A program made the position numbers and the translations under genes. This document shows positions 1 to 64,000 of a stretch of 64,000 nucleotides of DNA, piece by piece (positions within the stretch are counted from its first letter, which is position 1; every line of letters begins with the position of its first letter). The notes under the pieces were generated by a model. The model saw nothing but the letters and a program-made list of their open reading frames with translations, was not told the origin of the DNA and ran no database searches. This DNA comes from Candidatus Doudnabacteria bacterium. GTDB taxonomy: Bacteria; Patescibacteriota; JAQUNI01. Location of the stretch: positions 334-64,333 of the forward strand of contig JBAZQX010000008.1 in assembly GCA_041644975.1 (NCBI GenBank), read 5' to 3'.

Positions 1-30
1 GAAAAAGAAACAAAAGACCAAAGTCCTGCA

Positions 31-816
31 CTACCCAAGAAAGAGCAGTCCGCCAGAGAAGGAGTCGAGCGCATAGCCGAGAAGGCCAGTGTTGACAAAG
101 TTGAGCCTGTCGACGTGGGCCTTGAAGCAAAGCGAGCTGTCGACGGACTGCCAAGAAAACGCAGCAAGGTCAAAACCTAGGGTATACCAATCCCGAGCAA
201 GGACATCTGGATACATAATCATACCGATAACCACGTCTAGACCAGAGAGGATAAAACCCTCCGGTAAAGTCACCATCTGTTCCCGGTCAGCACAGATGGA
301 GAACCCTTGCAATGGGTTCGGAAAGTAAATCCCAACAACCGTTTTACTTTTCATCACTTCAATAAGTCGGTCATGGCGGCTTTCCGGAACGATTGAAACC
401 GCGTTCGTGAGAGTTCCCTTTCGGTAATTGTGGAACTCCCGATTCTTGAAGGTCTTCTTGTAGCTTTCGCCGGCGCTATCAAGATACCACTCTAACGTAT
501 TGCCGAGGTTATTAACCGACATCTGTGAAACAATAACCGGCAGATGAATGCCGTTGACAATGTTAGAAATTTGGGGGTCGCTCTGAATTATATTCAGCAG
601 GTGCTCGCTCTCATTCTTAAACTGCCCGACTGTGATATCAATCAACCCCTCCAGGCGAATAAAACGATTAGCATAGTCCTCCTCACTCGTCATCTGCGGC
701 TGAACAAGATGGTAATTTCTGTTCGCATCAGAGATCGCACTTTTAAGATCTTTAGTAATCCGACGACCATCTTTGTCAAAAAGTTCTTCTCCTTTCATCT
801 GAACCCTCCTTTGCAT
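31..816 (-). CDS. hypothetical protein (261 aa); no motif recognised
   Basis: Complete ORF from the six-frame track with protein-like composition; no family assigned by eye. Confidence 0.4.
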   Translation of the reverse strand: MQRRVQMKGEELFDKDGRRITKDLKSAISDANRNYHLVQPQMTSEEDYANRFIRLEGLIDITVGQFKNESEHLLNIIQSDPQISNIVNGIHLPVIVSQMSVNNLGNTLEWYLDSAGESYKKTFKNREFHNYRKGTLTNAVSIVPESRHDRLIEVMKSKTVVGIYFPNPLQGFSICADREQMVTLPEGFILSGLDVVIGMIMYPDVLARDWYTLGFDLAAFSWQSVDSSLCFKAHVDRLNFVNTGLLGYALDSFSGGLLFLG

Positions 817-986
817 GTTATTTATCTGTCTTTTGGTTCACCCCTACACGAGGTTTAAGATCTTTCCCTTTATGGAAAGAGTCCATATTATATACCCAAA
901 ATTGATTTCCGTCAAGCCCACCTTAAATTTCAGCTCAACTCAACAATTATCGGGCTAAAGTATAAATTCCCTATTGAAAAGTTAAA

Positions 987-3782
987 TTAAACTTCTATCT
1001 TCTTCATTGCCCCCCAATTTTTCCCCACGGATACTTCCACCTTTAAAGGCACTTTAAGTTTATACACCGCTTCCATAATCTTCTTGAATTTCCGCGCCCA
1101 TAATTCAGCCTTTGCGGTTTTAATTTCAAACAACAAGTCATCATGAACTTGGAGCAAAAGGCGGCATTCTTGAGCATCCTTCCGCATTATCTTGCGCACC
1201 GCGATCATCGCCATTTTAATGATATCCGCGGTCATTCCTTGGGAGGGCATATTAATCGCCATACGCTCGGCGGCTCGCACAATCTGCGCTTGGGAAGAAT
1301 GGATTTCCGGGAGCAAGCGCTTACGACCCAAAAGCGTTCGCACATAACCGTGTTTTTTCGCGAATTTGATCACTTTCTGCACATATTCTTCTAAAGAAGG
1401 ATAGCTTTCCAAATAACTTTCAATAAACTCCTCCGCCTGCTCGCGACTAATTTTTAAACTTTGCGCCAAGCCATAGGCGCTCATCCCATAGATTAAGCCG
1501 AAATTGATCGCTTTGGCGGCGCGGCGCATCCGCGGCGTCACGTCTTCAATGTTGACATTGTGAATTTTAGCCGCGGTGGCGGCGTGGATGTCTTGATCAT
1601 CCTGAAAAGCGGCAATAAGCTGCGAGTCGCCGGATAAATGGGCGACGACGCGCAAATCAATCTGGGAATAATCCAAAGCCACAAGGCTATATCCCTCTTC
1701 CGGCATAAAGGCTTTGCGAATACTATTTCCCAGTTTGGTCCGAATAGGAATATTCTGCAAATTCGGATTAGAAGAAGAAAGCCTGCCCGTAGCCGTAATG
1801 GTCTGATTGAAACTCGTATGCACCCTCCAGGTTTTAGGGTTAATTAAACGAGGCAGCGCCGCCACATAAGTGGATCTTAATTTATAGAGTTCCCGATATT
1901 GGGAGATTAAATCAATAATCGGATGCTTGGCGCGCAATTTCCCTAACTCTTCCGCCGCGGTAGAATAACCGGTTTTGGTTCTTTTAATCCCTAAGGTTGA
2001 TAAACCTAATTTATGGAATAAAATTTGCTCCAGTTCGCGCGTAGAATTGATATTAAATTCTTGTCCGGCTTGGTTGTAAATCCGCTTTTCAAAAAGGCGG
2101 ATCTTAACATTAATTTCCCAATCCAAATCTTTAAGATAATGCTGATCCACGCGGATCCCGTTCATTTCCATTTCCGCCAAAATTTTTACCAAAGGCATTT
2201 CTACGTCGCAAAACAGCTTTTCCAACCCTTCCGCCCGCAACTTCTTTTTCAGAATCGGCATCAACCTTAAAGTCATATCCGCATCTTCGCAAGCGTATTC
2301 CGCTATTTCAGGAAGACTTACTAAATTCATTGTAATTTGTTGCTTTCCTTTACCAATCAATGCCTCGGTCTTAATCTTCTCATGTCCTAATAAATTAAAA
2401 GAAAGAGCATCTAAAGAATGAGCGCGCGAGCCGGGAGACAAAAGATAAGAGGCGAGCATCGTGTCAAAGGAGATGCCCCGCATCTTAACGCCAGCACGCG
2501 TTAAAACAATATAATCATATTTTAAATTATGGCCGATTTTAGGCAAACTTTTATCTACTAAAACGGGTTTTAGAACTGCTAAAGCGCTTTTGCCGTCATA
2601 AAACACTTCCTGATCCAGATAGCGCGCGGGAATATAAAAGGCTTGCCCCGCTTGAAAACAAATACTAACACCCACTAGCTCTGCCAACATTGGCTTCTCG
2701 CTCGTGGTCTCGGTGTCAATACAAAAACCATTTTTTGACTTCTGGAGCTGAACAACTAAATTGTTCAGCTCGGCATAACTCTTGATGACCCTGTAATCGC
2801 AGCCTTTCTTTTTAGTTTTTACTTGGGGACTACGCGCGGATTCTGAAAGTCGCTCACTTTGGGGCACCTTGGAAATTAAACTCTGAAACTCTAATTCGCG
2901 GAAAAGATTCAAAACCTTTTGCCGCTCAAAATCAACAAGAATGCACTTTTGTAAATCTAATTTTAAAGGCATATCTTGAATAATAGTGCCTAGTTTTTTG
3001 CTTAAGAAAGAATCTTTTTTGTATTTCCTTAAATTCTCCAAAAGCTTGCCTTTTAATTCTAAACCTTTGTACTTTAATTTCTCTTCTTCGGGATGTTGAT
3101 CTAAAAAGGTATAAAGATTTTCTATAGAGCGAAAGGCTTTTAAAATTTGGATGGCGCTTTTCTCGCCCACCTTGTAAACTCCAGGAATATTGTCTGAAGC
3201 GTCCCCGGCTAAACCCTTGAAATCGGGTAATTGTTCGGGGCTAAGGCCGTAGCGTTCCCGCACCATTTTCTCATCATAAAGCACCGTATCTTTAACACCT
3301 TTGCGTAAAGTAAAAACCTGTGTATGATCGTCCACGAGCTGCAAAGCGTCCAAATCCCCAGTCACAACGATGGTTTGGATATCTTTGTTTTTCTGTTCAA
3401 TCCGCCGCGCCAGAGTGCCAATTAAATCATCAGCTTCAAAGCCTTTTTTGGCAAAAATGGGGATATTAAAAGCGCGCAATAACTCTTTAACCCGCGGAAT
3501 TTGGGCATAAAGTTCATCCGCGCCTTTCACTCTATGCGCCTTATACAAATCCGAGGCTTTATGACGAAAGGTGGGCGCAGCCAAATCAAAACAAGCGGCG
3601 ATATAATCTGGTTTTAATTTTGCCAAAACATTTAAAAAAACCAAAGTAAAGCCATAAACCGCGTTCACAATCTCGCCGCTCTTCGTCGTCATTGTCATCG
3701 GCAAGGCATGAAACCCGCGGTGCACTAAAGCGTTAGAATCAATGAGAACAAATTTTTTTAGTCTTTTAGCTTCTTTTATCAT
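987..3782 (-). CDS. polA: DNA polymerase I (5'-3' exonuclease, 3'-5' exonuclease and polymerase domains)
   Basis: 947-aa ORF 987..3830. N-terminal FEN-like domain (KKFVLIDSNALVHRGFHALP), 3'-5' exo region, and C-terminal pol A motifs (RRAAKAINFGLIYG, QVHDDLLFE). The likely true start is the internal MIKEAKRLKK at about 3782. Confidence 0.9.
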   Translation of the reverse strand: MIKEAKRLKKFVLIDSNALVHRGFHALPMTMTTKSGEIVNAVYGFTLVFLNVLAKLKPDYIAACFDLAAPTFRHKASDLYKAHRVKGADELYAQIPRVKELLRAFNIPIFAKKGFEADDLIGTLARRIEQKNKDIQTIVVTGDLDALQLVDDHTQVFTLRKGVKDTVLYDEKMVRERYGLSPEQLPDFKGLAGDASDNIPGVYKVGEKSAIQILKAFRSIENLYTFLDQHPEEEKLKYKGLELKGKLLENLRKYKKDSFLSKKLGTIIQDMPLKLDLQKCILVDFERQKVLNLFRELEFQSLISKVPQSERLSESARSPQVKTKKKGCDYRVIKSYAELNNLVVQLQKSKNGFCIDTETTSEKPMLAELVGVSICFQAGQAFYIPARYLDQEVFYDGKSALAVLKPVLVDKSLPKIGHNLKYDYIVLTRAGVKMRGISFDTMLASYLLSPGSRAHSLDALSFNLLGHEKIKTEALIGKGKQQITMNLVSLPEIAEYACEDADMTLRLMPILKKKLRAEGLEKLFCDVEMPLVKILAEMEMNGIRVDQHYLKDLDWEINVKIRLFEKRIYNQAGQEFNINSTRELEQILFHKLGLSTLGIKRTKTGYSTAAEELGKLRAKHPIIDLISQYRELYKLRSTYVAALPRLINPKTWRVHTSFNQTITATGRLSSSNPNLQNIPIRTKLGNSIRKAFMPEEGYSLVALDYSQIDLRVVAHLSGDSQLIAAFQDDQDIHAATAAKIHNVNIEDVTPRMRRAAKAINFGLIYGMSAYGLAQSLKISREQAEEFIESYLESYPSLEEYVQKVIKFAKKHGYVRTLLGRKRLLPEIHSSQAQIVRAAERMAINMPSQGMTADIIKMAMIAVRKIMRKDAQECRLLLQVHDDLLFEIKTAKAELWARKFKKIMEAVYKLKVPLKVEVSVGKNWGAMKKIEV

Positions 3783-4590
3783 TGACCACTCCTTTGGAAT
3801 TGTTAAACACAAAATAATCAAGAATTTCAATCACGCCATACGGCCATTTATCGCGCGCCACAACCTCCGCCCCCTCTTTGACTTTCTCCGCGGCATTATC
3901 CGGCGCTCCTGAATGACCAGCCACCGCGAACATCTCTAAATCCGCTGTGCTATCGCCAATGGCGACCATGTTTTCTCTGGCGACCGCATTCAATTCGCTC
4001 AAATATATAGCTCCTGCCCTCTTGCCCAAACCCTTCGCCACAAAATCCACGGCTGAAGCGCCATGCGTAAAATCAAATAAATTTTTAAAAACAATCGGCG
4101 AAGCTTCATCCTGGCCCTGAAAAATCTTTTTTACTTCTTCAAAAAAATCCTCAATTTTCGTCCCTGCCGGCGCCGCGATGGTGCGGCAAATCTTTTTATC
4201 CTCCTTTTGTCCTCCTAGTTTGAACAACGCCGGGGCTATCTCGCGATCAAAAAGCTCTAGAGCGCGTAAAACTTCCTCTGTAATCAAAGGGTGATATTTT
4301 AATTCCCAATTTTCGTGCCGCCGAAAAATCCCGCCATTTTCAAAACAGGACCAGAGCTCCGGATTAGTCTCTTTGAAACCTAAAGACTCAATTGCCGCAT
4401 AGCCATAATCATCTCCTCGGCCCGTAGCCAGTACAAAACCCCATTCACTTGCTTTTTTGTGGACTTCTTTAATTTTATTTTTTAGCTCCAGCATCCCTTC
4501 TAAATTCCACGGCTCGCCCGGTCCGCCTACGCCGTTCACGCTCCCATCCCAATCCAGAAGAAATAGTTTTTTGATTTCATTTTTTCTCAT
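3766..4590 (-). CDS. HAD-superfamily hydrolase (IIB/Cof-like phosphatase)
   Basis: DxD motif LLDWDGSV near the N-terminus and a C-terminal GDSTADLEMF motif; about 270 aa. Confidence 0.7.
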   Translation of the reverse strand: MRKNEIKKLFLLDWDGSVNGVGGPGEPWNLEGMLELKNKIKEVHKKASEWGFVLATGRGDDYGYAAIESLGFKETNPELWSCFENGGIFRRHENWELKYHPLITEEVLRALELFDREIAPALFKLGGQKEDKKICRTIAAPAGTKIEDFFEEVKKIFQGQDEASPIVFKNLFDFTHGASAVDFVAKGLGKRAGAIYLSELNAVARENMVAIGDSTADLEMFAVAGHSGAPDNAAEKVKEGAEVVARDKWPYGVIEILDYFVFNNSKGVVNDKRS

Positions 4591-4657
4591 TTTTTTAGTC
4601 TTATTTTCTTTTATTATACCATTTTAGCCAAAAATTGGGAATAAAAAAGGAGCTCTC

Positions 4658-5440
4658 TTATTGAGCTCCTATATATTCCACAAAAGATCTAATAACCCAT
4701 GCCGTTTCCAAGGGTGCGCTACCCTTATTCGGAGCATGGATTTTAGCAGCATCCCAAACCTCTTTAGCGTTTGTAAAAGGAGCTCCAGATTGCCCAACCG
4801 CTCCAAACACGGGGATGCCACTCTTTGCATCATCCACATAGATAACGTTTTGAGGATCAACACCATTCCGGTAACAAAGATCTAAAATATTTTTTTCCTT
4901 AGAACCACCAACTGGCCAAATATCTACGGCCGAATTGGTTCTCGTGCATTTCACAATCTCTGCAAGCTTGAGATCACCAATATAATCCTGGACAATTTTT
5001 AAAAGTTCATCCAGTGAACCACCATCCGGCGGATTATAGGTTAAGCAGACCTCCTTCTTTTCCTGTTTTCCGCCCCGTTTTTTTATTTCTGAAACAAGAG
5101 TTATATTCAGTATCTCACGCGCATCTAAATATTCTTGGGTAACGCAATCTGCATACTCACATAACCAAGATGGCGTGTGTTGCGCCATAATTAAGCCGCC
5201 CTCAAAACCAGACCAATGCCCAAAATGACTTTTTATCAACCCCAAGGCTTCGGAGATGGCGAATCCGTACTGCACACCACGCCCAGTTAGTAAACAAACA
5301 CTAAAACTCGTCGGAACTTCTGCAATTGTTTTGGCAAGTTCTGCCATCCCTACCAAATCCCATAGTATCCCAGGACCGCCGGTACGACTATTACAACAAC
5401 CATCGAAATCTAAAACTACAGAGTACTTTATCTCTTTCAT
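4658..5440 (-). CDS. HAD-superfamily hydrolase, tandem paralog of the upstream gene
   Basis: VVLDFDGCC, GGPGILWDL.GMAEL and LLTGRG align with the neighbouring HAD protein (LLDWDGSV, GGPGEPWNLEGMLEL, LATGRG). Confidence 0.7.
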   Translation of the reverse strand: MKEIKYSVVLDFDGCCNSRTGGPGILWDLVGMAELAKTIAEVPTSFSVCLLTGRGVQYGFAISEALGLIKSHFGHWSGFEGGLIMAQHTPSWLCEYADCVTQEYLDAREILNITLVSEIKKRGGKQEKKEVCLTYNPPDGGSLDELLKIVQDYIGDLKLAEIVKCTRTNSAVDIWPVGGSKEKNILDLCYRNGVDPQNVIYVDDAKSGIPVFGAVGQSGAPFTNAKEVWDAAKIHAPNKGSAPLETAWVIRSFVEYIGAQ

Positions 5441-5562
5441 CGTCTCTTTCCTCCATTCAAATTAAGGCCATTCAAACCATTTAACAACTTAAAAGAGCCT
5501 CCCAACAAGGCTCTTTATGTTAACATAAATCAATTCTTATGCCAAATAAAACTCTTTGTTCA

Positions 5563-6003
5563 TTACGCGTTACTCGTTACTATAATTTCCCTCCTCCTCT
5601 CCTCTAAAATCTCAAATCTTATCTTAATTCTCCCTTGCGGCAAATATCCCGCGATCTTGTCCGCCCATTCTACTAAAACAATATTATTATCCCCCAAAAT
5701 TTCTTCCCACCCCAAAGCCAAAATCTCTTCTGGTTCGCGTAAACGATAGCAATCAAAATGGTAAAAATATTTTAAACCTTTCTTTTTTAATAAATACCTT
5801 TTCATCAAAACAAAACTCGGGCTTGTGATTTTTTCTTTGATACCTAATCCAGCCGCGAAACCTTGAGCGAAAGTGGTTTTTCCACCGCCCAAATCTCCGG
5901 AAAGGCAAATCAGAACACTATTCATCAAACTTTGCGCGAGAATCTCGCCAAGCTTTTTTGTCTTTTCAGGTGAATCAGTCAGGAATTCTTGTTTTAAACC
6001 CAT
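5563..6003 (-). CDS. tsaE: tRNA threonylcarbamoyladenosine biosynthesis ATPase TsaE (YjeE)
   Basis: 146 aa, P-loop GDLGGGKTTFAQG, typical TsaE size and motif. Confidence 0.8.
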   Translation of the reverse strand: MGLKQEFLTDSPEKTKKLGEILAQSLMNSVLICLSGDLGGGKTTFAQGFAAGLGIKEKITSPSFVLMKRYLLKKKGLKYFYHFDCYRLREPEEILALGWEEILGDNNIVLVEWADKIAGYLPQGRIKIRFEILEERRREIIVTSNA

Positions 6004-6812
6004 AGGCTAAAAATAATTGCTAAAAAACCAACCACAAATAAATAATACGCGAATATGTTGAGCTTATGCTGACTTAAATAGGACATTAAAAACCGAATAC
6101 TTAAATAGCCAACAACACAAGCAGTCAAAAAACCAATAGCCAACATTGGTAATTTAATTCCCACCAACACATTATAATTTTTTACCAAATCATAGACAGT
6201 CGCTCCCAAAATCGCGGGAACGGCCAAAAGGAATGAGACTTCGGCCGCTTCGCGGCGGGCGAGCTTGCGGCTCATCCCAGCCGCGATTGTCGTTCCAGAA
6301 CGCGATACGCCAGGAAGCAGCGCAATACTTTGGATTAAACCGATAACAAAATAATCTTTCAATGATAATACTTCTTTCGAACGCGCTTCCTGTTTCTTGC
6401 TTCTCCACCATTCAATGGTAATAAATCCTATACCCGCCAGAATCATCAAAATCCCCACGGCAAAAGCGGAACGAAAATATTGATCAATTATTTTTTCACT
6501 AAAATAACCTACAACTATAGCGGGGATAGTGCCGATTATAATTCCAAAAGCGAGCTTTCGGGCAGTTGCTTCCCATTTGAAAAATCCGACTATCAGCTTT
6601 TGCCAAGTTTTCCAAAAATAAAAAAGGATCGCCACCAATGTTCCAAAATGAAGAATTATATCAAAACTCAAGCCGCTGTCCGCCCAACCGAGAAACTGGG
6701 GCACTAAAATCAAATGCCCCGAGCTGGAAACCGGAATAAATTCTGTAACGCCCTGGACAGCGCCTAAAATAATCACTTGCCAAAGATTCATTGTTTTATT
6801 GCCGCCCTGCAC
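5994..6812 (-). CDS. uppP: undecaprenyl-diphosphatase UppP/BacA
   Basis: 272-aa polytopic membrane protein with the PGVSRSGTTI signature. Confidence 0.85.
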   Translation of the reverse strand: MQGGNKTMNLWQVIILGAVQGVTEFIPVSSSGHLILVPQFLGWADSGLSFDIILHFGTLVAILFYFWKTWQKLIVGFFKWEATARKLAFGIIIGTIPAIVVGYFSEKIIDQYFRSAFAVGILMILAGIGFITIEWWRSKKQEARSKEVLSLKDYFVIGLIQSIALLPGVSRSGTTIAAGMSRKLARREAAEVSFLLAVPAILGATVYDLVKNYNVLVGIKLPMLAIGFLTACVVGYLSIRFLMSYLSQHKLNIFAYYLFVVGFLAIIFSLWV

Positions 6813-7077
6813 CCTGCGTGGTTCAGGGTTATTATTTAATTGCTCTCTCTATAGAAGCTTCCTTATTAATCTTACCTAAAAATTAAGAAGATGACAAAAT
6901 TCTAATTATAGTTTTCCATTTTGCCTGCCCCGCTCGCCTTTAACCTGTCTGTCAGTTTATATTACTTAGCAAATATAAATGAGCAGTTATCGGTAGACTA
7001 TTTAACGCGAGGCGGGCCGGGGAATTTTAAATTTATTTTACCCATTTGACACCTTCAATGAGATGCGATAAATTAAA

Positions 7078-8265
7078 GTGATAAACATTTTTAAAAAAGC
7101 CAAAAGCACCATGGAACTCACTCCTCAAGAACAAATCAAAAAAATTATTGAGCCAAGCAAAGAAATCTTATTAATTGCCGAAGCTCAAAATAGCATTGAT
7201 TCGCTGTCTAGTCTCCTCGCCTTCCATCTCTTCCTGAATAAAATAGGTAAAAAAAACGACCCGATAGCGCAAGTGGAAAAAATGAAAGACCTGGATTTTT
7301 TACCTGCTTTTTCTGCCCTCAAATCTAATTTAAAAGGCGCTAAGGACTTTATTATTTCTCTAGATATCAGTCGAACAAAGGTAGAGCAGTTTAAATATAG
7401 TATTAAGGATAATAAACTAAATATTTACATTACGCCCAGCAATGGTTACTTTGAACCCCGCGACATAGAAACAAAAAAAGGGAAGTCAAAATACGATTTA
7501 ATTATTACCCTCAATACCGCTACCTTAGAAAAATTGGGCAGCCTTTATGAAGAAAACGCGGAAATCTTCTATGAGTCCCCTCTTGTTAATATTGACTGTC
7601 ACCCGAATAATGAAAATTTCGGTGAAATCAATCTCGTAGATCCCGCTGTCTCCTCTACCTCGGAAATTCTATTTTCCCTCTTCCAGATCTTTGATCCTAA
7701 AAATATTACCCCGGAAATCGCTACCTGCCTATTGGCTGGTATTATCGGCATAACAGAGAGCTTCCAAGCCCAAAACACCACGCCAACGGCTTTTACCACC
7801 GCCGCCAAATTAGTGGAGATGGGAGCAAACAGGGAAATAATTATTCATCATTTTTATAAAACACGTCCCTTATCTCACCTCCGCCTTTGGGGCAGAACCT
7901 TGGCGCGTCTTAAAACCGCGGCGGAACAAAGAGTAATCTGGTCGCTCCTTTCTCCCGTGGATTTTGAAAAATCAAAAAGTGAAGCTTCCCATCTGGATCA
8001 AATTTTATCCGATCTCAAAAATAATACCGCGAAGTCAGAAATCGTCTTCCTCCTCGCGGAAGATAAACCGAACTCCTTCCATCTGAAAATCAAAAAGGTG
8101 AACAAAAATATTGATTTGAAAAATCTTGAGAAAATATTTAAAGAACAAGGCTTCCAAGTAAAGGAAAATCCCGAGGATTTGATTTCTTTCACGAAAAGTG
8201 AAGGTATTCTAGCCAACCTAGAACAAGATATCCTGAATGTGATTAAAGGAATCTTGCCCGCTTAA
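7078..8265 (+). CDS. DHH-family NrnA-like phosphoesterase homolog with degenerate catalytic motifs
   Basis: IDCHPNNENFGEINLVDP...STSEILFSL matches the NrnA motif III/IV region, but DHH is replaced by DCH, the motif I Asp residues are lost (AEAQNSIDSLSS), and there is no GGGH. Confidence 0.55.
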   Translation: MINIFKKAKSTMELTPQEQIKKIIEPSKEILLIAEAQNSIDSLSSLLAFHLFLNKIGKKNDPIAQVEKMKDLDFLPAFSALKSNLKGAKDFIISLDISRTKVEQFKYSIKDNKLNIYITPSNGYFEPRDIETKKGKSKYDLIITLNTATLEKLGSLYEENAEIFYESPLVNIDCHPNNENFGEINLVDPAVSSTSEILFSLFQIFDPKNITPEIATCLLAGIIGITESFQAQNTTPTAFTTAAKLVEMGANREIIIHHFYKTRPLSHLRLWGRTLARLKTAAEQRVIWSLLSPVDFEKSKSEASHLDQILSDLKNNTAKSEIVFLLAEDKPNSFHLKIKKVNKNIDLKNLEKIFKEQGFQVKENPEDLISFTKSEGILANLEQDILNVIKGILPA

Positions 8266-8428
8266 AATATACAGGCCTTCTACATAACGGCAAGAGGTGA
8301 GAAAAAAGGAAGGTCTTTTTGTTTTTTTAAAAAAAGGTATAATAAATATAAGACGCTCGCCTGCCGGCGAGACAGGAAGAGCAGTCAGACCACGGGCGTG
8401 AGCCCGTGGAGCTTCACTTTACATTTTA

Positions 8429-8553
8429 CCCCGTTAGAGAAAGTGCATCCCATTACAAATTCATTTGTAATGGGATAGTCATTACCACTTAAAACTGACC
8501 CCGTTAGAAATAAATTTCTAAAAGGGGTTAGAGAACGAAGTTCTCTAACGGGG
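8429..8553. repeat. Family A palindromic element (CCCCGTTAGAGAA ... TTCTCTAACGGGG), copy 1, upstream of pilB
   Basis: Terminal inverted repeats ccccgttagagaa/ttctctaacgggg, an internal hairpin cccattacaaat/atttgtaatggg, and a conserved ccccgttagaaataaatttctaaaagggg hairpin. Confidence 0.7.
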
Positions 8554-8569
8554 TTTACGCTTTTATATT

Positions 8570-10228
8570 ATGTCCGAAGATATCCAAAATCAACAATCCC
8601 AAGACGTTACCGAGCTTTTCAACACCGTGGAAGAAAAAAGCATTAGCTTTGAAGAAAAAAGGATTAAAGCCATGGCGTTAAAAAATAGAATGCCCTACAT
8701 TAATCTGCAAAAGCTGGCGATTGAATCTGAAGCTTTAACCTTGATTTCTAAAGCTGAAAGCGTAAAAGGCCAAATCATCTGTTTCTATAAAAGTAAGGAT
8801 GTTTTAAGGTTGGGCATTACTGATCCTCACAACCAAGCCGCTTTAAGTGTTATTGAGACGTTAAAAAAACAATATCAATGCATTATTTACCTCATTTCGG
8901 AAGCCAGTTTTGAACACGCCATTTCCCTTTATCCGCTCACGGTTGGTGAAATCAAAAGTCCGCTTGCGGAAGAAGAAAAAATTAGAATCACCTCGGATTT
9001 AATCGCGGGAGCCTCTTCGGAACTAGAATCCTGGCAAGCCTTGGGGCCGGCTCTCATCAACAAAAATACTGAAGAAATTATTAGTCTCCTTATTGCGCGG
9101 GGTATTGGGGCAAGAGCGAGCGACATCCACCTAGAGCCTAAAGAAAATGAAGTGGTTCTGCGCCTCCGCATTGATGGAATTATGCGCGACATCATTGCCT
9201 TCTCCCCTCAGATTTACCCCCGTATTCTTTCGCGAATAAAATTAATCGGGGGACTAAAATTAAATGTCAGAAAAATGCCCCAAGATGGCCGATTCACTGT
9301 TTATCAAAATCACGCAGAAATTGACATTCGGGTTTCTAGCCTGCCCACTAATTACGGGGAGGCAATTACCCTGCGCCTGCTTGGCCTTGATCGTGATTAC
9401 CTGCTCAAGATTGAAAACTTAGGCATCGCCGAGGAAGAATTAAAAATCGTAAAAACCGACCTCGGCAAAACTAGCGGGATGATTTTGCTCACCGGCGCCA
9501 CAGGCTCCGGAAAAACCACTACCCTTTACGCTTTTTTAAGCCACAGAAAGACACCCGAGATTAAAATTATGACCCTAGAAGATCCTATTGAATATCGTCT
9601 TGAGGGAATTTCTCAAATTCAGATTAATGAAAGAGAGGGCCTTACTTTCGCTCGGGCGCTGCGCGGCGTGTTAAGGCAAGATCCTGATGTAATTATGGTC
9701 GGTGAAATCAGAGATCCGGAAACCGCGGAGATCACCATTCGCGCCGCCACCACCGGACATACAGTCCTTTCTACCCTCCATGCCGGTTCTACTTCAGAGA
9801 TTATTACGCAACTAAGCAATATGGGAGCAGACCCGCAAAACCTCTCCAACGTCTTAAATCTATTAATCAACCAAAAATTGGTGCGCCGTCTTTGCCAAGA
9901 GTGCCGCAAGCCTTACGATGTCTCTCCGGAACTTTATGAAAAGATTAAAAAAGTCGCCCAAAACAAAATATCCCTGCCAGAAAAATTAACTCTCTTTAAG
10001 CCCAAAGGGTGTGCACTTTGCGAAAATATCGGCTATAAGGGACAGGTCGGCATCTTTGAAATTATGCATATTTCCAGGATAATTCGCAAATTAATTGCGA
10101 GTCGCAGCGCGCCCGAAGAAATTTATAGCGAGGCTATTCAAGGAGGAATGTTTACCTTGATCCAAGACGGTTTGCGCAAGGTGGTACGGGGCGATACCAC
10201 CTTGGAAGAATTAAAAAGAGTAAGTTAA
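8570..10228 (+). CDS. pilB: type IV pilus assembly ATPase PilB (GspE family)
   Basis: T2SSE N-terminal domain, Walker A GATGSGKTTTLYA, and a tetracysteine CQECRK...CALC motif. Confidence 0.85.
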   Translation: MSEDIQNQQSQDVTELFNTVEEKSISFEEKRIKAMALKNRMPYINLQKLAIESEALTLISKAESVKGQIICFYKSKDVLRLGITDPHNQAALSVIETLKKQYQCIIYLISEASFEHAISLYPLTVGEIKSPLAEEEKIRITSDLIAGASSELESWQALGPALINKNTEEIISLLIARGIGARASDIHLEPKENEVVLRLRIDGIMRDIIAFSPQIYPRILSRIKLIGGLKLNVRKMPQDGRFTVYQNHAEIDIRVSSLPTNYGEAITLRLLGLDRDYLLKIENLGIAEEELKIVKTDLGKTSGMILLTGATGSGKTTTLYAFLSHRKTPEIKIMTLEDPIEYRLEGISQIQINEREGLTFARALRGVLRQDPDVIMVGEIRDPETAEITIRAATTGHTVLSTLHAGSTSEIITQLSNMGADPQNLSNVLNLLINQKLVRRLCQECRKPYDVSPELYEKIKKVAQNKISLPEKLTLFKPKGCALCENIGYKGQVGIFEIMHISRIIRKLIASRSAPEEIYSEAIQGGMFTLIQDGLRKVVRGDTTLEELKRVS

Positions 10229-10247
10229 GCGATATTCATCGCCTTTA

Positions 10248-10393
10248 CCCCGTTAGAGAAAGCCACCGATTTTAATCGGTGGTCATTACCGCTTAAAGTT
10301 GGCGATGGCTTAACGCCACCGTCAGTGCAAACCGTTAGCCCCGTTAGAAATAAATTTCTAAACTGGGTTAGAGAACGAGGTTCTCTAACGGGG
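10248..10393. repeat. Family A palindromic element, copy 2, downstream of pilB
   Basis: Same termini and the same internal ccccgttagaaataaatttctaaa module as copy 1, with a different internal hairpin (ccaccgattttaatcggtgg). Confidence 0.7.
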
Positions 10394-10481
10394 TTTACTT
10401 GCGGAGCGCGGAGCAGGGTCTCCAAAAAATGAAACTTTTTAGGGTTCACTGTTACCCCTTATTATCCGAAATAGATGTTAG

Positions 10482-11537
10482 CTAGAGTTTAAGGTTAGAA
10501 TCTGCCTGAAGGCTATGCCAGTCGTCGTAGTCTTTTTTTAATGCCCGTGGATAAGCCGCCCCTGCGATCATAGCAGCGTTATCAGTAGGGAAATCAGTAA
10601 TTAGTAACTCGTAATCAGTAACTGGTAAGGATTTTTTGAAGAAATTTTGAAGAGCCTGATTCGCGGCCACGCCGCCCGTCAATATTATTGTGGAGACTTT
10701 AAATTTTCGCGCCGCCCGCAAAGTTTTAATCACTAAAACTTCAAAGGCAGCCTCCTGAAAAGAGGCGCAAATATCTTGAACAACTTTTTTGTTCATTTTT
10801 TTAATTTGACGCGCTTGATAAAGCACGGCGGTTTTTAAGCCTGAAAAACTAAAGTTAAAATTACCCTGATTTAAGATTGGCCGTGGAAAAGAAAAAGCCT
10901 GTCTCCCGCCGCCTCGCGCCAGCTTTTCAACAATCGGTCCGCCCGGATAACCCAAGCCCAATAATTTAGCCACTTTATCAAAAGCCTCCCCGCAAGCGTC
11001 ATCAATAGTTTCGCCAATCACCTCATAATTTCCCCACTCTTTAACTAAGACCAACATTGTATGCCCCCCGGAAACCGTGAGGCAAACTGCTGGCAATCTA
11101 ACCTTCCTATTCTCTCCCTTAATTCTTGCTTCTTGCTTGCCCGCCGAAGCTCCATCAGCGAAGGCGGGATTCTTGATCCTAATAGAATAGATATGCCCCT
11201 CAATATGGTTTACGCCCAGTATGGGTTTCCTAAAAACATAAGCCAAGGTTTTAGCAGTATCCACGCCGACCATTAAAGAAGTAATTAAGCCTGGCCCCGT
11301 GGTGACGGCGATCGCGTCCAAATCTTTTCCTTCTACTTTAGCCTCTTCCAAAGCTCTTTGAATTACCGGAATGATGTTTTCCATATGGGCGCGAGAGGCG
11401 ATTTCAGGCACCACCCCGCCATAATGGGCATGTAACTTGACTTGGGAAGAAACTATGTTAGAAAGAATAACACGGCCATCTTTTACTACAGCAGCTGCGG
11501 TTTCATCACATGATGTTTCAATACCCAAAATTAACAT
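10482..11537 (-). CDS. tsaD: tRNA N6-adenosine threonylcarbamoyltransferase TsaD
   Basis: MLILGIETSCDETAAAV N-terminus and DNAAMIA C-terminal motif; Kae1/YgjD family. Confidence 0.9.
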   Translation of the reverse strand: MLILGIETSCDETAAAVVKDGRVILSNIVSSQVKLHAHYGGVVPEIASRAHMENIIPVIQRALEEAKVEGKDLDAIAVTTGPGLITSLMVGVDTAKTLAYVFRKPILGVNHIEGHIYSIRIKNPAFADGASAGKQEARIKGENRKVRLPAVCLTVSGGHTMLVLVKEWGNYEVIGETIDDACGEAFDKVAKLLGLGYPGGPIVEKLARGGGRQAFSFPRPILNQGNFNFSFSGLKTAVLYQARQIKKMNKKVVQDICASFQEAAFEVLVIKTLRAARKFKVSTIILTGGVAANQALQNFFKKSLPVTDYELLITDFPTDNAAMIAGAAYPRALKKDYDDWHSLQADSNLKL

Positions 11538-11539
11538 AA

Positions 11540-11700
11540 AATTTTAAATTTTAAGTTCTAAATTTTAAATCAAATCTAAATTTTAAATTCTTAATTTTAA
11601 AACTTTTTTTCCTTGGTTTTAAAATTTAAAATTATGATTTTAAAATTGAATTAAAATTAAAAATTTAGAATTTAAAATTCTATATATACGCTATCCTAAT
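11540..11700. repeat. AT-only low-complexity tract with reiterated aaattttaaa units
   Basis: About 160 bp with almost no G/C, made of short imperfect tandem AT repeats, between tsaD and the tRNA. Confidence 0.5.
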
Positions 11701-11817
11701 TATTGAAAATTATCAATCTTTATGCTAAAGTCATTTTGTTGTATATTTAAAAAACTTTTCACTTTTAACTCCCGCCTGCCAAAGCATGGCGGGCAGGTTA
11801 AACTTTTAACTTACATT

Positions 11818-11890
<73 letters not shown>

Positions 11891-12321
11891 CTAATAAATA
11901 ATCTAAAAATAAAAAATCGATTCTGAAAAATAACCTTTTCAATATCTAAAAGGAATCGAACCAGGGAAGGGGTAGGGGAAACAATAGTTTCCCCGCTGTG
12001 GAAGTATTGAAACCATGCCCGCCAATGTCTGGCATGGCAGGCGGGCGCAAGGTTTCAAAAAACTTTAGCGACGTGAGATTCCCCATAGGGCTGCAATTAA
12101 GAAATGTCAACAATTTGGTATCATCTTGCTTCACCAAGCGACCAAATTGTAATGGATTTTGGGTAGAAAAACGATTGGCGATTTTTTGCCAAAGGCAGGG
12201 GTAAAAAAATTTATCTCTATTAAACAGAAATCTGACTATTTCTTTTTTATTTTAGATTAGCCAAATTTGTGCGTTATCTGCAGATAATTTTGCTTATCTT
12301 AGGTCAAAATATAAGCATATC

Positions 12322-12349
12322 TTGACAAAATACGAAAATATGATATTAT
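12322..12349 (+). promoter_or_regulatory. near-consensus sigma70-type promoter (TTGACA - 16 nt - TATTAT)
   Basis: cttgacaaaatacgaaaatatgatattatatc lies about 105 nt upstream of the 12455 ORF. Confidence 0.4.
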
Positions 12350-12454
12350 ATCTATATCACACATTTTTACCTAAATAGGTATTGCATTTCAGTATTCAGC
12401 AGTTCTTTACCACGCGCCTGCACAATGCGGGCATTAAGATAAAGGAGTTTAATT

Positions 12455-12826
12455 GTGAACGCTTATCGCAGATGGCTCTGTAGGCAAAATAAAAACACGG
12501 GAAAACCAATGTGGTGGGTGGTTTTCGGCTTAGGTATAGTAATCGTGCTTACCTGGGTCGCTGCAGCTCTACCCTGCATCGGCATGTTTACTGGATGGAA
12601 CTCGCTGGGTGAAATCGTGCACCTGTCCACCAACAAACTCGGCTTAACCATCTATGGATTCTGGACCTTGTCTGAACCGGTGGCGACTTACTACATAGTC
12701 GGAGTGATTTTGTCCGTGGCTCTAGTTATGTTCGGGTGGCTCATAGCCGAAATCGGTCAGAACTATGGACACGGACTTCGGTATTATATGCCGGCATCCG
12801 GCCACCCTCATGGCTGCTGGCAGTAA
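12455..12826 (+). CDS. small integral membrane protein (123 aa), locally GC-rich gene
   Basis: Two or three predicted TM helices; GC content visibly higher than the flanking DNA. Confidence 0.45.
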   Translation: MNAYRRWLCRQNKNTGKPMWWVVFGLGIVIVLTWVAAALPCIGMFTGWNSLGEIVHLSTNKLGLTIYGFWTLSEPVATYYIVGVILSVALVMFGWLIAEIGQNYGHGLRYYMPASGHPHGCWQ

Positions 12827-13041
12827 TCTATGTCGAGGATGAGTTACACCGTCCTCACTACCTCTTTGTAAATTTTGATAAAATTTACTATAGGGAGGTA
12901 GTTTTTTATTTATGCAGTATTTTTCATTCTTTCCCGTTATAAATTAAAGAACAGACTTGCTGCTCTTTCAAAATCAAAATTGCCTCTTATCTCTTGTTCT
13001 GTTATAATGAACGCAAAATCAACCGTTCTTGTTTTTTGATT

Positions 13042-13728
13042 ATGCGACTTTTATTCTACATCTTGATTGCGCTCGCGCCAGGTATTTTTTGGCTCATTTT
13101 TTATCGCCGCAAGGATCGTGAAGAGCCGGAACCTGTAAAGCTCGTCTTTAAAATCTTCATCTGGGGTATGTTGATGACCATACCGGCAGCCGCCTTGGAA
13201 TTTATCGTGGACTACATTATGCCTTACTCGGATAATGATAGCATCAGTCAAATTATCTGGGGGACCTTTCTCGTGATTGCGCCGGTGGAAGAGTATTTAA
13301 AATATCTTGTAATCAAAAGAAAAGTCTACCGCCGCCCTGAATTTGACGAACGATTGGACGGGATTATTTATGGCACGGTCGCGGGTCTTGGCTTCGCTTC
13401 CTTAGAAAATCTGATGGCCACCTTAGGCAATGGTCCTTCTATTATTCTCTTCCGCTTTTTTACCGCCACCCTAATGCACGCCTTAACCTCTGGTATTGTC
13501 GGCTATTACTTAGGCCGTGCCCGCTTTAACCCGAAAGCGGAAAAAAAGCTAATCCTGCGCGGACTTCTAATTGCCATCATCATCCACGGAGCCTACAATT
13601 TTATGATTACGTTGAGACTGAATCTGACTATCCCCTTCTTAATCATCTTACTCCTCGGTATTTTTATCACTTTGAATCAGCTGATTAAAATCCTAAAAGG
13701 GAGAAAAGCCCAGCTTAATAGTAAATAA
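13042..13728 (+). CDS. PrsW-family intramembrane protease
   Basis: Multi-TM protein with EEYLKYLV, FASLENL and HALTSGIVGYY motifs typical of PrsW; the ORF opens at 12994 but the probable start is MRLLFY. Confidence 0.65.
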   Translation: MRLLFYILIALAPGIFWLIFYRRKDREEPEPVKLVFKIFIWGMLMTIPAAALEFIVDYIMPYSDNDSISQIIWGTFLVIAPVEEYLKYLVIKRKVYRRPEFDERLDGIIYGTVAGLGFASLENLMATLGNGPSIILFRFFTATLMHALTSGIVGYYLGRARFNPKAEKKLILRGLLIAIIIHGAYNFMITLRLNLTIPFLIILLLGIFITLNQLIKILKGRKAQLNSK

Positions 13729-13761
13729 TTTTAATAATTAAGAAATAGGAGGCAAAATAAA

Positions 13762-14208
13762 ATGGCAAAAAAAACTTTTTTGGAAAAACTGGCAGGAGCA
13801 AAAAATGTTCCGCTGGAAAATGCTCCTCAAAGGAATGAGGGCAATATCCCGCCGCGTGAAGAGCCCACGCAAGACTATGAAGGCCAACTCACCATTGATG
13901 TCTATCAGACTCCCAATGAAATTGTGATCAAATCTACTATTGCCGGCGTGAAACCGGAAGATTTAGACGTCACGATCAACAATGATATGCTCACCATCAA
14001 AGGCGTGCGCAAAAATGACGCGCGGAATAAACCCGAGGATTATTACTATCAAGAATGTTACTGGGGTCCTTTCTCCCGCTCCGTGATTCTGCCCGTGGAT
14101 GTAGAAGCAGAAAACATCAAAGCGGAATTAAAAAATGGCATTCTCACCATTGTTCTCCCTAAGGCCTCCAAAGCCAAAACAAAAACAATCACCGTGGAAG
14201 CTACATAA
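13762..14208 (+). CDS. Hsp20/alpha-crystallin small heat-shock protein
   Basis: 148 aa with an ACD domain (IDVYQTPNEIVIK...GILTIVLPK). Confidence 0.85.
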   Translation: MAKKTFLEKLAGAKNVPLENAPQRNEGNIPPREEPTQDYEGQLTIDVYQTPNEIVIKSTIAGVKPEDLDVTINNDMLTIKGVRKNDARNKPEDYYYQECYWGPFSRSVILPVDVEAENIKAELKNGILTIVLPKASKAKTKTITVEAT

Positions 14209-14310
14209 AAGGCGCGCCTCTTTCAATACGCTTTTAAAAACAAAAGAATCACGCAGTTTGTCTTTTTTTACCACACGCGCATATAAAAAAATAATCAATA
14301 CTTTTCACCT

Positions 14311-17037
14311 ATGATTACAATCCAAAACAAGATTTCTTCTGTTTGTGACCATATTATTCTTTGGGCATTAATTTTGCTGGCTTTTTTGGTTCCCCTCTTT
14401 TTTCTCCCTTTTACGCCGCAACTCACCGAGTTCTCCAAGCAAGTCCTTTTCTTTGTCACTGTTCTAATTGGGTATCTTGCTTGGTTTGGCAAGGGAATCT
14501 TAAATAAAAAACTCATTATTAAACGGACTCCTCTGGATATTCCCATTCTGGCCTTTTTAATTGTGTATGGACTGGCGACCATCTTTTCGGTGGACCGCGT
14601 GACGAGTATTTTAGGCGCTTACGGCCAAGGCGCCGCAGGCTTGGTGAGTGTTATTTTTTACGCCCTTCTGTATTTTATCTTGGTGAGCAATGTGAACAGC
14701 CGCAAAAAAGTATTGCGGCTTTGTATAAGCCTTCTCATCTCTACTACTATTTTAGTTGCTTTTGTTTTTCTCCAAATCTTTAATATCTTCATCCTGCCTT
14801 TTGAGTTCGCAAAAAACATCTCTTTCAACCCCGTAGGCTCCTTCTCGTCGCTTGTGACCTTTCTCGCCTTTGTCTTAAGCATCGCCACCGCTTTTTTGCT
14901 AAAGCCCCGGATGAATATCATCTTTAGAATTATGGTTTTAATCTTGGTTTTAGCCGCGCTTATTCTGCTCAACACGATTAATTTCAAAATAGCCTGGCAT
15001 ATCCTTATCCTAAGTATGTTTATTATCTTGAGCTTTGGAATCGCCAAGGAAAAAGAATATATCAACAAAGGATGGTTAATCGTGCCCGCGGCTATCCTCG
15101 TAATTGCTATTTTCGCCACTACATTGGGTATTCCCTCTATTATTAAAGGAAAACTACCCAGCGAGGTTTCTCTAAGCTTTAAACTTTCCATGGAAACTAC
15201 TCGCCAAACTCTCTGGCATGGTTTCTTTAATTTTCTTTTCGGTTCTGGACCAGAGACTTTCGGTTATGATTTTTCAAGCTTCCGACCAGCCAGCTTTAAT
15301 CAAAATATCATCTGGAATGTCCGCTTTGACAAAGCCAATAACACCTATCTGGAACTTTTAGCTACCAGCGGCGCTTTAGGGATATTAACCTATATTGTGA
15401 TCCTTCTAATTTTTATTGGATCCTCCAGTCTCCTACTAATCAAATCAAAAAGAGAGTATCTTCCTGCCCGCCATCGCTTCGCTTCAGGCGAGGCGGGCGG
15501 GTTCGGAACAAACAATAATAAGTCCCAAAAAATGGCGTTGCCTCCCCATCAATCCTTCTTAAAATCAAGATTTGCCTTGTTCCACAAATCCGCCACCCTA
15601 AACCCTCCCCCGGAAAAAACAATAGATCCTGGCAACGCAAATGAGCAAAGAACCGAGACAACAACTTCAACGCCAATAGAACTCCCAAATATTGAGAGAG
15701 AAGCTACCCTCCCAACCGCGGAAGAACCGCGGAACATTAATATTAACCTTAAAACAGGAAGGGAAATCTTCCATTCCTCATCATCTAAAGGAGTCGTGGA
15801 TTTGAAAACCAGAACAATCAAAGAAGACGAAGAGGAAGAGGAAGAAGAAGAGATAGCGCGCCCCGAACCGCATGCTGATTTTATTATCTTGGGTATCGTA
15901 GGCGCTTGGGCGGCTCTGTTTCTCGCTAACTTTTTAAATTTCGCCAATACCACACTGCAAATTTTTTTCTGGTTCTCCATGGGGTTGATTATGGCCCTCG
16001 TTACTGTCTATCGCCCTCAAGAATTTAAAAAAACAAAGCTTTCTTTCAAGACCTCGCCCAAATATGCGCTGTTTCTCTCCTTTATCTTTGTGTTAGCCCT
16101 TTGTATGGTTACGGTTCTCTTTACTTATCTCGGAAAAATTTATCTGGCGGACGTTTACCATCAACGAGGGTTAGAGAAAATTGCCGCGGAAAAATACAAC
16201 GAAGCTACCGCCCTCTTCCACCGTGCCGTCGCGCTAAATAAATACCGACCAATATACTATTTAGCCCTAGCCCAAAACTACTTGACCCAAGCTAACTTAG
16301 AAGCCGCCAAGGGAGAAGCGGCAGACATCAACCAAATTCAAACCCTGGTTGCCAATAGTATCAACGAATCCAAACTCGCTACCGATCTTTCCCCTAGCGA
16401 TGTCAATCTGTGGGAAGCCCGAGGTCAAATCTACGAAAACACAACTCTCTACTCGCGAAACGCCAATGAATGGGTGATTAAGTCTTATGAAAAGGCGCTG
16501 GAATTAGAGCCGACGAATCCCACCTTTTTAGCGAAACTCGGACGTGCCTATATGATTTCCGCTTCCACGGCAGAAGGCGAAGAGCAAGAAAATAATTATA
16601 ATCAGGCTCTGGAAGCTTTCAAAAAGGCGGTGGAGTTAAAACCAGACTACCTTGCCGCCCATTATTATCTTGCTCTAATTTATGAAAACAAGAAACAGTT
16701 TGACGAAGCCTTAGAGCAAATTGGCACCGCGTATCAAATTGCTCCCCAAAATCAAGATATCATTTATGAATTGGGTCGCGTTTCCTATAATAAAGCAATG
16801 GTTGGAGATCATAATGACTTAAAAAATAACTTAGATTTCCAACGCGCCATGGATGCCTTCAATCTCGTGGTCAGTCAAAATGCCAACCACGCCAATGCTC
16901 TCTATAGTCTAGGCTTGGCTTATGAAAGTCTGGGTGAAACTGGTAAAGCCTTAGAAAATATTCGAAGGGTTCAAGAACTCAATCCAGATAATGAACAGAT
17001 TAAACAAAAAGTCCAAGATTTAGAATCCAAACTCTAA
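14311..17037 (+). CDS. polytopic membrane protein (O-antigen ligase/Wzy-like) with C-terminal TPR repeats and a low-complexity insert
   Basis: At least 10 TM helices in the N-terminal half, TPR-like repeats in the C-terminal 300 aa, and a poly-Glu run in the middle. Confidence 0.6.
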   Translation: MITIQNKISSVCDHIILWALILLAFLVPLFFLPFTPQLTEFSKQVLFFVTVLIGYLAWFGKGILNKKLIIKRTPLDIPILAFLIVYGLATIFSVDRVTSILGAYGQGAAGLVSVIFYALLYFILVSNVNSRKKVLRLCISLLISTTILVAFVFLQIFNIFILPFEFAKNISFNPVGSFSSLVTFLAFVLSIATAFLLKPRMNIIFRIMVLILVLAALILLNTINFKIAWHILILSMFIILSFGIAKEKEYINKGWLIVPAAILVIAIFATTLGIPSIIKGKLPSEVSLSFKLSMETTRQTLWHGFFNFLFGSGPETFGYDFSSFRPASFNQNIIWNVRFDKANNTYLELLATSGALGILTYIVILLIFIGSSSLLLIKSKREYLPARHRFASGEAGGFGTNNNKSQKMALPPHQSFLKSRFALFHKSATLNPPPEKTIDPGNANEQRTETTTSTPIELPNIEREATLPTAEEPRNININLKTGREIFHSSSSKGVVDLKTRTIKEDEEEEEEEEIARPEPHADFIILGIVGAWAALFLANFLNFANTTLQIFFWFSMGLIMALVTVYRPQEFKKTKLSFKTSPKYALFLSFIFVLALCMVTVLFTYLGKIYLADVYHQRGLEKIAAEKYNEATALFHRAVALNKYRPIYYLALAQNYLTQANLEAAKGEAADINQIQTLVANSINESKLATDLSPSDVNLWEARGQIYENTTLYSRNANEWVIKSYEKALELEPTNPTFLAKLGRAYMISASTAEGEEQENNYNQALEAFKKAVELKPDYLAAHYYLALIYENKKQFDEALEQIGTAYQIAPQNQDIIYELGRVSYNKAMVGDHNDLKNNLDFQRAMDAFNLVVSQNANHANALYSLGLAYESLGETGKALENIRRVQELNPDNEQIKQKVQDLESKL
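15463..15506. repeat. 45-bp fragment of the Family B MITE-like element embedded in-frame in the CDS
   Basis: cctgcccgccatcgcttcgcttcaggcgaggcgggcggg is 44/45 identical to 52806-52850 and encodes LPARHRFASGEAGGFG. Confidence 0.6.
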
Positions 17038-17139
17038 AAAGACTGAATTTCCAAAAACTATAATGAACAAAGCCCTCTTTATTTGGAAAGAGGGCTTTAA
17101 ATTTGAAAAAAAAGTATCTTTTCGTTATAGTATAATAAA

Positions 17140-17170
17140 CCCCGTTAGAGAACGAGATTCTTTAACGGGG
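17140..17170. terminator. Family A minimal hairpin (ccccgttagagaacgagattctttaacgggg) downstream of the TPR gene
   Basis: 13-bp stem with one mismatch, about 100 bp after the stop codon. Confidence 0.5.
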
Positions 17171-17293
17171 TAAATAACAAAAACGCAAAGCGTAGAATTT
17201 CATCCCTAGCGGGAGATCACCCGAAAGGGTGACAAAACCACAACTAAAAAACGCTTTATAGTTTTAGTTTTAAAACAAAGTTGATTTTATTTT

Positions 17294-19162
17294 ATGCCTA
17301 AAAGAAACAAGAATAAACTGAATCTCCCATTCTTTTGCACCATCGTCTTTCTTCTGGTATTTGGCGGTTTTATTTTAATGCAGAATCTCCTCTACGCCGA
17401 AAAAATTTACCCCCATATCAAAGTGGCGGGTTTAGATCTGGGAAGTAAAACCAAAAATGAGGCGCAAAGCATCTTGCAAGACCGCATCAACTATTTTCAA
17501 AATCAGGGGGTCTCTATTTTCTATAAAGAAAGGGAATGGCCCCTGGCTGAAGAAGATATCGGACTTACCTTCAAAGTGAACCAAACTTTGGACGAAGCGT
17601 TTCTTTTCGGTCACGAAGAGGATATTATTCAAAGGTTAAAAAGCCAACTTGCAATTCTCACACAGGGTGTGAATTTATCTTTGCGATATGAACTAGACGA
17701 GGATAAGCTAGATCAATATCTAAAAAATAACTTAATGTTCTTAGAGATAAAACCGGAGATGGCGGAAGTGATTTTGGAAAATTCTGGTTTCGAAATTAAA
17801 GAAGAAAAAACTGGTCAAGAGATAGACCTCGCGGAACTCAAGCAAAAAATTAAAAATAGTTTAGATAATCTTCAGGATCAAAAAATAGAGGTGGTTATTA
17901 AAGAAAGCCGCCCTGAAGTGACCCGCGCCAATGTCCTAGATGCTTATAATATGGCGGAGGAAATGGTTCAAAAACCCTTAAAACTTACTTATGAAAAAAA
18001 ATATTGGACTGTTTCTCCAAAAATGCTTGTTTCTTGGGTTGACTTTCAATTAAACCAAGATAAGGTAATGGAGGCGGGTTTAAAAAGGGAAACCGCGGAC
18101 GCCTTTCTAAAAAACGTTGCCGCTGAAATTGAACAGGAACCTGAAGATGCCCGTTTTAAAATTGACAATAGCCGCGTCGTTGCTTTTGAGTTAGGGCAGG
18201 ATGGCAAAAAGATTGATTTGGAAGAAACGATGGAATTGATTAAAAACGCCCTGCAAACTCCAACCGAAGGGAGCGAGAAAAAAACGGAAATCACAGTGCG
18301 CACGGTCACGCCCAATGTAAGCAATCAAAATATTGATGAACTCGGCATTAAAACCTTGATTGGTACGGGAGAATCAGACTTTGCCGGCTCTCCCTTAAAC
18401 CGCAAACATAATATTGGTGTCGGCTCGGAAAAATTGAACGGTGTTTTAATTGAACCGGGCGAAGAATTCTCCATCGTTCAAACCTTAGGCGAGGTATCGG
18501 CAGCTACGGGTTACAAACCAGAACTTGTGATTAAACCCGAGGGAACGATTCCCGAATTTGGCGGGGGCTTGTGCCAAGTCTCCACAACCCTCTTCCGCGC
18601 GGCTATATATTCTGGCCTGCCGATCACGGAACGCAAAGCCCATAAATATGTCGTCTCTTATTATAAACCGACTGGAATGGATGCCACGATTTATATTCCT
18701 CATCCAGATCTGCGTTTTAAAAACGACACGCCGGGTCATATCTTGATCCAAAAACGCATCATTGGCAATAAACTCTATTTTGATTTTTACGGCACTGACG
18801 ACGGTCGCGAGGTAAAAATTGAAGGTCCGTACTATACTTCAGGGTGGGTTAACCCGAGCCCGCCGGAATACATTGAAACCAACACCCTGAAAAAAGGAGA
18901 AAAGAAACAAATAGAAAAGGAACACAAGGGCATTTCCACGGTTTTTCACCGCGCCATAACCCGTGATGGGCAGGAAATTCTGCGTGATAGTTTTTATTCT
19001 AAATACCAGCCTTGGAACGCCGTATTCTTAGTAGGCACAGGCGGAACTGATGTCAAAGGCGAACAAAAAGAAAATACTCCGCCCAAAATAGAAAACCAAC
19101 AAAAAAAACCGCCCCCACCGACAGAAATTAAAAAGAAGCCACCCGTCAAGGAAGAGGAATAA
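17294..19162 (+). CDS. VanW-domain protein with N-terminal TM anchor
   Basis: The C-terminal GEEFSIVQTLGEVSAATGYKPELVI...GGGLCQVSTTLFRAA matches the VanW domain; 622 aa. Confidence 0.75.
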   Translation: MPKRNKNKLNLPFFCTIVFLLVFGGFILMQNLLYAEKIYPHIKVAGLDLGSKTKNEAQSILQDRINYFQNQGVSIFYKEREWPLAEEDIGLTFKVNQTLDEAFLFGHEEDIIQRLKSQLAILTQGVNLSLRYELDEDKLDQYLKNNLMFLEIKPEMAEVILENSGFEIKEEKTGQEIDLAELKQKIKNSLDNLQDQKIEVVIKESRPEVTRANVLDAYNMAEEMVQKPLKLTYEKKYWTVSPKMLVSWVDFQLNQDKVMEAGLKRETADAFLKNVAAEIEQEPEDARFKIDNSRVVAFELGQDGKKIDLEETMELIKNALQTPTEGSEKKTEITVRTVTPNVSNQNIDELGIKTLIGTGESDFAGSPLNRKHNIGVGSEKLNGVLIEPGEEFSIVQTLGEVSAATGYKPELVIKPEGTIPEFGGGLCQVSTTLFRAAIYSGLPITERKAHKYVVSYYKPTGMDATIYIPHPDLRFKNDTPGHILIQKRIIGNKLYFDFYGTDDGREVKIEGPYYTSGWVNPSPPEYIETNTLKKGEKKQIEKEHKGISTVFHRAITRDGQEILRDSFYSKYQPWNAVFLVGTGGTDVKGEQKENTPPKIENQQKKPPPPTEIKKKPPVKEEE

Positions 19163-19206
19163 AAAAAAATGACGAGTAGACCCCGTCATAAGATAAAAAT
19201 CCGCTT

Positions 19207-19392
19207 CTATCTCAAGCGACTAACAAGAAAGACAAAGGGTATTAAAACGACTATGTCTGTTATAATCATTCCCCATCTTCCTTGAGGAAGCTTCAAGTGT
19301 TTAAATAACTGCCATACAAGAATAGTAAAAATAGCATAAAGCGCGCCGTTCCAACACAATAATAATATAAAATCAACTATCGTCCCATTCAT
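19207..19392 (-). CDS. small membrane protein (about 61 aa)
   Basis: MNGTIVDFILLLCWNGALYAIF..., two TM helices; the longer 113-aa ORF upstream overlaps a structured region and is doubtful. Confidence 0.3.
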   Translation of the reverse strand: MNGTIVDFILLLCWNGALYAIFTILVWQLFKHLKLPQGRWGMIITDIVVLIPFVFLVSRLR

Positions 19393-19446
19393 TTGTATCC
19401 TCCTTGGTTGTTTTAAAGCACAACATAAACCTCTGATATAGCGCTC

Positions 19447-19715
19447 CTTAATCTGTAGACGTGCGCTCCCAAGTCTACTTGAGAGCAAGGCTAATCCTCG
19501 AGGATAAGGCAAGTCTGCCCCCCTCACCCAGAAAGGATTTGGGTACAAACACCCGACATATTTTGATATGGATTAATCAATAAAACTCAAAATATATGGG
19601 TAGTGGATTGATATTGAGCTCTGCTCATATCCATTCTGGGTGAGGGGTAACTCGCGCTTTATAAATATCCATCGCAAAAAGATTAGCCCTTCTTTAAAAC
19701 CGCCTACAGATTAAG
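19447..19715. ncRNA. candidate structured RNA / nested long-range inverted repeats
   Basis: ttaatctgtag (19447) pairs with ctacagattaa (19705), ccctcacccagaa (19520) pairs with ttctgggtgaggg (19636), and there are internal hairpins gggtacaaacaccc, tgagctctgctca and atatggat/atccatat. Confidence 0.3.
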
Positions 19716-19729
19716 AAGTACCATCTTTA

Positions 19730-19820
19730 CCCCGTTGGAGAAAGTGGGGAAGATATAGACGCTGACCCCGTTAGAAATAAATTTCTAAACGGGGTCAGAG
19801 AATGAAGTTCTCTAACGGGG
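19730..19820. repeat. Family A palindromic element, copy upstream of ruvB
   Basis: ccccgttggagaaag ... ccccgttagaaataaatttctaaacgggg ... ttctctaacgggg. Confidence 0.7.
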
Positions 19821-19964
19821 TTTACAGACGAACGCTATACATTAGCACAGTTAAAATCTCCTGTCAAGCCTTTTTGTAAAAAACGAAGAAAATTCAAAAT
19901 AAATCTTTGTCAACGCGCAAAATCAATTGTATAATATAATGAACAGGTTTAAATCCAAACCAAA

Positions 19965-20981
19965 ATGCCATTGAGTCCAGTCGTCTCCCATACTGAAAAA
20001 AATGAAGATAAAAATCTTGATTTAAGACTTAGACCGCAAACCCTTAAAGAATATATCGGTCAAGCTAAAATCAAAGAAAGTCTGGCAATTTTTTTAGCCG
20101 CGGCAAAAAAAAGGAAAGAACCTTTAGAACACATCCTTCTGTACGGACCGCCGGGATTAGGAAAAACTACCCTTGCCAATATCATCGCGCGGGAAATGGG
20201 GGTAGCGATTAAAACTACCTCCGGACCCGCTTTAGAGCGGCCTGGCGATTTGGGCGCGATTTTGACTAATCTTGAGGATGGCGACATCCTCTTTATTGAT
20301 GAGTGCCACCGCATGAATCGCCAGATTGAAGAAATTCTGTATCCCGCGATGGAAGAGCAGGTTTTAGATATTATTATCGGCAAAGGACCTTCGGCTAAAA
20401 ACATCCGCCTCCCCTTGAATTGTTTCACCCTGATCGGCGCAACCACCAAAATCGGCATGCTCTCCTCGCCTTTGCGCGACCGTTTCGGCTCGGTTTATCG
20501 CCTGCGCTATTATGAAGTAGAGGAGATAGAACAAATCATCGCGCGTTCCAGCCATATCCTTAAAGTGCAAAAAATGGAAAAGGCGGCCCTGAAAAAACTT
20601 GCCTGCTGTTCACGCCGCACGCCCAGAATTGCCAATCGGCTCTTAAAAAGAGTACGCGATTACGCCGAAGTGAAAACAAACGGTTCTGTTAACCTAAAGG
20701 TGGTCGAAGCCGCCCTAGCTATGCTGGAAATTGACAAGTTAGGCTTAGATCATATTGACCGCGAACTATTGAAAGTGATTATTGAAAAATTTGACGGCGG
20801 ACCAGTGGGTTTGAATGCCCTCTCCGCTTCTTCTTCCGAAGAACAAGACGCGATTGAAGAGGTGCACGAACCCTTTTTATTGCAAGCGGGTTTATTGACC
20901 CGCACCCCGCGCGGCAGAATCGCCACCGATCTTGCCTATGAGCACTTAAACATTGTTCCTCATAAACAGAAGATGCTATAA
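19965..20981 (+). CDS. ruvB: Holliday junction branch migration helicase RuvB
   Basis: [12 protein letters not shown]...[18 protein letters not shown]; AAA+ fold; 338 aa. Confidence 0.9.
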
Positions 20982-21042
20982 TAACTTGAATAACTTTCTA
21001 TTTACAATCAATTTTTGATGCTTCAATACCTAAATTTTCAAA

Positions 21043-21073
21043 CCCCGTTAGAAATCAAAATTTCTAAACGGGG
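21043..21073. terminator. Family A minimal hairpin ccccgttagaaatcaaaatttctaaacgggg downstream of ruvB
   Basis: 13-bp perfect stem, 60 bp after the ruvB stop. Confidence 0.5.
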
Positions 21074-21154
21074 CAAACATTTCGAAAAAATTTATCCTCC
21101 ATATTAAAAATTGAAAATTAATAATGTCTTTATAATTAATCTCAACTCTAAACT

Positions 21155-22159
21155 ATGAATTCCACAATAGATAAAGCTAATATGTATAAAGTCCTGAAGG
21201 ACTTTCCTCTCCAATTTGGCAAAGCGCTAACCATTGCGGCAAAAGTAAAGGTGCCTAAAAAAAAGTATTCCAACATCATCATTGCCGGTATGGGCGGCTC
21301 TTCCCTGCCCGCGGCGATTATTGAAACCTATCTAGCTGACAAAATAAAAGCGCCAATTTTGATTTGCCAAAATTACTCTCTGCCCAAAGAAGAAAATACT
21401 AAAAGCCTTGTTTTTGCTTCTTCTTTTTCCGGCAATACGGAAGAAACCTTGAGTGTTTACAAAGAATGCCGACGCAAAAAAATCCAAATGATTGGCATTA
21501 CCACTGGCGGCGAGCTCGCTAAACTATGTCAAAAAGACAAGATGCCATTAATTTTAATTCCTAATGAAGGCATCCAACCCCGCTGCGGCACGGGCTATAT
21601 GTTCACAGGTATTTTAGCCGCGATGACGCGCGCCGGTCTCGCGCCCAACAAAACCAATGAAATCAAAGCGACCGCGGAAGCCTTAACTAAAATGACTTTT
21701 GAAGAAAACGCGAAACAAATTGCTCCTCAACTAAAAAGAAAACTTATAGTGGTGTACGCCAGCGAGCAATTCAAAGATATTGCCCGCATTTGGAAAATCA
21801 AATTCAATGAAAATTCCAAAGTCCTTGCCTTTTACAATTATTTCCCCGAATTAAATCATAATGAAACCGCGGGCTTTACCAATTTCAAAAAAGAAAATAT
21901 TCCGACTGTGATCATCATCCTGCGCAATAAAGCCGACCACCCGCGCATCTTGAAACGGATGGACATCACGGGCGAGATTATCCGCGAAAAGGGTGGGGAA
22001 GTAATCAACATTGGGATGCCCGAAGGCAACCCCTTAACCCAAATCTTCGGCGCCCTCTACTTCGGCGACTTTTTAAGCTACTACCTCGCGTTGGAGTATG
22101 AAACCGATCCCTCTCCAGTGGAGGTGGTGGAGTATTTGAAGAAAAAATTGAAGGAATAA
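21155..22159 (+). CDS. bifunctional phosphoglucose/phosphomannose isomerase (SIS domain)
   Basis: IIAGMGGSS, SFSGNTEET and a 334-aa length typical of archaeal-type PGI/PMI. Confidence 0.7.
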   Translation: MNSTIDKANMYKVLKDFPLQFGKALTIAAKVKVPKKKYSNIIIAGMGGSSLPAAIIETYLADKIKAPILICQNYSLPKEENTKSLVFASSFSGNTEETLSVYKECRRKKIQMIGITTGGELAKLCQKDKMPLILIPNEGIQPRCGTGYMFTGILAAMTRAGLAPNKTNEIKATAEALTKMTFEENAKQIAPQLKRKLIVVYASEQFKDIARIWKIKFNENSKVLAFYNYFPELNHNETAGFTNFKKENIPTVIIILRNKADHPRILKRMDITGEIIREKGGEVINIGMPEGNPLTQIFGALYFGDFLSYYLALEYETDPSPVEVVEYLKKKLKE

Positions 22160-22207
22160 ATTAAAATCTGAACCAAATAAAAATATTTGAGTATTAAAAA
22201 CAAAAAT

Positions 22208-22363
22208 ATGGATGTGCAATACACCCCCAACGGCCCCGAAGGCCAGTGCTGTGTTGATTGCGCTAACTTCCAAGTGAATGCCGAAGACGCCGGAAAAGGA
22301 ATGTGTTTCGGGCACGAAGTAGACGCGAACGGCAACTGTAATTTTTTCAAAAAAAAGGAATAA
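22208..22363 (+). CDS. small Cys-rich protein, HiPIP-like (51 aa); absent from the ORF track because it is shorter than 60 aa
   Basis: MDVQYTPNGPEGQCCVDCANFQ...GKGMCFGHEVDANGNCNFF; Cys spacing CxxC...C...C with flanking aromatic residues. Confidence 0.4.
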   Translation: MDVQYTPNGPEGQCCVDCANFQVNAEDAGKGMCFGHEVDANGNCNFFKKKE

Positions 22364-22523
22364 AGAAGAACTTAACTCCCACCCCCTCTTGCCTCCCCCT
22401 CGGGCAGGGGGAGTGTAAATTTTCCTCCCCTTAGCAAGGGGAGGTTAGGCTTACCCCGTACCTTCTATGGTACTAGGAAGGGATCTAATCTAAAATTACT
22501 TTAGGAAGGGAAGGTTATAAAAA

Positions 22524-23735
22524 GTGCGCCAGTACAAAATTGAATTAAGCATCATTTTTATTCTGATATTCTTCTGGGAGGCGGAATTTTTTATTTTGGA
22601 TATTTTGCCACGACTGGCTGCCCAAGCCGCTAGCCCCCAAGAAGTTGTGATTAACGAAATTGCTTGGATGGGAACAAAAGCTTCTTATAATGATGAGTGG
22701 GTTGAACTTTTTAACAACACGAACCAAGACATCAATCTTAAGGGCTGGCTTTTAAAAGCCCAAGATGGCGCGCCTGTAATTAATCTTTCTAATACCATTC
22801 CAGCCCAAAGCTATTATCTTCTAGAAAGAACCGCCGACAGCACGGTGAGTGATGTTACTGCGGATTTAATTTACACCGGCGCTCTGGCTAATACTGGTGA
22901 AAATCTGATTCTGCAAGATGACCAAGGAACAGTGGTGGATCAATTAGACAATGGCGCCGGTTGGTTTGCCGGCGACAATGACACAAAAGCAACGATGGAG
23001 CGTAGAGATAATCAAGGCAAAACTAATCTGGCCGCAAATTGGGCAAACAATGATCAGAAAATTTTTAATAGTAAAGACGCTGCTGGGAATTCTATCTTTG
23101 GTACCCCCAAACAGAAAAACAGCGTGAGTTACCCCAAAGAAGAAGAACCACCATCAGAAGAAAATTCAAACCAAGATACTGCCCCTGCGATCAATTTCAT
23201 TCTAATCAATGAACTTCTTCCTGATCCAGTAGGCGATGATCACGAAGGTGAATATGTTGAACTTTTCAATAACAGTGATACCACAGCCGATATTTCACTC
23301 TGGGAACTCAAGGATGAAACCAAAAAAGAAAAAGGGCAATCCGGTTTCGTGATTGAAGCAGGCACAACCATGCCCGCTTTTTCTTATCTTATTTTTTATA
23401 CAGGCAAAAAGACTTCCCTCAACAATGACGGCGACACAGTCTACCTCTATGATTCCGGTCAGGCTTTAAAAGACCAGAGAGTTTATACTGGTAAAATACC
23501 AGAAGGCGCATCTTACAATCGCCAAACTGATAACACTTGGGCTTGGAGCACAACCACAACGCCGGGCTTGCAAAATATCATTACCACGAAAGATAACTCT
23601 ACGAATGCAATACCGAATAAATCCTATCCCCGCCACATCTGGATCAATGAATTTTTGCCTAATCCCAAAGGCAAGGACGCGGAAAATGAATGGACTGTCC
23701 CCACAAACAAACTAAGACATTCAGCATATTTATAA
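22524..23735 (+). CDS. lamin-tail-domain (LTD) secreted protein, 5' portion of a gene interrupted at about 23690 by the integrative element
   Basis: Signal/TM N-terminus and two complete LTD repeats (EWVELFNNT, GEYVELFNNS). A third repeat starts at WINEFLPNPKGKDAENE and then diverges into 13 unrelated codons and a stop. Confidence 0.6.
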   Translation: MRQYKIELSIIFILIFFWEAEFFILDILPRLAAQAASPQEVVINEIAWMGTKASYNDEWVELFNNTNQDINLKGWLLKAQDGAPVINLSNTIPAQSYYLLERTADSTVSDVTADLIYTGALANTGENLILQDDQGTVVDQLDNGAGWFAGDNDTKATMERRDNQGKTNLAANWANNDQKIFNSKDAAGNSIFGTPKQKNSVSYPKEEEPPSEENSNQDTAPAINFILINELLPDPVGDDHEGEYVELFNNSDTTADISLWELKDETKKEKGQSGFVIEAGTTMPAFSYLIFYTGKKTSLNNDGDTVYLYDSGQALKDQRVYTGKIPEGASYNRQTDNTWAWSTTTTPGLQNIITTKDNSTNAIPNKSYPRHIWINEFLPNPKGKDAENEWTVPTNKLRHSAYL

Positions 23736-24151
23736 CCACCCATATCCTTCCGAGAGAAGAAATCCATAGAAGGGTTAAAACCTACCAGAATTTCTTAAAT
23801 GATGATGGAACTCCAAAATCGAGAAATAGGCATCCAATTAAAGGAAGTTATACATTAAAATATTACCGAGACAAGATATCCAACGAAGAAATTAAAAGGA
23901 AATTTGACGAAATAAGGAAACGCCTGAAAGGTAGTAACCCCTTAATTCAAGAAGAATATACTAGACGGAGGCTAACTTATTGGATTGCTAACCGCCGTCT
24001 TTACACTTTAGAACCCCACAGAAAAACATTGTATTTAAAAATAACTAGAGCAAAAGAGATGAAAGGATTTAGGAGGCATTCTGACCATAATAAAACATAC
24101 TTCCTAATTAAAAATGGCTCTAACGTCAAAAAGATTTTAGCCCAACTTTAA
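23690..24151 (+). CDS. hypothetical protein (153 aa) at the left edge of the element
   Basis: The ORF begins at the insertion junction; basic, Lys/Arg-rich; no motif. Confidence 0.3.
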   Translation: MDCPHKQTKTFSIFITTHILPREEIHRRVKTYQNFLNDDGTPKSRNRHPIKGSYTLKYYRDKISNEEIKRKFDEIRKRLKGSNPLIQEEYTRRRLTYWIANRRLYTLEPHRKTLYLKITRAKEMKGFRRHSDHNKTYFLIKNGSNVKKILAQL

Positions 24152-24369
24152 GTGGAGTATTACTAAGGATATGTTTAATAAAAAGCTAAAAGAGTATAAG
24201 GAAAATCAGGCAGAAATAGAAGCAAGAATGCAAAGCTACACCGATATCGACAAAAGCTTTTATTTAACTGCAAATATGGTCTTAAATCTCGCTCAAAGAG
24301 CTTAAGTACTCTTCCAAAGTTCTGAAGTAGAAAAAAAACGGCAACTTTTAAATTCTTTATTTTAGAACC

Positions 24370-24960
24370 TTGAATGAATTACCCAACCGCAGCAGAGCTG
24401 CGGGGTATCTAAATTTTAAACAACCTTAGTTGATGTGATTGAGCTTTTTCCATGTGGTCGCCCTGTTCTCTAATATATTTTTTAACAACCTCTTCACTGG
24501 CTTGGTCTCCAACTGTTCCAATATATCCTCCGTCACTCCAAAACTCGCCTCCCCAGAGCATTTTTCTCAATTCAGGAAAAGATTTAAACATCTGTTTGGC
24601 GGAAATACTCTTGATCGCCTGCATTATTACCGATGGTGAATGGCGGGGCGCAGTCCCGACAAAAATATGAACATGGTCTCCATCTGTTCCGATTTCGTCT
24701 ATTTCATACCAATATCTTTCGCCAATCTCCTTAAAAACTTTTTTTAATCTTTCCAAACGGTCTTGCGGTTCTAATAACTTTTTCCGATATTTTACGCACA
24801 TTACCATGTGATAACGTATTTTATAGCTGCAGTGGCTAGCAAACTTTGTTTCCATACTTCCTTCGTCAGTATTTTCAATATACCACCATTCCTTCCTATG
24901 TCAGGATCTCCGATATATCACGTCCCACCGACCCAACCGCAGCAGAGCTGCGGGGTATAT
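24370..24960 (-). mobile_element. IS200-like insertion sequence (tnpA only) with subterminal hairpins
   Basis: The identical 29-mer acccaaccgcagcagagctgcggggtat lies at both ends (24377 and 24930) flanking the Y1 transposase gene. Confidence 0.75.
24409..24855 (-). CDS. tnpA: IS200/IS605-family HuH tyrosine (Y1) transposase TnpA
   Basis: 148 aa, HuH motif DHVHIFV, catalytic Tyr in FWSDGGYIGTVG, YHMVMCVKYRKK N-terminus. Confidence 0.85.
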   Translation of the reverse strand: METKFASHCSYKIRYHMVMCVKYRKKLLEPQDRLERLKKVFKEIGERYWYEIDEIGTDGDHVHIFVGTAPRHSPSVIMQAIKSISAKQMFKSFPELRKMLWGGEFWSDGGYIGTVGDQASEEVVKKYIREQGDHMEKAQSHQLRLFKI

Positions 24961-25060
24961 TAACCGCTAATCAATTTCAAATTAAAAGGCAAAAAACTTT
25001 TATTTAAGCTAAAAACACCGTTTGATACGGTGCTTTTGGGCTAATAGGTGTTCTAATTTG

Positions 25061-25101
25061 CTCCGCGGGCTGGCGGCTGTTAGAACCTGTTTGATGGGAT
25101 A
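25061..25101. repeat. about 40-bp conserved box (ctccgc.g.ctgg....gttagaacctgtttgat) immediately 3' of the 193-aa gene
   Basis: Shares a perfect 17-mer, gttagaacctgtttgat, and flanking similarity with 29502-29542. Confidence 0.55.
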
Positions 25102-25683
25102 CTAAGATCTTTCAGCCAATATCTTTTCAACTACTTGTGCATTAAAAGCAATTACTAAACCACATAGTTTCTGTAGAGAATCAACCATGCCTATTCTAGA
25201 AAGAGCCTCAAACACATGTTGCGACTTTATAGCATCTAAACCCTTATAGCTCCCTGGTTTGTATTGATCAACATGGAGATACCCCTCGTTCATCCAGAGA
25301 TCAAGATTCCTTTTTACACTTAATTGATTCTTATCCATGTTCAACAACATTCCCCCAAAGGAGTCATAATTAGGATCAAGTAGTTTGTTCCAAGCAGATA
25401 AAAAATCTTTAGCTAACTTCCAATAAGAACTAAGCTCGGCTTCCTTCAAAATCGCTTCTACTATCGCTACAAAATAAAGCGCACTAATCTTCATATAAAA
25501 ATTTCTAAAATGCACTAAAACGGCAATTAAGGTTTCTTCGTTCACGCCAAAAAGTTTAACAACGGCCTTGCGGTTCTGCTCAAACTTTATTTCAGCCTTT
25601 ATATTCTGAAAAAAATGCATATGTTTTCCGAATTTCTTGGCTTGAATAGAAAACGCTTTGAGTTTTTCAATTAGTTTTTTCAT
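25102..25683 (-). CDS. hypothetical protein (193 aa), second gene of a two-gene operon
   Basis: 4-bp start/stop overlap with the 1256-aa gene; no motif. Confidence 0.5.
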   Translation of the reverse strand: MKKLIEKLKAFSIQAKKFGKHMHFFQNIKAEIKFEQNRKAVVKLFGVNEETLIAVLVHFRNFYMKISALYFVAIVEAILKEAELSSYWKLAKDFLSAWNKLLDPNYDSFGGMLLNMDKNQLSVKRNLDLWMNEGYLHVDQYKPGSYKGLDAIKSQHVFEALSRIGMVDSLQKLCGLVIAFNAQVVEKILAERS

Positions 25684-28600
25684 AGCTTTCTATCCTGACG
25701 AATGCTATTAGGTAGGTTTTTAATAAAATCGTTGAGTAATTTTGATTCCATGAACCTTACCTTAGTCTCAACGGACGGAAATTTAGTCCACCAGAAACTT
25801 AGCTGGGTTACAAAAACCGAAATTACTCTTACTGGTTCACCTGGCTGTTGCCAACCAAGTTTTTTAATGATATCCCGCGATTTGCTTTCAATATAAATCT
25901 CTCTTCCTTCAACTCTCTGTAAATATCCTTCTTCAAAAGAACCATCTCTTCTATTTCTTCCAAATATTTTGCGTTGAATTCTTTGTATATCTTTAAGACA
26001 ATAAGCAGGATCGATTATTTTGGATTCAATATTCAAAAGAATATTTTTATCCTGCAGGTAAGCTAAAACATCAGAATCTCCTATGTCAGAAATGGAAGAA
26101 TCCAATTTATGAAAATATACATTCGGCTGACAAAAATTAGTAAATCTCTTTACCACTTCCACAATTTTATTAACCAATGACTCCTCGATGTCTTCGTGTC
26201 CTTTCTTGAGAATAGTAAAAACATTTAGAGCCTCGAGGTCAGCAGGTAATCTGTGACTAGAAAAAATCCCTGTCCATATACGAGCTGACCTTTCAACAGA
26301 ATACGGCCCCCAAAAATATTTTTCACCCACTCTCAATAAGGGTTTGATAGTATAGCGTGCAGCTCTTTTCCAATATTCCCAAACTGGCAAATCATTAGCA
26401 GAATTAACATCACCTATAACCTTAAGTGTATCCTCAGATTTCAAGGTTAAAAATTCAAGAATCTTTCCCGTTTCATCTGGATTAAAATCACGGACATTCT
26501 CGGAACACGTCTTTATAATTTCTTCTACCTCTGCACTATAATAAGCACTATCCGCAATCTTTTGATAACCAGCCCAGAAACTCATTACTTGCTGAACATT
26601 GATAAAATTCTTAAGACCAAAACTGAAATCCTTGCGAAATGCTTCATCTAATTCATCTAAATAAGATTCGATTGGAATGCGGCTGTCGGGTATATCGTTT
26701 TTATTACCAATAATACCAAGGTTAATTTGCGCCTGTTCTTTTCCATAATCTCCCTCCATTCTGGGCACATCGACTGTGTAGATTACAGAGGCTATAAAAT
26801 CATGGTTTATTTCAAGCTCGGCGGGATAAATCTCATAATGAAGTATGTCACTGGCCGTATACAAATTAAGTAGTCTATCTACTAATGCAAGTAGATTTTT
26901 TAATTCAGATATAGATAGTTCCTTTTCTTGTTTGGGAGATAATTGAACAAACTTCTCTATCAAGTATCTGAAATTCTTATGGTGATGTAAAAATTTTTGA
27001 TGACCCCGACTCAAGCTGCTCTCACGTTCGTAATCTACATCTTGATCAAGCGATTCTTTAACCTGATACTCTTTCATTTCGTATTCGTGTATTAAAGCAT
27101 CTGTTTTTTCAAGTAATAAGGGGATAGCTCGCTCAAAACTAAATTCAGCTACTATGCTATTGATTTTCCTCACTAATTTACCGATCAACTGATTAAGCTT
27201 TATTTTAGCTTCATCATGAGTGTATTTACCTGGACTAATATTAAGTTCATTCGCTAATTGGGCAACACTTTTGTCTGCAAGCTTGAAGTCCTTTTTTTCG
27301 GGGGAAATAGTTCTGATAGTTTCTGGGAAAGATACTTCCTTTTTTGCCAAGAATGTTTTGAATCTACTTTTTTTACTCTTTTCATCAGACAATTTTTGTT
27401 CAATCTTTTGTAAACCGCTATCTGCCCAAATAATATTTGTCTGATGTAGTACATCTAATAAGAGATTAACCTGCGCGGATCTGTCCTTTGCATCCTGTAA
27501 AACATGGAGAATTTTTTCATCGTCAAATATTACCCTGATCCCAAAGTCTCGTGACTTAAGTCGTGTAATATCCATTTGCCACATGCTTGCTTGAGAGATT
27601 AAATGCTCTAAATGTTTCAGTTCGTCTTTATTTTTCACTAACGAAGCGGGAGCAAACAATATTTGGATGCGATTTTTCTCATTTGCAAAATTTAATTTAC
27701 TGAGAACTTCTTGATATAACTCTAAAGAGTCTGTAATGCTTTGCATCATTAAATCGGTAATTTTACACTGCTCAAAACTCATTAGATGAATTGGAGAATT
27801 AACAAAGAAAACAGCTGAGCCTACAGTTTGGTGATATGCATACCCATGAAATCTCCTCGATTCTAGAACTTTACCTTGACTCTCTTCTGGAAATTTCCAG
27901 CTTCGTGGATGACCAAAAAAGTTGACCTCTGGGAATTTCTTCCAGAAATCAGAAAGTGATCTAAAACGGAAATCTGTTCCCCAATTTAAATCTAAGAATA
28001 AAGCATTAGGAGTTGAAGCTCCAGGGATAATCACGCTATAAGAGTCCCTAAATGATCCAAATTTATCGAGATACGAAGTTAAAGGAAGCATAAAGAATGA
28101 AAACCTTAACCCTTCAATATATTCCAGAAATTCGGCGAGCTCATTTGGATTTTTAAGCTCGTCTATTATGCCAGCCAGCTGATCTATGCCCAATACTTCC
28201 CCAGGCAATTCTTCGGGCACTTCAAGGCGGAACATTTCTGTTGTGCAATAAGGAATAGCAGTAAAAAAAACAGGTTTAAGTTTAACTCCCTCTTTCTTAG
28301 AATGGAACTCGATAATATCTTCTCTCGACCACACCATAAGACGGATGGGAGAATTTGAAAGCAACAATTCTGTTTCTTTTAAATCAGTGGCTATTTCTTT
28401 TAAATAATTATTCAGGCCCTCTTTATTTATAAAGGGCGGTACTACGTGAATTAAAAACAGCTTATCTTTTGAGCGGATAGCTGCTGCGAAGGTTATTTGA
28501 TGCGGTTTTTTATCTGGACGAAGAGGACTGACTAACCCAAAAGTTTCTTCTTCATCGCTTCGTTCCCGTATAAACTTGAAAAGCTCCACCTCAATAGCTC

Positions 28601-29450
28601 CCTCTGGGTGTTTGTGCTCATTCTTAATCTCTGTATAATGCTGTTGAAGAATTGTGCCCCACGTATCGTAGAGCACAAAAAGAAACTTCCTAGGCATCAC
28701 TGGATAATATTTTTCCCCATCCTTGATAAAAAAATAAAAGCAATTTTTTCCATCCATCGCCCGATTTAAAAACTGCTCCATTGTAACCCAAGGACGTGGT
28801 TCAATTCTTGCAAGATCACAACTATAATTATCAAATAATCCTCGGTCAAATTCTTTTCCTGATAAGAAGTTGGAAATGAATGTATTTGCTTTCCCCCAAA
28901 ACTCCTCCAATGGAATACTTATATCACCAGGTCTCACTTCTAGCTTTTGTTGGTTTGTTTGGTCAAGATTAGTAATGATATAATGCTGAAGGTTTAAACA
29001 GAATTTAAGTTCGGTCAGCGGTGAACGATGAATTATTTTTGAGTAATCTTCCTCAAATCCGCCGTGAATTATTTCAAATCCATAATAAAAGTCATATGGA
29101 TTAGATAAGCTGGCACCGTAAAAAATTTTGTAGAATCTATCTTTAAAAAAATATTTAATTTCGCCCCAATCTGTTTCTGGTATATAGTCCTCTAACATTG
29201 AAAAGGATGGTAACAAATCAAAAAGGCTTCTGCAAAGAGATTCAAAATCTTTATATGATTTAATCTTATTTTCCTTCTGTAGGTCTTTATAAACAGATTC
29301 TAAGGCCGAATATAAATACTCTATTTTTATAGGGCTGGCTACATTAGGTAACCACAGGTTTATAACAAAAAAAGACCTTAATAAATCGTCAAGGCTACAA
29401 CTTACAAGTAATTCTTTTAATTTTTGGGTATTTTGTTGATCTGATGTCAT
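25680..29450 (-). CDS. large hypothetical protein (1256 aa), no recognisable domain
   Basis: Long uninterrupted ORF with no Walker A or other signature seen; lies on the mobile island beside the helicase/methyltransferase module. Confidence 0.6.
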   Translation of the reverse strand: MTSDQQNTQKLKELLVSCSLDDLLRSFFVINLWLPNVASPIKIEYLYSALESVYKDLQKENKIKSYKDFESLCRSLFDLLPSFSMLEDYIPETDWGEIKYFFKDRFYKIFYGASLSNPYDFYYGFEIIHGGFEEDYSKIIHRSPLTELKFCLNLQHYIITNLDQTNQQKLEVRPGDISIPLEEFWGKANTFISNFLSGKEFDRGLFDNYSCDLARIEPRPWVTMEQFLNRAMDGKNCFYFFIKDGEKYYPVMPRKFLFVLYDTWGTILQQHYTEIKNEHKHPEGAIEVELFKFIRERSDEEETFGLVSPLRPDKKPHQITFAAAIRSKDKLFLIHVVPPFINKEGLNNYLKEIATDLKETELLLSNSPIRLMVWSREDIIEFHSKKEGVKLKPVFFTAIPYCTTEMFRLEVPEELPGEVLGIDQLAGIIDELKNPNELAEFLEYIEGLRFSFFMLPLTSYLDKFGSFRDSYSVIIPGASTPNALFLDLNWGTDFRFRSLSDFWKKFPEVNFFGHPRSWKFPEESQGKVLESRRFHGYAYHQTVGSAVFFVNSPIHLMSFEQCKITDLMMQSITDSLELYQEVLSKLNFANEKNRIQILFAPASLVKNKDELKHLEHLISQASMWQMDITRLKSRDFGIRVIFDDEKILHVLQDAKDRSAQVNLLLDVLHQTNIIWADSGLQKIEQKLSDEKSKKSRFKTFLAKKEVSFPETIRTISPEKKDFKLADKSVAQLANELNISPGKYTHDEAKIKLNQLIGKLVRKINSIVAEFSFERAIPLLLEKTDALIHEYEMKEYQVKESLDQDVDYERESSLSRGHQKFLHHHKNFRYLIEKFVQLSPKQEKELSISELKNLLALVDRLLNLYTASDILHYEIYPAELEINHDFIASVIYTVDVPRMEGDYGKEQAQINLGIIGNKNDIPDSRIPIESYLDELDEAFRKDFSFGLKNFINVQQVMSFWAGYQKIADSAYYSAEVEEIIKTCSENVRDFNPDETGKILEFLTLKSEDTLKVIGDVNSANDLPVWEYWKRAARYTIKPLLRVGEKYFWGPYSVERSARIWTGIFSSHRLPADLEALNVFTILKKGHEDIEESLVNKIVEVVKRFTNFCQPNVYFHKLDSSISDIGDSDVLAYLQDKNILLNIESKIIDPAYCLKDIQRIQRKIFGRNRRDGSFEEGYLQRVEGREIYIESKSRDIIKKLGWQQPGEPVRVISVFVTQLSFWWTKFPSVETKVRFMESKLLNDFIKNLPNSIRQDRKL

Positions 29451-29501
29451 GATATAAAAACAAAAATATTATTCTATTTGGCTTTCAACGATTTTTATCT
29501 C

Positions 29502-29542
29502 CTCCGCAGACTGGACGAAGTTAGAACCTGTTTGATAAGTTC
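29502..29542. repeat. second copy of the about 40-bp conserved box, 50-90 bp upstream of the 1256-aa gene start
   Basis: ctccgcagactggacgaagttagaacctgtttgataag aligned against the 25061 copy. Confidence 0.55.
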
Positions 29543-29690
29543 ATTATAGCGTAAAAAAGAATCATTCCAAATCACCTGATATCTCGGGTATACCCTACCC
29601 TGCTACTCACTATATCTTGGAAATAAAAAAGAGGTCAAGTTTCAAGACCTGACCCCTATTTTCCTATCAGACATCTTTATTTAAACTAAT

Positions 29691-30218
29691 TTATTTCTTT
29701 CTCCCTGAAAGACCTTTATTCTCTTTTACCAAGAAAACATAAAAGTAATCTCTCCCCGCTTCATCTTGAATAATCCTTGCCTTTAATTTACCTTCCCTCA
29801 TCATCTTATTTGCGGTTGCTGGATTAATGTCAAACTCACTTTTTAACTCCCACATCGCATACCAGCTATCTCTATTCTTACAGACATATTTTGGAACTAC
29901 TCCTTTATTTATTGCCTTCTGGCAAATTAAACATTTCGGACCAAGCTCATCATACCAACTCTCTTTACCTGTGACCTGTCTATGGCAGATTAAACAATTA
30001 TAAATACCGTCTTCTAAATGAAAACCCCCTGGATGTTCTTTTAATTTCCTCTTTTTTATTGCTTCTTTTCTGGCACATTCATATAAAAGTTCGACAAAGT
30101 TTAAAAGATTATTTGCCATCTCATAAGCTTCTTGATCTGATAATTCCTTGCCAGTTTTCTTTTTATAAATTCCCTTGAATTCCTCGAGTGCTTTTTTTGA
30201 TGGTTGCATATTATACAA
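29691..30218 (-). CDS. hypothetical protein with two CxxC zinc-ribbon-like pairs
   Basis: CLICHRQ...CLICQK; 175 aa. Confidence 0.45.
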   Translation of the reverse strand: MYNMQPSKKALEEFKGIYKKKTGKELSDQEAYEMANNLLNFVELLYECARKEAIKKRKLKEHPGGFHLEDGIYNCLICHRQVTGKESWYDELGPKCLICQKAINKGVVPKYVCKNRDSWYAMWELKSEFDINPATANKMMREGKLKARIIQDEAGRDYFYVFLVKENKGLSGRKK

Positions 30219-30493
30219 TTTTATTTTAAAGATGTAATGAAAAATGTAATCAAAATATCAGAGAGATATTTTAAAACTTTTATAAACCAAAAACAAACTG
30301 AACACAACTAAAAAATGGCTAAGCGAATTTCAAAACCAAATTGCTACCACTCCCCTGCACGGATTTATTAAAGATATTGAAAAAAGCCTTGAAGAATTTA
30401 AAGTATTTAAACTTAACAAATGAGGCAGGTTATCCACTTGCATTGTAAAGAATTGTAAAGTATAATTAAAGTGTAATTCATTTAACTAACAAT

Positions 30494-30805
30494 GTGACTT
30501 TACAAGAAGCCGTCGAGGAAGTTATAAGTCAAAACAGAAAGGCAAAATATACACCTACGAGATTTATTGAAATGACGAAAAACGGCGAAGCTGAAAATTT
30601 AAAAGAAGTTATAAGCGGATTAGTATTAAACCCTGAAGTTAAAGAAAAAATTTTCATTACCATGGAGAAATATAAAGGCAAACCAATATTTATCGAAGAA
30701 TTTATTTCAATGTATTATTTTGACCTATCTAAAGAAGTGGTTAAAGAAGCAATGCAAAGAACAAAAGAAATTCAACAATCAAGACTTTTTTATAATCTTA
30801 ATTGA
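30494..30805 (+). CDS. hypothetical protein (103 aa)
   Basis: ORF with coding-like composition inside the island. Confidence 0.4.
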   Translation: MTLQEAVEEVISQNRKAKYTPTRFIEMTKNGEAENLKEVISGLVLNPEVKEKIFITMEKYKGKPIFIEEFISMYYFDLSKEVVKEAMQRTKEIQQSRLFYNLN

Positions 30806-30811
30806 AAAACG

Positions 30812-30994
30812 ATGGCGAAGGATATTAAAGAATTTTATACAGCCAAAGAGTTGGCTGATAAGCTAAGGGTGAATATTATGACAATATACCGCTATATTAA
30901 AGCGGGGAAATTAAAAGCCTACAAAATAGGCAAAGAGTTTAGGATTGAGAAAAAAGAATTTAATAAATTTCTAAGAAAAGCAAGCACAAAATAA
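30812..30994 (+). CDS. excisionase-like helix-turn-helix DNA-binding protein
   Basis: 60 aa; LADKLRVNIMTIYRYIKAGKLKAYKIGKEFRI matches the Xis/MerR-type HTH pattern. Confidence 0.55.
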   Translation: MAKDIKEFYTAKELADKLRVNIMTIYRYIKAGKLKAYKIGKEFRIEKKEFNKFLRKASTK

Positions 30995-30998
30995 TCCT

Positions 30999-33722
30999 AT
31001 GGTAAACACACGCCTCAATTTATTAGAAGAACTGAAAGAAGATATAACCCTTGAGGGATTTTTAAATATTTACGGCAGTCGCATTACACAAGAGAGTGAG
31101 AGGCTGTTTTTAACAGAATTTTTATATCCTCTATTAGGAAAAAATATAAGATATGTAATTCCTCAATATCCTTTTATAGATTCCGAAGGTAGAAATAGAA
31201 AAATTGACTTTGCGCTCATTAAAGACCAAATCCATCTTGCCTTGGAGGTAAATGGCGAAACCTATCATGCTGAAGGGATTATTCCCAATGAAATGTTTGA
31301 CGACAATTTGTTTAGGCAGAATGAAATATTAAATCGTGGCTGGAGATTATTAAGGTTCTCATATAGTCAACTTTTGGATAAAAAATGGCGAGCCCGTGTA
31401 ATGGATTCATTGCATAGATTTTTTGCTCATAATGTTCCGGAGCTAATCTCTGAAGATGCTATTAAACCTCATTTTATTCAAAAAGAGGCATTAGATGCCC
31501 TTGATTTTTACCGTCAAAAAGGATGGAAAAAAGGTGTCGTTGTTTTACCGCCTGGATTAGGAAAAACATATTTGTCGGCTTTTGATGCAAAGCGATTTAC
31601 TCACAAAAGCGGTAGAGCACTTTTTATAGTCCACAGATTAGATATTTTAACTCAATCCAAAGACGCTTTTGAAAAGGTCTGGGCGGAAGCAAAAACTGGT
31701 TTATTAACAGGAGAGGTTAGAGAGCATATACACGATAGCGATGTTCTTTTTGCTTCAAAAGATAGTTTGCGTAGTCCCGAATTTTTGTCGCTTTTATCGC
31801 CAGAGGAATTTGATTACATAATTGTTGATGAGGTTCATCACGGACAAGCCCCGACATACCAAGCTATTTTACGGCATTTTGAGCCCAAATTTTTACTGGG
31901 GATGACCGCTACGCCAGACAGAATGGATAGAAAAGATATTTTTGAACTTTTTGATTATAACAAAGTATTTGAATATTCAACTCACGATGCGATAGAAAAT
32001 GGGTTTCTCGTTCCGTTTTCTTATTATGGATTGAAGGACAACATTGATTATACAAATATTCGTTACAACGGAAAGAAATACAACACCCAAGATTTAGACA
32101 AATATTTAATAATAGAAAAAAGGAATCAGCAAATTTTGCAAGAATATTTAGCCAAAGCAAATGGCGATAAGGCGATTGGATTCTGTTGTTCCATCAAACA
32201 CGCCGAAAGGATGGCAGAATTTTTTAATGATAATGGCATATCCGCAATAGCCATAACATCATTTTCGGATGACCGAGATAAAAAGATAGAAGATTTTAGG
32301 AATAATAAATATGCTGTAGCTTTTACAGTTGACCTCTTTAATGAGGGGGTGGATTTCCCTAATGTTAGGGTTTTAATGTTTATACGCCCCACTGAATCAA
32401 GAACAGTATTTATGCAACAGCTTGGGCGTGGTTTGCGTTTATCATCTGGCAAAGAAAGAGTTACTATTTTAGATTTTATTAGCAACTACAAAAAAGCGAA
32501 TAAAATAAGAGAATATCTTTCTCTAAACAAAACAGAAAAACGAGGTAGCAAAACGGGCAGGATTGAAAAATTTATTTATAATTATTCTCCTAAAAATGAA
32601 GTTCACTTTGACGCTGAAGTTGAAGAAATATTAGACGCACAAGATAGGGATGAACGAGGCATTGATAAAGAAGATTTAATTGATGCGTATTATAAACTTG
32701 CTGAACAATTAGGAATGAAACCAGCCCAGGACGATATTAACCGTGAATGCGAATTTAAAGTGGCAAGGTTCGTTTCTGTTTTCGGCTCGTGGGTGAAATT
32801 TTTACGTGAGATGGGAGAATATACAGAAGCCAGTTATCATTATCCCCAGGGCGTGCATCTTGGACACATTCTATACATTGTAAAAATCTTAAAAGAGAAA
32901 AAACGAAAGGGTTCACATATTGATGAAAGATTTGTAAAAATTAGAGGCAATCTTGATGAGGGAAGATTAGGAGCATTTCAAAGGCAAACGAAATACAAGT
33001 TACAAGCCTTAATGGAAATGGGCTTGGTGCTTGATGATAGAAGCTATAAAAATGATGAAAAATACGAATTGGCTTTAACTCCAGAAGGTGAAAAATTTTA
33101 TAAGGTTTTGAAACCAGTTATCCGAAAAATTGATTTATCTTTCTCGTCTTCAAGCGATAAGATTCCATCCTGGGATATGGAGTTGGCTACGGAAAAATTC
33201 AATTCAGCAATCTGGGAGCATATTAAGGATAAAAAAGAAAAGCGAGAGTTTATACAAAAGCTGTTATTAAAGATTCACGCTGTTGCCCAAATGTTAAATT
33301 ATCTTTATCGGGTTGAGCGAAAAAAACAAATTGAGAAGTCCGCCATCTACGGAGGATTTTTCAAAGCTCCTTTTGTTAAACAACATTGCGACCAAATTGG
33401 TATAGAGGTGGCAACAGAAGAAGGAGCAAAACATCGTTGTCCGTTTCTCTTAAATATTCTTGAAGCTATCGGCGTTATTTCTCAAACAAGAAGCGGCATC
33501 GTTATAAATCATTTCTTAATATGCCAGGAAACTATGCAATTAGATAAGGAGAGTGAAGGAAAAATTCTTACGAGAATAGACAAGATAACCAGCATAGCTT
33601 CTGGAAAGAAAGTAGAAATAAACGATGATGAACTATCCCTCTTGCGAGAAAATTTCGGGAAGCAATTTTTAACGCCAGATTTTTATATTGATGAATTTAA
33701 AGTATTAAAGTATGCCAAATAA
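30999..33722 (+). CDS. fusion of a DUF559/Vsr-like endonuclease and an SF2 DEAH-box helicase (restriction-enzyme res-subunit-like)
   Basis: N-terminal IDFALI...LALEVNGETYH...RGWRLLRFSY (DUF559 fold). Helicase motifs GLGKT, DEVHH, TATPDR, QQLGRGLR. A roughly 350-aa C-terminal extension. Confidence 0.7.
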   Translation: MVNTRLNLLEELKEDITLEGFLNIYGSRITQESERLFLTEFLYPLLGKNIRYVIPQYPFIDSEGRNRKIDFALIKDQIHLALEVNGETYHAEGIIPNEMFDDNLFRQNEILNRGWRLLRFSYSQLLDKKWRARVMDSLHRFFAHNVPELISEDAIKPHFIQKEALDALDFYRQKGWKKGVVVLPPGLGKTYLSAFDAKRFTHKSGRALFIVHRLDILTQSKDAFEKVWAEAKTGLLTGEVREHIHDSDVLFASKDSLRSPEFLSLLSPEEFDYIIVDEVHHGQAPTYQAILRHFEPKFLLGMTATPDRMDRKDIFELFDYNKVFEYSTHDAIENGFLVPFSYYGLKDNIDYTNIRYNGKKYNTQDLDKYLIIEKRNQQILQEYLAKANGDKAIGFCCSIKHAERMAEFFNDNGISAIAITSFSDDRDKKIEDFRNNKYAVAFTVDLFNEGVDFPNVRVLMFIRPTESRTVFMQQLGRGLRLSSGKERVTILDFISNYKKANKIREYLSLNKTEKRGSKTGRIEKFIYNYSPKNEVHFDAEVEEILDAQDRDERGIDKEDLIDAYYKLAEQLGMKPAQDDINRECEFKVARFVSVFGSWVKFLREMGEYTEASYHYPQGVHLGHILYIVKILKEKKRKGSHIDERFVKIRGNLDEGRLGAFQRQTKYKLQALMEMGLVLDDRSYKNDEKYELALTPEGEKFYKVLKPVIRKIDLSFSSSSDKIPSWDMELATEKFNSAIWEHIKDKKEKREFIQKLLLKIHAVAQMLNYLYRVERKKQIEKSAIYGGFFKAPFVKQHCDQIGIEVATEEGAKHRCPFLLNILEAIGVISQTRSGIVINHFLICQETMQLDKESEGKILTRIDKITSIASGKKVEINDDELSLLRENFGKQFLTPDFYIDEFKVLKYAK

Positions 33723-34632
33723 ATCTCACTTTAATTCTGGATTGAGGACATTAAATCAAATGCGTAAAAATGGCATAAACCATAGTTCTGTGCCCGAATT
33801 TAAAATACCTAAAAAAACGAAACACGCTCTTTATATCGCTGATGCGTTAGGAATTTTAAAATCAATACCAGATAAATCTATCCAGCTAATTTTAATTGAC
33901 CCCCCATACAATCTTGATATTGCTACATGGGATACATTTAAAAATTATTTGGAATGGGCAAAGCTATGGTTAAACGAAAGCATTAGGGTTTTGAAAGATA
34001 GCGGCAATTTAGCCATCTTTGGAGGGATACAATACCAGGGAATACGCACTGGTGATTTATTAGAGCTTGTCCAGTATTTAAAAAAAGAAACAGATTTTAA
34101 ATTGGTAAATCTTATTATTTGGTATTACAAAAATGGGATGAGTGCTCACAGATTTTTTGCAAATAGGCACGAGGAGATAGCCTGGTTTGCGAAAACCAAT
34201 AAATATATTTTTGACCTTGATGCCGTAAGAATGCCATTTGATGAAAAAACAAAGAAGGCGTATTTAAAAGATAAAAGGCTAAATCCCAAAAGCATTGAAA
34301 AGGGTAAAAATCCTACAAACGTGTGGGAGATAGGACGCCTTAACGGTAATTCCCAAGAAAGAGTTGGGCATCCAACACAAAAACCAGCAGAGGTTGTAAG
34401 ACGATTGGTAAGAGGTCTTTCCTACCCAGATTCAATTGTTTTAGATTTTTTCGCAGGTTCTGGCACTACGGGGCGTGTTTGCATAGAAGAAAAACGTCAT
34501 AGTATTTTAGTTGATAACGACCCGAAGACAAAGAGTTACTTTAATAAACACCTTAAACAATTAAATGCCTCCAACAAAGGAACTTTTGAGATCCGGTTTA
34601 ATCCCAGTTTAAAAGATTTTTTAGAGCAATAA
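33712..34632 (+). CDS. N6-adenine/N4-cytosine DNA methyltransferase (beta class)
   Basis: Motif IV LILIDPPYN precedes motif I DFFAGSGTTG; the start overlaps the helicase stop by 11 bp. Confidence 0.8.
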   Translation: MPNKSHFNSGLRTLNQMRKNGINHSSVPEFKIPKKTKHALYIADALGILKSIPDKSIQLILIDPPYNLDIATWDTFKNYLEWAKLWLNESIRVLKDSGNLAIFGGIQYQGIRTGDLLELVQYLKKETDFKLVNLIIWYYKNGMSAHRFFANRHEEIAWFAKTNKYIFDLDAVRMPFDEKTKKAYLKDKRLNPKSIEKGKNPTNVWEIGRLNGNSQERVGHPTQKPAEVVRRLVRGLSYPDSIVLDFFAGSGTTGRVCIEEKRHSILVDNDPKTKSYFNKHLKQLNASNKGTFEIRFNPSLKDFLEQ

Positions 34633-34814
34633 TTATGAAAGCCATTATATTAGCCAGAGTTTCAACTGAAAAATAAATGAACAAAAAACAATCTAATCTG
34701 CCCAGTAAATGGGCCTTTTATTTTTAGTAGTGAGTAAGCACAACTTGAGGGATTATCGGTCAAAAGGCAATAAGACTACCAAAATAGGCAAAATTCAACG
34801 CATTTGTTGGACTT

Positions 34815-34855
34815 GTGTGGGGTTTTTCAGGGCTAAGATGGTATAATACTCAACT
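34815..34855 (+). promoter_or_regulatory. repeated promoter-like box with extended -10 (tggtataat), copy a
   Basis: gtgtggggtttttcagggctaagatggtataatactcaact, followed by an atggcaaaaagagg short ORF; a near-identical copy lies at 40571. Confidence 0.45.
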
Positions 34856-35015
34856 CTTCGAACCTGAAGGCTCTTTAGAGCCTAAATGGCTAATTAAAAA
34901 TATGGCAAAAAGAGGGCCAAAGAGGCAAAATCCAAATCCAACAAATCCAACAGTAATAAAAAGAGAATAAATAATATGACCTTTATATTTTCTTTTAAAT
35001 TTTTGATAGATTGTT

Positions 35016-35384
35016 TTAATCTTTTAATTCATCTTTTTGACGCAATCTTATTAGCAACACGCAAGGGACAGCGACAATTATCAAAATGACCTCCGTTAAA
35101 TCAATAGTGTATGCAGAAGATATTAGAAAACGAATTATACCAGCGATTATCGTGCTAATAATAATTGATTTGCGAGTAATTTCCTTCTTAGTGCATTTCT
35201 TCCAAATAAAAGTCAGAATTAATGATATGACAAATATTGCCGCAAATACACCTAAAAATTCTGCAACAAGTGCTATTTTTATCCCGTAGAAAGCAGCTCC
35301 GATTAGCACAGCGAAGGAGATGAGAATGAGACAAATTGTTTTAATTTTTTGGCTCATTTCGTTTAAATAAATTACGCACTCCAA
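35016..35384 (-). CDS. small membrane protein (122 aa)
   Basis: Three predicted TM helices. Confidence 0.4.
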   Translation of the reverse strand: MECVIYLNEMSQKIKTICLILISFAVLIGAAFYGIKIALVAEFLGVFAAIFVISLILTFIWKKCTKKEITRKSIIISTIIAGIIRFLISSAYTIDLTEVILIIVAVPCVLLIRLRQKDELKD

Positions 35385-35607
35385 GTTTCTTCTGGAGTTT
35401 TATGACAATATAGGCAGAGAGGGCCAAAAGAGATAAAGAAATTAGACAATCACTAGGAAGAACTTTAGTTAGGACAAGCCGTTCTATTCCAAGGAAAATT
35501 TTAATAAAAGAGTCAACGAAAAGTATAGCGAACCAAATTAAAACAATCCACAATATAACTTTTTTATTCTTTTGATTCATTTCTTTTAAATAAATTACGC
35601 ACGCCAA
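35341..35607 (-). CDS. small membrane protein (88 aa), tandem paralog
   Basis: About 75% identical to the next ORF, including IVIKLQKKLGVRNLFKRNE. Confidence 0.45.
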   Translation of the reverse strand: MACVIYLKEMNQKNKKVILWIVLIWFAILFVDSFIKIFLGIERLVLTKVLPSDCLISLSLLALSAYIVIKLQKKLGVRNLFKRNEPKN

Positions 35608-35800
35608 GTTTTTTCTGTAGTTTTATAACAATATAAGCAGAAAGGATCAAATAAAATAAAGAACTTAGGCAATTACTAGAAACTCCAGTTAGGACGAGCC
35701 GTAATACTCCAATGAAAAATTCAAAAAAAGAGTCAATAAAAAGTAAGGCAAAGCAAATTAAAACAATCCACAATATAATTTTTTTAACAGTTCCTTTCAT
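35564..35800 (-). CDS. small membrane protein (78 aa), tandem paralog
   Basis: Tandem duplicate; the DNA repeat is about 225 bp. Confidence 0.45.
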   Translation of the reverse strand: MKGTVKKIILWIVLICFALLFIDSFFEFFIGVLRLVLTGVSSNCLSSLFYLILSAYIVIKLQKKLGVRNLFKRNESKE

Positions 35801-35830
35801 TGGTATGAATTAAAATATTTTGGCAAATGA

Positions 35831-36031
35831 TTATTTCCCGAACTTAATCGTTCCACTGTGGTGTCGGTTCACCTGCCAATCTAAAAGAAAATAAATAAGA
35901 ATACCAAAAATACCGAACCCGGCAAGAAGTAATTTCTGGCCAATAGACATATAGCTTAAAATAGTAATGAGAATACCAACAAGGAAAACGGTTTCAATAA
36001 AGCATACTGTTTCAAGTGTAGATTTGGACAT
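35831..36031 (-). CDS. small membrane protein (66 aa)
   Basis: Two TM helices. Confidence 0.35.
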   Translation of the reverse strand: MSKSTLETVCFIETVFLVGILITILSYMSIGQKLLLAGFGIFGILIYFLLDWQVNRHHSGTIKFGK

Positions 36032-36049
36032 ATAATTTAATTAATTGTT

Positions 36050-36475
36050 TTAATTTTTTGGTTCATGGATTTTGGATTCCTTAGATAAATATTCAGATTT
36101 TTTTCTGTCAAAAAAACCACCAAACTTTAGCACGGTAAAAATAATAATCATAATAATTGCTTTAATTAAAGACCTATAATTACCTGTAGAGATATCTTCT
36201 ATGATCCAACGGATTAAAACCAAACTTATACTTAGAATGCTCAAAATAATTCCGAAAGTGGCTCCCCTTTCTTTGTCTCTTTTTGCAATTATACCTAATA
36301 TCAAAGCTATCAGTCCGAGTAAAAGACTGTATATAAAGAAACTTATTATCCCAATCGCAATAGAAAAAATATTAAACTTTTTTAGAAGCACATTTGTAAT
36401 ACGAAAATGCTTTACTATGATTAGAAATTCATCAAATATATCTTTCTCCTCTGATTTCTTATTTTTTTCTTTCAT
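36050..36475 (-). CDS. small membrane protein (141 aa)
   Basis: Three or four TM helices. Confidence 0.4.
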   Translation of the reverse strand: MKEKNKKSEEKDIFDEFLIIVKHFRITNVLLKKFNIFSIAIGIISFFIYSLLLGLIALILGIIAKRDKERGATFGIILSILSISLVLIRWIIEDISTGNYRSLIKAIIMIIIFTVLKFGGFFDRKKSEYLSKESKIHEPKN

Positions 36476-36494
36476 GGAGTTATTTATCTTTCAA

Positions 36495-36917
36495 TTAAAA
36501 ATATCTTTCCTTGTCCAGTTCCCTAACTTTTCCCCACTGTATAAAACCATTAATTATAAGCGAAGGTCCGGCAATAAACCCACCAATCCAAATGATAGGT
36601 ATTTGTGAATAAGATAAAGAGATAAGGGCCAATAAGGTAATAGCAATACCTCCTATTATTTTTGGCCAAGGGTTAAATGATTTTAATATTAATGGATGGT
36701 CACATCTTGTGCACTTTAAAATAAGACCTATACTCTGCTTTCCGTATAGAACCTTACAATATTCACAATATGGACGGGTGTATCGATTCATTTTTTTATA
36801 AAACACAAAGCTCCCCGCCAGCAATGGCTTTCGCCACCCATAACCCTTTCGGGATATGACCCATCGAAGAGTGCTCTGAACGAGGAGCTCTTTATCTTCG
36901 ATGGGGTTTTTTGCCAT
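36495..36917 (-). CDS. zinc-ribbon plus TM protein (140 aa)
   Basis: CEYC...CTRC followed by two TM helices. Confidence 0.4.
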   Translation of the reverse strand: MAKNPIEDKELLVQSTLRWVISRKGYGWRKPLLAGSFVFYKKMNRYTRPYCEYCKVLYGKQSIGLILKCTRCDHPLILKSFNPWPKIIGGIAITLLALISLSYSQIPIIWIGGFIAGPSLIINGFIQWGKVRELDKERYF

Positions 36918-37067
36918 ACCTCACAGACCAGCTACGAGGGTTAGGCAATTGGAATATTTAGTTTTTACAATTAAAGAATAACATAACCGAGAGGAAATTC
37001 AAGTCAAATCCTTGAAAAAGCGGTTAAAATAAGATAAATTTAAGAAAGAATTTAATGAAAATGTAAT

Positions 37068-38219
37068 ATGAAGATTGAAAAATTTTGTGAAGAAGTAAAT
37101 AGAAGCCCAGTCGGTATAAAGCATCTGAAAATAAAAGTTACGCCAGAGTTACTCAAAGAATGGAATTTTATTAAAGAAGATTACCAAATTAATGACCTCG
37201 CACCGCTATATGCTTTAAAGGAACAGCAAAAAGAACAACAACAAAGAAAAAAAATAGAAAGAAAAATAATGGAAGCTAATAAACTCACCTCAAAAGAAAC
37301 AGAAGTCTTTCAAGAAGTAACTAAGATTTTGTCAGCTGAAAGATCACTAAAATACAGAGGAAGAATATTAATAAATAAAACACCCTCGGGTTTCTCTCTT
37401 ATAACAACACTGAAATTTATCCCTACATTTAATCAGGTGGTCTCGGAAATAAGAGAGAAATACAAAATCAAGCCTAAACAGCTTTTAAAAGAGTTACAGA
37501 AGGTATTTCCTAAAAATAAAGAGCTGGTAAATGAAATCGTAGAGAATAAATATTCTTATCTTTTGGATCGAATACTCCACAAGTTACAGTATAAAGAAGA
37601 ATTTAATAGATTGGAATGGATTTTCTTGCTCTTACACTTAGAAGAGGATTGGCTTACTGGTATAGGAAAATGGCTTAAAGCAAGAAGAGAAATTGAAGAT
37701 TGGGAAAATAAAAAATTCCCTAATTTAAATAAAGAAATTAATGTCTCAAGACACACAACTTTAAAACTACCACGAGAGTATTTTAGAAGCCTAAAAAACT
37801 ATATCTTGTATGACGCGAAAGGAGAAATACTACACAAAGATTGGCAAACGTGGAGTAGAAACGAAATCGAGATAGAAACAATAGATTCTCCTGAGAAAGA
37901 AGTTGTATGTATTAAGAACTTTGAACCTTATATCAGAGTAAAAATTTATGGAGATACCAATATTTCTAAAATGAGAGCCTTATCGAAAGCCATTAAAAGA
38001 AGGCAAAAAGAATTGCCTGTCTACAAGGCAAGGGCTTTAATACAGAGCAACCCAGAGAAAAATCTTAAAAAAGCAATTTATTATTATTTAAGAAAAGGAA
38101 TGAGATTACCGCCGAAAAGAGCAAATATTCTATTATTAAAACTTAACTATAAGAAAGGAATTTCAATCCGAGCTGATAGTAGAGAAATTAAAAGATTTGA
38201 AGAATTTTTTGGAATTTAA
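37068..38219 (+). CDS. hypothetical protein (383 aa)
   Basis: Lys-rich ORF in the island; no motif. Confidence 0.45.
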   Translation: MKIEKFCEEVNRSPVGIKHLKIKVTPELLKEWNFIKEDYQINDLAPLYALKEQQKEQQQRKKIERKIMEANKLTSKETEVFQEVTKILSAERSLKYRGRILINKTPSGFSLITTLKFIPTFNQVVSEIREKYKIKPKQLLKELQKVFPKNKELVNEIVENKYSYLLDRILHKLQYKEEFNRLEWIFLLLHLEEDWLTGIGKWLKARREIEDWENKKFPNLNKEINVSRHTTLKLPREYFRSLKNYILYDAKGEILHKDWQTWSRNEIEIETIDSPEKEVVCIKNFEPYIRVKIYGDTNISKMRALSKAIKRRQKELPVYKARALIQSNPEKNLKKAIYYYLRKGMRLPPKRANILLLKLNYKKGISIRADSREIKRFEEFFGI

Positions 38220-38483
38220 ATTCAGTAAGGCAGTTATTTCAATTATATTACATCCACCATTTTGACATTTGGTTGGATGATTTGAGGTAATGGTAAAATA
38301 CTACAATTAGATAATTGTAGTTTTTTATTTCATGAGAAAGGAAAATTTTCAAATAAGAACCACCTCGTCTAATTTGCCTCAGAAAGAAAAACGCAAATTA
38401 TTACATCAAGTGTTTGATATTATTTTTAGCGCCAGAAAAAAAGAAAATAAAAAAATCACTTAATAAAGAGCAAAATATTCAAT

Positions 38484-38735
38484 ATGGAAAACAAAATGAA
38501 AAAACAATTTATAAATAGTGACTTTTATACTACGGCCTTTTTAATAGCTAAGGGTTATAAACTAATTAGGATGGATAAGTCCAATCCTCATCGATTTCGC
38601 TTTATCCTTGAAGATGAAAAGGATAGAGCGAAGTTACTCGAGGATTTTTTTAATTCCAAAACAAAAATTGAACCACGAAAGTTCGTCTCGGCAGTTAAAG
38701 AATTAAAATCTTTAATGTATTCCGACGCCATTTAA
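38484..38735 (+). CDS. hypothetical protein (83 aa)
   Basis: Short ORF immediately preceding the P-loop protein. Confidence 0.35.
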   Translation: MENKMKKQFINSDFYTTAFLIAKGYKLIRMDKSNPHRFRFILEDEKDRAKLLEDFFNSKTKIEPRKFVSAVKELKSLMYSDAI

Positions 38736-38755
38736 GGCTAAGGGAAAGATGAAAT

Positions 38756-40240
38756 ATGAAAAAAAATAAAGAAAACGCAAAGATAGAATTAAGACCGCCA
38801 ACTACAATTAATGAAACGCAAAATAGTAATCAATTGGAGGTATTTGATGGGGAGCTACTTCATCCTTCTCTTGATATAAAAGACGGGATTCTTGTCTTGG
38901 GTTTTCGCTATCGGTCAAAACCACAAGAGGAAAAGGAAATTTTTATTGTGGTCAATGAAGGTAATATCCAAATCACAGAGGAAAATTCCTTGAAAATAAA
39001 AGACAGACTCTATTATTTTGAAAAACGAAGCAGAAAACTTATGAGGATTGAAGAAAAATGGGGCATCTCGGCATTGCAACAATTTATTAAGAACTACAAC
39101 ACATTCAAATCAAAAGAAACTACAAAACCAGAGTTATTTACAGAAATCATCAGGCTCACTAACCGCTATGTGGAATTAGAAAAAGAAATAGATTATTACC
39201 TTCTAAGTGCGTGGATTTTGGGCACTTACTTTTATCCTATTTTTTATGCCTATCCATTTTTGCACATTAAAGCTCCAAAGCGGTCTGGTAAAAGCCAGTG
39301 CTTAAATATGCTTTCTCAACTCTGTTTCAATGCTACTAAGGCAAGACCAAGTCTAGCGGCATTAAGCGATACCGTTGATGCATTGCGGGGAACTTACTTG
39401 ATTGACCAAGCGGACGCTTTAGAAAGAAAGGGTAACGAAGAATTGTTAGATATTCTCGCCGACTCTTATAAAAAGAGTGGAGGCAAAAGGCGGGTTATTA
39501 ATTTTGACAAAAAAAAGGGCAGGGAGATTTTAGAGTTTGAAACCTACAGCCCAAAGGCGTTAGCCTCAATTAGAGAACTTCCAGAAGATTTACGAGACAG
39601 ATGTCTGGTTGTGCCTCTAATTAGAAGTCAAAAGAATTTCCCCGACCCAGACGACAATAACGAAAATTGGCGTGAGATAAGAGGCAGAATCTATAAAGTT
39701 TTAATACTAAATTACGACTGGATTAGCTCAATTTATAACACAAAAAAAACAATATACAGAAATAGTCAAGAAATTTTAGGCAGGAGTTTAGAATTATGGT
39801 TACCCTTTGAAATTATCTTGGAATGTTTTGGGATACAAGAAAAAACAGAGGAAGCAAAAAAGCGTTTCCTCTCCCAATATGGTTTTAGCGAATACGAGCC
39901 ATCGGAATTAGAAGAAGAGGTTATTAAGGTAATCTTGAATCAATTACAAAATAAATCGGAGGCGATTTTAACTCCTAAAGAAATAAGCGGGCTGATATGT
40001 GCCGAGGTATTTTTATTAAACGACACTCCCAAGCAAAAAGCGGCTAAGGTGGGGTGGGCAATTAAAAAATTTAATCTCTCTTCAGAAAAGAAACCTAGAA
40101 GTAAAGATGGAGTGCGATATCTGTTTGAAAAAAATAAGATAGCAGGAATCTACCAGAGCTACTTCAAAACAGATACAGAACCTACATCTCTTACACCAAA
40201 TGATTCTTATGGCTTAAATAGCGAACAAATGACGGTGTAA
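38756..40240 (+). CDS. P-loop NTPase, possible replication/primase-associated protein of the element
   Basis: Walker A APKRSGKS and a Walker-B-like TYLIDQAD in the central region; 494 aa. Confidence 0.4.
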   Translation: MKKNKENAKIELRPPTTINETQNSNQLEVFDGELLHPSLDIKDGILVLGFRYRSKPQEEKEIFIVVNEGNIQITEENSLKIKDRLYYFEKRSRKLMRIEEKWGISALQQFIKNYNTFKSKETTKPELFTEIIRLTNRYVELEKEIDYYLLSAWILGTYFYPIFYAYPFLHIKAPKRSGKSQCLNMLSQLCFNATKARPSLAALSDTVDALRGTYLIDQADALERKGNEELLDILADSYKKSGGKRRVINFDKKKGREILEFETYSPKALASIRELPEDLRDRCLVVPLIRSQKNFPDPDDNNENWREIRGRIYKVLILNYDWISSIYNTKKTIYRNSQEILGRSLELWLPFEIILECFGIQEKTEEAKKRFLSQYGFSEYEPSELEEEVIKVILNQLQNKSEAILTPKEISGLICAEVFLLNDTPKQKAAKVGWAIKKFNLSSEKKPRSKDGVRYLFEKNKIAGIYQSYFKTDTEPTSLTPNDSYGLNSEQMTV

Positions 40241-40570
40241 GAGTTTAGTGTAAGAGTTTGGTGGTGTATGTCTTTCTTACACTAAACATTTCCTACACCA
40301 AAGACCTACACCTTGTTTAATCCTTTATTCAAGCCAAAAAAGAGTATCAGTGTAAGAGATGTAAGATGGGGATGGAATAGACACCAATAAAAAATAAGAT
40401 AAAAATGCACAAATCTGGTTAGGAGATTTTGCTGCTGACAGAGGATATGATAAAAAACAATTAGAAAGATTCGCAAAGAAGAACGAGAAATTTTGTCTTA
40501 CCTTAAAAAAAGCAAAAAAAATTAAAGGAAGGCTAAGTTTTAAGGACCACCAAAGCAACCAGAATCGGTT

Positions 40571-40610
40571 GTGTGGGGTTTTCAGGGCTAAGACGGTATA
40601 ATACTCAACT
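40571..40610 (+). promoter_or_regulatory. repeated promoter-like box with extended -10, copy b
   Basis: gtgtggggttttcagggctaagacggtataatactcaact followed by atggcaaaaagagg and the 40644 ORF. Confidence 0.45.
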
Positions 40611-40643
40611 AATCAAAACTATGGCAAAAAGAGGCAAAAAATT

Positions 40644-41126
40644 ATGAAAAAGAAAGGTAACAAAGGTAACACTATAAAAAAGAGAATAACCCAAGAAAAA
40701 GCCAATTTTCTAGATGCTTATAAAAAACAGTGGACTATCAGCGGGGCGGCTAAGGCAATCAGAAGGAGTAGAAAACAGTGCCATCATTGGCTTAGAAAAG
40801 ATAAAAAATTTAGAGAACAGTTTAAGGAAATCAAATTAGAACATATTGATTACACAGTGACTAAATTAGTGGAATTAATTTCGTATGGGAATTTAGGAGC
40901 GATAATCTATTTCCTAAAGTGCCAAAGCAAAAAGTGGAGGCCGTGGGAGAAAAGAGAAATTAGCGGAACTCTTAAACCTGAAGTTGAGCAAAAAATAAGC
41001 ACCGACCCGATTCTTAAAAAAGCAGTAAGATTTTACGAAGAAGAGCTAAAAAATGAGATTATAAAAAAAACCAAAAAAATTAAAGAGTTTGAAAACACAA
41101 AAAGTTATCTACTTAAAAGAGCTTGA
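40644..41126 (+). CDS. basic helix-turn-helix-like protein (160 aa)
   Basis: WTISGAAKAIRRSRKQCHHWLRK suggests an HTH; function unknown. Confidence 0.4.
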   Translation: MKKKGNKGNTIKKRITQEKANFLDAYKKQWTISGAAKAIRRSRKQCHHWLRKDKKFREQFKEIKLEHIDYTVTKLVELISYGNLGAIIYFLKCQSKKWRPWEKREISGTLKPEVEQKISTDPILKKAVRFYEEELKNEIIKKTKKIKEFENTKSYLLKRA

Positions 41127-41406
41127 CTTGTTTTCTGGATAGCGCCATTCTTGTGTTGAGGAACCTATCAGACATATACAACGGTCATGGCTGGACTAAT
41201 CAGCCGCTAAAAGAGGCTCAGGTGATTAGTCCACCCGAGTCTCTTTTAATAAAAGCCAAGCTAAAAATTAGTTACAAACTAAACGACCCCGCCGTGAAGC
41301 AAAGAGTCGCTTAGTAAAAACGGTCACCAATGGTCTATACAACCATTAGCGTCCAATTATTTTATAGCAATAACTAAGAACTCTTGCAAGCAAGAGGGGA
41401 ATAAAC

Positions 41407-43080
41407 ATGACAAAAACATCAACTATCACCTATCCTCCCGTTATCGGAGGACAATCACCCCTAACAAAAACGAAGCGAGCGGCAACCTACATCAGATGTT
41501 CCTCTGATGAAGCAAAAAAAGAAGGCTATAGCCCGGAAACTCAAGAAGAAAAATCAAAGGAACTTATAAAAAATTTTGGATGGCAGCTTAATAAAAATCA
41601 CATTTATCTTGATATTGGATTCTCGGGTAGCACCGATAAACGACCTGAATTACAACGATTATTAAGAGATGCAGAAAATAAAGAATTTGATGTTGTGGTT
41701 GTTTATAGAATGGATAGATTTTTCAGAAACCTCAGATTATTACTAAATACTGTCGGAGAACTAAAGGAACTTGGAATAGAATTTAAATCTGTCACCGAAC
41801 CATTTGATACTTCAACCCCTACTGGTAGGGCAATGTTCGCAAACGCAGGAGTATTTGCGGAATGGATGAGAGAGGTGGGGTTGGAGGCGAGGAACGAAGG
41901 CATGATAAAAGCAATGAAAGAAGGAAAATGGTTGGGAGGGACTCCTCCATACGGTTACAAGTTAAATAATGACAAACATAAATTAGAGATTGACGAAGAA
42001 GAAACCCCAATAATTAAAATGCTCTTCGGGTGGCTTGTAGATGAAAAGTTAAGCGAATATAAAATTCAGCAAAAAATAAACGCAATGAAGATTCCTACTA
42101 AATATGACAGATTAGGAAGAGAAAAGAAAACAAAGAGTAAATGTTGGTGGAACCGAAGAGTTATAGGAAGAATATTAAGAAGCGAAATCTATACAGGAAC
42201 ATTCTACTATAGAAGATATAAATATCCTGGAAGAGTAAAAGGAGAAAATAATTTAAGACCAAAAGAGGAATGGATTAGGGTTGAAGATAAAAATCTCAAA
42301 ATCATTCCCCGAGAGTTCTTTGAAAAAGCCCAACAGCAATTGAAAAAGAATAAAGAGTTATCACCTAGAAACACTAAGCAGATTTATACGCTCCAACATA
42401 AAATCATCTGTGGTCTTGATGGTTATTATTATCAGTGTGCGACGAGACATTATTCTAATAAATTTGGCCACGGAGAAACTAAATACTATTTCTGCTCAGG
42501 AATTAGGCCCTGTTTTACTCCCAAACGATGTTCTGCTCCAAGTGTAAGCGAATCACGGATTCTTCCTCCTGTATGGAAAAAACTCAAAGAAATTCTCACT
42601 GATCCAGAAGTTATAATGCGAGAGCTTAGAGATTACCTCAAACGGAAAAATAAGAAAAACCAAATTCACAAACAATTAAATGATATCAAAAACACTCTGA
42701 GTTCTTTGAATGCAAAACGAGAGAGATATGCTGAGCTTTATGCCGAAGGCTCTATTAATAAAGAGTTCTATGATAAAAAGACACAAGAATGCAAAAAAGA
42801 GGTGGAAAGATTAAAAAAAGAAGAAGAAAAACTCTCCCAGCTCTTACTTACCGAAGAAGAAAAACAAAAACGAATAAAATCTGTAGAAAATCTCTATCAC
42901 GAATTGAAAGAAAGCCTTAAAAGTGTTACATATGAAGTGAAAAGGGAAATTCTCCAGCGTTTAGTGGAAAAAATAGTCAAAACTGATAACAGGTTAGACA
43001 TAGAATTTAATATACCGTTTACCGAAAGTTCTCTAAAACCAGCCTCTGAATGTTTGACGGACAGCAGAAGAATTTATTGA
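41407..43080 (+). CDS. large serine recombinase (integrase)
   Basis: N-terminal resolvase domain YIRCSSDEAKKEGYSPETQ with catalytic Ser, a recombinase domain, Cys-rich zinc ribbon and coiled-coil C-terminus; 557 aa; the stop lies at the insertion junction. Confidence 0.85.
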   Translation: MTKTSTITYPPVIGGQSPLTKTKRAATYIRCSSDEAKKEGYSPETQEEKSKELIKNFGWQLNKNHIYLDIGFSGSTDKRPELQRLLRDAENKEFDVVVVYRMDRFFRNLRLLLNTVGELKELGIEFKSVTEPFDTSTPTGRAMFANAGVFAEWMREVGLEARNEGMIKAMKEGKWLGGTPPYGYKLNNDKHKLEIDEEETPIIKMLFGWLVDEKLSEYKIQQKINAMKIPTKYDRLGREKKTKSKCWWNRRVIGRILRSEIYTGTFYYRRYKYPGRVKGENNLRPKEEWIRVEDKNLKIIPREFFEKAQQQLKKNKELSPRNTKQIYTLQHKIICGLDGYYYQCATRHYSNKFGHGETKYYFCSGIRPCFTPKRCSAPSVSESRILPPVWKKLKEILTDPEVIMRELRDYLKRKNKKNQIHKQLNDIKNTLSSLNAKRERYAELYAEGSINKEFYDKKTQECKKEVERLKKEEEKLSQLLLTEEEKQKRIKSVENLYHELKESLKSVTYEVKREILQRLVEKIVKTDNRLDIEFNIPFTESSLKPASECLTDSRRIY

Positions 43081-44032
43081 AATCTATAATCCCGGTCCCG
43101 CAGAAATTGATTTAACAAATTGGCAAATTGATGACCAGGAAAATAAAGGCTCGCATCCTTATACTTTTCCAGAAAATTTTATCATCAAGAGAGGGGAGTA
43201 TATTACTCTCCCCTATTCTCAAACTAAAATTTCGCTGAATAACAACGACGACTGGGTCAGGCTCCTATGGCCTGATGGACAAGCCATTGACGAGGTTTCG
43301 TATTCCGATCCCCCTGAAGGCGAATCATACAATAAAACCAACAACGGCTGGCGCTGGAGCTGCGCCGCCACGCCAGGCGAACCGAACAAAATCGCATCTA
43401 ATGATGAATGCGCCGCATCGCCAGAGGAAGAAACCAAGAATTATTCGCGCGCTCTCTGGATCAATGAATTTTTACCTGATCCAAAAGGCAAAGATGAAGA
43501 AGGCGAATTTATTGAATTGCAAAATCGGGGCGAAGAAGAAATTGATTTAACTGATTGGCAGATTGATGATTGTGAAAATACTGGCTCCAAGCCGCACACT
43601 TTTCCCGAAAATACTAAAATTAAAACTAATTCTTATCTCGTCCTTTACTACAGAGAAACTAAAATATCTTTAAACAACAACGGCGATTGCGTGCGGCTTC
43701 TGAACCCCTCAAGTCAGGCAGTTGACGAAATTAAATATGGCAAAGCCAAAGAAGGACAATCTTACAGCCGCCAAAATGTGGATCATTGGCAATGGGGAAA
43801 ACCCACACCAGGCAAAGACAATGAATTTACCCAAATTTTAGCCGCAAAAAATAGTATAACGAAGAATAATCAACCTCCTGCAACCACTCCTAAACGTCAA
43901 ACTTTACCCCAAACCGGACCAAATATATATTTTTATTTCTCCCTTATCTTCCTATTTTTCTTTCTTTTTTCTTTGACAAAAATTAAAAAATATTATAAAA
44001 ATAGAAGTTGCTCCTTTATCAAATCTGCTTGA
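43058..44032 (+). CDS. LTD protein, 3' portion of the interrupted gene (no own start codon)
   Basis: The frame is open from 43058. EEFIEIYNPGPAEIDLTNWQIDD and a second LTD repeat (GEFIELQNRGEEEIDLTDWQIDD), then a C-terminal TM anchor. Confidence 0.6.
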   Translation, partial: RTAEEFIEIYNPGPAEIDLTNWQIDDQENKGSHPYTFPENFIIKRGEYITLPYSQTKISLNNNDDWVRLLWPDGQAIDEVSYSDPPEGESYNKTNNGWRWSCAATPGEPNKIASNDECAASPEEETKNYSRALWINEFLPDPKGKDEEGEFIELQNRGEEEIDLTDWQIDDCENTGSKPHTFPENTKIKTNSYLVLYYRETKISLNNNGDCVRLLNPSSQAVDEIKYGKAKEGQSYSRQNVDHWQWGKPTPGKDNEFTQILAAKNSITKNNQPPATTPKRQTLPQTGPNIYFYFSLIFLFFFLFSLTKIKKYYKNRSCSFIKSA

Positions 44033-44069
44033 ACCTTAAACGCAAAAAAACACCAACTGGAGGTATAAA

Positions 44070-44591
44070 ATGTCAGAACAAACGAGCGGAAAGTTAAACC
44101 TGGAATTATTACTTAAGGAACTGCGGCTTTGGAATGAATTTCAAAAAATTCAACCCCAAGACTACATTGAACCAAGATACCCCCGGAACCCAAAACTTGA
44201 GGGAGAAATAGGAGAGATGAATGATGAGCAAAGAAAGCTCTTTACTTTGATTGATAGGAAGCAAACCATCATTGAAAAAATTATAACCAACATTGATGAA
44301 AGTGCCCTTAGCGACGCAGATTTCTACCTCCAAGTAGAAAAAAACCCTAAATTGCAAAACTTAATAAAGACTGTAGATCTGCTCATACCTGCGTTAACGA
44401 CCTTGATTTTTAACGCAAATCCGACAATAGACCGTAAAGAAAAAGTTGCTTTGCGTCAGGGCTTCAAAATCGTCAAAATGAAACGTGAAGTGAGAGCGCT
44501 TTTACAAACACAAAATATCGTTACCCTCATTCTACCACTCACTAATGGCAGCGGGGTCGCAGAAATTTTTTACTCAATGTCGTATAATTAA
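44070..44591 (+). CDS. hypothetical protein (173 aa)
   Basis: ORF with RBS-like ggaggt upstream. Confidence 0.4.
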   Translation: MSEQTSGKLNLELLLKELRLWNEFQKIQPQDYIEPRYPRNPKLEGEIGEMNDEQRKLFTLIDRKQTIIEKIITNIDESALSDADFYLQVEKNPKLQNLIKTVDLLIPALTTLIFNANPTIDRKEKVALRQGFKIVKMKREVRALLQTQNIVTLILPLTNGSGVAEIFYSMSYN

Positions 44592-44788
44592 ATACCACAA
44601 GCACGCCTTGTGGTTTTTTTCTTGCCAGAATTAAAGATTGAAATTCTCCCCTCTTTCCGCTATAATATGTTTGAAGTTTGAATTGGATAATTTTTAATTT
44701 TCATTTTACATTTTTTACCCCATTAAATAATTCGCTGAAAGCGAATTGCCGCGAAGCGGCATTTAATGGGGTGAATTTTACATTTCCT

Positions 44789-45502
44789 ATGTCCGGTCAT
44801 TCTAAATGGGCAACCATTAAACATCAAAAGGGGGCCACGGATCAAAAACGAGGCAAAATTTTTACCAAAATCGGCCATATGATCGCGATCGCGGCCAAAG
44901 AGAGCGGCGGCGATCCAACGATGAATTTTAAACTGCGCCTTGCTTTAGAAAAAGCCAAACAAGTGAATATGCCGCAATCTACGGTTGAAAAGGCAGTGAA
45001 GCGCGGGACTGGCGAAGGAGCAGAAGGCCAAATTGAGGAGGCAACCTATGAGGCTGTGGGGCCCGAGGGCTTGGCAATTATCATTAAAACAGCCACCGAT
45101 AACAAAAACCGCGCCCTTTCCGAGATTAAAAATATCCTTGCTAAAAATGGCGGCAAATTGGGAGAAAGCGGTTCTCTTTCTTGGCAATTTACACCTTGCG
45201 GTATTATTGAGCTAGGAGCATACAAATTCTCCGAGGAGCAGGAACTTGCAGTAATTGAAGCCGGCGCCGAAGATATCAAAATTGAAAATAACGAGACCTT
45301 GATTTATACCACGCCCCAAGACCTTCAAAAAGTCAAAGAAAAACTAGACGCCCTGCAAATCAAAATTGAATCCGCGGAGCTCGGATTTGTACCTAAAAAT
45401 ACTGTTGCTATTGATGTTTCCAAGGTAGAAAAATTATTGAATGCTTTAGAAGAGCACGATGATGTGCAGGAAATTTACACAAATCTAAAAAGTAATCCGT
45501 AA
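44789..45502 (+). CDS. yebC: YebC/PmpR-family transcriptional regulator
   Basis: MSGHSKWATIKHQKGATDQKRGKIFTK N-terminus; the ORF opens at 44678 but the conserved start is MSGHSKW. Confidence 0.85.
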   Translation: MSGHSKWATIKHQKGATDQKRGKIFTKIGHMIAIAAKESGGDPTMNFKLRLALEKAKQVNMPQSTVEKAVKRGTGEGAEGQIEEATYEAVGPEGLAIIIKTATDNKNRALSEIKNILAKNGGKLGESGSLSWQFTPCGIIELGAYKFSEEQELAVIEAGAEDIKIENNETLIYTTPQDLQKVKEKLDALQIKIESAELGFVPKNTVAIDVSKVEKLLNALEEHDDVQEIYTNLKSNP

Positions 45503-45585
45503 TCAGTAACTAGTAATTAGTACAAATCGGCCTGCGGCCGATAAAAATTACTAATTACCGATTACTAATTACTGATTACTAAGAT
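45503..45585. terminator. long imperfect palindrome built of agtaat/attact units between yebC and ruvC
   Basis: gtaatcagtaactagtaattagtacaaatcggcctgcggccgat...ttactaattaccgattactaattactgattac. Confidence 0.5.
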
Positions 45586-46065
45586 ATGATCATCCTCGGC
45601 ATTGACCCTGGCACTGCAACTACTGGGTATGGCTTAATAGAGAAAGATCAAAATAGATTGACTTTGATTAAATATGGCATAATCTCTACGCCAGCCAAGC
45701 AAGATCTACCTATACGGCTTGCCACGATTTACAAGGAAATAAACAAAATAATTAAAAAAAATAAACCCGATCTTTTAGCTTGCGAGCAGATTTTCTTTTT
45801 TAAAAATACAAAAACCGCAATCACAGTGGGGCACGCAAGAGGTGTTATTTTGCTTTGCGCAGAACAGAACAAAATTCCAGTTTTTGATGCTACTCCCCTG
45901 CAAGTGAAACAAGCGGTTGCTTGTTATGGGCGTGCCGGCAAAGAGCAGGTCCAAAAAATGGTAAAAATACTGCTCAATCTAAAGGAAATCCCAAAACCCG
46001 ATGACGCGGCTGACGCCCTTGCCTGCGCCATCTGCGCCGCAAATTCTGTAAAAAGCGCAAAATAA
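45586..46065 (+). CDS. ruvC: Holliday junction resolvase RuvC
   Basis: MIILGIDPGTATTGYGL; RNase H-like fold; 159 aa. Confidence 0.9.
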   Translation: MIILGIDPGTATTGYGLIEKDQNRLTLIKYGIISTPAKQDLPIRLATIYKEINKIIKKNKPDLLACEQIFFFKNTKTAITVGHARGVILLCAEQNKIPVFDATPLQVKQAVACYGRAGKEQVQKMVKILLNLKEIPKPDDAADALACAICAANSVKSAK

Positions 46066-46169
46066 TTAGATACATCTGCGCTACAACATCACGAAGCGAT
46101 CACTTTGTGAATTAGGAGGGATTCCAATGAAAGTTAAATAGTTCTTTGAAAAAATTAAAAAACGTTTAG

Positions 46170-46230
46170 AAAAACCCAAACCCGATGATGCAGCTGATGC
46201 TTTGGCTTGTGCCATTTGCGCCGCTAATAC
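46170..46230 (+). pseudogene. duplicated fragment of the ruvC 3' end
   Basis: aaacccaaacccgatgatgcagctgatgctttggcttgtgccatttgcgccgct mirrors ruvC 45990-46050 (KPDDAADALACAICAA). Confidence 0.5.
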
Positions 46231-46514
46231 ATCTTGCAAGAAAGGAATATGAAAAGATGATAAAAGAAGTAATACCGACAGAAATCAATCCTGGTGATCG
46301 TGTAAAGATTACAAAAGAGGATGAACTTTGGGAAAAACGGGTTGTAGTAGGTATTATTCAGATCTCCAAGGAAGAATACCGTTTTATTATGGCCGGTGAT
46401 GTTGGTAAGGTTGGCATATTTAATCTCACCTACAGGGATAAAAAATGGCAATATACTGACTCTGGAGGACTGCAGACAACAGTAAAAATTAATTATATCA
46501 ATGAGGAGGGATAA
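46185..46514 (+). CDS. hypothetical protein (the first codons derive from the ruvC fragment)
   Basis: 109-aa ORF; the probable real start is the internal MIKEVIPTE. Confidence 0.35.
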   Translation: MMQLMLWLVPFAPLIHLARKEYEKMIKEVIPTEINPGDRVKITKEDELWEKRVVVGIIQISKEEYRFIMAGDVGKVGIFNLTYRDKKWQYTDSGGLQTTVKINYINEEG

Positions 46515-46668
46515 AATTACCAAAAGTCTTTCGCGCTATCTTTATAAAATAGCGCTTTTTTATTTTTTCTCCTCTTTATTCCTAATTCACAATTCCTGCT
46601 TCCCGATTCCTGTCTTGCCTCTTGCCTCAATTTAAGTTAAAATACAATTGTTTAGAAAACACAAATTA

Positions 46669-46795
46669 ACCCCTCACCTAGCGGAGATTTTTGTTTTTAT
46701 ATTCGCATCACAGCTATCTTTAAGGAGTATAAATAAAAATCAAAGGTGAGAATAAATTAAGCGAGCCTGAAGGCTCGTATCTCCGCTAGGTGAGG
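46669..46795 (+). promoter_or_regulatory. 19-bp perfect inverted repeat (cccctcacctagcggagat / atctccgctaggtgagggg) enclosing about 90 nt, whose 3' arm overlaps the RBS of the next gene
   Basis: The stem ends 12 nt before the ATG at 46807; the gaggggg in the 3' arm is the only Shine-Dalgarno-like sequence. Confidence 0.5.
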
Positions 46796-46806
46796 GGGTC
46801 AACTTT

Positions 46807-48384
46807 ATGACCAAAAGTTTATTTTTTACTATTTTCTTGACCGTCACGGCAGTCTCCTTAATCGTCAACACTGCTCTGGCGCAAGAGACCGCGCCCCTGC
46901 AAAATCAAAATCAAATCCTACCCATCCAGATTTCACCCCAAATCAAAGCCAATGCCGGCAAGGACCAAAATGTGGCGACCCAAAGAAAGGTGCTTTTTGA
47001 CGCGTCGGGGTCAATGGTAATTCCGGAGGATTTAGAAGTAAACTATGAATGGAATTTTGGCGATGGTGAAAAGGAAGAAGGCGTGGATGTAATTCATATC
47101 TATAATGAACCAGGCAACTATCGCGTCAAATTAAAAATGACTACTGGTGAGCTAGAATCCGAAGACGAAATCTTTGTCACTGTCTACAATGATCTCTTGG
47201 TGATGATCACGGATAAGACCTTGGACGATCCAGAACTTAAATCTCTGACCCAACACGCGGCGCAAAAAGGAATTTTAATTATTCCGATCCAATATGAACC
47301 TAGCGAGGCGGAATACACGGGCTTGGAAAAATTAACCCGCAAACTTGCGGAATCCTCCGCCGACTTAAAAAAATCTAATATCATCATCACCTGGACTTCT
47401 TCCTTGGCGGGACTAGAGGCGCTCGCTAAGCTTGGCCAACAAACTGAACAGATTGAAGACTTAAGTTTTAATAATAAAACAATCGTGGCAATTACGGATA
47501 AGGGTTTTGGCATCGCTTCCCGAGTGGCGCAGAGCACTTTTGATATTTTAAAACCGGAAGTAGTGCTTTTAACTCATAAAGAGGCATTAACCTCCGTCAT
47601 TGAAACGCGCACTCCCCAAAGCATTATCCCTGCCTTACGTACACAGGGAATTGAATTTAAAACTGTGGGTGTCCACAGCCAGAGGACATTAAATAAACTC
47701 GCGCCTTGGAATTTTGCTTCCTACGCGGTCAATTTTATGATCAATAAAGGCGTGCCTGCCAATACGATTCTGCTTATCCTGATGCTCCCTTTGGTCGCCA
47801 CCATCATTGCCTTTGCCCGTCAGATTTTAGGGATTAAAGCCTTTGGCATTTATATCCCTTCCGTGGTGGCTCTCTCCTTTGTGGCTACGGGCTTAAAATA
47901 TGGACTGGCGATCTTTCTTTTAATTCTCATCTTTGGTACCCTAATGCGTCTCATACTACAGAAGATTAAAATGCTCCATCTGCCCCGCATTGCGATTGTT
48001 TTAACTTTAGTCAGTATCGCGATTCTGGCGATGCTTGCTGAAGGCGCTTATCACGATCGCACCGGCCTCATTGCCGTTTCCATCTTTCCGATGTTAATTA
48101 TGATTATATTGGTAGAGCAATTTGTAAACGTCCAAGTGGACAAAGGCGCGCGCACGGCGATTAAATTAACTCTGGAAACTTTAATTCTCTCCATTATTTG
48201 TTATTTCATTGTCACTTGGCAAACCTTGCGCACGCTCATTATCGCTTATCCCGAGCTTATCTTTTTAACCATCGTCTTAAATTTTGCCTTAGGACGATGG
48301 ACGGGACTACGCGTCTCTGAATATTTCCGCTTTCGGAAAGTCATAAAGGCCATAGTACAAAAGAAAAAAGAAGAAGGAAGGTAA
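46807..48384 (+). CDS. membrane protein with signal peptide, PKD-like extracellular domain and C-terminal 7TM region (7TM partner of ATP-grasp systems)
   Basis: NYEWNFGDGE...GNYRVKLK PKD signature; seven hydrophobic helices in the last 230 aa. Confidence 0.55.
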   Translation: MTKSLFFTIFLTVTAVSLIVNTALAQETAPLQNQNQILPIQISPQIKANAGKDQNVATQRKVLFDASGSMVIPEDLEVNYEWNFGDGEKEEGVDVIHIYNEPGNYRVKLKMTTGELESEDEIFVTVYNDLLVMITDKTLDDPELKSLTQHAAQKGILIIPIQYEPSEAEYTGLEKLTRKLAESSADLKKSNIIITWTSSLAGLEALAKLGQQTEQIEDLSFNNKTIVAITDKGFGIASRVAQSTFDILKPEVVLLTHKEALTSVIETRTPQSIIPALRTQGIEFKTVGVHSQRTLNKLAPWNFASYAVNFMINKGVPANTILLILMLPLVATIIAFARQILGIKAFGIYIPSVVALSFVATGLKYGLAIFLLILIFGTLMRLILQKIKMLHLPRIAIVLTLVSIAILAMLAEGAYHDRTGLIAVSIFPMLIMIILVEQFVNVQVDKGARTAIKLTLETLILSIICYFIVTWQTLRTLIIAYPELIFLTIVLNFALGRWTGLRVSEYFRFRKVIKAIVQKKKEEGR

Positions 48385-48423
48385 AATTTCTAATTTTTTG
48401 GCTTCTCCAGAAAAATCTAACCT

Positions 48424-49878
48424 ATGTTTCAATATCTTAAAACTGCTCAAAGTATCTTGGGTATGAATGCCCGTAATTTTGACTATATTCGTCCTAGCAA
48501 TAGCCGCCGCGCGATTCGTCTCGCAAATAACAAACTAAGAACCAAACATATTCTGCAAAAAGTGGGTATTCCCGTGCCAAAATTATACGGCGTCATCGCG
48601 AACCGCACTGATCTAGATCATTTCTCTTGGGAGACTCTCCCCTCCAGCTTTGTATTAAAACCCAATATGGGTTTAGGAGGGGGTGGAATTATGGTAATCT
48701 ATGGCCGCAAAAAAAACGGCAACTGGATTAAATCATCAGGGGGAGAAGCCACAATTGCCGATTTTAAAGCCCATATTCAAGACATCTTGGACGGACGTTA
48801 TTCCATCTCTAGCGATCCGGATATCGCCTTCTTTGAGGAAAGACTCAAAAAAACTAAAAAATTCCGCCGCTTATGCTACCGCGGCACACCCGATGTCCGC
48901 ATTATCATCTACAATAAGATGCCTTTAATGGCGATGCTTCGCCTGCCCACGCGACGTTCCGAAGGCAAAGCCAATCTTCACCTCGGAGGTATTGGAGTGG
49001 GTATTGATATTGCCACAGGCATGACCACAACCGCGATCCAAGATGACCAAGTGTTAAAAAACATCCCTGGCACCAATCGCGCGCTCTCAAACATCAAAAT
49101 CCCCCACTGGAAACAAATCTTGAGGCTCGCCGTGGAAGCGCAGATTACTTCGGGATTGGGGTATCTGGGAGCGGATATAGTTCTGGATCGCGATCGCGGT
49201 CCGGTGCTCCTTGAGGTAAATGCCCGACCCGGTCTTTCTATCCAAATCGCCAATCTCTCTCCTTTAAAAGAAAGATTGGAGAGGGTGCGGGGCTTAAAAA
49301 TTAAAACTGCGGAAAAAGGCATCCGTGTCGCGCAGGAACTCTTTGGTGGTGAAGTAGAAGAAGTCAAAAAAGATGAAAAGAGCGGTAAATATATCGTGGG
49401 TTCCAGCGAATCAATTATTCTCTTTACCAAAAACGGAGAACAATATCAAATCCAAGCTAAAATTGATACGGGAGCGGGCTATAGTTCAATTAGCACCGAG
49501 CTTGCTCGTATTTTAGGTTTTGACAACGCCCTGGAAGCGATTGAAAAATATCATTTTAACACTCCCCTCACTCCCGAGCAGGCAAAAATAATGGCCCAGG
49601 AGGTTGAAGAAGAGGTGTTGAATAATTACAAAGAAATAGTAAATACAATTATTATCCATTCCGCCCATGGCACTACCTATCGCGTAATGGTTCCTTTAAC
49701 TTTTGTGCTGGCAGGCATGAAAGTGAAAACCGCTGTTTCCATTGTCAAGCGAAAACATTTAAAATATCCAATGATTATTGGCCGCAAAGATCTAAAAAAA
49801 TTTTTGGTTGACCCTGTTAAATCGTTGCAAAGCAAATTTAACAGGGTTGATCCGCATAAAATAGCTAAAACGCATTAA
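48424..49878 (+). CDS. RimK-like ATP-grasp ligase fused to a C-terminal retropepsin-like aspartic protease domain
   Basis: ATP-grasp region (LLEVNARPGLS), then KIDTGAGYSSIS (D-T/S-G-A aspartyl protease signature). Confidence 0.65.
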   Translation: MFQYLKTAQSILGMNARNFDYIRPSNSRRAIRLANNKLRTKHILQKVGIPVPKLYGVIANRTDLDHFSWETLPSSFVLKPNMGLGGGGIMVIYGRKKNGNWIKSSGGEATIADFKAHIQDILDGRYSISSDPDIAFFEERLKKTKKFRRLCYRGTPDVRIIIYNKMPLMAMLRLPTRRSEGKANLHLGGIGVGIDIATGMTTTAIQDDQVLKNIPGTNRALSNIKIPHWKQILRLAVEAQITSGLGYLGADIVLDRDRGPVLLEVNARPGLSIQIANLSPLKERLERVRGLKIKTAEKGIRVAQELFGGEVEEVKKDEKSGKYIVGSSESIILFTKNGEQYQIQAKIDTGAGYSSISTELARILGFDNALEAIEKYHFNTPLTPEQAKIMAQEVEEEVLNNYKEIVNTIIIHSAHGTTYRVMVPLTFVLAGMKVKTAVSIVKRKHLKYPMIIGRKDLKKFLVDPVKSLQSKFNRVDPHKIAKTH

Positions 49879-49920
49879 GTTGGAGGGCTGATCCGCAGTT
49901 AAAATTCACTTAAAAAATTA

Positions 49921-51219
49921 ATGACCCACTTTGACTCTAAATCTTATCTGCGATGGGTGAAAGAATATATTAAGATAAACAAGGGAGAAATTCCTCAAAT
50001 TATTACCGCGAATCAATATAGTCGTCAAAAAGACAGGGAATACTACCAAAGACTAAAATCTCTAGCCCAAAAATTCACTAAAACCTATTCCCTCCACGCG
50101 ATTACCAATGAATTGAGTGAACAAAAAAAATTCTTTCGCGCGCTTTATGAAAACAAAATCTATAATCCCATATTTCACTACAGAAAAAGCTCTCCCCTCA
50201 CTTTTAATAAAGCAGCTGCCCTAGTTAAAAAATTAAACGCTTTTCGGCGGGAGGTAAGCGGTGATGAGTCAGCCTTAGGGCAGATTTACCAACGCCGCAT
50301 CTTTGATGCCGAGAAGGCGATTATTCTTAATTCTTTGAGCCAAAAGAAAGGCTTTTCACTAGCGAGCAGAGAATATTATGAATTTAAAAAAATAAAGCAT
50401 TCAGAGCTCCCTGCTAAATTGTCATTCCCCCGTAATAAACAAGAAATTATTGAGGCCTACGAAACTGTCTATTTCGCGCAAAAAATCCTTTCTAAACTAG
50501 GTTTAAAACACAGAGCAAAAATCTCGACGATAGATAGCCGTCTCCAAGGAATTATCACAAGCAGAAAAAACATTAAAGTCGGGATTTGTACCTTGCGTTC
50601 ACCCGCCAGGATCATCCGCAGCCTAGCCCATGAAGTCCTAGGCCACGCTTTAATCTCTACTAATGCCCGGAAATATCCTGCTTTTTTCGCCCGCCACAAC
50701 TCTAGCGCGAGCATTAGGAAAGAAGAGGGTATTGCTGTAAAAATAGGCGAACTTGCTTATCAAGAACTACAAAAATTCTTAACGCCTCAAGCACGCAGCC
50801 GTCGTGAAAGCCTTATCCCCCATCTGCGCCTTAAAGCTATTTTACTAGCCCGAAAAAAATCTTTTTATCAGACGTTTATCACCTTAACTAAATTGAATAT
50901 CAACAACGACCTGGCATGGGACTTAACCCTGCGCGCCAAGAGAGGTTTGCGGTCAAGTGAAGTTAAAGGCGCCAATTACCATGACAGTCTTTATTTTTTT
51001 GGTTTAAAAGAAATCAATGCCCTAATAAAACAAGAGAATCTTGATTTAAAGCAAACCTTTATTTTACTTGATCGCCTTAGCCAAGGTAAATTCGATTTAG
51101 TGGAATTCACATTTTTAAAGCAACATTTTATCAATTATAAAAATATTGGTTTAATCCCCGCTTTTGATATTTTTAAAAAGGAGTTGACAAAGATCATACA
51201 AAGTAAATTTATTAAATAA
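49921..51219 (+). CDS. HExxH metallopeptidase-like protein of the QEGLA-motif (DUF1704) type
   Basis: SLAHEVLGHA and an EEGIAVKIGE (QEGLA-like) motif. Confidence 0.5.
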   Translation: MTHFDSKSYLRWVKEYIKINKGEIPQIITANQYSRQKDREYYQRLKSLAQKFTKTYSLHAITNELSEQKKFFRALYENKIYNPIFHYRKSSPLTFNKAAALVKKLNAFRREVSGDESALGQIYQRRIFDAEKAIILNSLSQKKGFSLASREYYEFKKIKHSELPAKLSFPRNKQEIIEAYETVYFAQKILSKLGLKHRAKISTIDSRLQGIITSRKNIKVGICTLRSPARIIRSLAHEVLGHALISTNARKYPAFFARHNSSASIRKEEGIAVKIGELAYQELQKFLTPQARSRRESLIPHLRLKAILLARKKSFYQTFITLTKLNINNDLAWDLTLRAKRGLRSSEVKGANYHDSLYFFGLKEINALIKQENLDLKQTFILLDRLSQGKFDLVEFTFLKQHFINYKNIGLIPAFDIFKKELTKIIQSKFIK

Positions 51220-51224
51220 AAAAT

Positions 51225-52682
51225 ATGGCTATCCGTGTTACCAACCTCCAAGGCTTGAAAGCAGTATTTCAAACTATCAAAAAACCGATTGTTGGCATCG
51301 GCGTAACTGCTTTTAATCGTACTGGTTTGGAAGATATCGTCCCAAACTACAAGATAGTCTGCCTAAGATATAGCTTAGACACGCCAGCGATTGAAAAAGA
51401 CATTTCTGTTTATTCCTTGGAACGAGGCAGACCGACAAAACATCTGAAATGCAATCGCAACGCTACTTCTATTATTTTGAACCGCCGTACCCAAAAGTAT
51501 TTTAAAAAACTGCCGGAGAAACCAGCCCTGCTCTTTTACAAAACTACTGACAAGATTATGGCGGAATCCAAAAAACATGGCTGGACCGTGCTTAATAATT
51601 CACCGGAATTTGGCAAAAAAAGCTTGGAAAACAAAGTTTATTTCCGAGATATTTTAAAAAAATGCGATATTGACTTAATCCCCGGTGAAACTGATAATCT
51701 TTCAAAAATAGATTTTGACACGCTTAATAAAAAATATGGCCCGCGTTTTGTAATCCAGCTTCCTGATCGCGGCGGCGGAAAAGGAACCTTTTTTATTAAT
51801 AATAAAGAGGATTATGATAATTTTATTAACCACAGCCGCGTGCAGGAATATGAAACCCCGCCCGAAGTTGTGATTACGAAATTTATCCACGGTCCATCCC
51901 CTAGCCTAACCGGTTGCGTAACCAGGGAAGGAGTTATTTCAACTGGACTCCAATTTCAACTCCTGGACATACCTGAACTCTGGAATCTCAAAAAAGGTTC
52001 TGGTTTATTCTCTGGACATGATTGGACGCAGGCAGTATTTAATGAAAAGGTTCAAAGACAAGCCAACATAATCGCGGAAAAAATCGGTTCTCATCTCTCT
52101 GGCCTGCGTTATAAAGGAATCTTTGGTTTGGATATGCTCCTTGATAAAGAAACCGAAAAGCTTTATGTCGTGGAATGCAATCCTCGCCTTCTAGGCTCTT
52201 TCCCCTGCCTTCCTATGGTCCAAATTACTAATGGAGAACCACCGCTTTTGGGATTCCACGTCTTAGAATTTTTAAGGGCTAATTACCGCGTTGATATTGA
52301 TAAGGTCAATCGCAATATCCGCCGACCGAAAATTGGCAGCCAGATGATCCTGCACAACCTCCTTTATAAATGGGCGGAAAACAAAAAGGAGATAGCAGCC
52401 GGGGTTTATAAGTATCAAAATGGAAAATTTATTTTTGAACGAGAAGGCTATCATTACAAACATCTAAAAACCAAAGACGAATTTCTAATTGCTGATGGCG
52501 TGCCTATTCTCAATTCTAAACTCACGCCCAATCAGAGATTATTCCGCGTTTTAGCTCTGCGTGGCGTGCTGGATTTAAGAACCAATAAACTCAACGAATG
52601 GGGGCATGACGTCGCGCAATGGGTTTACAGACAACTAAACATCACGCCTCTGCATGAACAGCCCGAAATGATTGATGATTAA
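51225..52682 (+). CDS. second ATP-grasp family protein
   Basis: GIFGLDMLLDKETEKLYVVECNPRLLGSF resembles an ATP-grasp C-terminal subdomain. Confidence 0.5.
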   Translation: MAIRVTNLQGLKAVFQTIKKPIVGIGVTAFNRTGLEDIVPNYKIVCLRYSLDTPAIEKDISVYSLERGRPTKHLKCNRNATSIILNRRTQKYFKKLPEKPALLFYKTTDKIMAESKKHGWTVLNNSPEFGKKSLENKVYFRDILKKCDIDLIPGETDNLSKIDFDTLNKKYGPRFVIQLPDRGGGKGTFFINNKEDYDNFINHSRVQEYETPPEVVITKFIHGPSPSLTGCVTREGVISTGLQFQLLDIPELWNLKKGSGLFSGHDWTQAVFNEKVQRQANIIAEKIGSHLSGLRYKGIFGLDMLLDKETEKLYVVECNPRLLGSFPCLPMVQITNGEPPLLGFHVLEFLRANYRVDIDKVNRNIRRPKIGSQMILHNLLYKWAENKKEIAAGVYKYQNGKFIFEREGYHYKHLKTKDEFLIADGVPILNSKLTPNQRLFRVLALRGVLDLRTNKLNEWGHDVAQWVYRQLNITPLHEQPEMIDD

Positions 52683-52687
52683 GTAAA

Positions 52688-52909
52688 CCTTGAATTACGA
52701 AATTCATTTTGTCGTTGCGAGGAGGACCTTTAGTCAGATCCCTCGCTTCCGCTCGGGACAGGCTCCGCAATCTCATTAAGCGATATTTATGCCTAATTTA
52801 GGAGATTGCCTGCCCGCCATCGCTTCGCTTCAGGCGAGGCGGGCGGGCTTCGGTCTCCGCTTGAAGAGCGAATCCCTCGCTAATAGACAATACATTCCGT
52901 AATTCAAGG
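52688..52909. mobile_element. Family B MITE-like element (222 bp) with 16-bp terminal inverted repeats ccttgaattacgaaat / attccgtaattcaagg
   Basis: The TIRs were read directly. The internal GC-rich hairpin cctgcccgccatcgcttcgcttcaggcgaggcgggcggg recurs at 15463 and, in diverged form, at 57440. Confidence 0.6.
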
Positions 52910-52955
52910 TAAATAAACCCCATTTCAAAAAATCAATTAACTGATTTTAAAAACA

Positions 52956-53981
52956 ATGAATCTTAAGAGAGAAGGCGTAATTTTAAAGCCCTCCAAGCAA
53001 AAACATGAAACTGTGGCTGTTTTAAACCCTGCTGTAGTCCAGACGGGAAATACTCTAGAGATGTTTTATCGGGCAGTCCAAAAAGACAATTATTCTACAA
53101 TCGGCTATTGCGTTCTGGAAGGTCCATTGAAAGTGGCAGAAAGAGCGACGGAACCTATCTTGCGTCCAGAATATGATTATGAAAAACAAGGCGTGGAGGA
53201 TCCCCGCATCGTTAATATTGAAGACACTTATTATCTAACCTACACAGCCTTTGACGGAAAGAATGCTAGGATTGCTTACGCGGAAAGCAAAAATTTAAAA
53301 GAATGGAAAAAGAGGGGTATTATTTCGCCCCAATTAACCTATGATAAAGCCGAGGATCTTTTTAGAAAATCCAGCTATAATCTTAAAGAAAAATATTTTT
53401 TCTTTGAATCTTATTATAAAGATAAAGCAGGTCCCGATGTTATCCTCTGGGAAAAAGACGCCCTTCTTTTCCCTAAAAAAATCAACGGAAAGTTTGCATT
53501 AATCCACCGCATTCTGCCGGGTATGCAAATTATTTTCTTTGATCGCTTTGAACAATTAATGGATAAAAAATATTGGGAGCATTACCTAAAAAAATTGGGT
53601 GAATATGTTATTCTAGAACCAAAATATGCTTTTGAATCCCGCAATATTGGCGGTGGCGCGCCGCCTTTGGAAACTGACGCTGGCTGGCTTTTGATTTACC
53701 ACGCCGTGGAAGATTCTAGCTACGGCAAAATTTATCACGCCGCAGCGGCATTACTTGACAAACAGAACCCGCTAAAAGTAATCGGCAGGCTGGATTATCC
53801 TTTGTTCTCACCAGAGACGGACTATGAAAAATCTGGCAATGTGAACAACATCATTTTTCCGACTGATACTGCCCTTTTTGACGATCGCTTGTATATTTAT
53901 TATGGCGCCGCCGATCAAGTCATTGCCGCTGTTTCTTTAAATTTAAATGAACTTTTGGTGGAATTATTGCGCAATACTTGA
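52956..53981 (+). CDS. GH130/DUF377-family glycosidase or phosphorylase-like protein
   Basis: AVLNPAVVQ...YRAV... and GVEDPRIV..DTYYLTYTAFDG beta-propeller motifs. Confidence 0.65.
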   Translation: MNLKREGVILKPSKQKHETVAVLNPAVVQTGNTLEMFYRAVQKDNYSTIGYCVLEGPLKVAERATEPILRPEYDYEKQGVEDPRIVNIEDTYYLTYTAFDGKNARIAYAESKNLKEWKKRGIISPQLTYDKAEDLFRKSSYNLKEKYFFFESYYKDKAGPDVILWEKDALLFPKKINGKFALIHRILPGMQIIFFDRFEQLMDKKYWEHYLKKLGEYVILEPKYAFESRNIGGGAPPLETDAGWLLIYHAVEDSSYGKIYHAAAALLDKQNPLKVIGRLDYPLFSPETDYEKSGNVNNIIFPTDTALFDDRLYIYYGAADQVIAAVSLNLNELLVELLRNT

Positions 53982-54108
53982 AGCTTCCCCGCCTAAGTCC
54001 TTCGACTGTGAAGTCTTCAGGTCTTCTGACTCTGAAGAGTCATCAGACTTTGAAGAGACTGAACAGTTTTTTAAAATTTAGGCGGGTTCCTTAAAAAATT
54101 AATATGAA

Positions 54109-56376
54109 TTGACTAAGTCATCACTTCGTGATAAAATATTGTCTATGATTACTAAAGAAGAACCATCTTGGATTTTGTATGTGGGCACATTTCCGCCGCG
54201 CGAATGCGGTATTGCGACTTTTACGCACGATTTGGCAAATGCCATTGCCAACAAAATGCCAAGCTTAAAAACAAAAGTCCTGGCATTAAATAGAGGAGCA
54301 ATAAACATATACAATTATCCCGAGAAGGTCATCTTTGAAATTAATGAATCCAATATTCAAGAGTACATTGACATTGCGAAAGAGATCAATTCCCTGAAAG
54401 AGGTTAAATTAGTGTGCATTCAGCATGAGTTCGGCATTTTCGGCGGCGAATGGGGAAGCTACCTCGTGCCTTTTCTGGAAACTTTGCAAAAACCCATAGT
54501 AGTTACCTTGCACTCTCTGCTGCCCCATCCTGACGATCGTTTAAAAAATATTGTTCAATCCATTGCGCGTTACGCCCGATGTCTTATCGTGATGACTCCT
54601 AAAGCTATAGAAATATTAAGAAATGATTATAATATAAAATCCGCTATTGAAATAATCCCGCACGGAATTCCCAGTGTCCCCTTTGTGCCGAATTTGAAGC
54701 CAAAGATCAAGCTTGGCTATAAAGACAGGATCATTCTTTCTTCCTTCGGGTTAGTCAGCGAAGATAAAGGGTATGAGGATGTTATCGCGGCCCTCCCCCA
54801 AGTGGTGGAAAAATTCCCTAATATTCTTTACTTAATCATTGGTGAAACCCATCCCGTGGTCAGAAGTTTAAAAGGCGAAGAATACAGAAATTCCCTGGAA
54901 AAAAAGGTGCAAAAATTAAAACTGCAGCGCAATGTTAAATTCTACAATAAATATTTAACTCTGCGGGAGATTATCCAATATCTTCAAGCGACCGATGTCT
55001 ATGTTGCCTCTAATCTGAATCCCTATCAAATCACAAGCGGCACTCTAGCCTATGCTTTAGGTTGCGGTCGCGCTGTCATCTCCACCCCCTTCCTGCACGC
55101 GCGCGATGTAATTCAAAATGAAAACCAGGGCATTCTCGTTGATTTTAAAAATCCCCAATCCTTTACGGAAGCCATCCTCAAGATATTGAATAATTCCGAT
55201 CTGAAAATAAAAATGGAAAAAGAGGCTTATTCCTCCAGCCGAATGACGACATGGCCCAATGTCGCTCTCTCCTACATCAAAGTCTTTCAGCAATATTCCA
55301 GCTTGGAACAAAAGTCTCTAAAAAAACTGCCGAAAATCAGCCTAAAGCATTTCAAAAACTTAAGTGATAATTTCGGTATTATCCAATTCGCGCAACACAC
55401 GACGCCAGATCCAAATTCAGGATACTCAACGGATGATGTGGCGCGCGGCCTCATTGCCCTTTGCTATTATTATAGGCTTTTTAGAGAAAAAAATGTTCTC
55501 CCTTTGCTCAAAATATATTTGGATTTCATTCAATACGTACAAAAAAATGATGGTAGATTTTTCAATTTCGTCAATCATAATCAAGAGATTGACCTTGAAC
55601 ATTGGTCTGAAGACGCGCACGGTCGCGCAGTCTGGGCTTTAGGGACGATTACCGCGACAAAATCTTTACCCCAAACAATGAGAAACAAAGCCAAGGTCTT
55701 ATTCCAAAAAGCAATCCTCCCCACTAGAAAATTGAAATATCCCCGCGCTATTGCCTGCGCCCTAATTGGAATCTGCAAATTCAATAAAATCACACCGCTG
55801 CCAGAGCAAAACATCAAAGATATACAACATAAAGCCAACTTCCTTGTCGCGCTTTATCGCAAGAATTCTAGCCCTTCCTGGCAATGGTTTGAGCAAAAAA
55901 TCTCATATTCCAACGGGAAACTGCCCGCAGCCTTGCTTTATGCCTATTTAGCGACCAAAAAACAAAATTACTTGCAAGTTGCGGAAAAAACTTTGGACTT
56001 TTTGTGCTCCATCACCTTTGAAAATGAAATTTTTTCTCCTATTGGCCAAAGAGGTTGGTATACGCTTAGCGGCAAAAGGGCGTATTTTGATCAACAACCC
56101 GAAGAGGCTGCGGAAATGGTTCAAGTCCTTACTCTATGCTATAAGATTACCAAACAAAAAAAATATCTGAATCAGGCGATTAACGCGTTTTATTGGTTTC
56201 TAGGTAAAAATCTTTTAAATCAGATGGTTTATGACGAAAGCACGGGCGGCTGTCATGATGGTCTAGGGGAATCTTCAATCAACCTTAATCAAGGCGCGGA
56301 ATCCACAATCTCATACCTTTTGGCGCGGCTCACTCTAAAAAAATATCTAAATAATAAAGAACAAATTTGGACATAA
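54109..56376 (+). CDS. GT4 glycosyltransferase fused to a C-terminal (alpha/alpha)6-toroid glycosidase-like domain
   Basis: N-terminal GT-B fold with a GT4-like EX7E region; the C-terminal 350 aa carry repeated DDVARGLIAL / DAHGRAVWAL helix-hairpin motifs. Confidence 0.55.
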   Translation: MTKSSLRDKILSMITKEEPSWILYVGTFPPRECGIATFTHDLANAIANKMPSLKTKVLALNRGAINIYNYPEKVIFEINESNIQEYIDIAKEINSLKEVKLVCIQHEFGIFGGEWGSYLVPFLETLQKPIVVTLHSLLPHPDDRLKNIVQSIARYARCLIVMTPKAIEILRNDYNIKSAIEIIPHGIPSVPFVPNLKPKIKLGYKDRIILSSFGLVSEDKGYEDVIAALPQVVEKFPNILYLIIGETHPVVRSLKGEEYRNSLEKKVQKLKLQRNVKFYNKYLTLREIIQYLQATDVYVASNLNPYQITSGTLAYALGCGRAVISTPFLHARDVIQNENQGILVDFKNPQSFTEAILKILNNSDLKIKMEKEAYSSSRMTTWPNVALSYIKVFQQYSSLEQKSLKKLPKISLKHFKNLSDNFGIIQFAQHTTPDPNSGYSTDDVARGLIALCYYYRLFREKNVLPLLKIYLDFIQYVQKNDGRFFNFVNHNQEIDLEHWSEDAHGRAVWALGTITATKSLPQTMRNKAKVLFQKAILPTRKLKYPRAIACALIGICKFNKITPLPEQNIKDIQHKANFLVALYRKNSSPSWQWFEQKISYSNGKLPAALLYAYLATKKQNYLQVAEKTLDFLCSITFENEIFSPIGQRGWYTLSGKRAYFDQQPEEAAEMVQVLTLCYKITKQKKYLNQAINAFYWFLGKNLLNQMVYDESTGGCHDGLGESSINLNQGAESTISYLLARLTLKKYLNNKEQIWT

Positions 56377-56380
56377 AACC

Positions 56381-57265
56381 ATGCTCTCTGTGGGTATTGA
56401 TCTTGGCGGCACCAAAACCAATTTTGGTTTGCTTGAAATCAGGAAAGAAAAATTTAAGATTTTAAAACAAACTACCATCTCTTCACCCCATAAAAAGGAA
56501 GAATTGGTTCAAGCTGTCCGAGAAAACATTAAAAAAATTATTGTCCCTGGAGTAAAAAAAATCGGCCTTGCCCAAGCCGGTATTATTGACATTAATCAAA
56601 AAATCAATCTTTTATCACCTAATTTAAAGGCTCTGGAGCATATTGATTTCGCTCGTCTTCTGCAAAAAGAATTTAAGATACGGATCTTTCTGGACAATGA
56701 TACGAATGCCTTTATCTTAGCCGAAGCTACTTACGGCGCTTGCCGGGACAAAAAAAAAGCTGTTGGTCTCACCTTAGGCACGGGCATCGGCGGGGGTCTT
56801 GTCATTGACGGCAAACTCTACCACGGCATCTGCACCTCCGCGACAGAGTTTGGCCATATGATTATTGATTACAACGGACGAAAATGCTCTTGTGGCCAAA
56901 AAGGATGTCTGGAGGCGTATGCTTCGGCTACAGCCATCATCCAAGAATATGAAAACCGCACCGGGTTTAGGCGAGATGCCTATGCCATAGAAGAAGAAGC
57001 AAAAAGCGGTCTAGAACCAGCTCAATCCATATTTACCGAGGCAAGCAACTATTTAGCCGTAGGTCTTGCCAACATTATCAATATCCTGGAGCCCGAAACG
57101 ATTGTCCTGGGCGGCGGCTTATCTGAAGTTGCGAATTTTGTTGATCTTGCTATTCACAATACAAAAAAATTCACCTTAAAAGGTTTAGGTGAATGCGTAA
57201 AAATCGTCAAAGCCAAGCTTGGCCGCGAAGCAGGAATGATCGGAGCAGCGCTGTTGGATCGCTAA
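56381..57265 (+). CDS. ROK-family sugar kinase (glucokinase-like)
   Basis: MLSVGIDLGGTKT and the ROK Cys motif CSCGQKGCLEAYAS. Confidence 0.85.
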   Translation: MLSVGIDLGGTKTNFGLLEIRKEKFKILKQTTISSPHKKEELVQAVRENIKKIIVPGVKKIGLAQAGIIDINQKINLLSPNLKALEHIDFARLLQKEFKIRIFLDNDTNAFILAEATYGACRDKKKAVGLTLGTGIGGGLVIDGKLYHGICTSATEFGHMIIDYNGRKCSCGQKGCLEAYASATAIIQEYENRTGFRRDAYAIEEEAKSGLEPAQSIFTEASNYLAVGLANIINILEPETIVLGGGLSEVANFVDLAIHNTKKFTLKGLGECVKIVKAKLGREAGMIGAALLDR

Positions 57266-57380
57266 AAATCAAAAAATTTAAAGCTGGATTTTGAAAACAT
57301 CAATCCGCAATGAAAAATTGCGGATTTTTAATTTCTCCCCCTTGGTAAGGGGGAGTCAGAGGGGGTCTTTAGATATCAAA

Positions 57381-57480
57381 CTTGAATTACGAAATGTATT
57401 GTCTATTAGTGAGGGAGGCATCTGATGCCGACCGAATCCCGCCCGCCTCGCCTGAAGTGCAAGCACTTGAGCGGGCAGGC
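57381..57480. repeat. Family B element, second (inverted, partial, diverged) copy
   Basis: cttgaattacgaaatgtattgtctattagtgaggga matches the reverse complement of 52870-52909; shares cccgcccgcctcgcctgaag...gcgggcagg. Confidence 0.55.
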
Positions 57481-57572
57481 TTAAGGTGCTAGCGGGTGAG
57501 AAGCCTGAACTCCGAAAAAAACCAAAAAGCGATTTTTTATTGCATAAAATTTTCTTTCACCAATCAGATAAA

Positions 57573-57938
57573 TCACTGCACCCTGATTTTATTAACCAAC
57601 ATTTCTAATAAATCTTTCAGGTTATCTTGCGCCTCTGTTTCAGTTTTGCTGGCAGTAAATTTATTCCATTGTTCTAAAATTTTCTCATCATCTAAATCAC
57701 GAACAGAATTCTCCAAGCTCAAGCGGGTCTCAAAATCTATTTCCCCTTGCGCCTTGAACACTTTTTTGATAAATAGTTTAGTAAAAAGCAAAACCTTTTC
57801 ATCGGTTTGCTGCGCTTTTATGCTTGCTCTGGCATTTTGTAATTCCTTCTGGAGCATAAAATATCTAGATAAAAAGAAGACATTGCTTGCCAACAGAATC
57901 AGAATAACAGCGATGAGGGCTATTTTTATTTTATTCAT
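57573..57938 (-). CDS. membrane-anchored hypothetical protein (121 aa)
   Basis: N-terminal TM helix followed by a charged helical region. Confidence 0.4.
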   Translation of the reverse strand: MNKIKIALIAVILILLASNVFFLSRYFMLQKELQNARASIKAQQTDEKVLLFTKLFIKKVFKAQGEIDFETRLSLENSVRDLDDEKILEQWNKFTASKTETEAQDNLKDLLEMLVNKIRVQ

Positions 57939-58197
57939 ATGCTTGCAACTTATAACTTGAAAACTTGTAACTCAAGAAATATCCCTTGAATTGCGATCTT
58001 CAAGTATTTTATTTTTAATATTAGGATTTACGCGTTTGTCATCCTGTTTATTATAATTGTCATCCCTGAAACAAGTTCAGCAAGACAATCGTATCTGTCA
58101 TCTCTTCAGAGTCTGAAGACTCTTCGGAGTCTGAACGACCTGAATTTATTTCAGGATCTCTTCTACAGGATTTCCTCTAAAGAATGAAGATGCTGAA

Positions 58198-58252
58198 ACA
58201 AGCCATGGCACTGAGCGAAGCGAATGTGTTCAGCAAGACAATCGTATCTGTC
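58198..58252. repeat. 55-bp exact repeat (gaagatgctgaaacaagccatggcactgagcgaagcgaatgtgttcagcaagaca), copy 1, Family C hairpin
   Basis: Identical to 60650-60704. Confidence 0.7.
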
Positions 58253-58349
58253 ATCCTGAATTCATTTCAGGATCTAACTATGAAGATGCTGAAATGAATT
58301 CAGCAAGACATTGAAATGACAAATTTTTAAGACAAACGCGTAAGTCCTA

Positions 58350-59681
58350 TTATTTTTTAAGATTAAAGGGTTTGCTCTTTTCCCTTATTTTATCGCGATA
58401 AAAATTATATAATAACAGAAGAATCATAATAATCAACAAAATGATTTTCCAGTCAAAAACTTTCATCCAGCTATATTTGCTTTCCATCTCAATATTCAAA
58501 TGCACGCCGCTGCCCTCTTGCACATTAAATGGCTTGCCTTCATAAATTTTGTAACCCGCGGCTTCTACTTTCAGGTAATATGACCCCCGCGGCACTAAAA
58601 AGGAATATTTGCCCGTGTTATCAGTGGTTTGGGGATTTTCTTGCTGGAATTCTTTGGCAGGCCAAAGTTCATAATTTTTTGTTTCTGGATTTTGCCAATA
58701 AAGTGAAACAATGGCTTCTGGAATTCTGATTTCTTTATTCCCCGCTTTTTCATAAATATAGCCTTCAGGATCCACTACGGAAATCAATCTAATCTCTTTG
58801 CTGCCTAATTTAGGATCTTCATAATCTATAATTGTAATAATCTCATACTCGCCATCCACCGCGGGCGAGGTAATATTCGCTGTGTAAATCCCGTCATTGT
58901 CTGGATCTGTATATTCAAACTCATTAAGAACGAGTCTTGTCTCTTGAAAATTAGAACTCTCTGTTTTAGACTCGGCGCTTAAAATTTTTTCAGATAATCT
59001 TGGGCTTGATCCATAGGATGCTAATAAGTCTTTAAATTGAAATCCCTCTAAAGCAATATATTGAGAGGGCTCTTCTATTTTTTGCGCTAATGCCGGCATA
59101 GCGAAGACCACCGAAGACAATAAATCTTGAAGTTTCAAGCTGCGAGCTCCGAGTTGCAAGCTCCGAGTTTCAGTCTCTAAGCCGGAAGTTCCCGGATTAT
59201 TGCGCGACTTAAATACCACATATCCTCTAACCATTTTCACGGGTTGATCCGGCTTTACCGCTAAATTTAAAGGCTTGCCAACAATGGTGGTAACTCTTTC
59301 TTCAATTTGATTTTTAGCGTTAAGCGAGAGAACAGTATTTAGATCAATAAGTTCTCCCCCTGTCTTGGCAAAAACAACTTCTGTGGGCAATTTCTGCTTG
59401 ACCGCGGAAGGTAATTGCGCCACAGGGATACCTTGAGTGAATTCTTTTCCTTCGCCTGCTTCTTGGTTTAAACCGGGCAATGCCATTTTTACCTCTCTTA
59501 GCTTTTCTAAATCTGTTAATTTTGTGATGCCAAGATTATTAAAAGTCTCTTGGAGTTCTGGAAACTTTTGGACTAAATTGCCAATCTCTTTGGGCAAAGG
59601 CGCAAAAACAAATTCATTAATGGGCTCAATAGGCAAAAGCTGCCATTTACCCTGCATTGCGAGCGGAGCCTCGCGAGGCAC
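58350..59681 (-). CDS. anchored extracellular protein with a carboxypeptidase-regulatory-like (prealbumin-fold) domain
   Basis: YSFLVPRGSYYLKVEAAGYKIYEGKPFNVQEGSGVHLNIEM near the C-terminus, then a TM anchor. Confidence 0.45.
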   Translation of the reverse strand: MPREAPLAMQGKWQLLPIEPINEFVFAPLPKEIGNLVQKFPELQETFNNLGITKLTDLEKLREVKMALPGLNQEAGEGKEFTQGIPVAQLPSAVKQKLPTEVVFAKTGGELIDLNTVLSLNAKNQIEERVTTIVGKPLNLAVKPDQPVKMVRGYVVFKSRNNPGTSGLETETRSLQLGARSLKLQDLLSSVVFAMPALAQKIEEPSQYIALEGFQFKDLLASYGSSPRLSEKILSAESKTESSNFQETRLVLNEFEYTDPDNDGIYTANITSPAVDGEYEIITIIDYEDPKLGSKEIRLISVVDPEGYIYEKAGNKEIRIPEAIVSLYWQNPETKNYELWPAKEFQQENPQTTDNTGKYSFLVPRGSYYLKVEAAGYKIYEGKPFNVQEGSGVHLNIEMESKYSWMKVFDWKIILLIIMILLLLYNFYRDKIREKSKPFNLKK

Positions 59682-60517
59682 TAATGCTTCAAGCGGGATG
59701 CTTCTGGTTTAGATGGTTCTTCGGGCCTCAAAAATGGGGGGATTAAAGGTTTTAGAATTTCCGGCACCCTTGCCAAGAAGGGTTTGGTTGGCTTTTCGGG
59801 TTTTTCTACCTCTTCTTGGGGCTTACCTTCTTTGGGCTTGGGTTTAAAAATGGAAGGGATTTTGGGTTTTAAAGGTTCGGGAATCTTCTTAATCAGTTCT
59901 TTAAATAAATCCAAAGGCCGCGCATCAGAAGGATGAGCATCGGAACTCACGACATCTAAAGATGGTGCGGAGGCGGAAGGCCGAGCGCTTTTTGGCCGAT
60001 AATCGGTTTTAACCTTGTAATCTACTGTGCCGCAAGAGCTGGTCGTCGCGCAATTAAAAATAATCCAACCAATATTCTCGCCCCAAGCGTAGCCAGAAAA
60101 TTCCCCAGTGGAGCCAATGGAAACTCCGCCGTGGTCGGGATTAAAATTAATCCAGCCCACATTCTCGCCCCAAGCGTAACCCGAGAGATTGCCGTTGTCA
60201 TCATTTGCCACTTTGTAATCAACCGTAGCACAAGAACTGTCGTTAGAGCAATTCAAAAAAATCCAACCCATATTTTCCGACCAAGCATAGCCTGTCAAAC
60301 CGGAATCCGTGATATGCACATTGCCCTCGGTGGCGCCAAAATTAATCCAACCAGCATTTTCGCTCCAGGCGTATTTGTCCGCCGCGTCTATTGTGCCTTC
60401 GTTTATAGACGCCAAAACTGGCAAAGCAAAAGCTAGGCCTATGATAAAGCTTAAAAATAGAAAAGTATTTTTTGTTTTAAACATCATATTTGTCATCCTA
60501 AATTCTGTAATTGTCAT
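59681..60517 (-). CDS. secreted repeat protein (four GYAWxENxGWI(N/I)F repeats) with a Pro/Lys-rich tail
   Basis: Signal peptide; repeated YAWSENAGWINF / YAWGENVGWINF / YAWGENIGWIIF. Confidence 0.5.
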   Translation of the reverse strand: MTITEFRMTNMMFKTKNTFLFLSFIIGLAFALPVLASINEGTIDAADKYAWSENAGWINFGATEGNVHITDSGLTGYAWSENMGWIFLNCSNDSSCATVDYKVANDDNGNLSGYAWGENVGWINFNPDHGGVSIGSTGEFSGYAWGENIGWIIFNCATTSSCGTVDYKVKTDYRPKSARPSASAPSLDVVSSDAHPSDARPLDLFKELIKKIPEPLKPKIPSIFKPKPKEGKPQEEVEKPEKPTKPFLARVPEILKPLIPPFLRPEEPSKPEASRLKH

Positions 60518-60649
60518 CCTGAACTTGTTTCAGGATCTCCTCTTAAAGATGAAGATGCTGAAATGAATTCAGCAAGACATCGTTTTGTCATCCTGAATCC
60601 TGGCCTGTCGCCAGGACAGGCTTATTTCAGGATCTTCTTATTTAAAATG

Positions 60650-60704
60650 AAGATGCTGAAACAAGCCATGGCACTGAGCGAAGCGAATGTGTTCAGCAAG
60701 ACAG
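60650..60704. repeat. 55-bp exact repeat, copy 2, Family C
   Basis: Identical to 58198-58252. Confidence 0.7.
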
Positions 60705-60832
60705 AAATGCGTTGAAGATGCTGAAATAAGCATGTCCTGATGAATATCAGGATTCAGCAAGACATATGAAAGGCTGAAGCCTGAATTTCCCGAATATATT
60801 ACAATAACACCACCATACCATAAAAAAACTCT

Positions 60833-62200
<1,368 letters not shown>

Positions 62201-62374
62201 CATTGTTGTTATTGAAGTTGGAACAGGCGTTATTGCCAGCTATCCGCGCATTGTTGTTGTTGTTCTGCTCGGAGAGCCACTCCCAAAGCTTTTGCCCCTT
62301 TGCTTTTCTAAAACCGCAAGCTATCTTTTATGCAAAGTAAGCTGTTTTTCAAATATCCTCCTTTGCTCAATGTC

Positions 62375-62437
62375 TGTCTTGCTGAATTTATTTCAGCATC
62401 TCCAAGGATTAGATCCTGAAACAAGTTCAGGAAGACA
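62375..62437. repeat. Family C hairpin pair (tgtcttgctgaatttatttcagcatc + gatcctgaaacaagttcaggaagaca) between TR and avd
   Basis: The same two-hairpin module recurs at 62978-63045. Confidence 0.6.
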
Positions 62438-62573
62438 TACCAATTCAGGATGGCAAACATGTGAGTCATCTAAACCTAAAAATGGCAAAGGAGGGAAAAG
62501 GGCTAAATTCCCCTTACTGCTCTCTTCTCAAACCCATAGGCTTGAAAACTCTGGCAGGAACAGAAAAACAAAA

Positions 62574-62963
62574 TTATTGCTTTGCCCATTTCTGCCAACC
62601 GCCAATCTGGCGGCCAATATCTTCAATTTGTTTGTTAATAATTTCCAGCTTTCCCGAGCTGATAATTTTTAAATCAAAAGCCAAACGAGTATGAATTCTT
62701 AAGGTTTCCAATCGGTTGTCCAATTTTTGCAAAAGTTCAAACTTTTTATCCGCGCTGTTTGCCAATACAATCAAGTCCAATAACTCCGCGCTAATTACTT
62801 TTAATTTTTCGCCCAAGGTATATTTATACTCTTTTTGAAAATTGGTTGTGGTTTTGTAAATTTCCAAAGTCAAAAGGTAAGCTGATTGAAAAATTGCAAT
62901 ATGATGATATTGAGCCATTTTATTTAAACCTAGGACTTCCGCGTTTGACTCCAGATTTGTCAT
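62574..62963 (-). CDS. avd: DGR accessory variability determinant (Avd)-like four-helix-bundle protein
   Basis: 129 aa; the pattern LETLRIHTRLAFDLKIIS...IEDIGRQIGGWQK parallels the Bordetella phage Avd C-terminus (LAMLRFWLRFLAG...IAEVGRILGSWI); lies between TR and VR. Confidence 0.65.
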   Translation of the reverse strand: MTNLESNAEVLGLNKMAQYHHIAIFQSAYLLTLEIYKTTTNFQKEYKYTLGEKLKVISAELLDLIVLANSADKKFELLQKLDNRLETLRIHTRLAFDLKIISSGKLEIINKQIEDIGRQIGGWQKWAKQ

Positions 62964-62977
62964 TCCAGCCTTTCAAA

Positions 62978-63045
62978 TGTCTTGCTGAATTCATTTCAGC
63001 ATCTTCATTTTTTTGAGGAGATCCTGAACTAAATTCAGGATGACA
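62978..63045. repeat. Family C hairpin pair located 60-130 nt 3' of the VR (in coding sense)
   Basis: tgtcttgctgaattcatttcagcatc and gatcctgaactaaattcaggatgaca. Confidence 0.6.
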
Positions 63046-63100
63046 GAATAAGAATGAACAAATGATTCAAATCATAAAATAATCAAATCAAACATAAGAG

Positions 63101-63234
63101 GGAATTATGGGCGGAAAACGGCACGAAATCGATAGCTACCGTAGACATAGTCGATATCGAAGTTGGAACAGGCGTAATGGCCAGCTACCCGCGCATGGCT
63201 GTAGATGAGCTGCTCGGAGAGCCACTCCCAAAGG
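63101..63234 (-). other. DGR variable repeat (VR) at the 3' end of the target gene
   Basis: Covers the last 42 codons up to the stop at 63105-63107; differs from the TR only at TR-adenine positions. Confidence 0.8.
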
Positions 63235-64000
63235 GGGCTATTAGACAAATCCATATATTCATCGTTCGGGGCGGCGTTAGCGCCACGACCGGCATTGCCG
63301 CCGTAATTGCCAATAGTTTTACTAGACGAAGCTCCTGAAGAATGATAAGCGCTATCGCCGGCAGTACCATCAGCATCGCCGCTAGTAGCGCCGCAAAATC
63401 CAAAAAAATCATTACTGGTTGGCAATCTTGTTCCTTTCCAATTTTTTAGAATCTCTGGCGTGATTGGACCGCCAACACCTGTTATGGCCTCGCTTGGCGT
63501 GGTGTATCCTCCTTGACCAGGTAAATCCTTTTGGCCGTCATAACAATCTGCTTGACACAAAGCGCAATCTCCGTTGTCAAAAGTAGTATCGGCGGCGCAG
63601 GCGGCATCAATGCCACTATAGTTGCCAACAGTCCCACTGGGAAAACTGCCGGAGCAGGTATATGCGGCAATATAAGAATTATCTCGTTTGGTTGCACAAA
63701 AATCTCCATTCCATGAGCCAGCAGTGCCGGCTGTTGTTTTAACACACACTCCATCTTCAGGATCTATAGCATCACCGTCGCCATTGCCGTCTTCAAACCA
63801 ATACCAACCGTTGGCGTTTTGGGCATCGCAGGTTTCTTTCGTGATTGTGGGTGTGCCCGTCCACTCTGTGCCTGGATAACCTGAATAGGCGCCGGTTTGC
63901 GAAACCCCAAAGCTCGTGCCCTGCTTGACCGTGCTGGTGGATAAACTGGCGGCGTTGTAAGTGCCAGTATAAGCGGCTGTGGTTAAAACCTTGGCCGCGC
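63105..64000 (-). CDS. DGR target protein, 3' portion (the gene continues beyond the window end); GC-rich, Gly/Thr/Ser-rich with a C-terminal lectin/FGE-like variable region
   Basis: The reading frame is open from the window edge to the stop at 63105. The C-terminus ...SPLWEWLSEQ..YRFRAVFRP is encoded by the VR. The ORF-track start at 63749 is a GTG artefact. Confidence 0.75.
   Translation of the reverse strand, partial: AAKVLTTAAYTGTYNAASLSTSTVKQGTSFGVSQTGAYSGYPGTEWTGTPTITKETCDAQNANGWYWFEDGNGDGDAIDPEDGVCVKTTAGTAGSWNGDFCATKRDNSYIAAYTCSGSFPSGTVGNYSGIDAACAADTTFDNGDCALCQADCYDGQKDLPGQGGYTTPSEAITGVGGPITPEILKNWKGTRLPTSNDFFGFCGATSGDADGTAGDSAYHSSGASSSKTIGNYGGNAGRGANAAPNDEYMDLSNSPLWEWLSEQLIYSHARVAGHYACSNFDIDYVYGSYRFRAVFRP

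Follow-up and report, generated by a model that had tools for sequence, protein, structure and literature searches.

CCCCGTTAGA elements beside pilB and ruvB: a probable new family of bacterial MITEs with 4-bp target duplications

Five palindromic elements in the window

The window, by which we mean the whole 64-kb stretch of DNA that was analysed, carries five palindromic elements around pilB, a TPR gene, a VanW-like gene and ruvB. They were pointed out by an earlier reading made without database searches (the sequence-only reading), whose coordinates proved exact; all five copies have the same orientation. The elements and their parts, with target-site duplications (TSD) and terminal inverted repeats (TIR), are as follows.

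8429-8553, + strand: long copy 1, a 125-bp element; TSD TTTA at 8425-8428 and 8554-8557
8429-8441, + strand: 5′ TIR of copy 1
8446-8477, + strand: private hairpin of copy 1, in place of helix P2
8480-8494, + strand: conserved linker TCATTACCACTTAAA of copy 1
8499-8527, + strand: b-type hairpin of copy 1
8528-8553, + strand: 3′ a-type hairpin/TIR of copy 1
10248-10393, + strand: long copy 2, a 146-bp element; TSD TTTA at 10244-10247 and 10394-10397
10262-10283, + strand: P2 of copy 2
about 10299-10325, + strand: P3 of copy 2
10339-10367, + strand: nested 29-bp b-type hairpin of copy 2; its own TSD TTAG at 10335-10338 and 10368-10371
17140-17170, + strand: minimal a-type hairpin; TSD TAAA at 17136-17139 and 17171-17174
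19730-19820, + strand: long copy 3, a 91-bp element; TSD TTTA at 19726-19729 and 19821-19824
19766-19794, + strand: intact b-type hairpin of copy 3
21043-21073, + strand: minimal b-type hairpin in the ruvB-PGI spacer; TSD CAAA at 21039-21042 and 21074-21077

Each of the five copies is flanked by 4-nt direct repeats, which had been overlooked in the sequence-only reading.

Copy 1 lies between a conserved TATAAT box (8338-8343, common to the related loci L117 and L118) and the pilB ATG (8570), and from this position it is probably part of the pilB 5′UTR. The 17140 hairpin is inserted 3 nt past the TATAAT box (17131-17136) of the VanW-like gene, 102 nt beyond the stop of the TPR gene and 3′ of the canonical terminator at 17068-17099, which is the real terminator of that gene, and the 21043 hairpin begins 62 nt past the ruvB stop, so the minimal copies do not sit just after stop codons, as had been proposed. 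Copy 3, correctly described as preceding ruvB, is located upstream of a ruvB promoter-like site (19907-19935) and 3′ of a conserved non-coding stretch. The elements were also tried as intrinsic terminators and rejected, since no terminator was called on the + strand at any of them (tails TAAATAACAA, CAAACATTTC and TTTACGC).

Matches to CCCCGTTAGA with at most one mismatch number 12 in the window, compared to 2.44 ± 1.63 in shuffled sequence (none of 100 shuffles reached 12), and all 12 fall inside the five elements; GTTAGAGAAC has 16 matches against 2.9 expected, and each element folds much better than its own shuffles (z = -6.8 to -10.1). The presence of five copies within 12.6 kb of the window (rough scan statistic, p about 0.006-0.03) could be taken as a sign of chance similarity, or of purely local duplication within a 13-kb stretch. 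However, the shuffle controls speak against chance, and hundreds of copies in unrelated genomes and metagenomes refute this explanation, to which we give practically no weight.

Architecture of the family

The defining ends are 10-13-bp inverted repeats, CCCCGTTAGARA...TYTCTAACGGGG, which in the long window copies take the form of TIRs of at least 10 bp, CCCCGTTAGAGAA and TTCTCTAACGGGG. The sharing of inverted termini among the long copies holds in general, with the exception of one mismatch in the 5′ terminus of copy 3 (CCCCGTTGGAG). Elsewhere, 45 unique long copies and 94 unique hairpins have these same ends. Members are 29-146 bp in size, non-coding, multi-copy and dispersed.

The canonical element of 113 nt occurs in MAGs of Omnitrophota and Planctomycetia as well as in 63 metagenome contigs, and 23 of 45 unique copies have exactly this length. 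In this founder form a TIR is followed by hairpin P2, a linker and hairpin P3; in addition, the left TIR is repeated internally as a direct copy, which pairs locally with the right TIR. The 3′ TIR is about twice as well conserved as the internal arm (4.4% vs. 8.9% divergence per site), neither of them being within the search pattern; the invariance of the first 10-16 nt among copies, on the other hand, is partly a product of the collection method. Copy 2 is the canonical 113-nt element with a nested b-type hairpin of the same family, and once 10339-10371 is taken out, the remaining 113 nt align with metagenome copies from end to end. Different contigs also carry a derived composite subfamily of 146 nt, from which it follows that composites propagate as units.

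This composition clarifies what had been described as an invariant internal hairpin with a different inserted hairpin in each long copy. A 24-nt stretch, CCCCGTTAGAAATAAATTTCTAAA, is indeed invariant, but the 3′ arm is complete in copy 3 alone, reading AAAAGGGG in copy 1 and AAACTGGG in copy 2; the internal hairpin itself can be traced to copies inserting into each other's arms. Likewise, copy 1 has a private hairpin and copy 2 a nested one, but no obvious private hairpin exists in copy 3. The suggested architecture of alternative long-range and local pairings is real, and it reflects the history of the elements, namely the internal direct copy of the terminal repeat and the nested second hairpin.

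Target duplication and orientation

Insertion duplicates 4 bp of the target, for which TTTA is favoured, and the long form enters TTTA^CT in a fixed orientation. The duplication is direct and has the same length of 4 bp in all five window copies. Among the 45 unique copies of the 113-nt form, which is nearly always in one orientation at TTTA^CT, TTTA stands on both flanks in 43-45, position +5 is C in 38 and position +6 is T in 33, while no base preference is seen upstream; where the flanks deviate from TTTA, which is rare, the two sides agree with each other (CTTA/CTTA, TTCA/TTCA, TCTA/TCTA). Short hairpins have duplications of their own, with identical 4-nt flanks in 58 of 107 hairpins from public genomes, compared to 0/107 in a shifted control, and inverted 4-nt flanks in 6/107. 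These duplications are diverse, TAAA/TTTA making up only 28 of 59.

For a DDE element whose ends are symmetric, it is unusual that the asymmetric target TTTA^CT is used in a strictly single orientation, never as TAAA. Moreover, palindromes of 29-33 bp are too short for synapsis as duplex DNA and yet carry their own diverse duplications. Both points count against the MITE account favoured below. It is conceivable, although we hold it to be unlikely, that the palindrome CCCCGTTAGA of about 30 bp is itself a complete mobile unit, moving as an extruded hairpin or cruciform with its ends side by side by means of a putative trans-acting enzyme common to ultra-small and other anaerobic lineages (CPR, Omnitrophota, Nitrospirota, Planctomycetota). 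If so, no smaller transposable DNA would be known, and its structure-dependent, orientation-specific insertion would be unlike classical DDE or HUH transposition.

Nesting, collapse and polymorphism among relatives

Nested insertions with their own duplication TTAG are seen in window copy 2, L117 and L045, those with CTAA in L039 and L051, and those with CTGA and TCAG in L064 and L045. Copies insert into one another, preferably at TTAG/CTAA within another copy's arm.

The comparison of orthologous intergenic regions, proposed as a check in the sequence-only reading, revealed differences in both presence and allele size between close relatives. A sister genome (protein identity 95% for PilB and 96% for RuvB) has three insertion sites in common with the window, occupied by alleles of different size, and lacks two window copies. 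At the copy 2 site the window has 146 bp and the sister (L117) a 64-bp allele, with direct CCGTTAG repeats on either side of the 82 bp by which they differ; at the copy 3 site the 91 bp of the window correspond to a 31-bp minimal hairpin with the same TTTA flanks (L125:4370-4400), the 60-bp difference having AGAGAA repeats at its bounds. At the 17140 site the 31 bp of the window correspond to a composite allele of about 55 bp with the same TAAA flanks (L125:1809-1863), and L127 has no element. Copy 1 is missing at the sister locus L117, and in L125, L126 and L127 the ruvB-PGI spacer has no 21043 hairpin. In the distant relatives L118, L121 and L124 the copy 2 site is a spacer of at most 24 bp with no element, and relatives at 74-90% identity have none of the five window copies. 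One filled/empty pair is clean: L071 reads GTTATG-TTCG-(31-bp hairpin)-TTCG-CT, whereas L178 and L144 are empty and read GTTATG-TTCG-CT, where TTCG stands only once; this is an insertion polymorphism.

Deletion between the direct CCGTTAG or AGAGAA repeats would reduce a long copy to a hairpin of about 30 bp, and nesting together with such repeat-bounded deletion, in part shown and in part inferred from these alleles, may produce the variety of forms in the window. The window copies would be recent, essentially selfish insertions in AT-rich intergenic DNA beside promoters and gene ends, and any effect on the expression of pilB, VanW or ruvB would be a by-product.

Distribution and family identity

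The family was also counted beyond the window, as had been suggested earlier, and copies were found at no fewer than 116 genome loci and in the 63 metagenome contigs; for the generic hairpin pattern, which gives at least 116 of these genome loci, roughly one would be expected by our estimate. Hosts of the hairpin include Omnitrophota, Patescibacteria, Nitrospirota, Planctomycetota and others. Copies are without orientation bias relative to genes, occurring in all four classes (++ 13, -+ 8, -- 7, +- 3), 104 of 139 lie outside naive ORF calls, and their neighbours are unrelated housekeeping genes.

Given the inverted termini, the 4-bp duplications, the nesting, the presence/absence and size polymorphism in close relatives and the hundreds of copies elsewhere, the first half of the earlier label “MITE/REP-like” is strongly supported, but the second half is not, as target duplications are present and a GTAG/CGTC tag is missing. 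We consider it likely that the CCCCGTTAGA elements constitute a previously undescribed MITE family, that is, non-coding, non-autonomous DNA transposons with a 4-bp TSD, residing in many uncultured bacterial phyla. The five window elements are members of this family and are neither regulatory RNAs nor terminators.

Structural constraint and the question of a host signal

Covariation across copies, another check that had been suggested, is present in P2 and P3, where 93.6% of cells are paired and double-change cells number 28, compared to 13.3 ± 3.1 in shuffles (0/500 shuffles). These compensatory changes indicate a structural constraint beyond simple end recognition, a point against the MITE account. 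One might regard the elements as a host-selected structured RNA or DNA signal, whether as a cis-regulatory leader, as a hairpin that terminates or stabilises mRNAs, or as a site bound by a protein, kept for its function and not spread by transposition. The very stable folds (z = -6.8 to -10), the covariation in P2, P3 and hairpin pair 11 (A-T 61, G-C 29, mismatches 4), the probable location of copy 1 in a 5′UTR and the 16 of 80 neighbouring gene stops found between -10 and +4 nt from a copy would all suit such a signal. However, G.U (33) and A.C (23) intermediates are similarly frequent, so that no strand is favoured, and in the absence of strand asymmetry the maintenance of a hairpin or palindrome at the DNA level explains the covariation equally well. 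There is no association with orientation or gene class, and no Rfam match was obtained, not even for canonical copies at E up to 1; with no fixed orientation or position relative to genes and with unrelated housekeeping neighbours, the earlier proposal of a modular cis-regulatory RNA is not supported. The same applies to the likening of the minimal copies to terminators, for they have no U-tract, and the 17140 copy comes after a promoter box and the real terminator, not after a gene. Target duplications, nesting and empty sites show arrival by insertion. A host signal is therefore improbable as the explanation of the family, although individual copies may have been secondarily co-opted.

The mobilising enzyme

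If the family consists of MITEs, a putative transposase acting in trans and making 4-nt staggered cuts would catalyse their movement. A search through 1.4 Mb of loci and the window yielded no autonomous element or transposase bounded by the family termini, which also weighs against the MITE account; in the window, the recombinase and reverse-transcriptase content is limited to a large serine recombinase and a DGR reverse transcriptase. Ends that start with CC(C), terminal repeats of about 13 bp and a 4(-5)-bp A/T-rich duplication are shared with the IS1380/piggyBac group, towards which, we presume, the CC(C) termini and the 4-bp A/T-rich duplication point. PiggyBac has CCCTAGAAAG... ends and duplicates TTAA. 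In contrast, the target TTTA of the present family is not palindromic, the likeness comprises a few terminal bases only, and no IS1380/piggyBac-type transposase with family ends was found in the 1.4 Mb of loci or the window.

It could also be argued that the elements are REP/BIME-like palindromes moved or maintained by an HUH tyrosine transposase, domesticated and present in single copy (RAYT or IS200/IS605 TnpA-like), which would act on single-stranded hairpins and insert 3′ of a specific tetranucleotide, here TTTA, much as IS608 inserts 3′ of TTAC. The short 29-33-bp palindromes fit in size and shape, the 113-nt form is orientation-specific beside TTTA, the subterminal hairpins P2 and P3 are maintained by compensatory changes, and no transposase is linked. 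On the contrary, HUH elements make no target duplication and have a fixed 3′ tetranucleotide, whereas here both flanks co-vary (CTTA/CTTA, TTCA/TTCA, TCTA/TCTA, TTCG/TTCG, TAAA, CAAG and others), forming variable 4-nt direct repeats with no unpaired GTAG/CGTC tag, and perfect terminal inverted repeats extend to the very ends. Furthermore, no Y1 family is among the 25 most frequent Pfam families matched by 123 neighbouring proteins. We regard HUH-driven movement as quite improbable, perhaps a shade more so than a host signal.

Implications

For annotation, the MITE reading means that hairpin “punctuation” in the intergenic DNA of CPR, Omnitrophota, Nitrospirota and Planctomycetota would be mobile DNA and not terminators or regulatory RNAs. 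The termini and the 4-bp duplication offer a compact signature of recent horizontal exchange among co-occurring, mostly uncultured lineages, including episymbionts with reduced genomes, in which mobile elements are thought to be scarce, and the sister comparison reveals fast nesting, collapse and remodelling of promoters and untranslated regions in a genome of roughly 1 Mb. For mobile-DNA research, the family poses three concrete puzzles open to testing: the transposase that was not found, the asymmetry and orientation of the target, and the 30-bp forms with TSDs at their flanks.

Comparison with known systems

Integron attC sites resemble the family in being imperfect palindromes of 60-140 bp with GTTAGA/TCTAAC heptamers, and GTTAGA/TCTAAC recalls the attC core GTTRRRY/RYYYAAC, the core heptamers GTTAGAG/CTCTAAC matching the R-box consensus save for the last base. 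The elements might accordingly be the sites at which a site-specific recombinase, integron-like or other, recombines DNA. In attC, which reads 5′-RYYYAAC...GTTRRRY-3′, GTT/AAC points towards the loop; here the polarity is reversed, with GTT/AAC at the hairpin base on either strand (5′-GTTAGAG...CTCTAAC-3′). The 4-nt flanking repeats vary among copies, as they could not if the crossover core were fixed, and the window has neither an integron integrase nor a cassette array, nor a tyrosine recombinase among its annotated ORFs. This possibility is very remote.

REP, BIME and REPIN sequences resemble the present family in being short extragenic palindromes with a GC clamp that frequently lie where genes end and frequently have no transposase near them. 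REPs are not known to make a target duplication, whereas the family duplicates 4 bp and its terminal inverted repeats are perfect. At one end REPs carry an unpaired tag, GTAG or CGTC (PMC3733652), which is not found in the family.

The closest kind is that of bacterial MITEs, for which we compared Correia/NEMIS of Neisseria, RUP of Streptococcus and bcr1 of the Bacillus cereus group, the last with the specific A/T-rich target TTTAT. In common with these, the family is small, non-coding, multi-copy and mostly intergenic, with TIRs, a fixed-length target duplication, stable hairpins and presence/absence polymorphism. Prokaryotic MITEs range from 50 to 800 bp (PMC11602168), a range below which the derivatives of only 29-33 bp fall. 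The family further differs in its termini and internal sequence, unrelated to any family found, in its 4-bp duplication at TTTA^CT with an orientation-specific 113-nt form, in its recurrent self-nesting and in spanning many uncultured phyla.

Family A Elements of the Window

All five palindromic elements of family A match their earlier description in sequence and position, and each is bracketed by 4-nt direct repeats, a feature that the sequence-only reading had overlooked.

8429-8553, long copy 1, TTTA on both sides
10248-10393, long copy 2, TTTA on both sides
17140-17170, minimal copy, TAAA on both sides
19730-19820, long copy 3, TTTA on both sides
21043-21073, minimal copy, CAAA on both sides

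The window has 12 matches to CCCCGTTAGA at up to one mismatch, where dinucleotide-preserving shuffles give 2.4 ± 1.6, and all 12 fall within the five elements, which share a single orientation; GTTAGAGAAC occurs 16 times against 2.9 expected, and the folding z-scores of the elements range from -6.8 to -10.1. Two details of the long copies needed amendment: the shared termini hold apart from a mismatch at the 5′ end of copy 3, and the internal hairpin described as invariant has its 3′ arm intact in copy 3 only. The genes around the copies encode undecaprenyl-diphosphatase (BacA), a DHH-family protein, PilB, TsaD, a tRNA, a PrsW-family protease, Hsp20, a TPR protein, a VanW-like protein, RuvB, and a bacterial-type PGI.

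The minimal copies had been likened to terminators placed just after stop codons; the actual distances are 102 and 62 nt, T-tracts are lacking, and the 17140 copy lies downstream of the genuine terminator of the TPR gene (17068-17099), 3 nt past a TATAAT box. A terminator role was rejected, the hairpins having no U-tracts. The proposal of a cis-regulatory element was likewise dropped, given that orientation to the flanking genes is unbiased (++ 13, -+ 8, -- 7, +- 3), as was a signal linked to a gene class, since the neighbors are unrelated housekeeping genes. Judging from position, it is possible that individual copies have been co-opted; copy 1 is located between the conserved TATAAT box and the ATG of pilB, the 17140 copy lies at the transcription start region of VanW, and 16 of 80 neighboring gene stops fall within a few nucleotides of a copy.

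Short Hairpins and Their Distribution

One genome per species (GTDB) was scanned with the generic hairpin pattern CCCCGTTAGARA-N4-12-TYTNTAA-N0-1-CGGGG, yielding at least 116 loci where we estimate about one chance match. Identical 4-nt flanks border 58 of 107 hairpins at these loci, compared to 0/107 in a shifted-register control, and inverted flanks border six. TAAA/TTTA accounts for 28 of 59 duplications when orientation is ignored, and the remainder includes CAAG, CTAA, TCAA, CAAA, and CTGA, in a mix that is similar in each phylum. The paired bases at position 11 of the stem covary (A-T 61, G-C 29, mismatched 4), and the stem is lengthened by more complementary pairs in 71 of 94 hairpins. 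A preference for the centers of larger palindromes proved anecdotal (L021, L029, and L071, three of the fetched loci), with no enrichment over shuffled flanks.

Phylum assignment, by record title, of hairpin loci among the matches listed
Patescibacteria: 31
Omnitrophota, including the complete Ca. Velamenicoccus archaeovorus genome: 30
Nitrospirota: 20
Planctomycetota: 13
Delta-/other Proteobacteria: 9
Cloacimonadota, Nitrospinota, Latescibacterota, NPL-UPA2, a Firmicute, an Aenigmatarchaeota MAG: 1 each
Unclassified: 7

This spread is not due to mis-binning, because many matches lie on contigs of 100-750 kb; DUF1559 proteins, typical of planctomycetes, adjoin some copies. It had been left open that there might be no further copies elsewhere, which is not the case, as they occur at at least 116 genome loci and on 63 metagenome contigs. 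Only three viral contigs carry the generic pattern. On IMG/VR contig 3300032170_000079, classified as viral, family A-type hairpins (4734-4768, 6998-7049, and 9059-9108) fill one intergenic spacer after another along a row of co-directional genes, abutting the ORF ends. A BLAST search of the 113-nt long form (see below) against plasmid and phage collections returned a chance 24-nt match only. Rfam gave no family for the window or ten canonical 113-nt copies at gathering or permissive threshold, a literature string search for CCCGTTAGA and TCTAACGGG returned primers only, and nothing relevant was found on MITEs in CPR or Omnitrophota. Family A is most probably a MITE family with some unusual properties, wide across uncultured phyla, of which no description was found in Rfam or the literature.

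The 113-nt Long Form

Once the nested 29-bp hairpin and one TTAG, 33 nt in all, are taken out of window copy 2, a 113-nt element is left that aligns end to end with copies from Omnitrophota MAGs (L015, L110, L051) and a Planctomycetia MAG (L016). Its first 30 nt retrieved the 63 metagenome contigs, and 23 of the 45 unique complete metagenome copies are exactly 113 nt long. A composite subfamily of 146 nt has a nested hairpin together with common derived changes (CCGCTCG[hairpin]TAAAAGAAC), and deletion forms of 81, 80, 77, 74, and 50 nt retain both ends.

The long copies are flanked as TTTA|element|TTTA in 43-45 of 45 cases, and beyond the 3′ TTTA comes C in 38/45 and then T in 33/45, while the upstream side is random; the target is therefore an asymmetric TTTA^CT, entered in a single orientation. 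The rare variant flanks alter on both sides at once (CTTA/CTTA, TTCA/TTCA, TCTA/TCTA), which is the prediction of a true duplication and not of an HUH-type element bringing its own fixed 3′ tetranucleotide.

RNAalifold folds the 113-nt form into a terminal helix, made by the terminal inverted repeats (TIRs), and two internal hairpins, P2 and P3, in which 93.6% of cells are paired and seven pairs show double changes. Covariance across copies, named as a check by the sequence-only reading, is thus present: 28 double-change cells in P2 and P3 against 13.3 ± 3.1 in column shuffles (0/500), with collapse in slid controls, alongside the covarying position 11 of the hairpin. G.U (33 cells) and A.C (23 cells) intermediates are similarly frequent, so neither strand is favored and a strand-specific, RNA-level structure was set aside. 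The two hairpins matter, and may do so at the level of RNA, of single-stranded DNA, of a cruciform, or of a symmetric protein site. Inside the element the left TIR is repeated directly; this inner copy has diverged by 8.9% per site and the right TIR by only 4.4%, consistent with function residing in the ends.

Nesting, Empty Sites, and the Sister Genome

Copies nested in other copies have their own duplications: TTAG (window copy 2, L117, L045), CTAA (L039, L051), and CTGA and TCAG (L064, L045), the recurrent target being TTAG/CTAA in an arm of the host copy. A filled site in L071, GTTATG-TTCG-[31-bp hairpin]-TTCG-CT, has its empty counterpart GTTATG-TTCG-CT in L178 and L144. The host of the filled site is another dispersed palindromic repeat family (GACAGATAAGTTATG ... 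CATAACTTATGTC; L071:4215-4300, L178:5515-5574, L144:3196-3255, and L099:6990-7050, on Omnitrophota-type contigs), whose loop is the target of the family A hairpin.

Relatives were located through homologs. An exact look-up of the window PilB gave no record; it is 74% identical to a protein labeled Candidatus Torokbacteria, and its other matches are all Patescibacteria, which assigns the window to a CPR bacterium. One relative is a sister genome (sample ERZ27284382; L117 for the pilB region, L125 for ruvB/VanW), with PilB at 95% and RuvB at 96% identity.

Family A alleles in the window and the sister genome
pilB-tsaD: 146 bp vs 64 bp; direct CCGTTAG repeats border the 82-bp difference
Upstream of ruvB: 91 bp vs 31 bp; 60-bp difference bounded by AGAGAA repeats, TTTA flanks in both
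Upstream of VanW: 31 bp vs about 55-bp composite; TAAA flanks in both
pilB leader: 125 bp vs absent
ruvB-PGI spacer: 31 bp vs absent

Orthologous intergenic regions, whose comparison had been suggested earlier, thus differ from the sister genome in both presence and size, and relatives at 74-90% identity (L118, L121, L124, L126, L127) are devoid of all five window copies; the family is therefore recent in the lineage and rapidly remodeled. L118 reads TTTTACGCT at the position of copy 1, which is only suggestive of an empty site, the surroundings being heavily diverged. As the size alleles show, a long form can become minimal when the DNA between the left TIR and the direct copy of it inside the element is deleted; palindromisation is a second route to short forms, shown by L140, a perfect palindrome with 22-bp arms.

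Other Features of the Window

Several further features were recorded.

17185-17251, 67-bp segment with AAAAACGC direct repeats at its borders, in the window only (vs L125)
~19440-19725 (+), ~290-nt conserved non-coding stretch (L125 ~4080-4365; L127 ~9650-9850)
~24000-44000, low-GC block
30999-33722, ResIII/SNF2 helicase, in the block
33712-34632, N6/N4 DNA methylase, in the block
36823-36947 (-), LOOT RNA (96.8 bits), in the block
41407-43080, large serine recombinase, in the block
60833-63749, diversity-generating retroelement (DGR)
60833-62200, DGR reverse-transcriptase gene (PF00078)
63105-63749 (-), ORF containing the DGR variable repeat

The spacer of the 67-bp segment holds, in L125 only, a ~270-bp insertion (1470-1735) with inverted ends GACCTTTTGC...GCAAAAGGTC; the two indels suggest further small mobile elements in this lineage. 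Copy 3 is inserted directly after the ~290-nt stretch, which has complementary ends (AATCTGTAGACG ... CGCCTACAGATT), is common to relatives down to 76% RuvB identity, and possibly encodes a structured RNA that has so far escaped recognition; RNase P RNA was a guess that found no Rfam match at E up to 1. The low-GC block (GC 0.32-0.37 vs about 0.41), with no family A copy, probably represents a mobile element or prophage that has integrated. The DGR repeats 62156-62288 and 63101-63233 differ at 17 positions; at every one of them the first has T where the second has A, C, or G, hence a change that is adenine-specific on the other strand, so that the former is the template and the latter the variable repeat. 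Unrelated palindromic repeats around the DGR (58065-63045; e.g., TGTCATCCTGAATTCATTTCAGGATCT and CCTGAAACAAGTTCAGCAAGACA, families D8-D13), several in copy number, are presumably the other repeat families noticed earlier.

Mechanism and Comparison with Known Systems

We hold it highly probable that family A elements are MITEs. The simplest mechanism would be a transposase acting in trans with 4-nt staggered cuts, by cut-and-paste or copy-in. No protein-coding element with family A ends was found in the window or 1.4 Mb of loci; long-range TIR pairs with target-site duplication (TSD) enclosed only housekeeping genes (e.g., plsX, fabH, glycosyltransferases), and "orphan" ends proved to be imperfect hairpins. 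Transposase families are absent from the 25 most frequent Pfam families among 123 neighboring proteins, and the window itself encodes only the serine recombinase of the low-GC island and the DGR reverse transcriptase. A generic TIR search around all ORFs of at least 250 aa in the 1.4 Mb returned only an unrelated IS in a Nitrospirota MAG (L079:832-1876; 1045 bp, 25-bp TIRs TGGGGTCAAACCTACAATATACATT, 318-aa ORF). The CC(C) ends and 4-bp A/T-rich duplication presumably point to the IS1380/piggyBac group, which we take as a lead only.

REP elements, to which the family had also been likened, are not known to make a target duplication, whereas family A does. They also carry a GTAG/CGTC tag (PMC3733652), which family A lacks, and the REP-like reading does not stand. 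In sequence, the GTTAGA/TCTAAC heptamers are similar to the core of attC sites; in the hairpin, however, they stand in the opposite polarity, and their flanks vary. Compared with a textbook DDE MITE, the TSD-flanked forms of ~30 bp are too short for synapsis as duplex DNA; they perhaps inserted long and collapsed afterwards, or might alternatively move as hairpins or cruciforms, and we think it unlikely that the 30-bp hairpin is a self-sufficient transposon moved by an unrecognised enzyme. The family further departs from that type of MITE in having an oriented, asymmetric target and in that P2 and P3 are structurally constrained.

Follow-up and report, generated by a model that had tools for sequence, protein, structure and literature searches.

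The 64,000-nt window analysed here, a stretch of Candidatus Doudnabacteria DNA, probably harbors two nested selfish layers: a lineage-restricted MITE and, within it, a hairpin module (HP) that also moves alone as an exact unit lacking a TSD, mobilised in trans via the folded hairpin. Each layer is shown to be an insertion, and HP goes in as a discrete unit that leaves no TSD. The MITE alone is of a routine, familiar kind. Few units as short as HP have a precise, independent insertion documented by filled and empty sites; in two phyla HP alters proteins in-frame, and its cross-phylum distribution is unusually wide. The window corresponds to contig k141_31134 (191,576 bp) of ENA ERZ27249422, judging from a 21,026-bp locus that aligns with 42956-63980 at a single mismatch; its proteins bear the NCBI name Candidatus Doudnabacteria, a lineage of Patescibacteria/CPR.

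The 222-bp element and its truncated copy

The outer layer occupies positions 52688-52909 of the plus strand, where a non-coding element of 222 bp lies between an ATP-grasp gene (51225-52682) and a GH130 gene (52956-53981); no ORF of at least 80 aa overlaps it, and neither a promoter nor a terminator was predicted within it. The left TIR (52688-52703, plus strand) is CCTTGAATTACGAAAT and the right TIR (52894-52909) reads CCTTGAATTACGGAAT on the minus strand, such that these 16-bp termini agree at 15 of 16 positions and an imperfect inverted repeat (78%) extends out to 36 nt, reaching 52722 on the left side. Folding of the 222-nt element yields a rod-like structure with free energies of −94 kcal/mol (plus strand) and −102 kcal/mol (minus strand), compared to about −64 kcal/mol for shuffled sequences (z = −6.2 and −8.0, respectively). 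An 8-bp TSD, overlooked in the original prediction, brackets the element as TAAGTAAA at 52680-52687 and TAAATAAA at 52910-52917, the two copies being separated by one later substitution. The left copy includes the TAA stop codon of the ATP-grasp gene, which is now supplied by this TSD copy, and the window reads gatgatTAAGTAAA, then the 222 bp, then TAAATAAACCCC.

For an empty-site comparison, we used contigs that code for proteins closely related to the GH130 protein downstream of the element. Two of them (L121, GH130 95% identical; L118, 93%) have an empty site in which gatgatTAAATAAACCCC is uninterrupted; both read gatgatTAAATAAACCCCATTT, with one copy of TAAATAAA and an ATP-grasp-to-GH130 gap of only 43-44 nt. 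At two further loci (L119 and L120, GH130 91%) the MITE is present at the identical site, and both contigs break within the element. Because close relatives have the empty site, 52688-52909 is a genuine MITE-type insertion. The original prediction of a MITE with 16-bp TIRs is therefore borne out, its termini matching with one mismatch and being joined by a TSD and by empty sites in relatives. Loci L122 (GH130 83%) and L124 carry a related inverted truncated element in the equivalent intergenic region, with another GC hairpin at the matching position. An exact metagenome-wide scan with the right TIR returned three loci only, namely L122, L124 and a solo TIR-like 22-mer (L125) that adjoins an ORF read by eye as a P-loop ATPase, and for this reason the TIR family is regarded as rare and lineage-restricted. 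A BLAST search of PLSDB plasmids with the element gave no match; a single TIR match in IMG/VR was taken as chance, as was an INPHARED BLAST match to one phage genome (two records, E = 0.2).

The window contains one full and one truncated copy of the MITE. The latter had been proposed as an inverted, diverged partial copy at 57381-57480, and it was indeed found on the minus strand, with bounds of 57380-57480, at a distance of 4.5 kb from the full element. It has approximately 100 nt in common with the right end of the MITE, from the one TIR that it retains (57380-57395) through 25 subterminal bases to the GC hairpin, and then diverges; its small stem is substituted and its hairpin is an HP variant. 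Three distinct small stems, cgcttgaagagcg, ccgccttgggcgg and ggcatcagatgcc, are observed at one position beside the right TIR. In an empty-site search for the truncated copy, the DNA of relatives at the 57380 site was found to diverge past the ROK terminator.

How would such an element have moved? TIRs together with an 8-bp TSD are the hallmark of cut-and-paste transposition and point to a trans-acting transposase of that class, such that the MITE would be a deletion-derivative-like form of a cut-and-paste (DDE-type) IS that inserted at the ATP-grasp stop codon and was mobilised in trans. Target duplications of 8 bp are made by the ISL3, IS256, IS66 and IS6 families. No transposase gene bounded by the TIR of the MITE was found within the window. 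Bacterial MITEs such as Correia, ERIC, Chunjie and Nezha have been reviewed (PMC10969869), and the 222-bp element resembles them in being small and non-coding (below ~500 bp), in its TIRs, TSD and rod-like fold, in its truncated derivatives and in its variable presence among close relatives. It differs from them in that no cognate IS was found, its copy number looks low and lineage-restricted, and it carries an internal mobile module. As an observation on the neighboring gene, the GH130 protein has, beyond its close homologs (at least 73% identity), many best matches (60-66%) among DPANN and Asgard archaea, and these matches hint at an inter-domain transfer of the sugar-metabolism cluster to which it belongs.

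The hairpin module and its copy within a protein gene

HP consists, in order, of CCTGCCCGCC, ATCG, a variable stem-loop, TTCAGGCGA and GGCGGGCGGG. The copy in the MITE (52809-52847, plus strand) is a 39-nt GC-rich imperfect palindrome, CCTGCCCGCCATCGCTTCGCTTCAGGCGAGGCGGGCGGG, that scores 55.3 bits (E 2e-9) with the covariance model R1 and folds as DNA with −15.3 kcal/mol (z −3.9). The DNA folds of HP are stable. Their outer stem measures 10 bp and always contains the T.G; a bulged A and a TCG/CGA extension come next, then a variable inner stem-loop, and the 3' side has the bulge TTCAGG. Across an alignment of 25 variants 95% of cells pair, five of the six inner-stem pairs change on both sides (CGAGCC/GGCTCG, TCCCGC/GCGGGA, AAGTGC/GCACTT), and the covariation score was reached by none of 500 shuffles. 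The truncated MITE copy has the variant with the inner stem AAGTGC/GCACTT (57438-57479, minus strand, 42 nt; R1 44 bits, E 4.6e-7). Exactly three strong copies and two weak relatives (11771-11797 and 12014-12045) were identified by the covariance model in the window, and weak matches only in 78 kb of related Doudnabacteria loci; CCTGCCCGCC with at most one mismatch occurs 12 times in the window against 1.96 expected by chance. The HP region of the MITE is reproduced in an independent Logan assembly, and two Logan contigs (L002 and L119) end inside HP, as is expected because HP is a repeat.

The third strong copy lies within a gene (14311-17037, plus strand) whose frame is intact and whose 908-aa product has a polytopic membrane N-terminal part, a variable low-complexity linker and C-terminal TPR repeats (Pfam TPR families). 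This copy (15463-15501, plus strand, 39 nt; R1 55.3 bits) is identical to 52809-52847 at 39 of 39 positions between unrelated flanks, and it adds 13 in-frame codons that are translated as PARHRFASGEAGG. Among the ten closest homologs this peptide is unique to the window protein, and it is absent from P0002-P0010 (59-94% identity): the 94% ortholog (P0002, on the 722-kb contig of GCA_028717685.1) reads REYL^FG(I) and the 91% ortholog (P0003) reads RESL^PG(T), where the caret marks the insertion point, and the corresponding gap in the DNA measures 39 nt exactly (L003, L006). A transmembrane helix ends directly before the insertion point, and a length-variable, indel-rich low-complexity region begins there.

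The original prediction had described here a 45-bp piece, identical at 44 of 45 positions, that added 15 aa. An insertion in this ORF is what was found, and the translation is as given there, but the unit is 39 bp, the longer match having taken in TTCGG after a 1-nt indel, and only 13 aa are inserted, since the L before and the FG after are native to the host protein. The view that this was a recent intragenic insertion tolerated in a loop or linker agrees with the closest orthologs, which lack exactly these codons, and the ortholog alignment suggested alongside it makes the insert lineage-specific, nine homologs being without it. What had been read as a fragment of the MITE is instead a separate module, HP, which the MITE also carries and which is far more widespread than the MITE.

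The junction of the gene insert can be parsed in two ways. One parse sets the entire hairpin, CCT...GGG, between CTT and TTC. The other takes GCCC...GGGTTC as the insert, with CCT before it and GGA after it; the pre-insertion site (CTTCCT^GGAACA) is then identical to that of L006, and the homology to a MITE-type donor amounts to 3-4 nt (CCT/G) at one junction and 1-2 nt (G) at the other. CCT(G) precedes the gene insert, and TTCGG follows its HP as it does in both MITE copies after a 1-nt spacer. Under either parse the insertion is judged to be lineage-specific, in-frame and recent, the last because it is identical to the MITE's copy of HP. HP has entered the gene of this TPR membrane protein in-frame, and its variable linker tolerates the insert. 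Could the 13 codons be ancestral and lost in the relatives, or be an assembly artefact? The exact protein is found on one contig only and the linker region is rich in indels; nevertheless, we regard this explanation as extremely improbable, given that the nine homologs of 59-94% identity all lack the insert, that a repeat copy at a distance of 37 kb matches the insert at 100%, that the insert has 77% GC in a genome of 39% GC, and that the HP region of the MITE recurs in the independent Logan assembly.

Hairpins with cctgcccgcc beside the tRNA-Glu gene had also been considered related, and this applies to one of the two. The hairpin at 11771-11797 (minus strand, 27 nt, an outer stem with a 6-nt loop; R1 22.5 bits, E 0.016), located just upstream of tRNA-Glu, is absent from the sister genome, where the alignment with L003 has a gap, and on this comparison it appears as a minimal, lineage-specific relative of HP. 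The hairpin at 12014-12045 bears no sign of insertion and was ruled out as a mobile copy of HP, since the sister genome shares it as part of a conserved block of ~180 nt. This block (11925-12105), downstream of tRNA-Glu, is almost identical to L003 5605-5785 while the surrounding intergenic DNA has diverged; it has no Rfam match and is a candidate conserved non-coding RNA. The window also contains a separate family of double-hairpin repeats (CCCCGTTAGAAAT...GGGGTTAGAGAACGA.GTTCTCTAACGGGG) with 91-95% identity at 8495-8558, 10335-10398 and 19762-19825, and partial ones at 17112-17175 and 21040-21077, all between the listed ORFs.

Copies of the module in other genomes

A scan of a genome collection (one genome per GTDB species) with TTCAGGCGAGGCGGGCRGG returned at least 99 loci, and in approximately 75 of the 99 listed the HP unit (37-48 nt) is placed between unrelated flanks with similarity ending sharply on both sides. 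Because the search pattern prescribed the 3' half of HP, invariance of that half is ascertainment, such that the independent evidence comes from the sharp boundaries, the conserved 5' half and the architecture; a search started from nothing but the 5' arm gave 90 copies, of which 67 had the canonical 3' half and most of the others were nested or expanded. The commonest form is 41 nt long, and the forms of 37, 39, 40, 42, 45 and 48 nt differ in the inner stem-loop only. Among the matches listed, the hosts are mostly Desulfobacterota (Desulfobacterales, Syntrophobacterales and others), with closed chromosomes as well as many MAGs, and the exact 39-nt variant of the window is found with AT-rich flanks in a Saccharibacteria MAG (L012, L051). 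Several contigs labelled outside Desulfobacterota and CPR have flanks in common with Desulfobacterota contigs and may represent binning errors; the labels on HP-bearing contigs include Nitrospinaceae, Armatimonadota, Clostridia and an archaeon. In IMG/VR, HP is present in three contig families.

The near-identity of HP in tiny-genome CPR bacteria and in Desulfobacterota would imply that this non-coding element spreads horizontally and passes from one phylum to the other by horizontal transfer. Should direct DNA traffic lie behind the sharing, HP could be a sign of a physical association of episymbiont and host and could point to a structure-specific mobilising enzyme. HP could also serve to trace DNA exchange for organisms whose hosts are mostly unknown. 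It has further practical consequences, in that it breaks short-read assemblies, where contigs end inside it, and adds spurious peptide segments to predicted proteins. Literature searches with GGCGAGGCGGGCGGG and CCTGCCCGCC returned no relevant paper and no published description of HP, and neither MITEs of Patescibacteria nor palindromic repeats of Desulfobacter-type genomes turned up as a subject in the literature searched.

Copies of HP nest within one another at one fixed point, between CCTGCCCGCCA and TCG (CCA^TCG), with boundaries that cannot be shifted (L009, L016, L017, L021, L086). A Desulfobacteraceae MAG (L017, 2163-2235) encodes a hybrid histidine kinase with a 39-nt HP that holds a 33-nt HP in the linker joining its HATPase and receiver domains; the resulting 72 nt form 24 in-frame codons for ATCPPQSGVGRRVASAQARRAGLP. 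The insert is missing from all 93 checkable homologs of this kinase, which read YLP^RAEGD; the junction is ambiguous over the shared motif CTGCCC. The empty state is known at two HP sites, where the inserts measure exactly 39 and 72 nt and no TSD is present. Such nested mosaics would arise by entry of HP into the same point of other HP copies, and within genes only copies of a length divisible by three would persist.

A possible objection is that HP is a minimal deletion derivative of a TIR transposon, with its 10-14-bp arms (CCTGCCCGCCATCG / CGAGGCGGGCGGG) being the TIRs of an IS of Desulfobacterota. The outer arms do enclose longer inner segments of variable content, 73 nt in L058 (at 5035) and approximately 110 nt in L020 (7555), L022 (570) and L047, as this explanation would predict. 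However, it is unlikely, since no TSD accompanies the exact 39- and 72-nt inserts at the two known empty sites, anchored TSDs of at least 3 nt flank 9% of copies versus 4% of controls (no signal, and mostly one expanded family), and no element combining these ends with a transposase gene was found in ~700 kb of loci. The long inner segments at the four loci hold further HP copies and build BIME-like mosaics that adjoin 8-nt tandem repeats. The excess of direct repeats in HP flanks derives from the intergenic mosaics around HP, which are rich in such 8-nt tandem repeats. All-vs-all clustering of 2,079 ORFs from the loci gave housekeeping families only, with no protein family recurring beside HP.

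Is HP then a functional structured motif, such as an RNA stabiliser, a terminator or a protein-binding site, that is maintained by selection and spreads as a by-product? Its conserved architecture, covarying inner stem, conserved T.G (G.U in RNA) and conserved bulge would all be in keeping with a function, as would the three different small stems that share one position beside the right TIR of the MITE. On the other side, HP shows no orientation bias relative to flanking genes (11 vs 14), which suggests that it is selfish rather than sense-specific in function; there is no T-run and no terminator or promoter call. Rfam at gathering thresholds over the whole window returned nothing on HP or the MITE, nor did Rfam at E values up to 10 over the element and the tRNA-Glu region, where the best hit within 52600-53000 was GA-cis at 21.8 bits against a threshold of 34.7, off HP. 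Copies of HP are moreover located inside genes and within other HP copies, and close relatives differ in whether they have HP. Taken together, these observations make selection for a function a decidedly improbable explanation, and the selfish reading of HP is preferred.

Mobilisation of the module and relation to known repeats

A fundamental question is how does a 39-nt unit insert itself with exact boundaries? One hypothesis is that an enzyme acting in trans would recognise HP as a folded single strand, following a 'peel and paste' logic like that of REP/RAYT or IS200/IS605 systems. Recognition of the folded strand is weakly favored because the boundaries are exact, TSDs are lacking, the imperfections are conserved, the inner stem covaries, and HP targets itself at a structural junction.

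A serious rival is that HP is copied without any dedicated enzyme, by replication template switching or by microhomology-primed short-patch gene conversion that transfers the hairpin with a few flanking bases. Stable hairpins are hot spots for template switching. Both intragenic HP events show junction microhomology, which fits template switching as well as transposition: the pre-insertion site in the window reconstructs as CTTCCT^GGAACA, identical to L006, with an insert of GCCCGCC...GGGTTC and homology to a MITE-type donor in which HP is followed by TTCGG, and the L017 junction is ambiguous over CTGCCC. Against this rival, homology between flank and HP end is marginal across 37 independent flank families (2.08 of 7 matches versus a background of ~1.7), the nested copies are exact, unshiftable and all at one point, and a near-identical, otherwise unconstrained 5' half in two phyla would be hard to keep without a recognition constraint. 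Template switching is consequently a possible explanation that we nonetheless doubt, and recognition of the folded strand by a trans-acting enzyme is retained as the working model. The flanks of HP show only a weak preference for a purine at −1 (83%) and T at +1 (45%), the 5' flank otherwise not being conserved, and neither an extension of the stem nor pairing into the flanks was observed.

The window holds a Y1 (HUH) transposase gene at 24409-24855, which was considered as the mobiliser of HP and rejected, the protein being an ordinary IS200-type TnpA whose own end hairpins (CCGCAGCAGAGCTGCGG) are unrelated to HP. This gene (minus strand; Y1_Tnp E 7e-36, NCBIfam transpos_IS200 140 bits) belongs to an IS200/IS605-type element at 24381-24963 that is flanked by direct copies of a hairpin-containing 33-mer (24381-24413 and 24931-24963).

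Among described repeats, REP/REPIN-RAYT systems (PMC3733652) resemble HP in their short (20-40-nt class), GC-rich, imperfect palindromes, which are high-copy, mostly extragenic and occasionally in genes, form mosaics and lack TSDs. In REPs, one end bears a conserved GTAG or CGTC tag that stays unpaired (PMC3733652), whereas no such tag appears in the flank profiles of HP and GTAG abuts one copy only (L049). REP families are also lineage-specific, while HP is nearly identical in two phyla, and no RAYT was found in the window, where the Y1 protein scores 25.7 bits on the RAYT model (cutoff 80) and 140 bits on NF033573. Palindrome-associated elements derived from IS200/IS605 share with HP the insertion without a TSD, seen here in the exact 39- and 72-nt inserts, but they have a fixed 4-5-nt 5' target and distinct left and right hairpins, whereas HP is a single hairpin whose left flank is defined only by the purine at −1.

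The Rickettsia palindromic elements (RPEs), in published accounts (PMC10969869, PMC3733652), are palindromic repeats placed in-frame in functional protein genes and translated as extra peptides, as is HP. By the length described in these accounts, RPEs of ~100-150 bp, confined to Rickettsia, are set apart from HP with its 37-48 nt and cross-phylum distribution. The yeast mitochondrial GC clusters, such as GC42 (PMC4478555), likewise form GC-rich hairpins of ~40 nt with constrained stems and variable loops, and their units merge or nest and are exchanged horizontally; they sit in an AT-rich genome, and their transposition mechanism is unresolved. They are, however, mitochondrial and have a putative AG target duplication (PMC4478555), while HP is bacterial and lacks a TSD. 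The palindromic amphipathic repeat coding elements (PARCELs, PMC2996958), which are coding, are similar to HP in being palindromic and horizontally distributed among distant microbes. HP differs from PARCELs in being mainly intergenic and in occurring as single units. PARCELs themselves are longer, repeat in tandem within genes and encode amphipathic peptides. In its behavior HP is comparable to REPs, RPEs and yeast mitochondrial GC clusters, but it belongs to none of them. We tentatively raise the possibility, in which our confidence is limited, that HP represents an undescribed class of ultra-small (37-48 nt), TSD-less hairpin transposable elements that target themselves at CCA^TCG, are translatable and are exchanged between Patescibacteria and Desulfobacterota.

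Other mobile features were observed in the window. A low-GC island (0.31-0.37) at about 24000-43100 splits an LTD-domain gene (22524-23735 / 43517-44032) and encodes a large serine recombinase (41407-43080), a ResIII/HNH helicase (30999-33722), an N6/N4 DNA methylase (33712-34632) and a LOOT RNA (36823-36947, 96.8 bits); it looks like an integrated mobile element, because the flanking genes lie close together, island-free, in the sister locus L003. A complete diversity-generating retroelement (DGR) is present at 60833-63749, with a reverse transcriptase gene at 60833-62200 (plus strand) and bAvd at 62574-62963 (minus strand). Its template repeat (62156-62288) and the variable repeat (63101-63233), located at the 3' end of the minus-strand ORF 63105-63749, differ exclusively by T-to-N changes on the plus strand (17 of 17), which corresponds to adenine-specific change on the minus strand. 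Hairpin repeats of the form TGTC[A/T]T[C/G]CTGAA...TTCAG... cluster around the DGR (58065-58312, 60507-60580, 62375-62437 and 62973-63047), including a 69-nt inverted pair with 91% identity, and these repeats near the DGR genes may be a DGR accessory structure.
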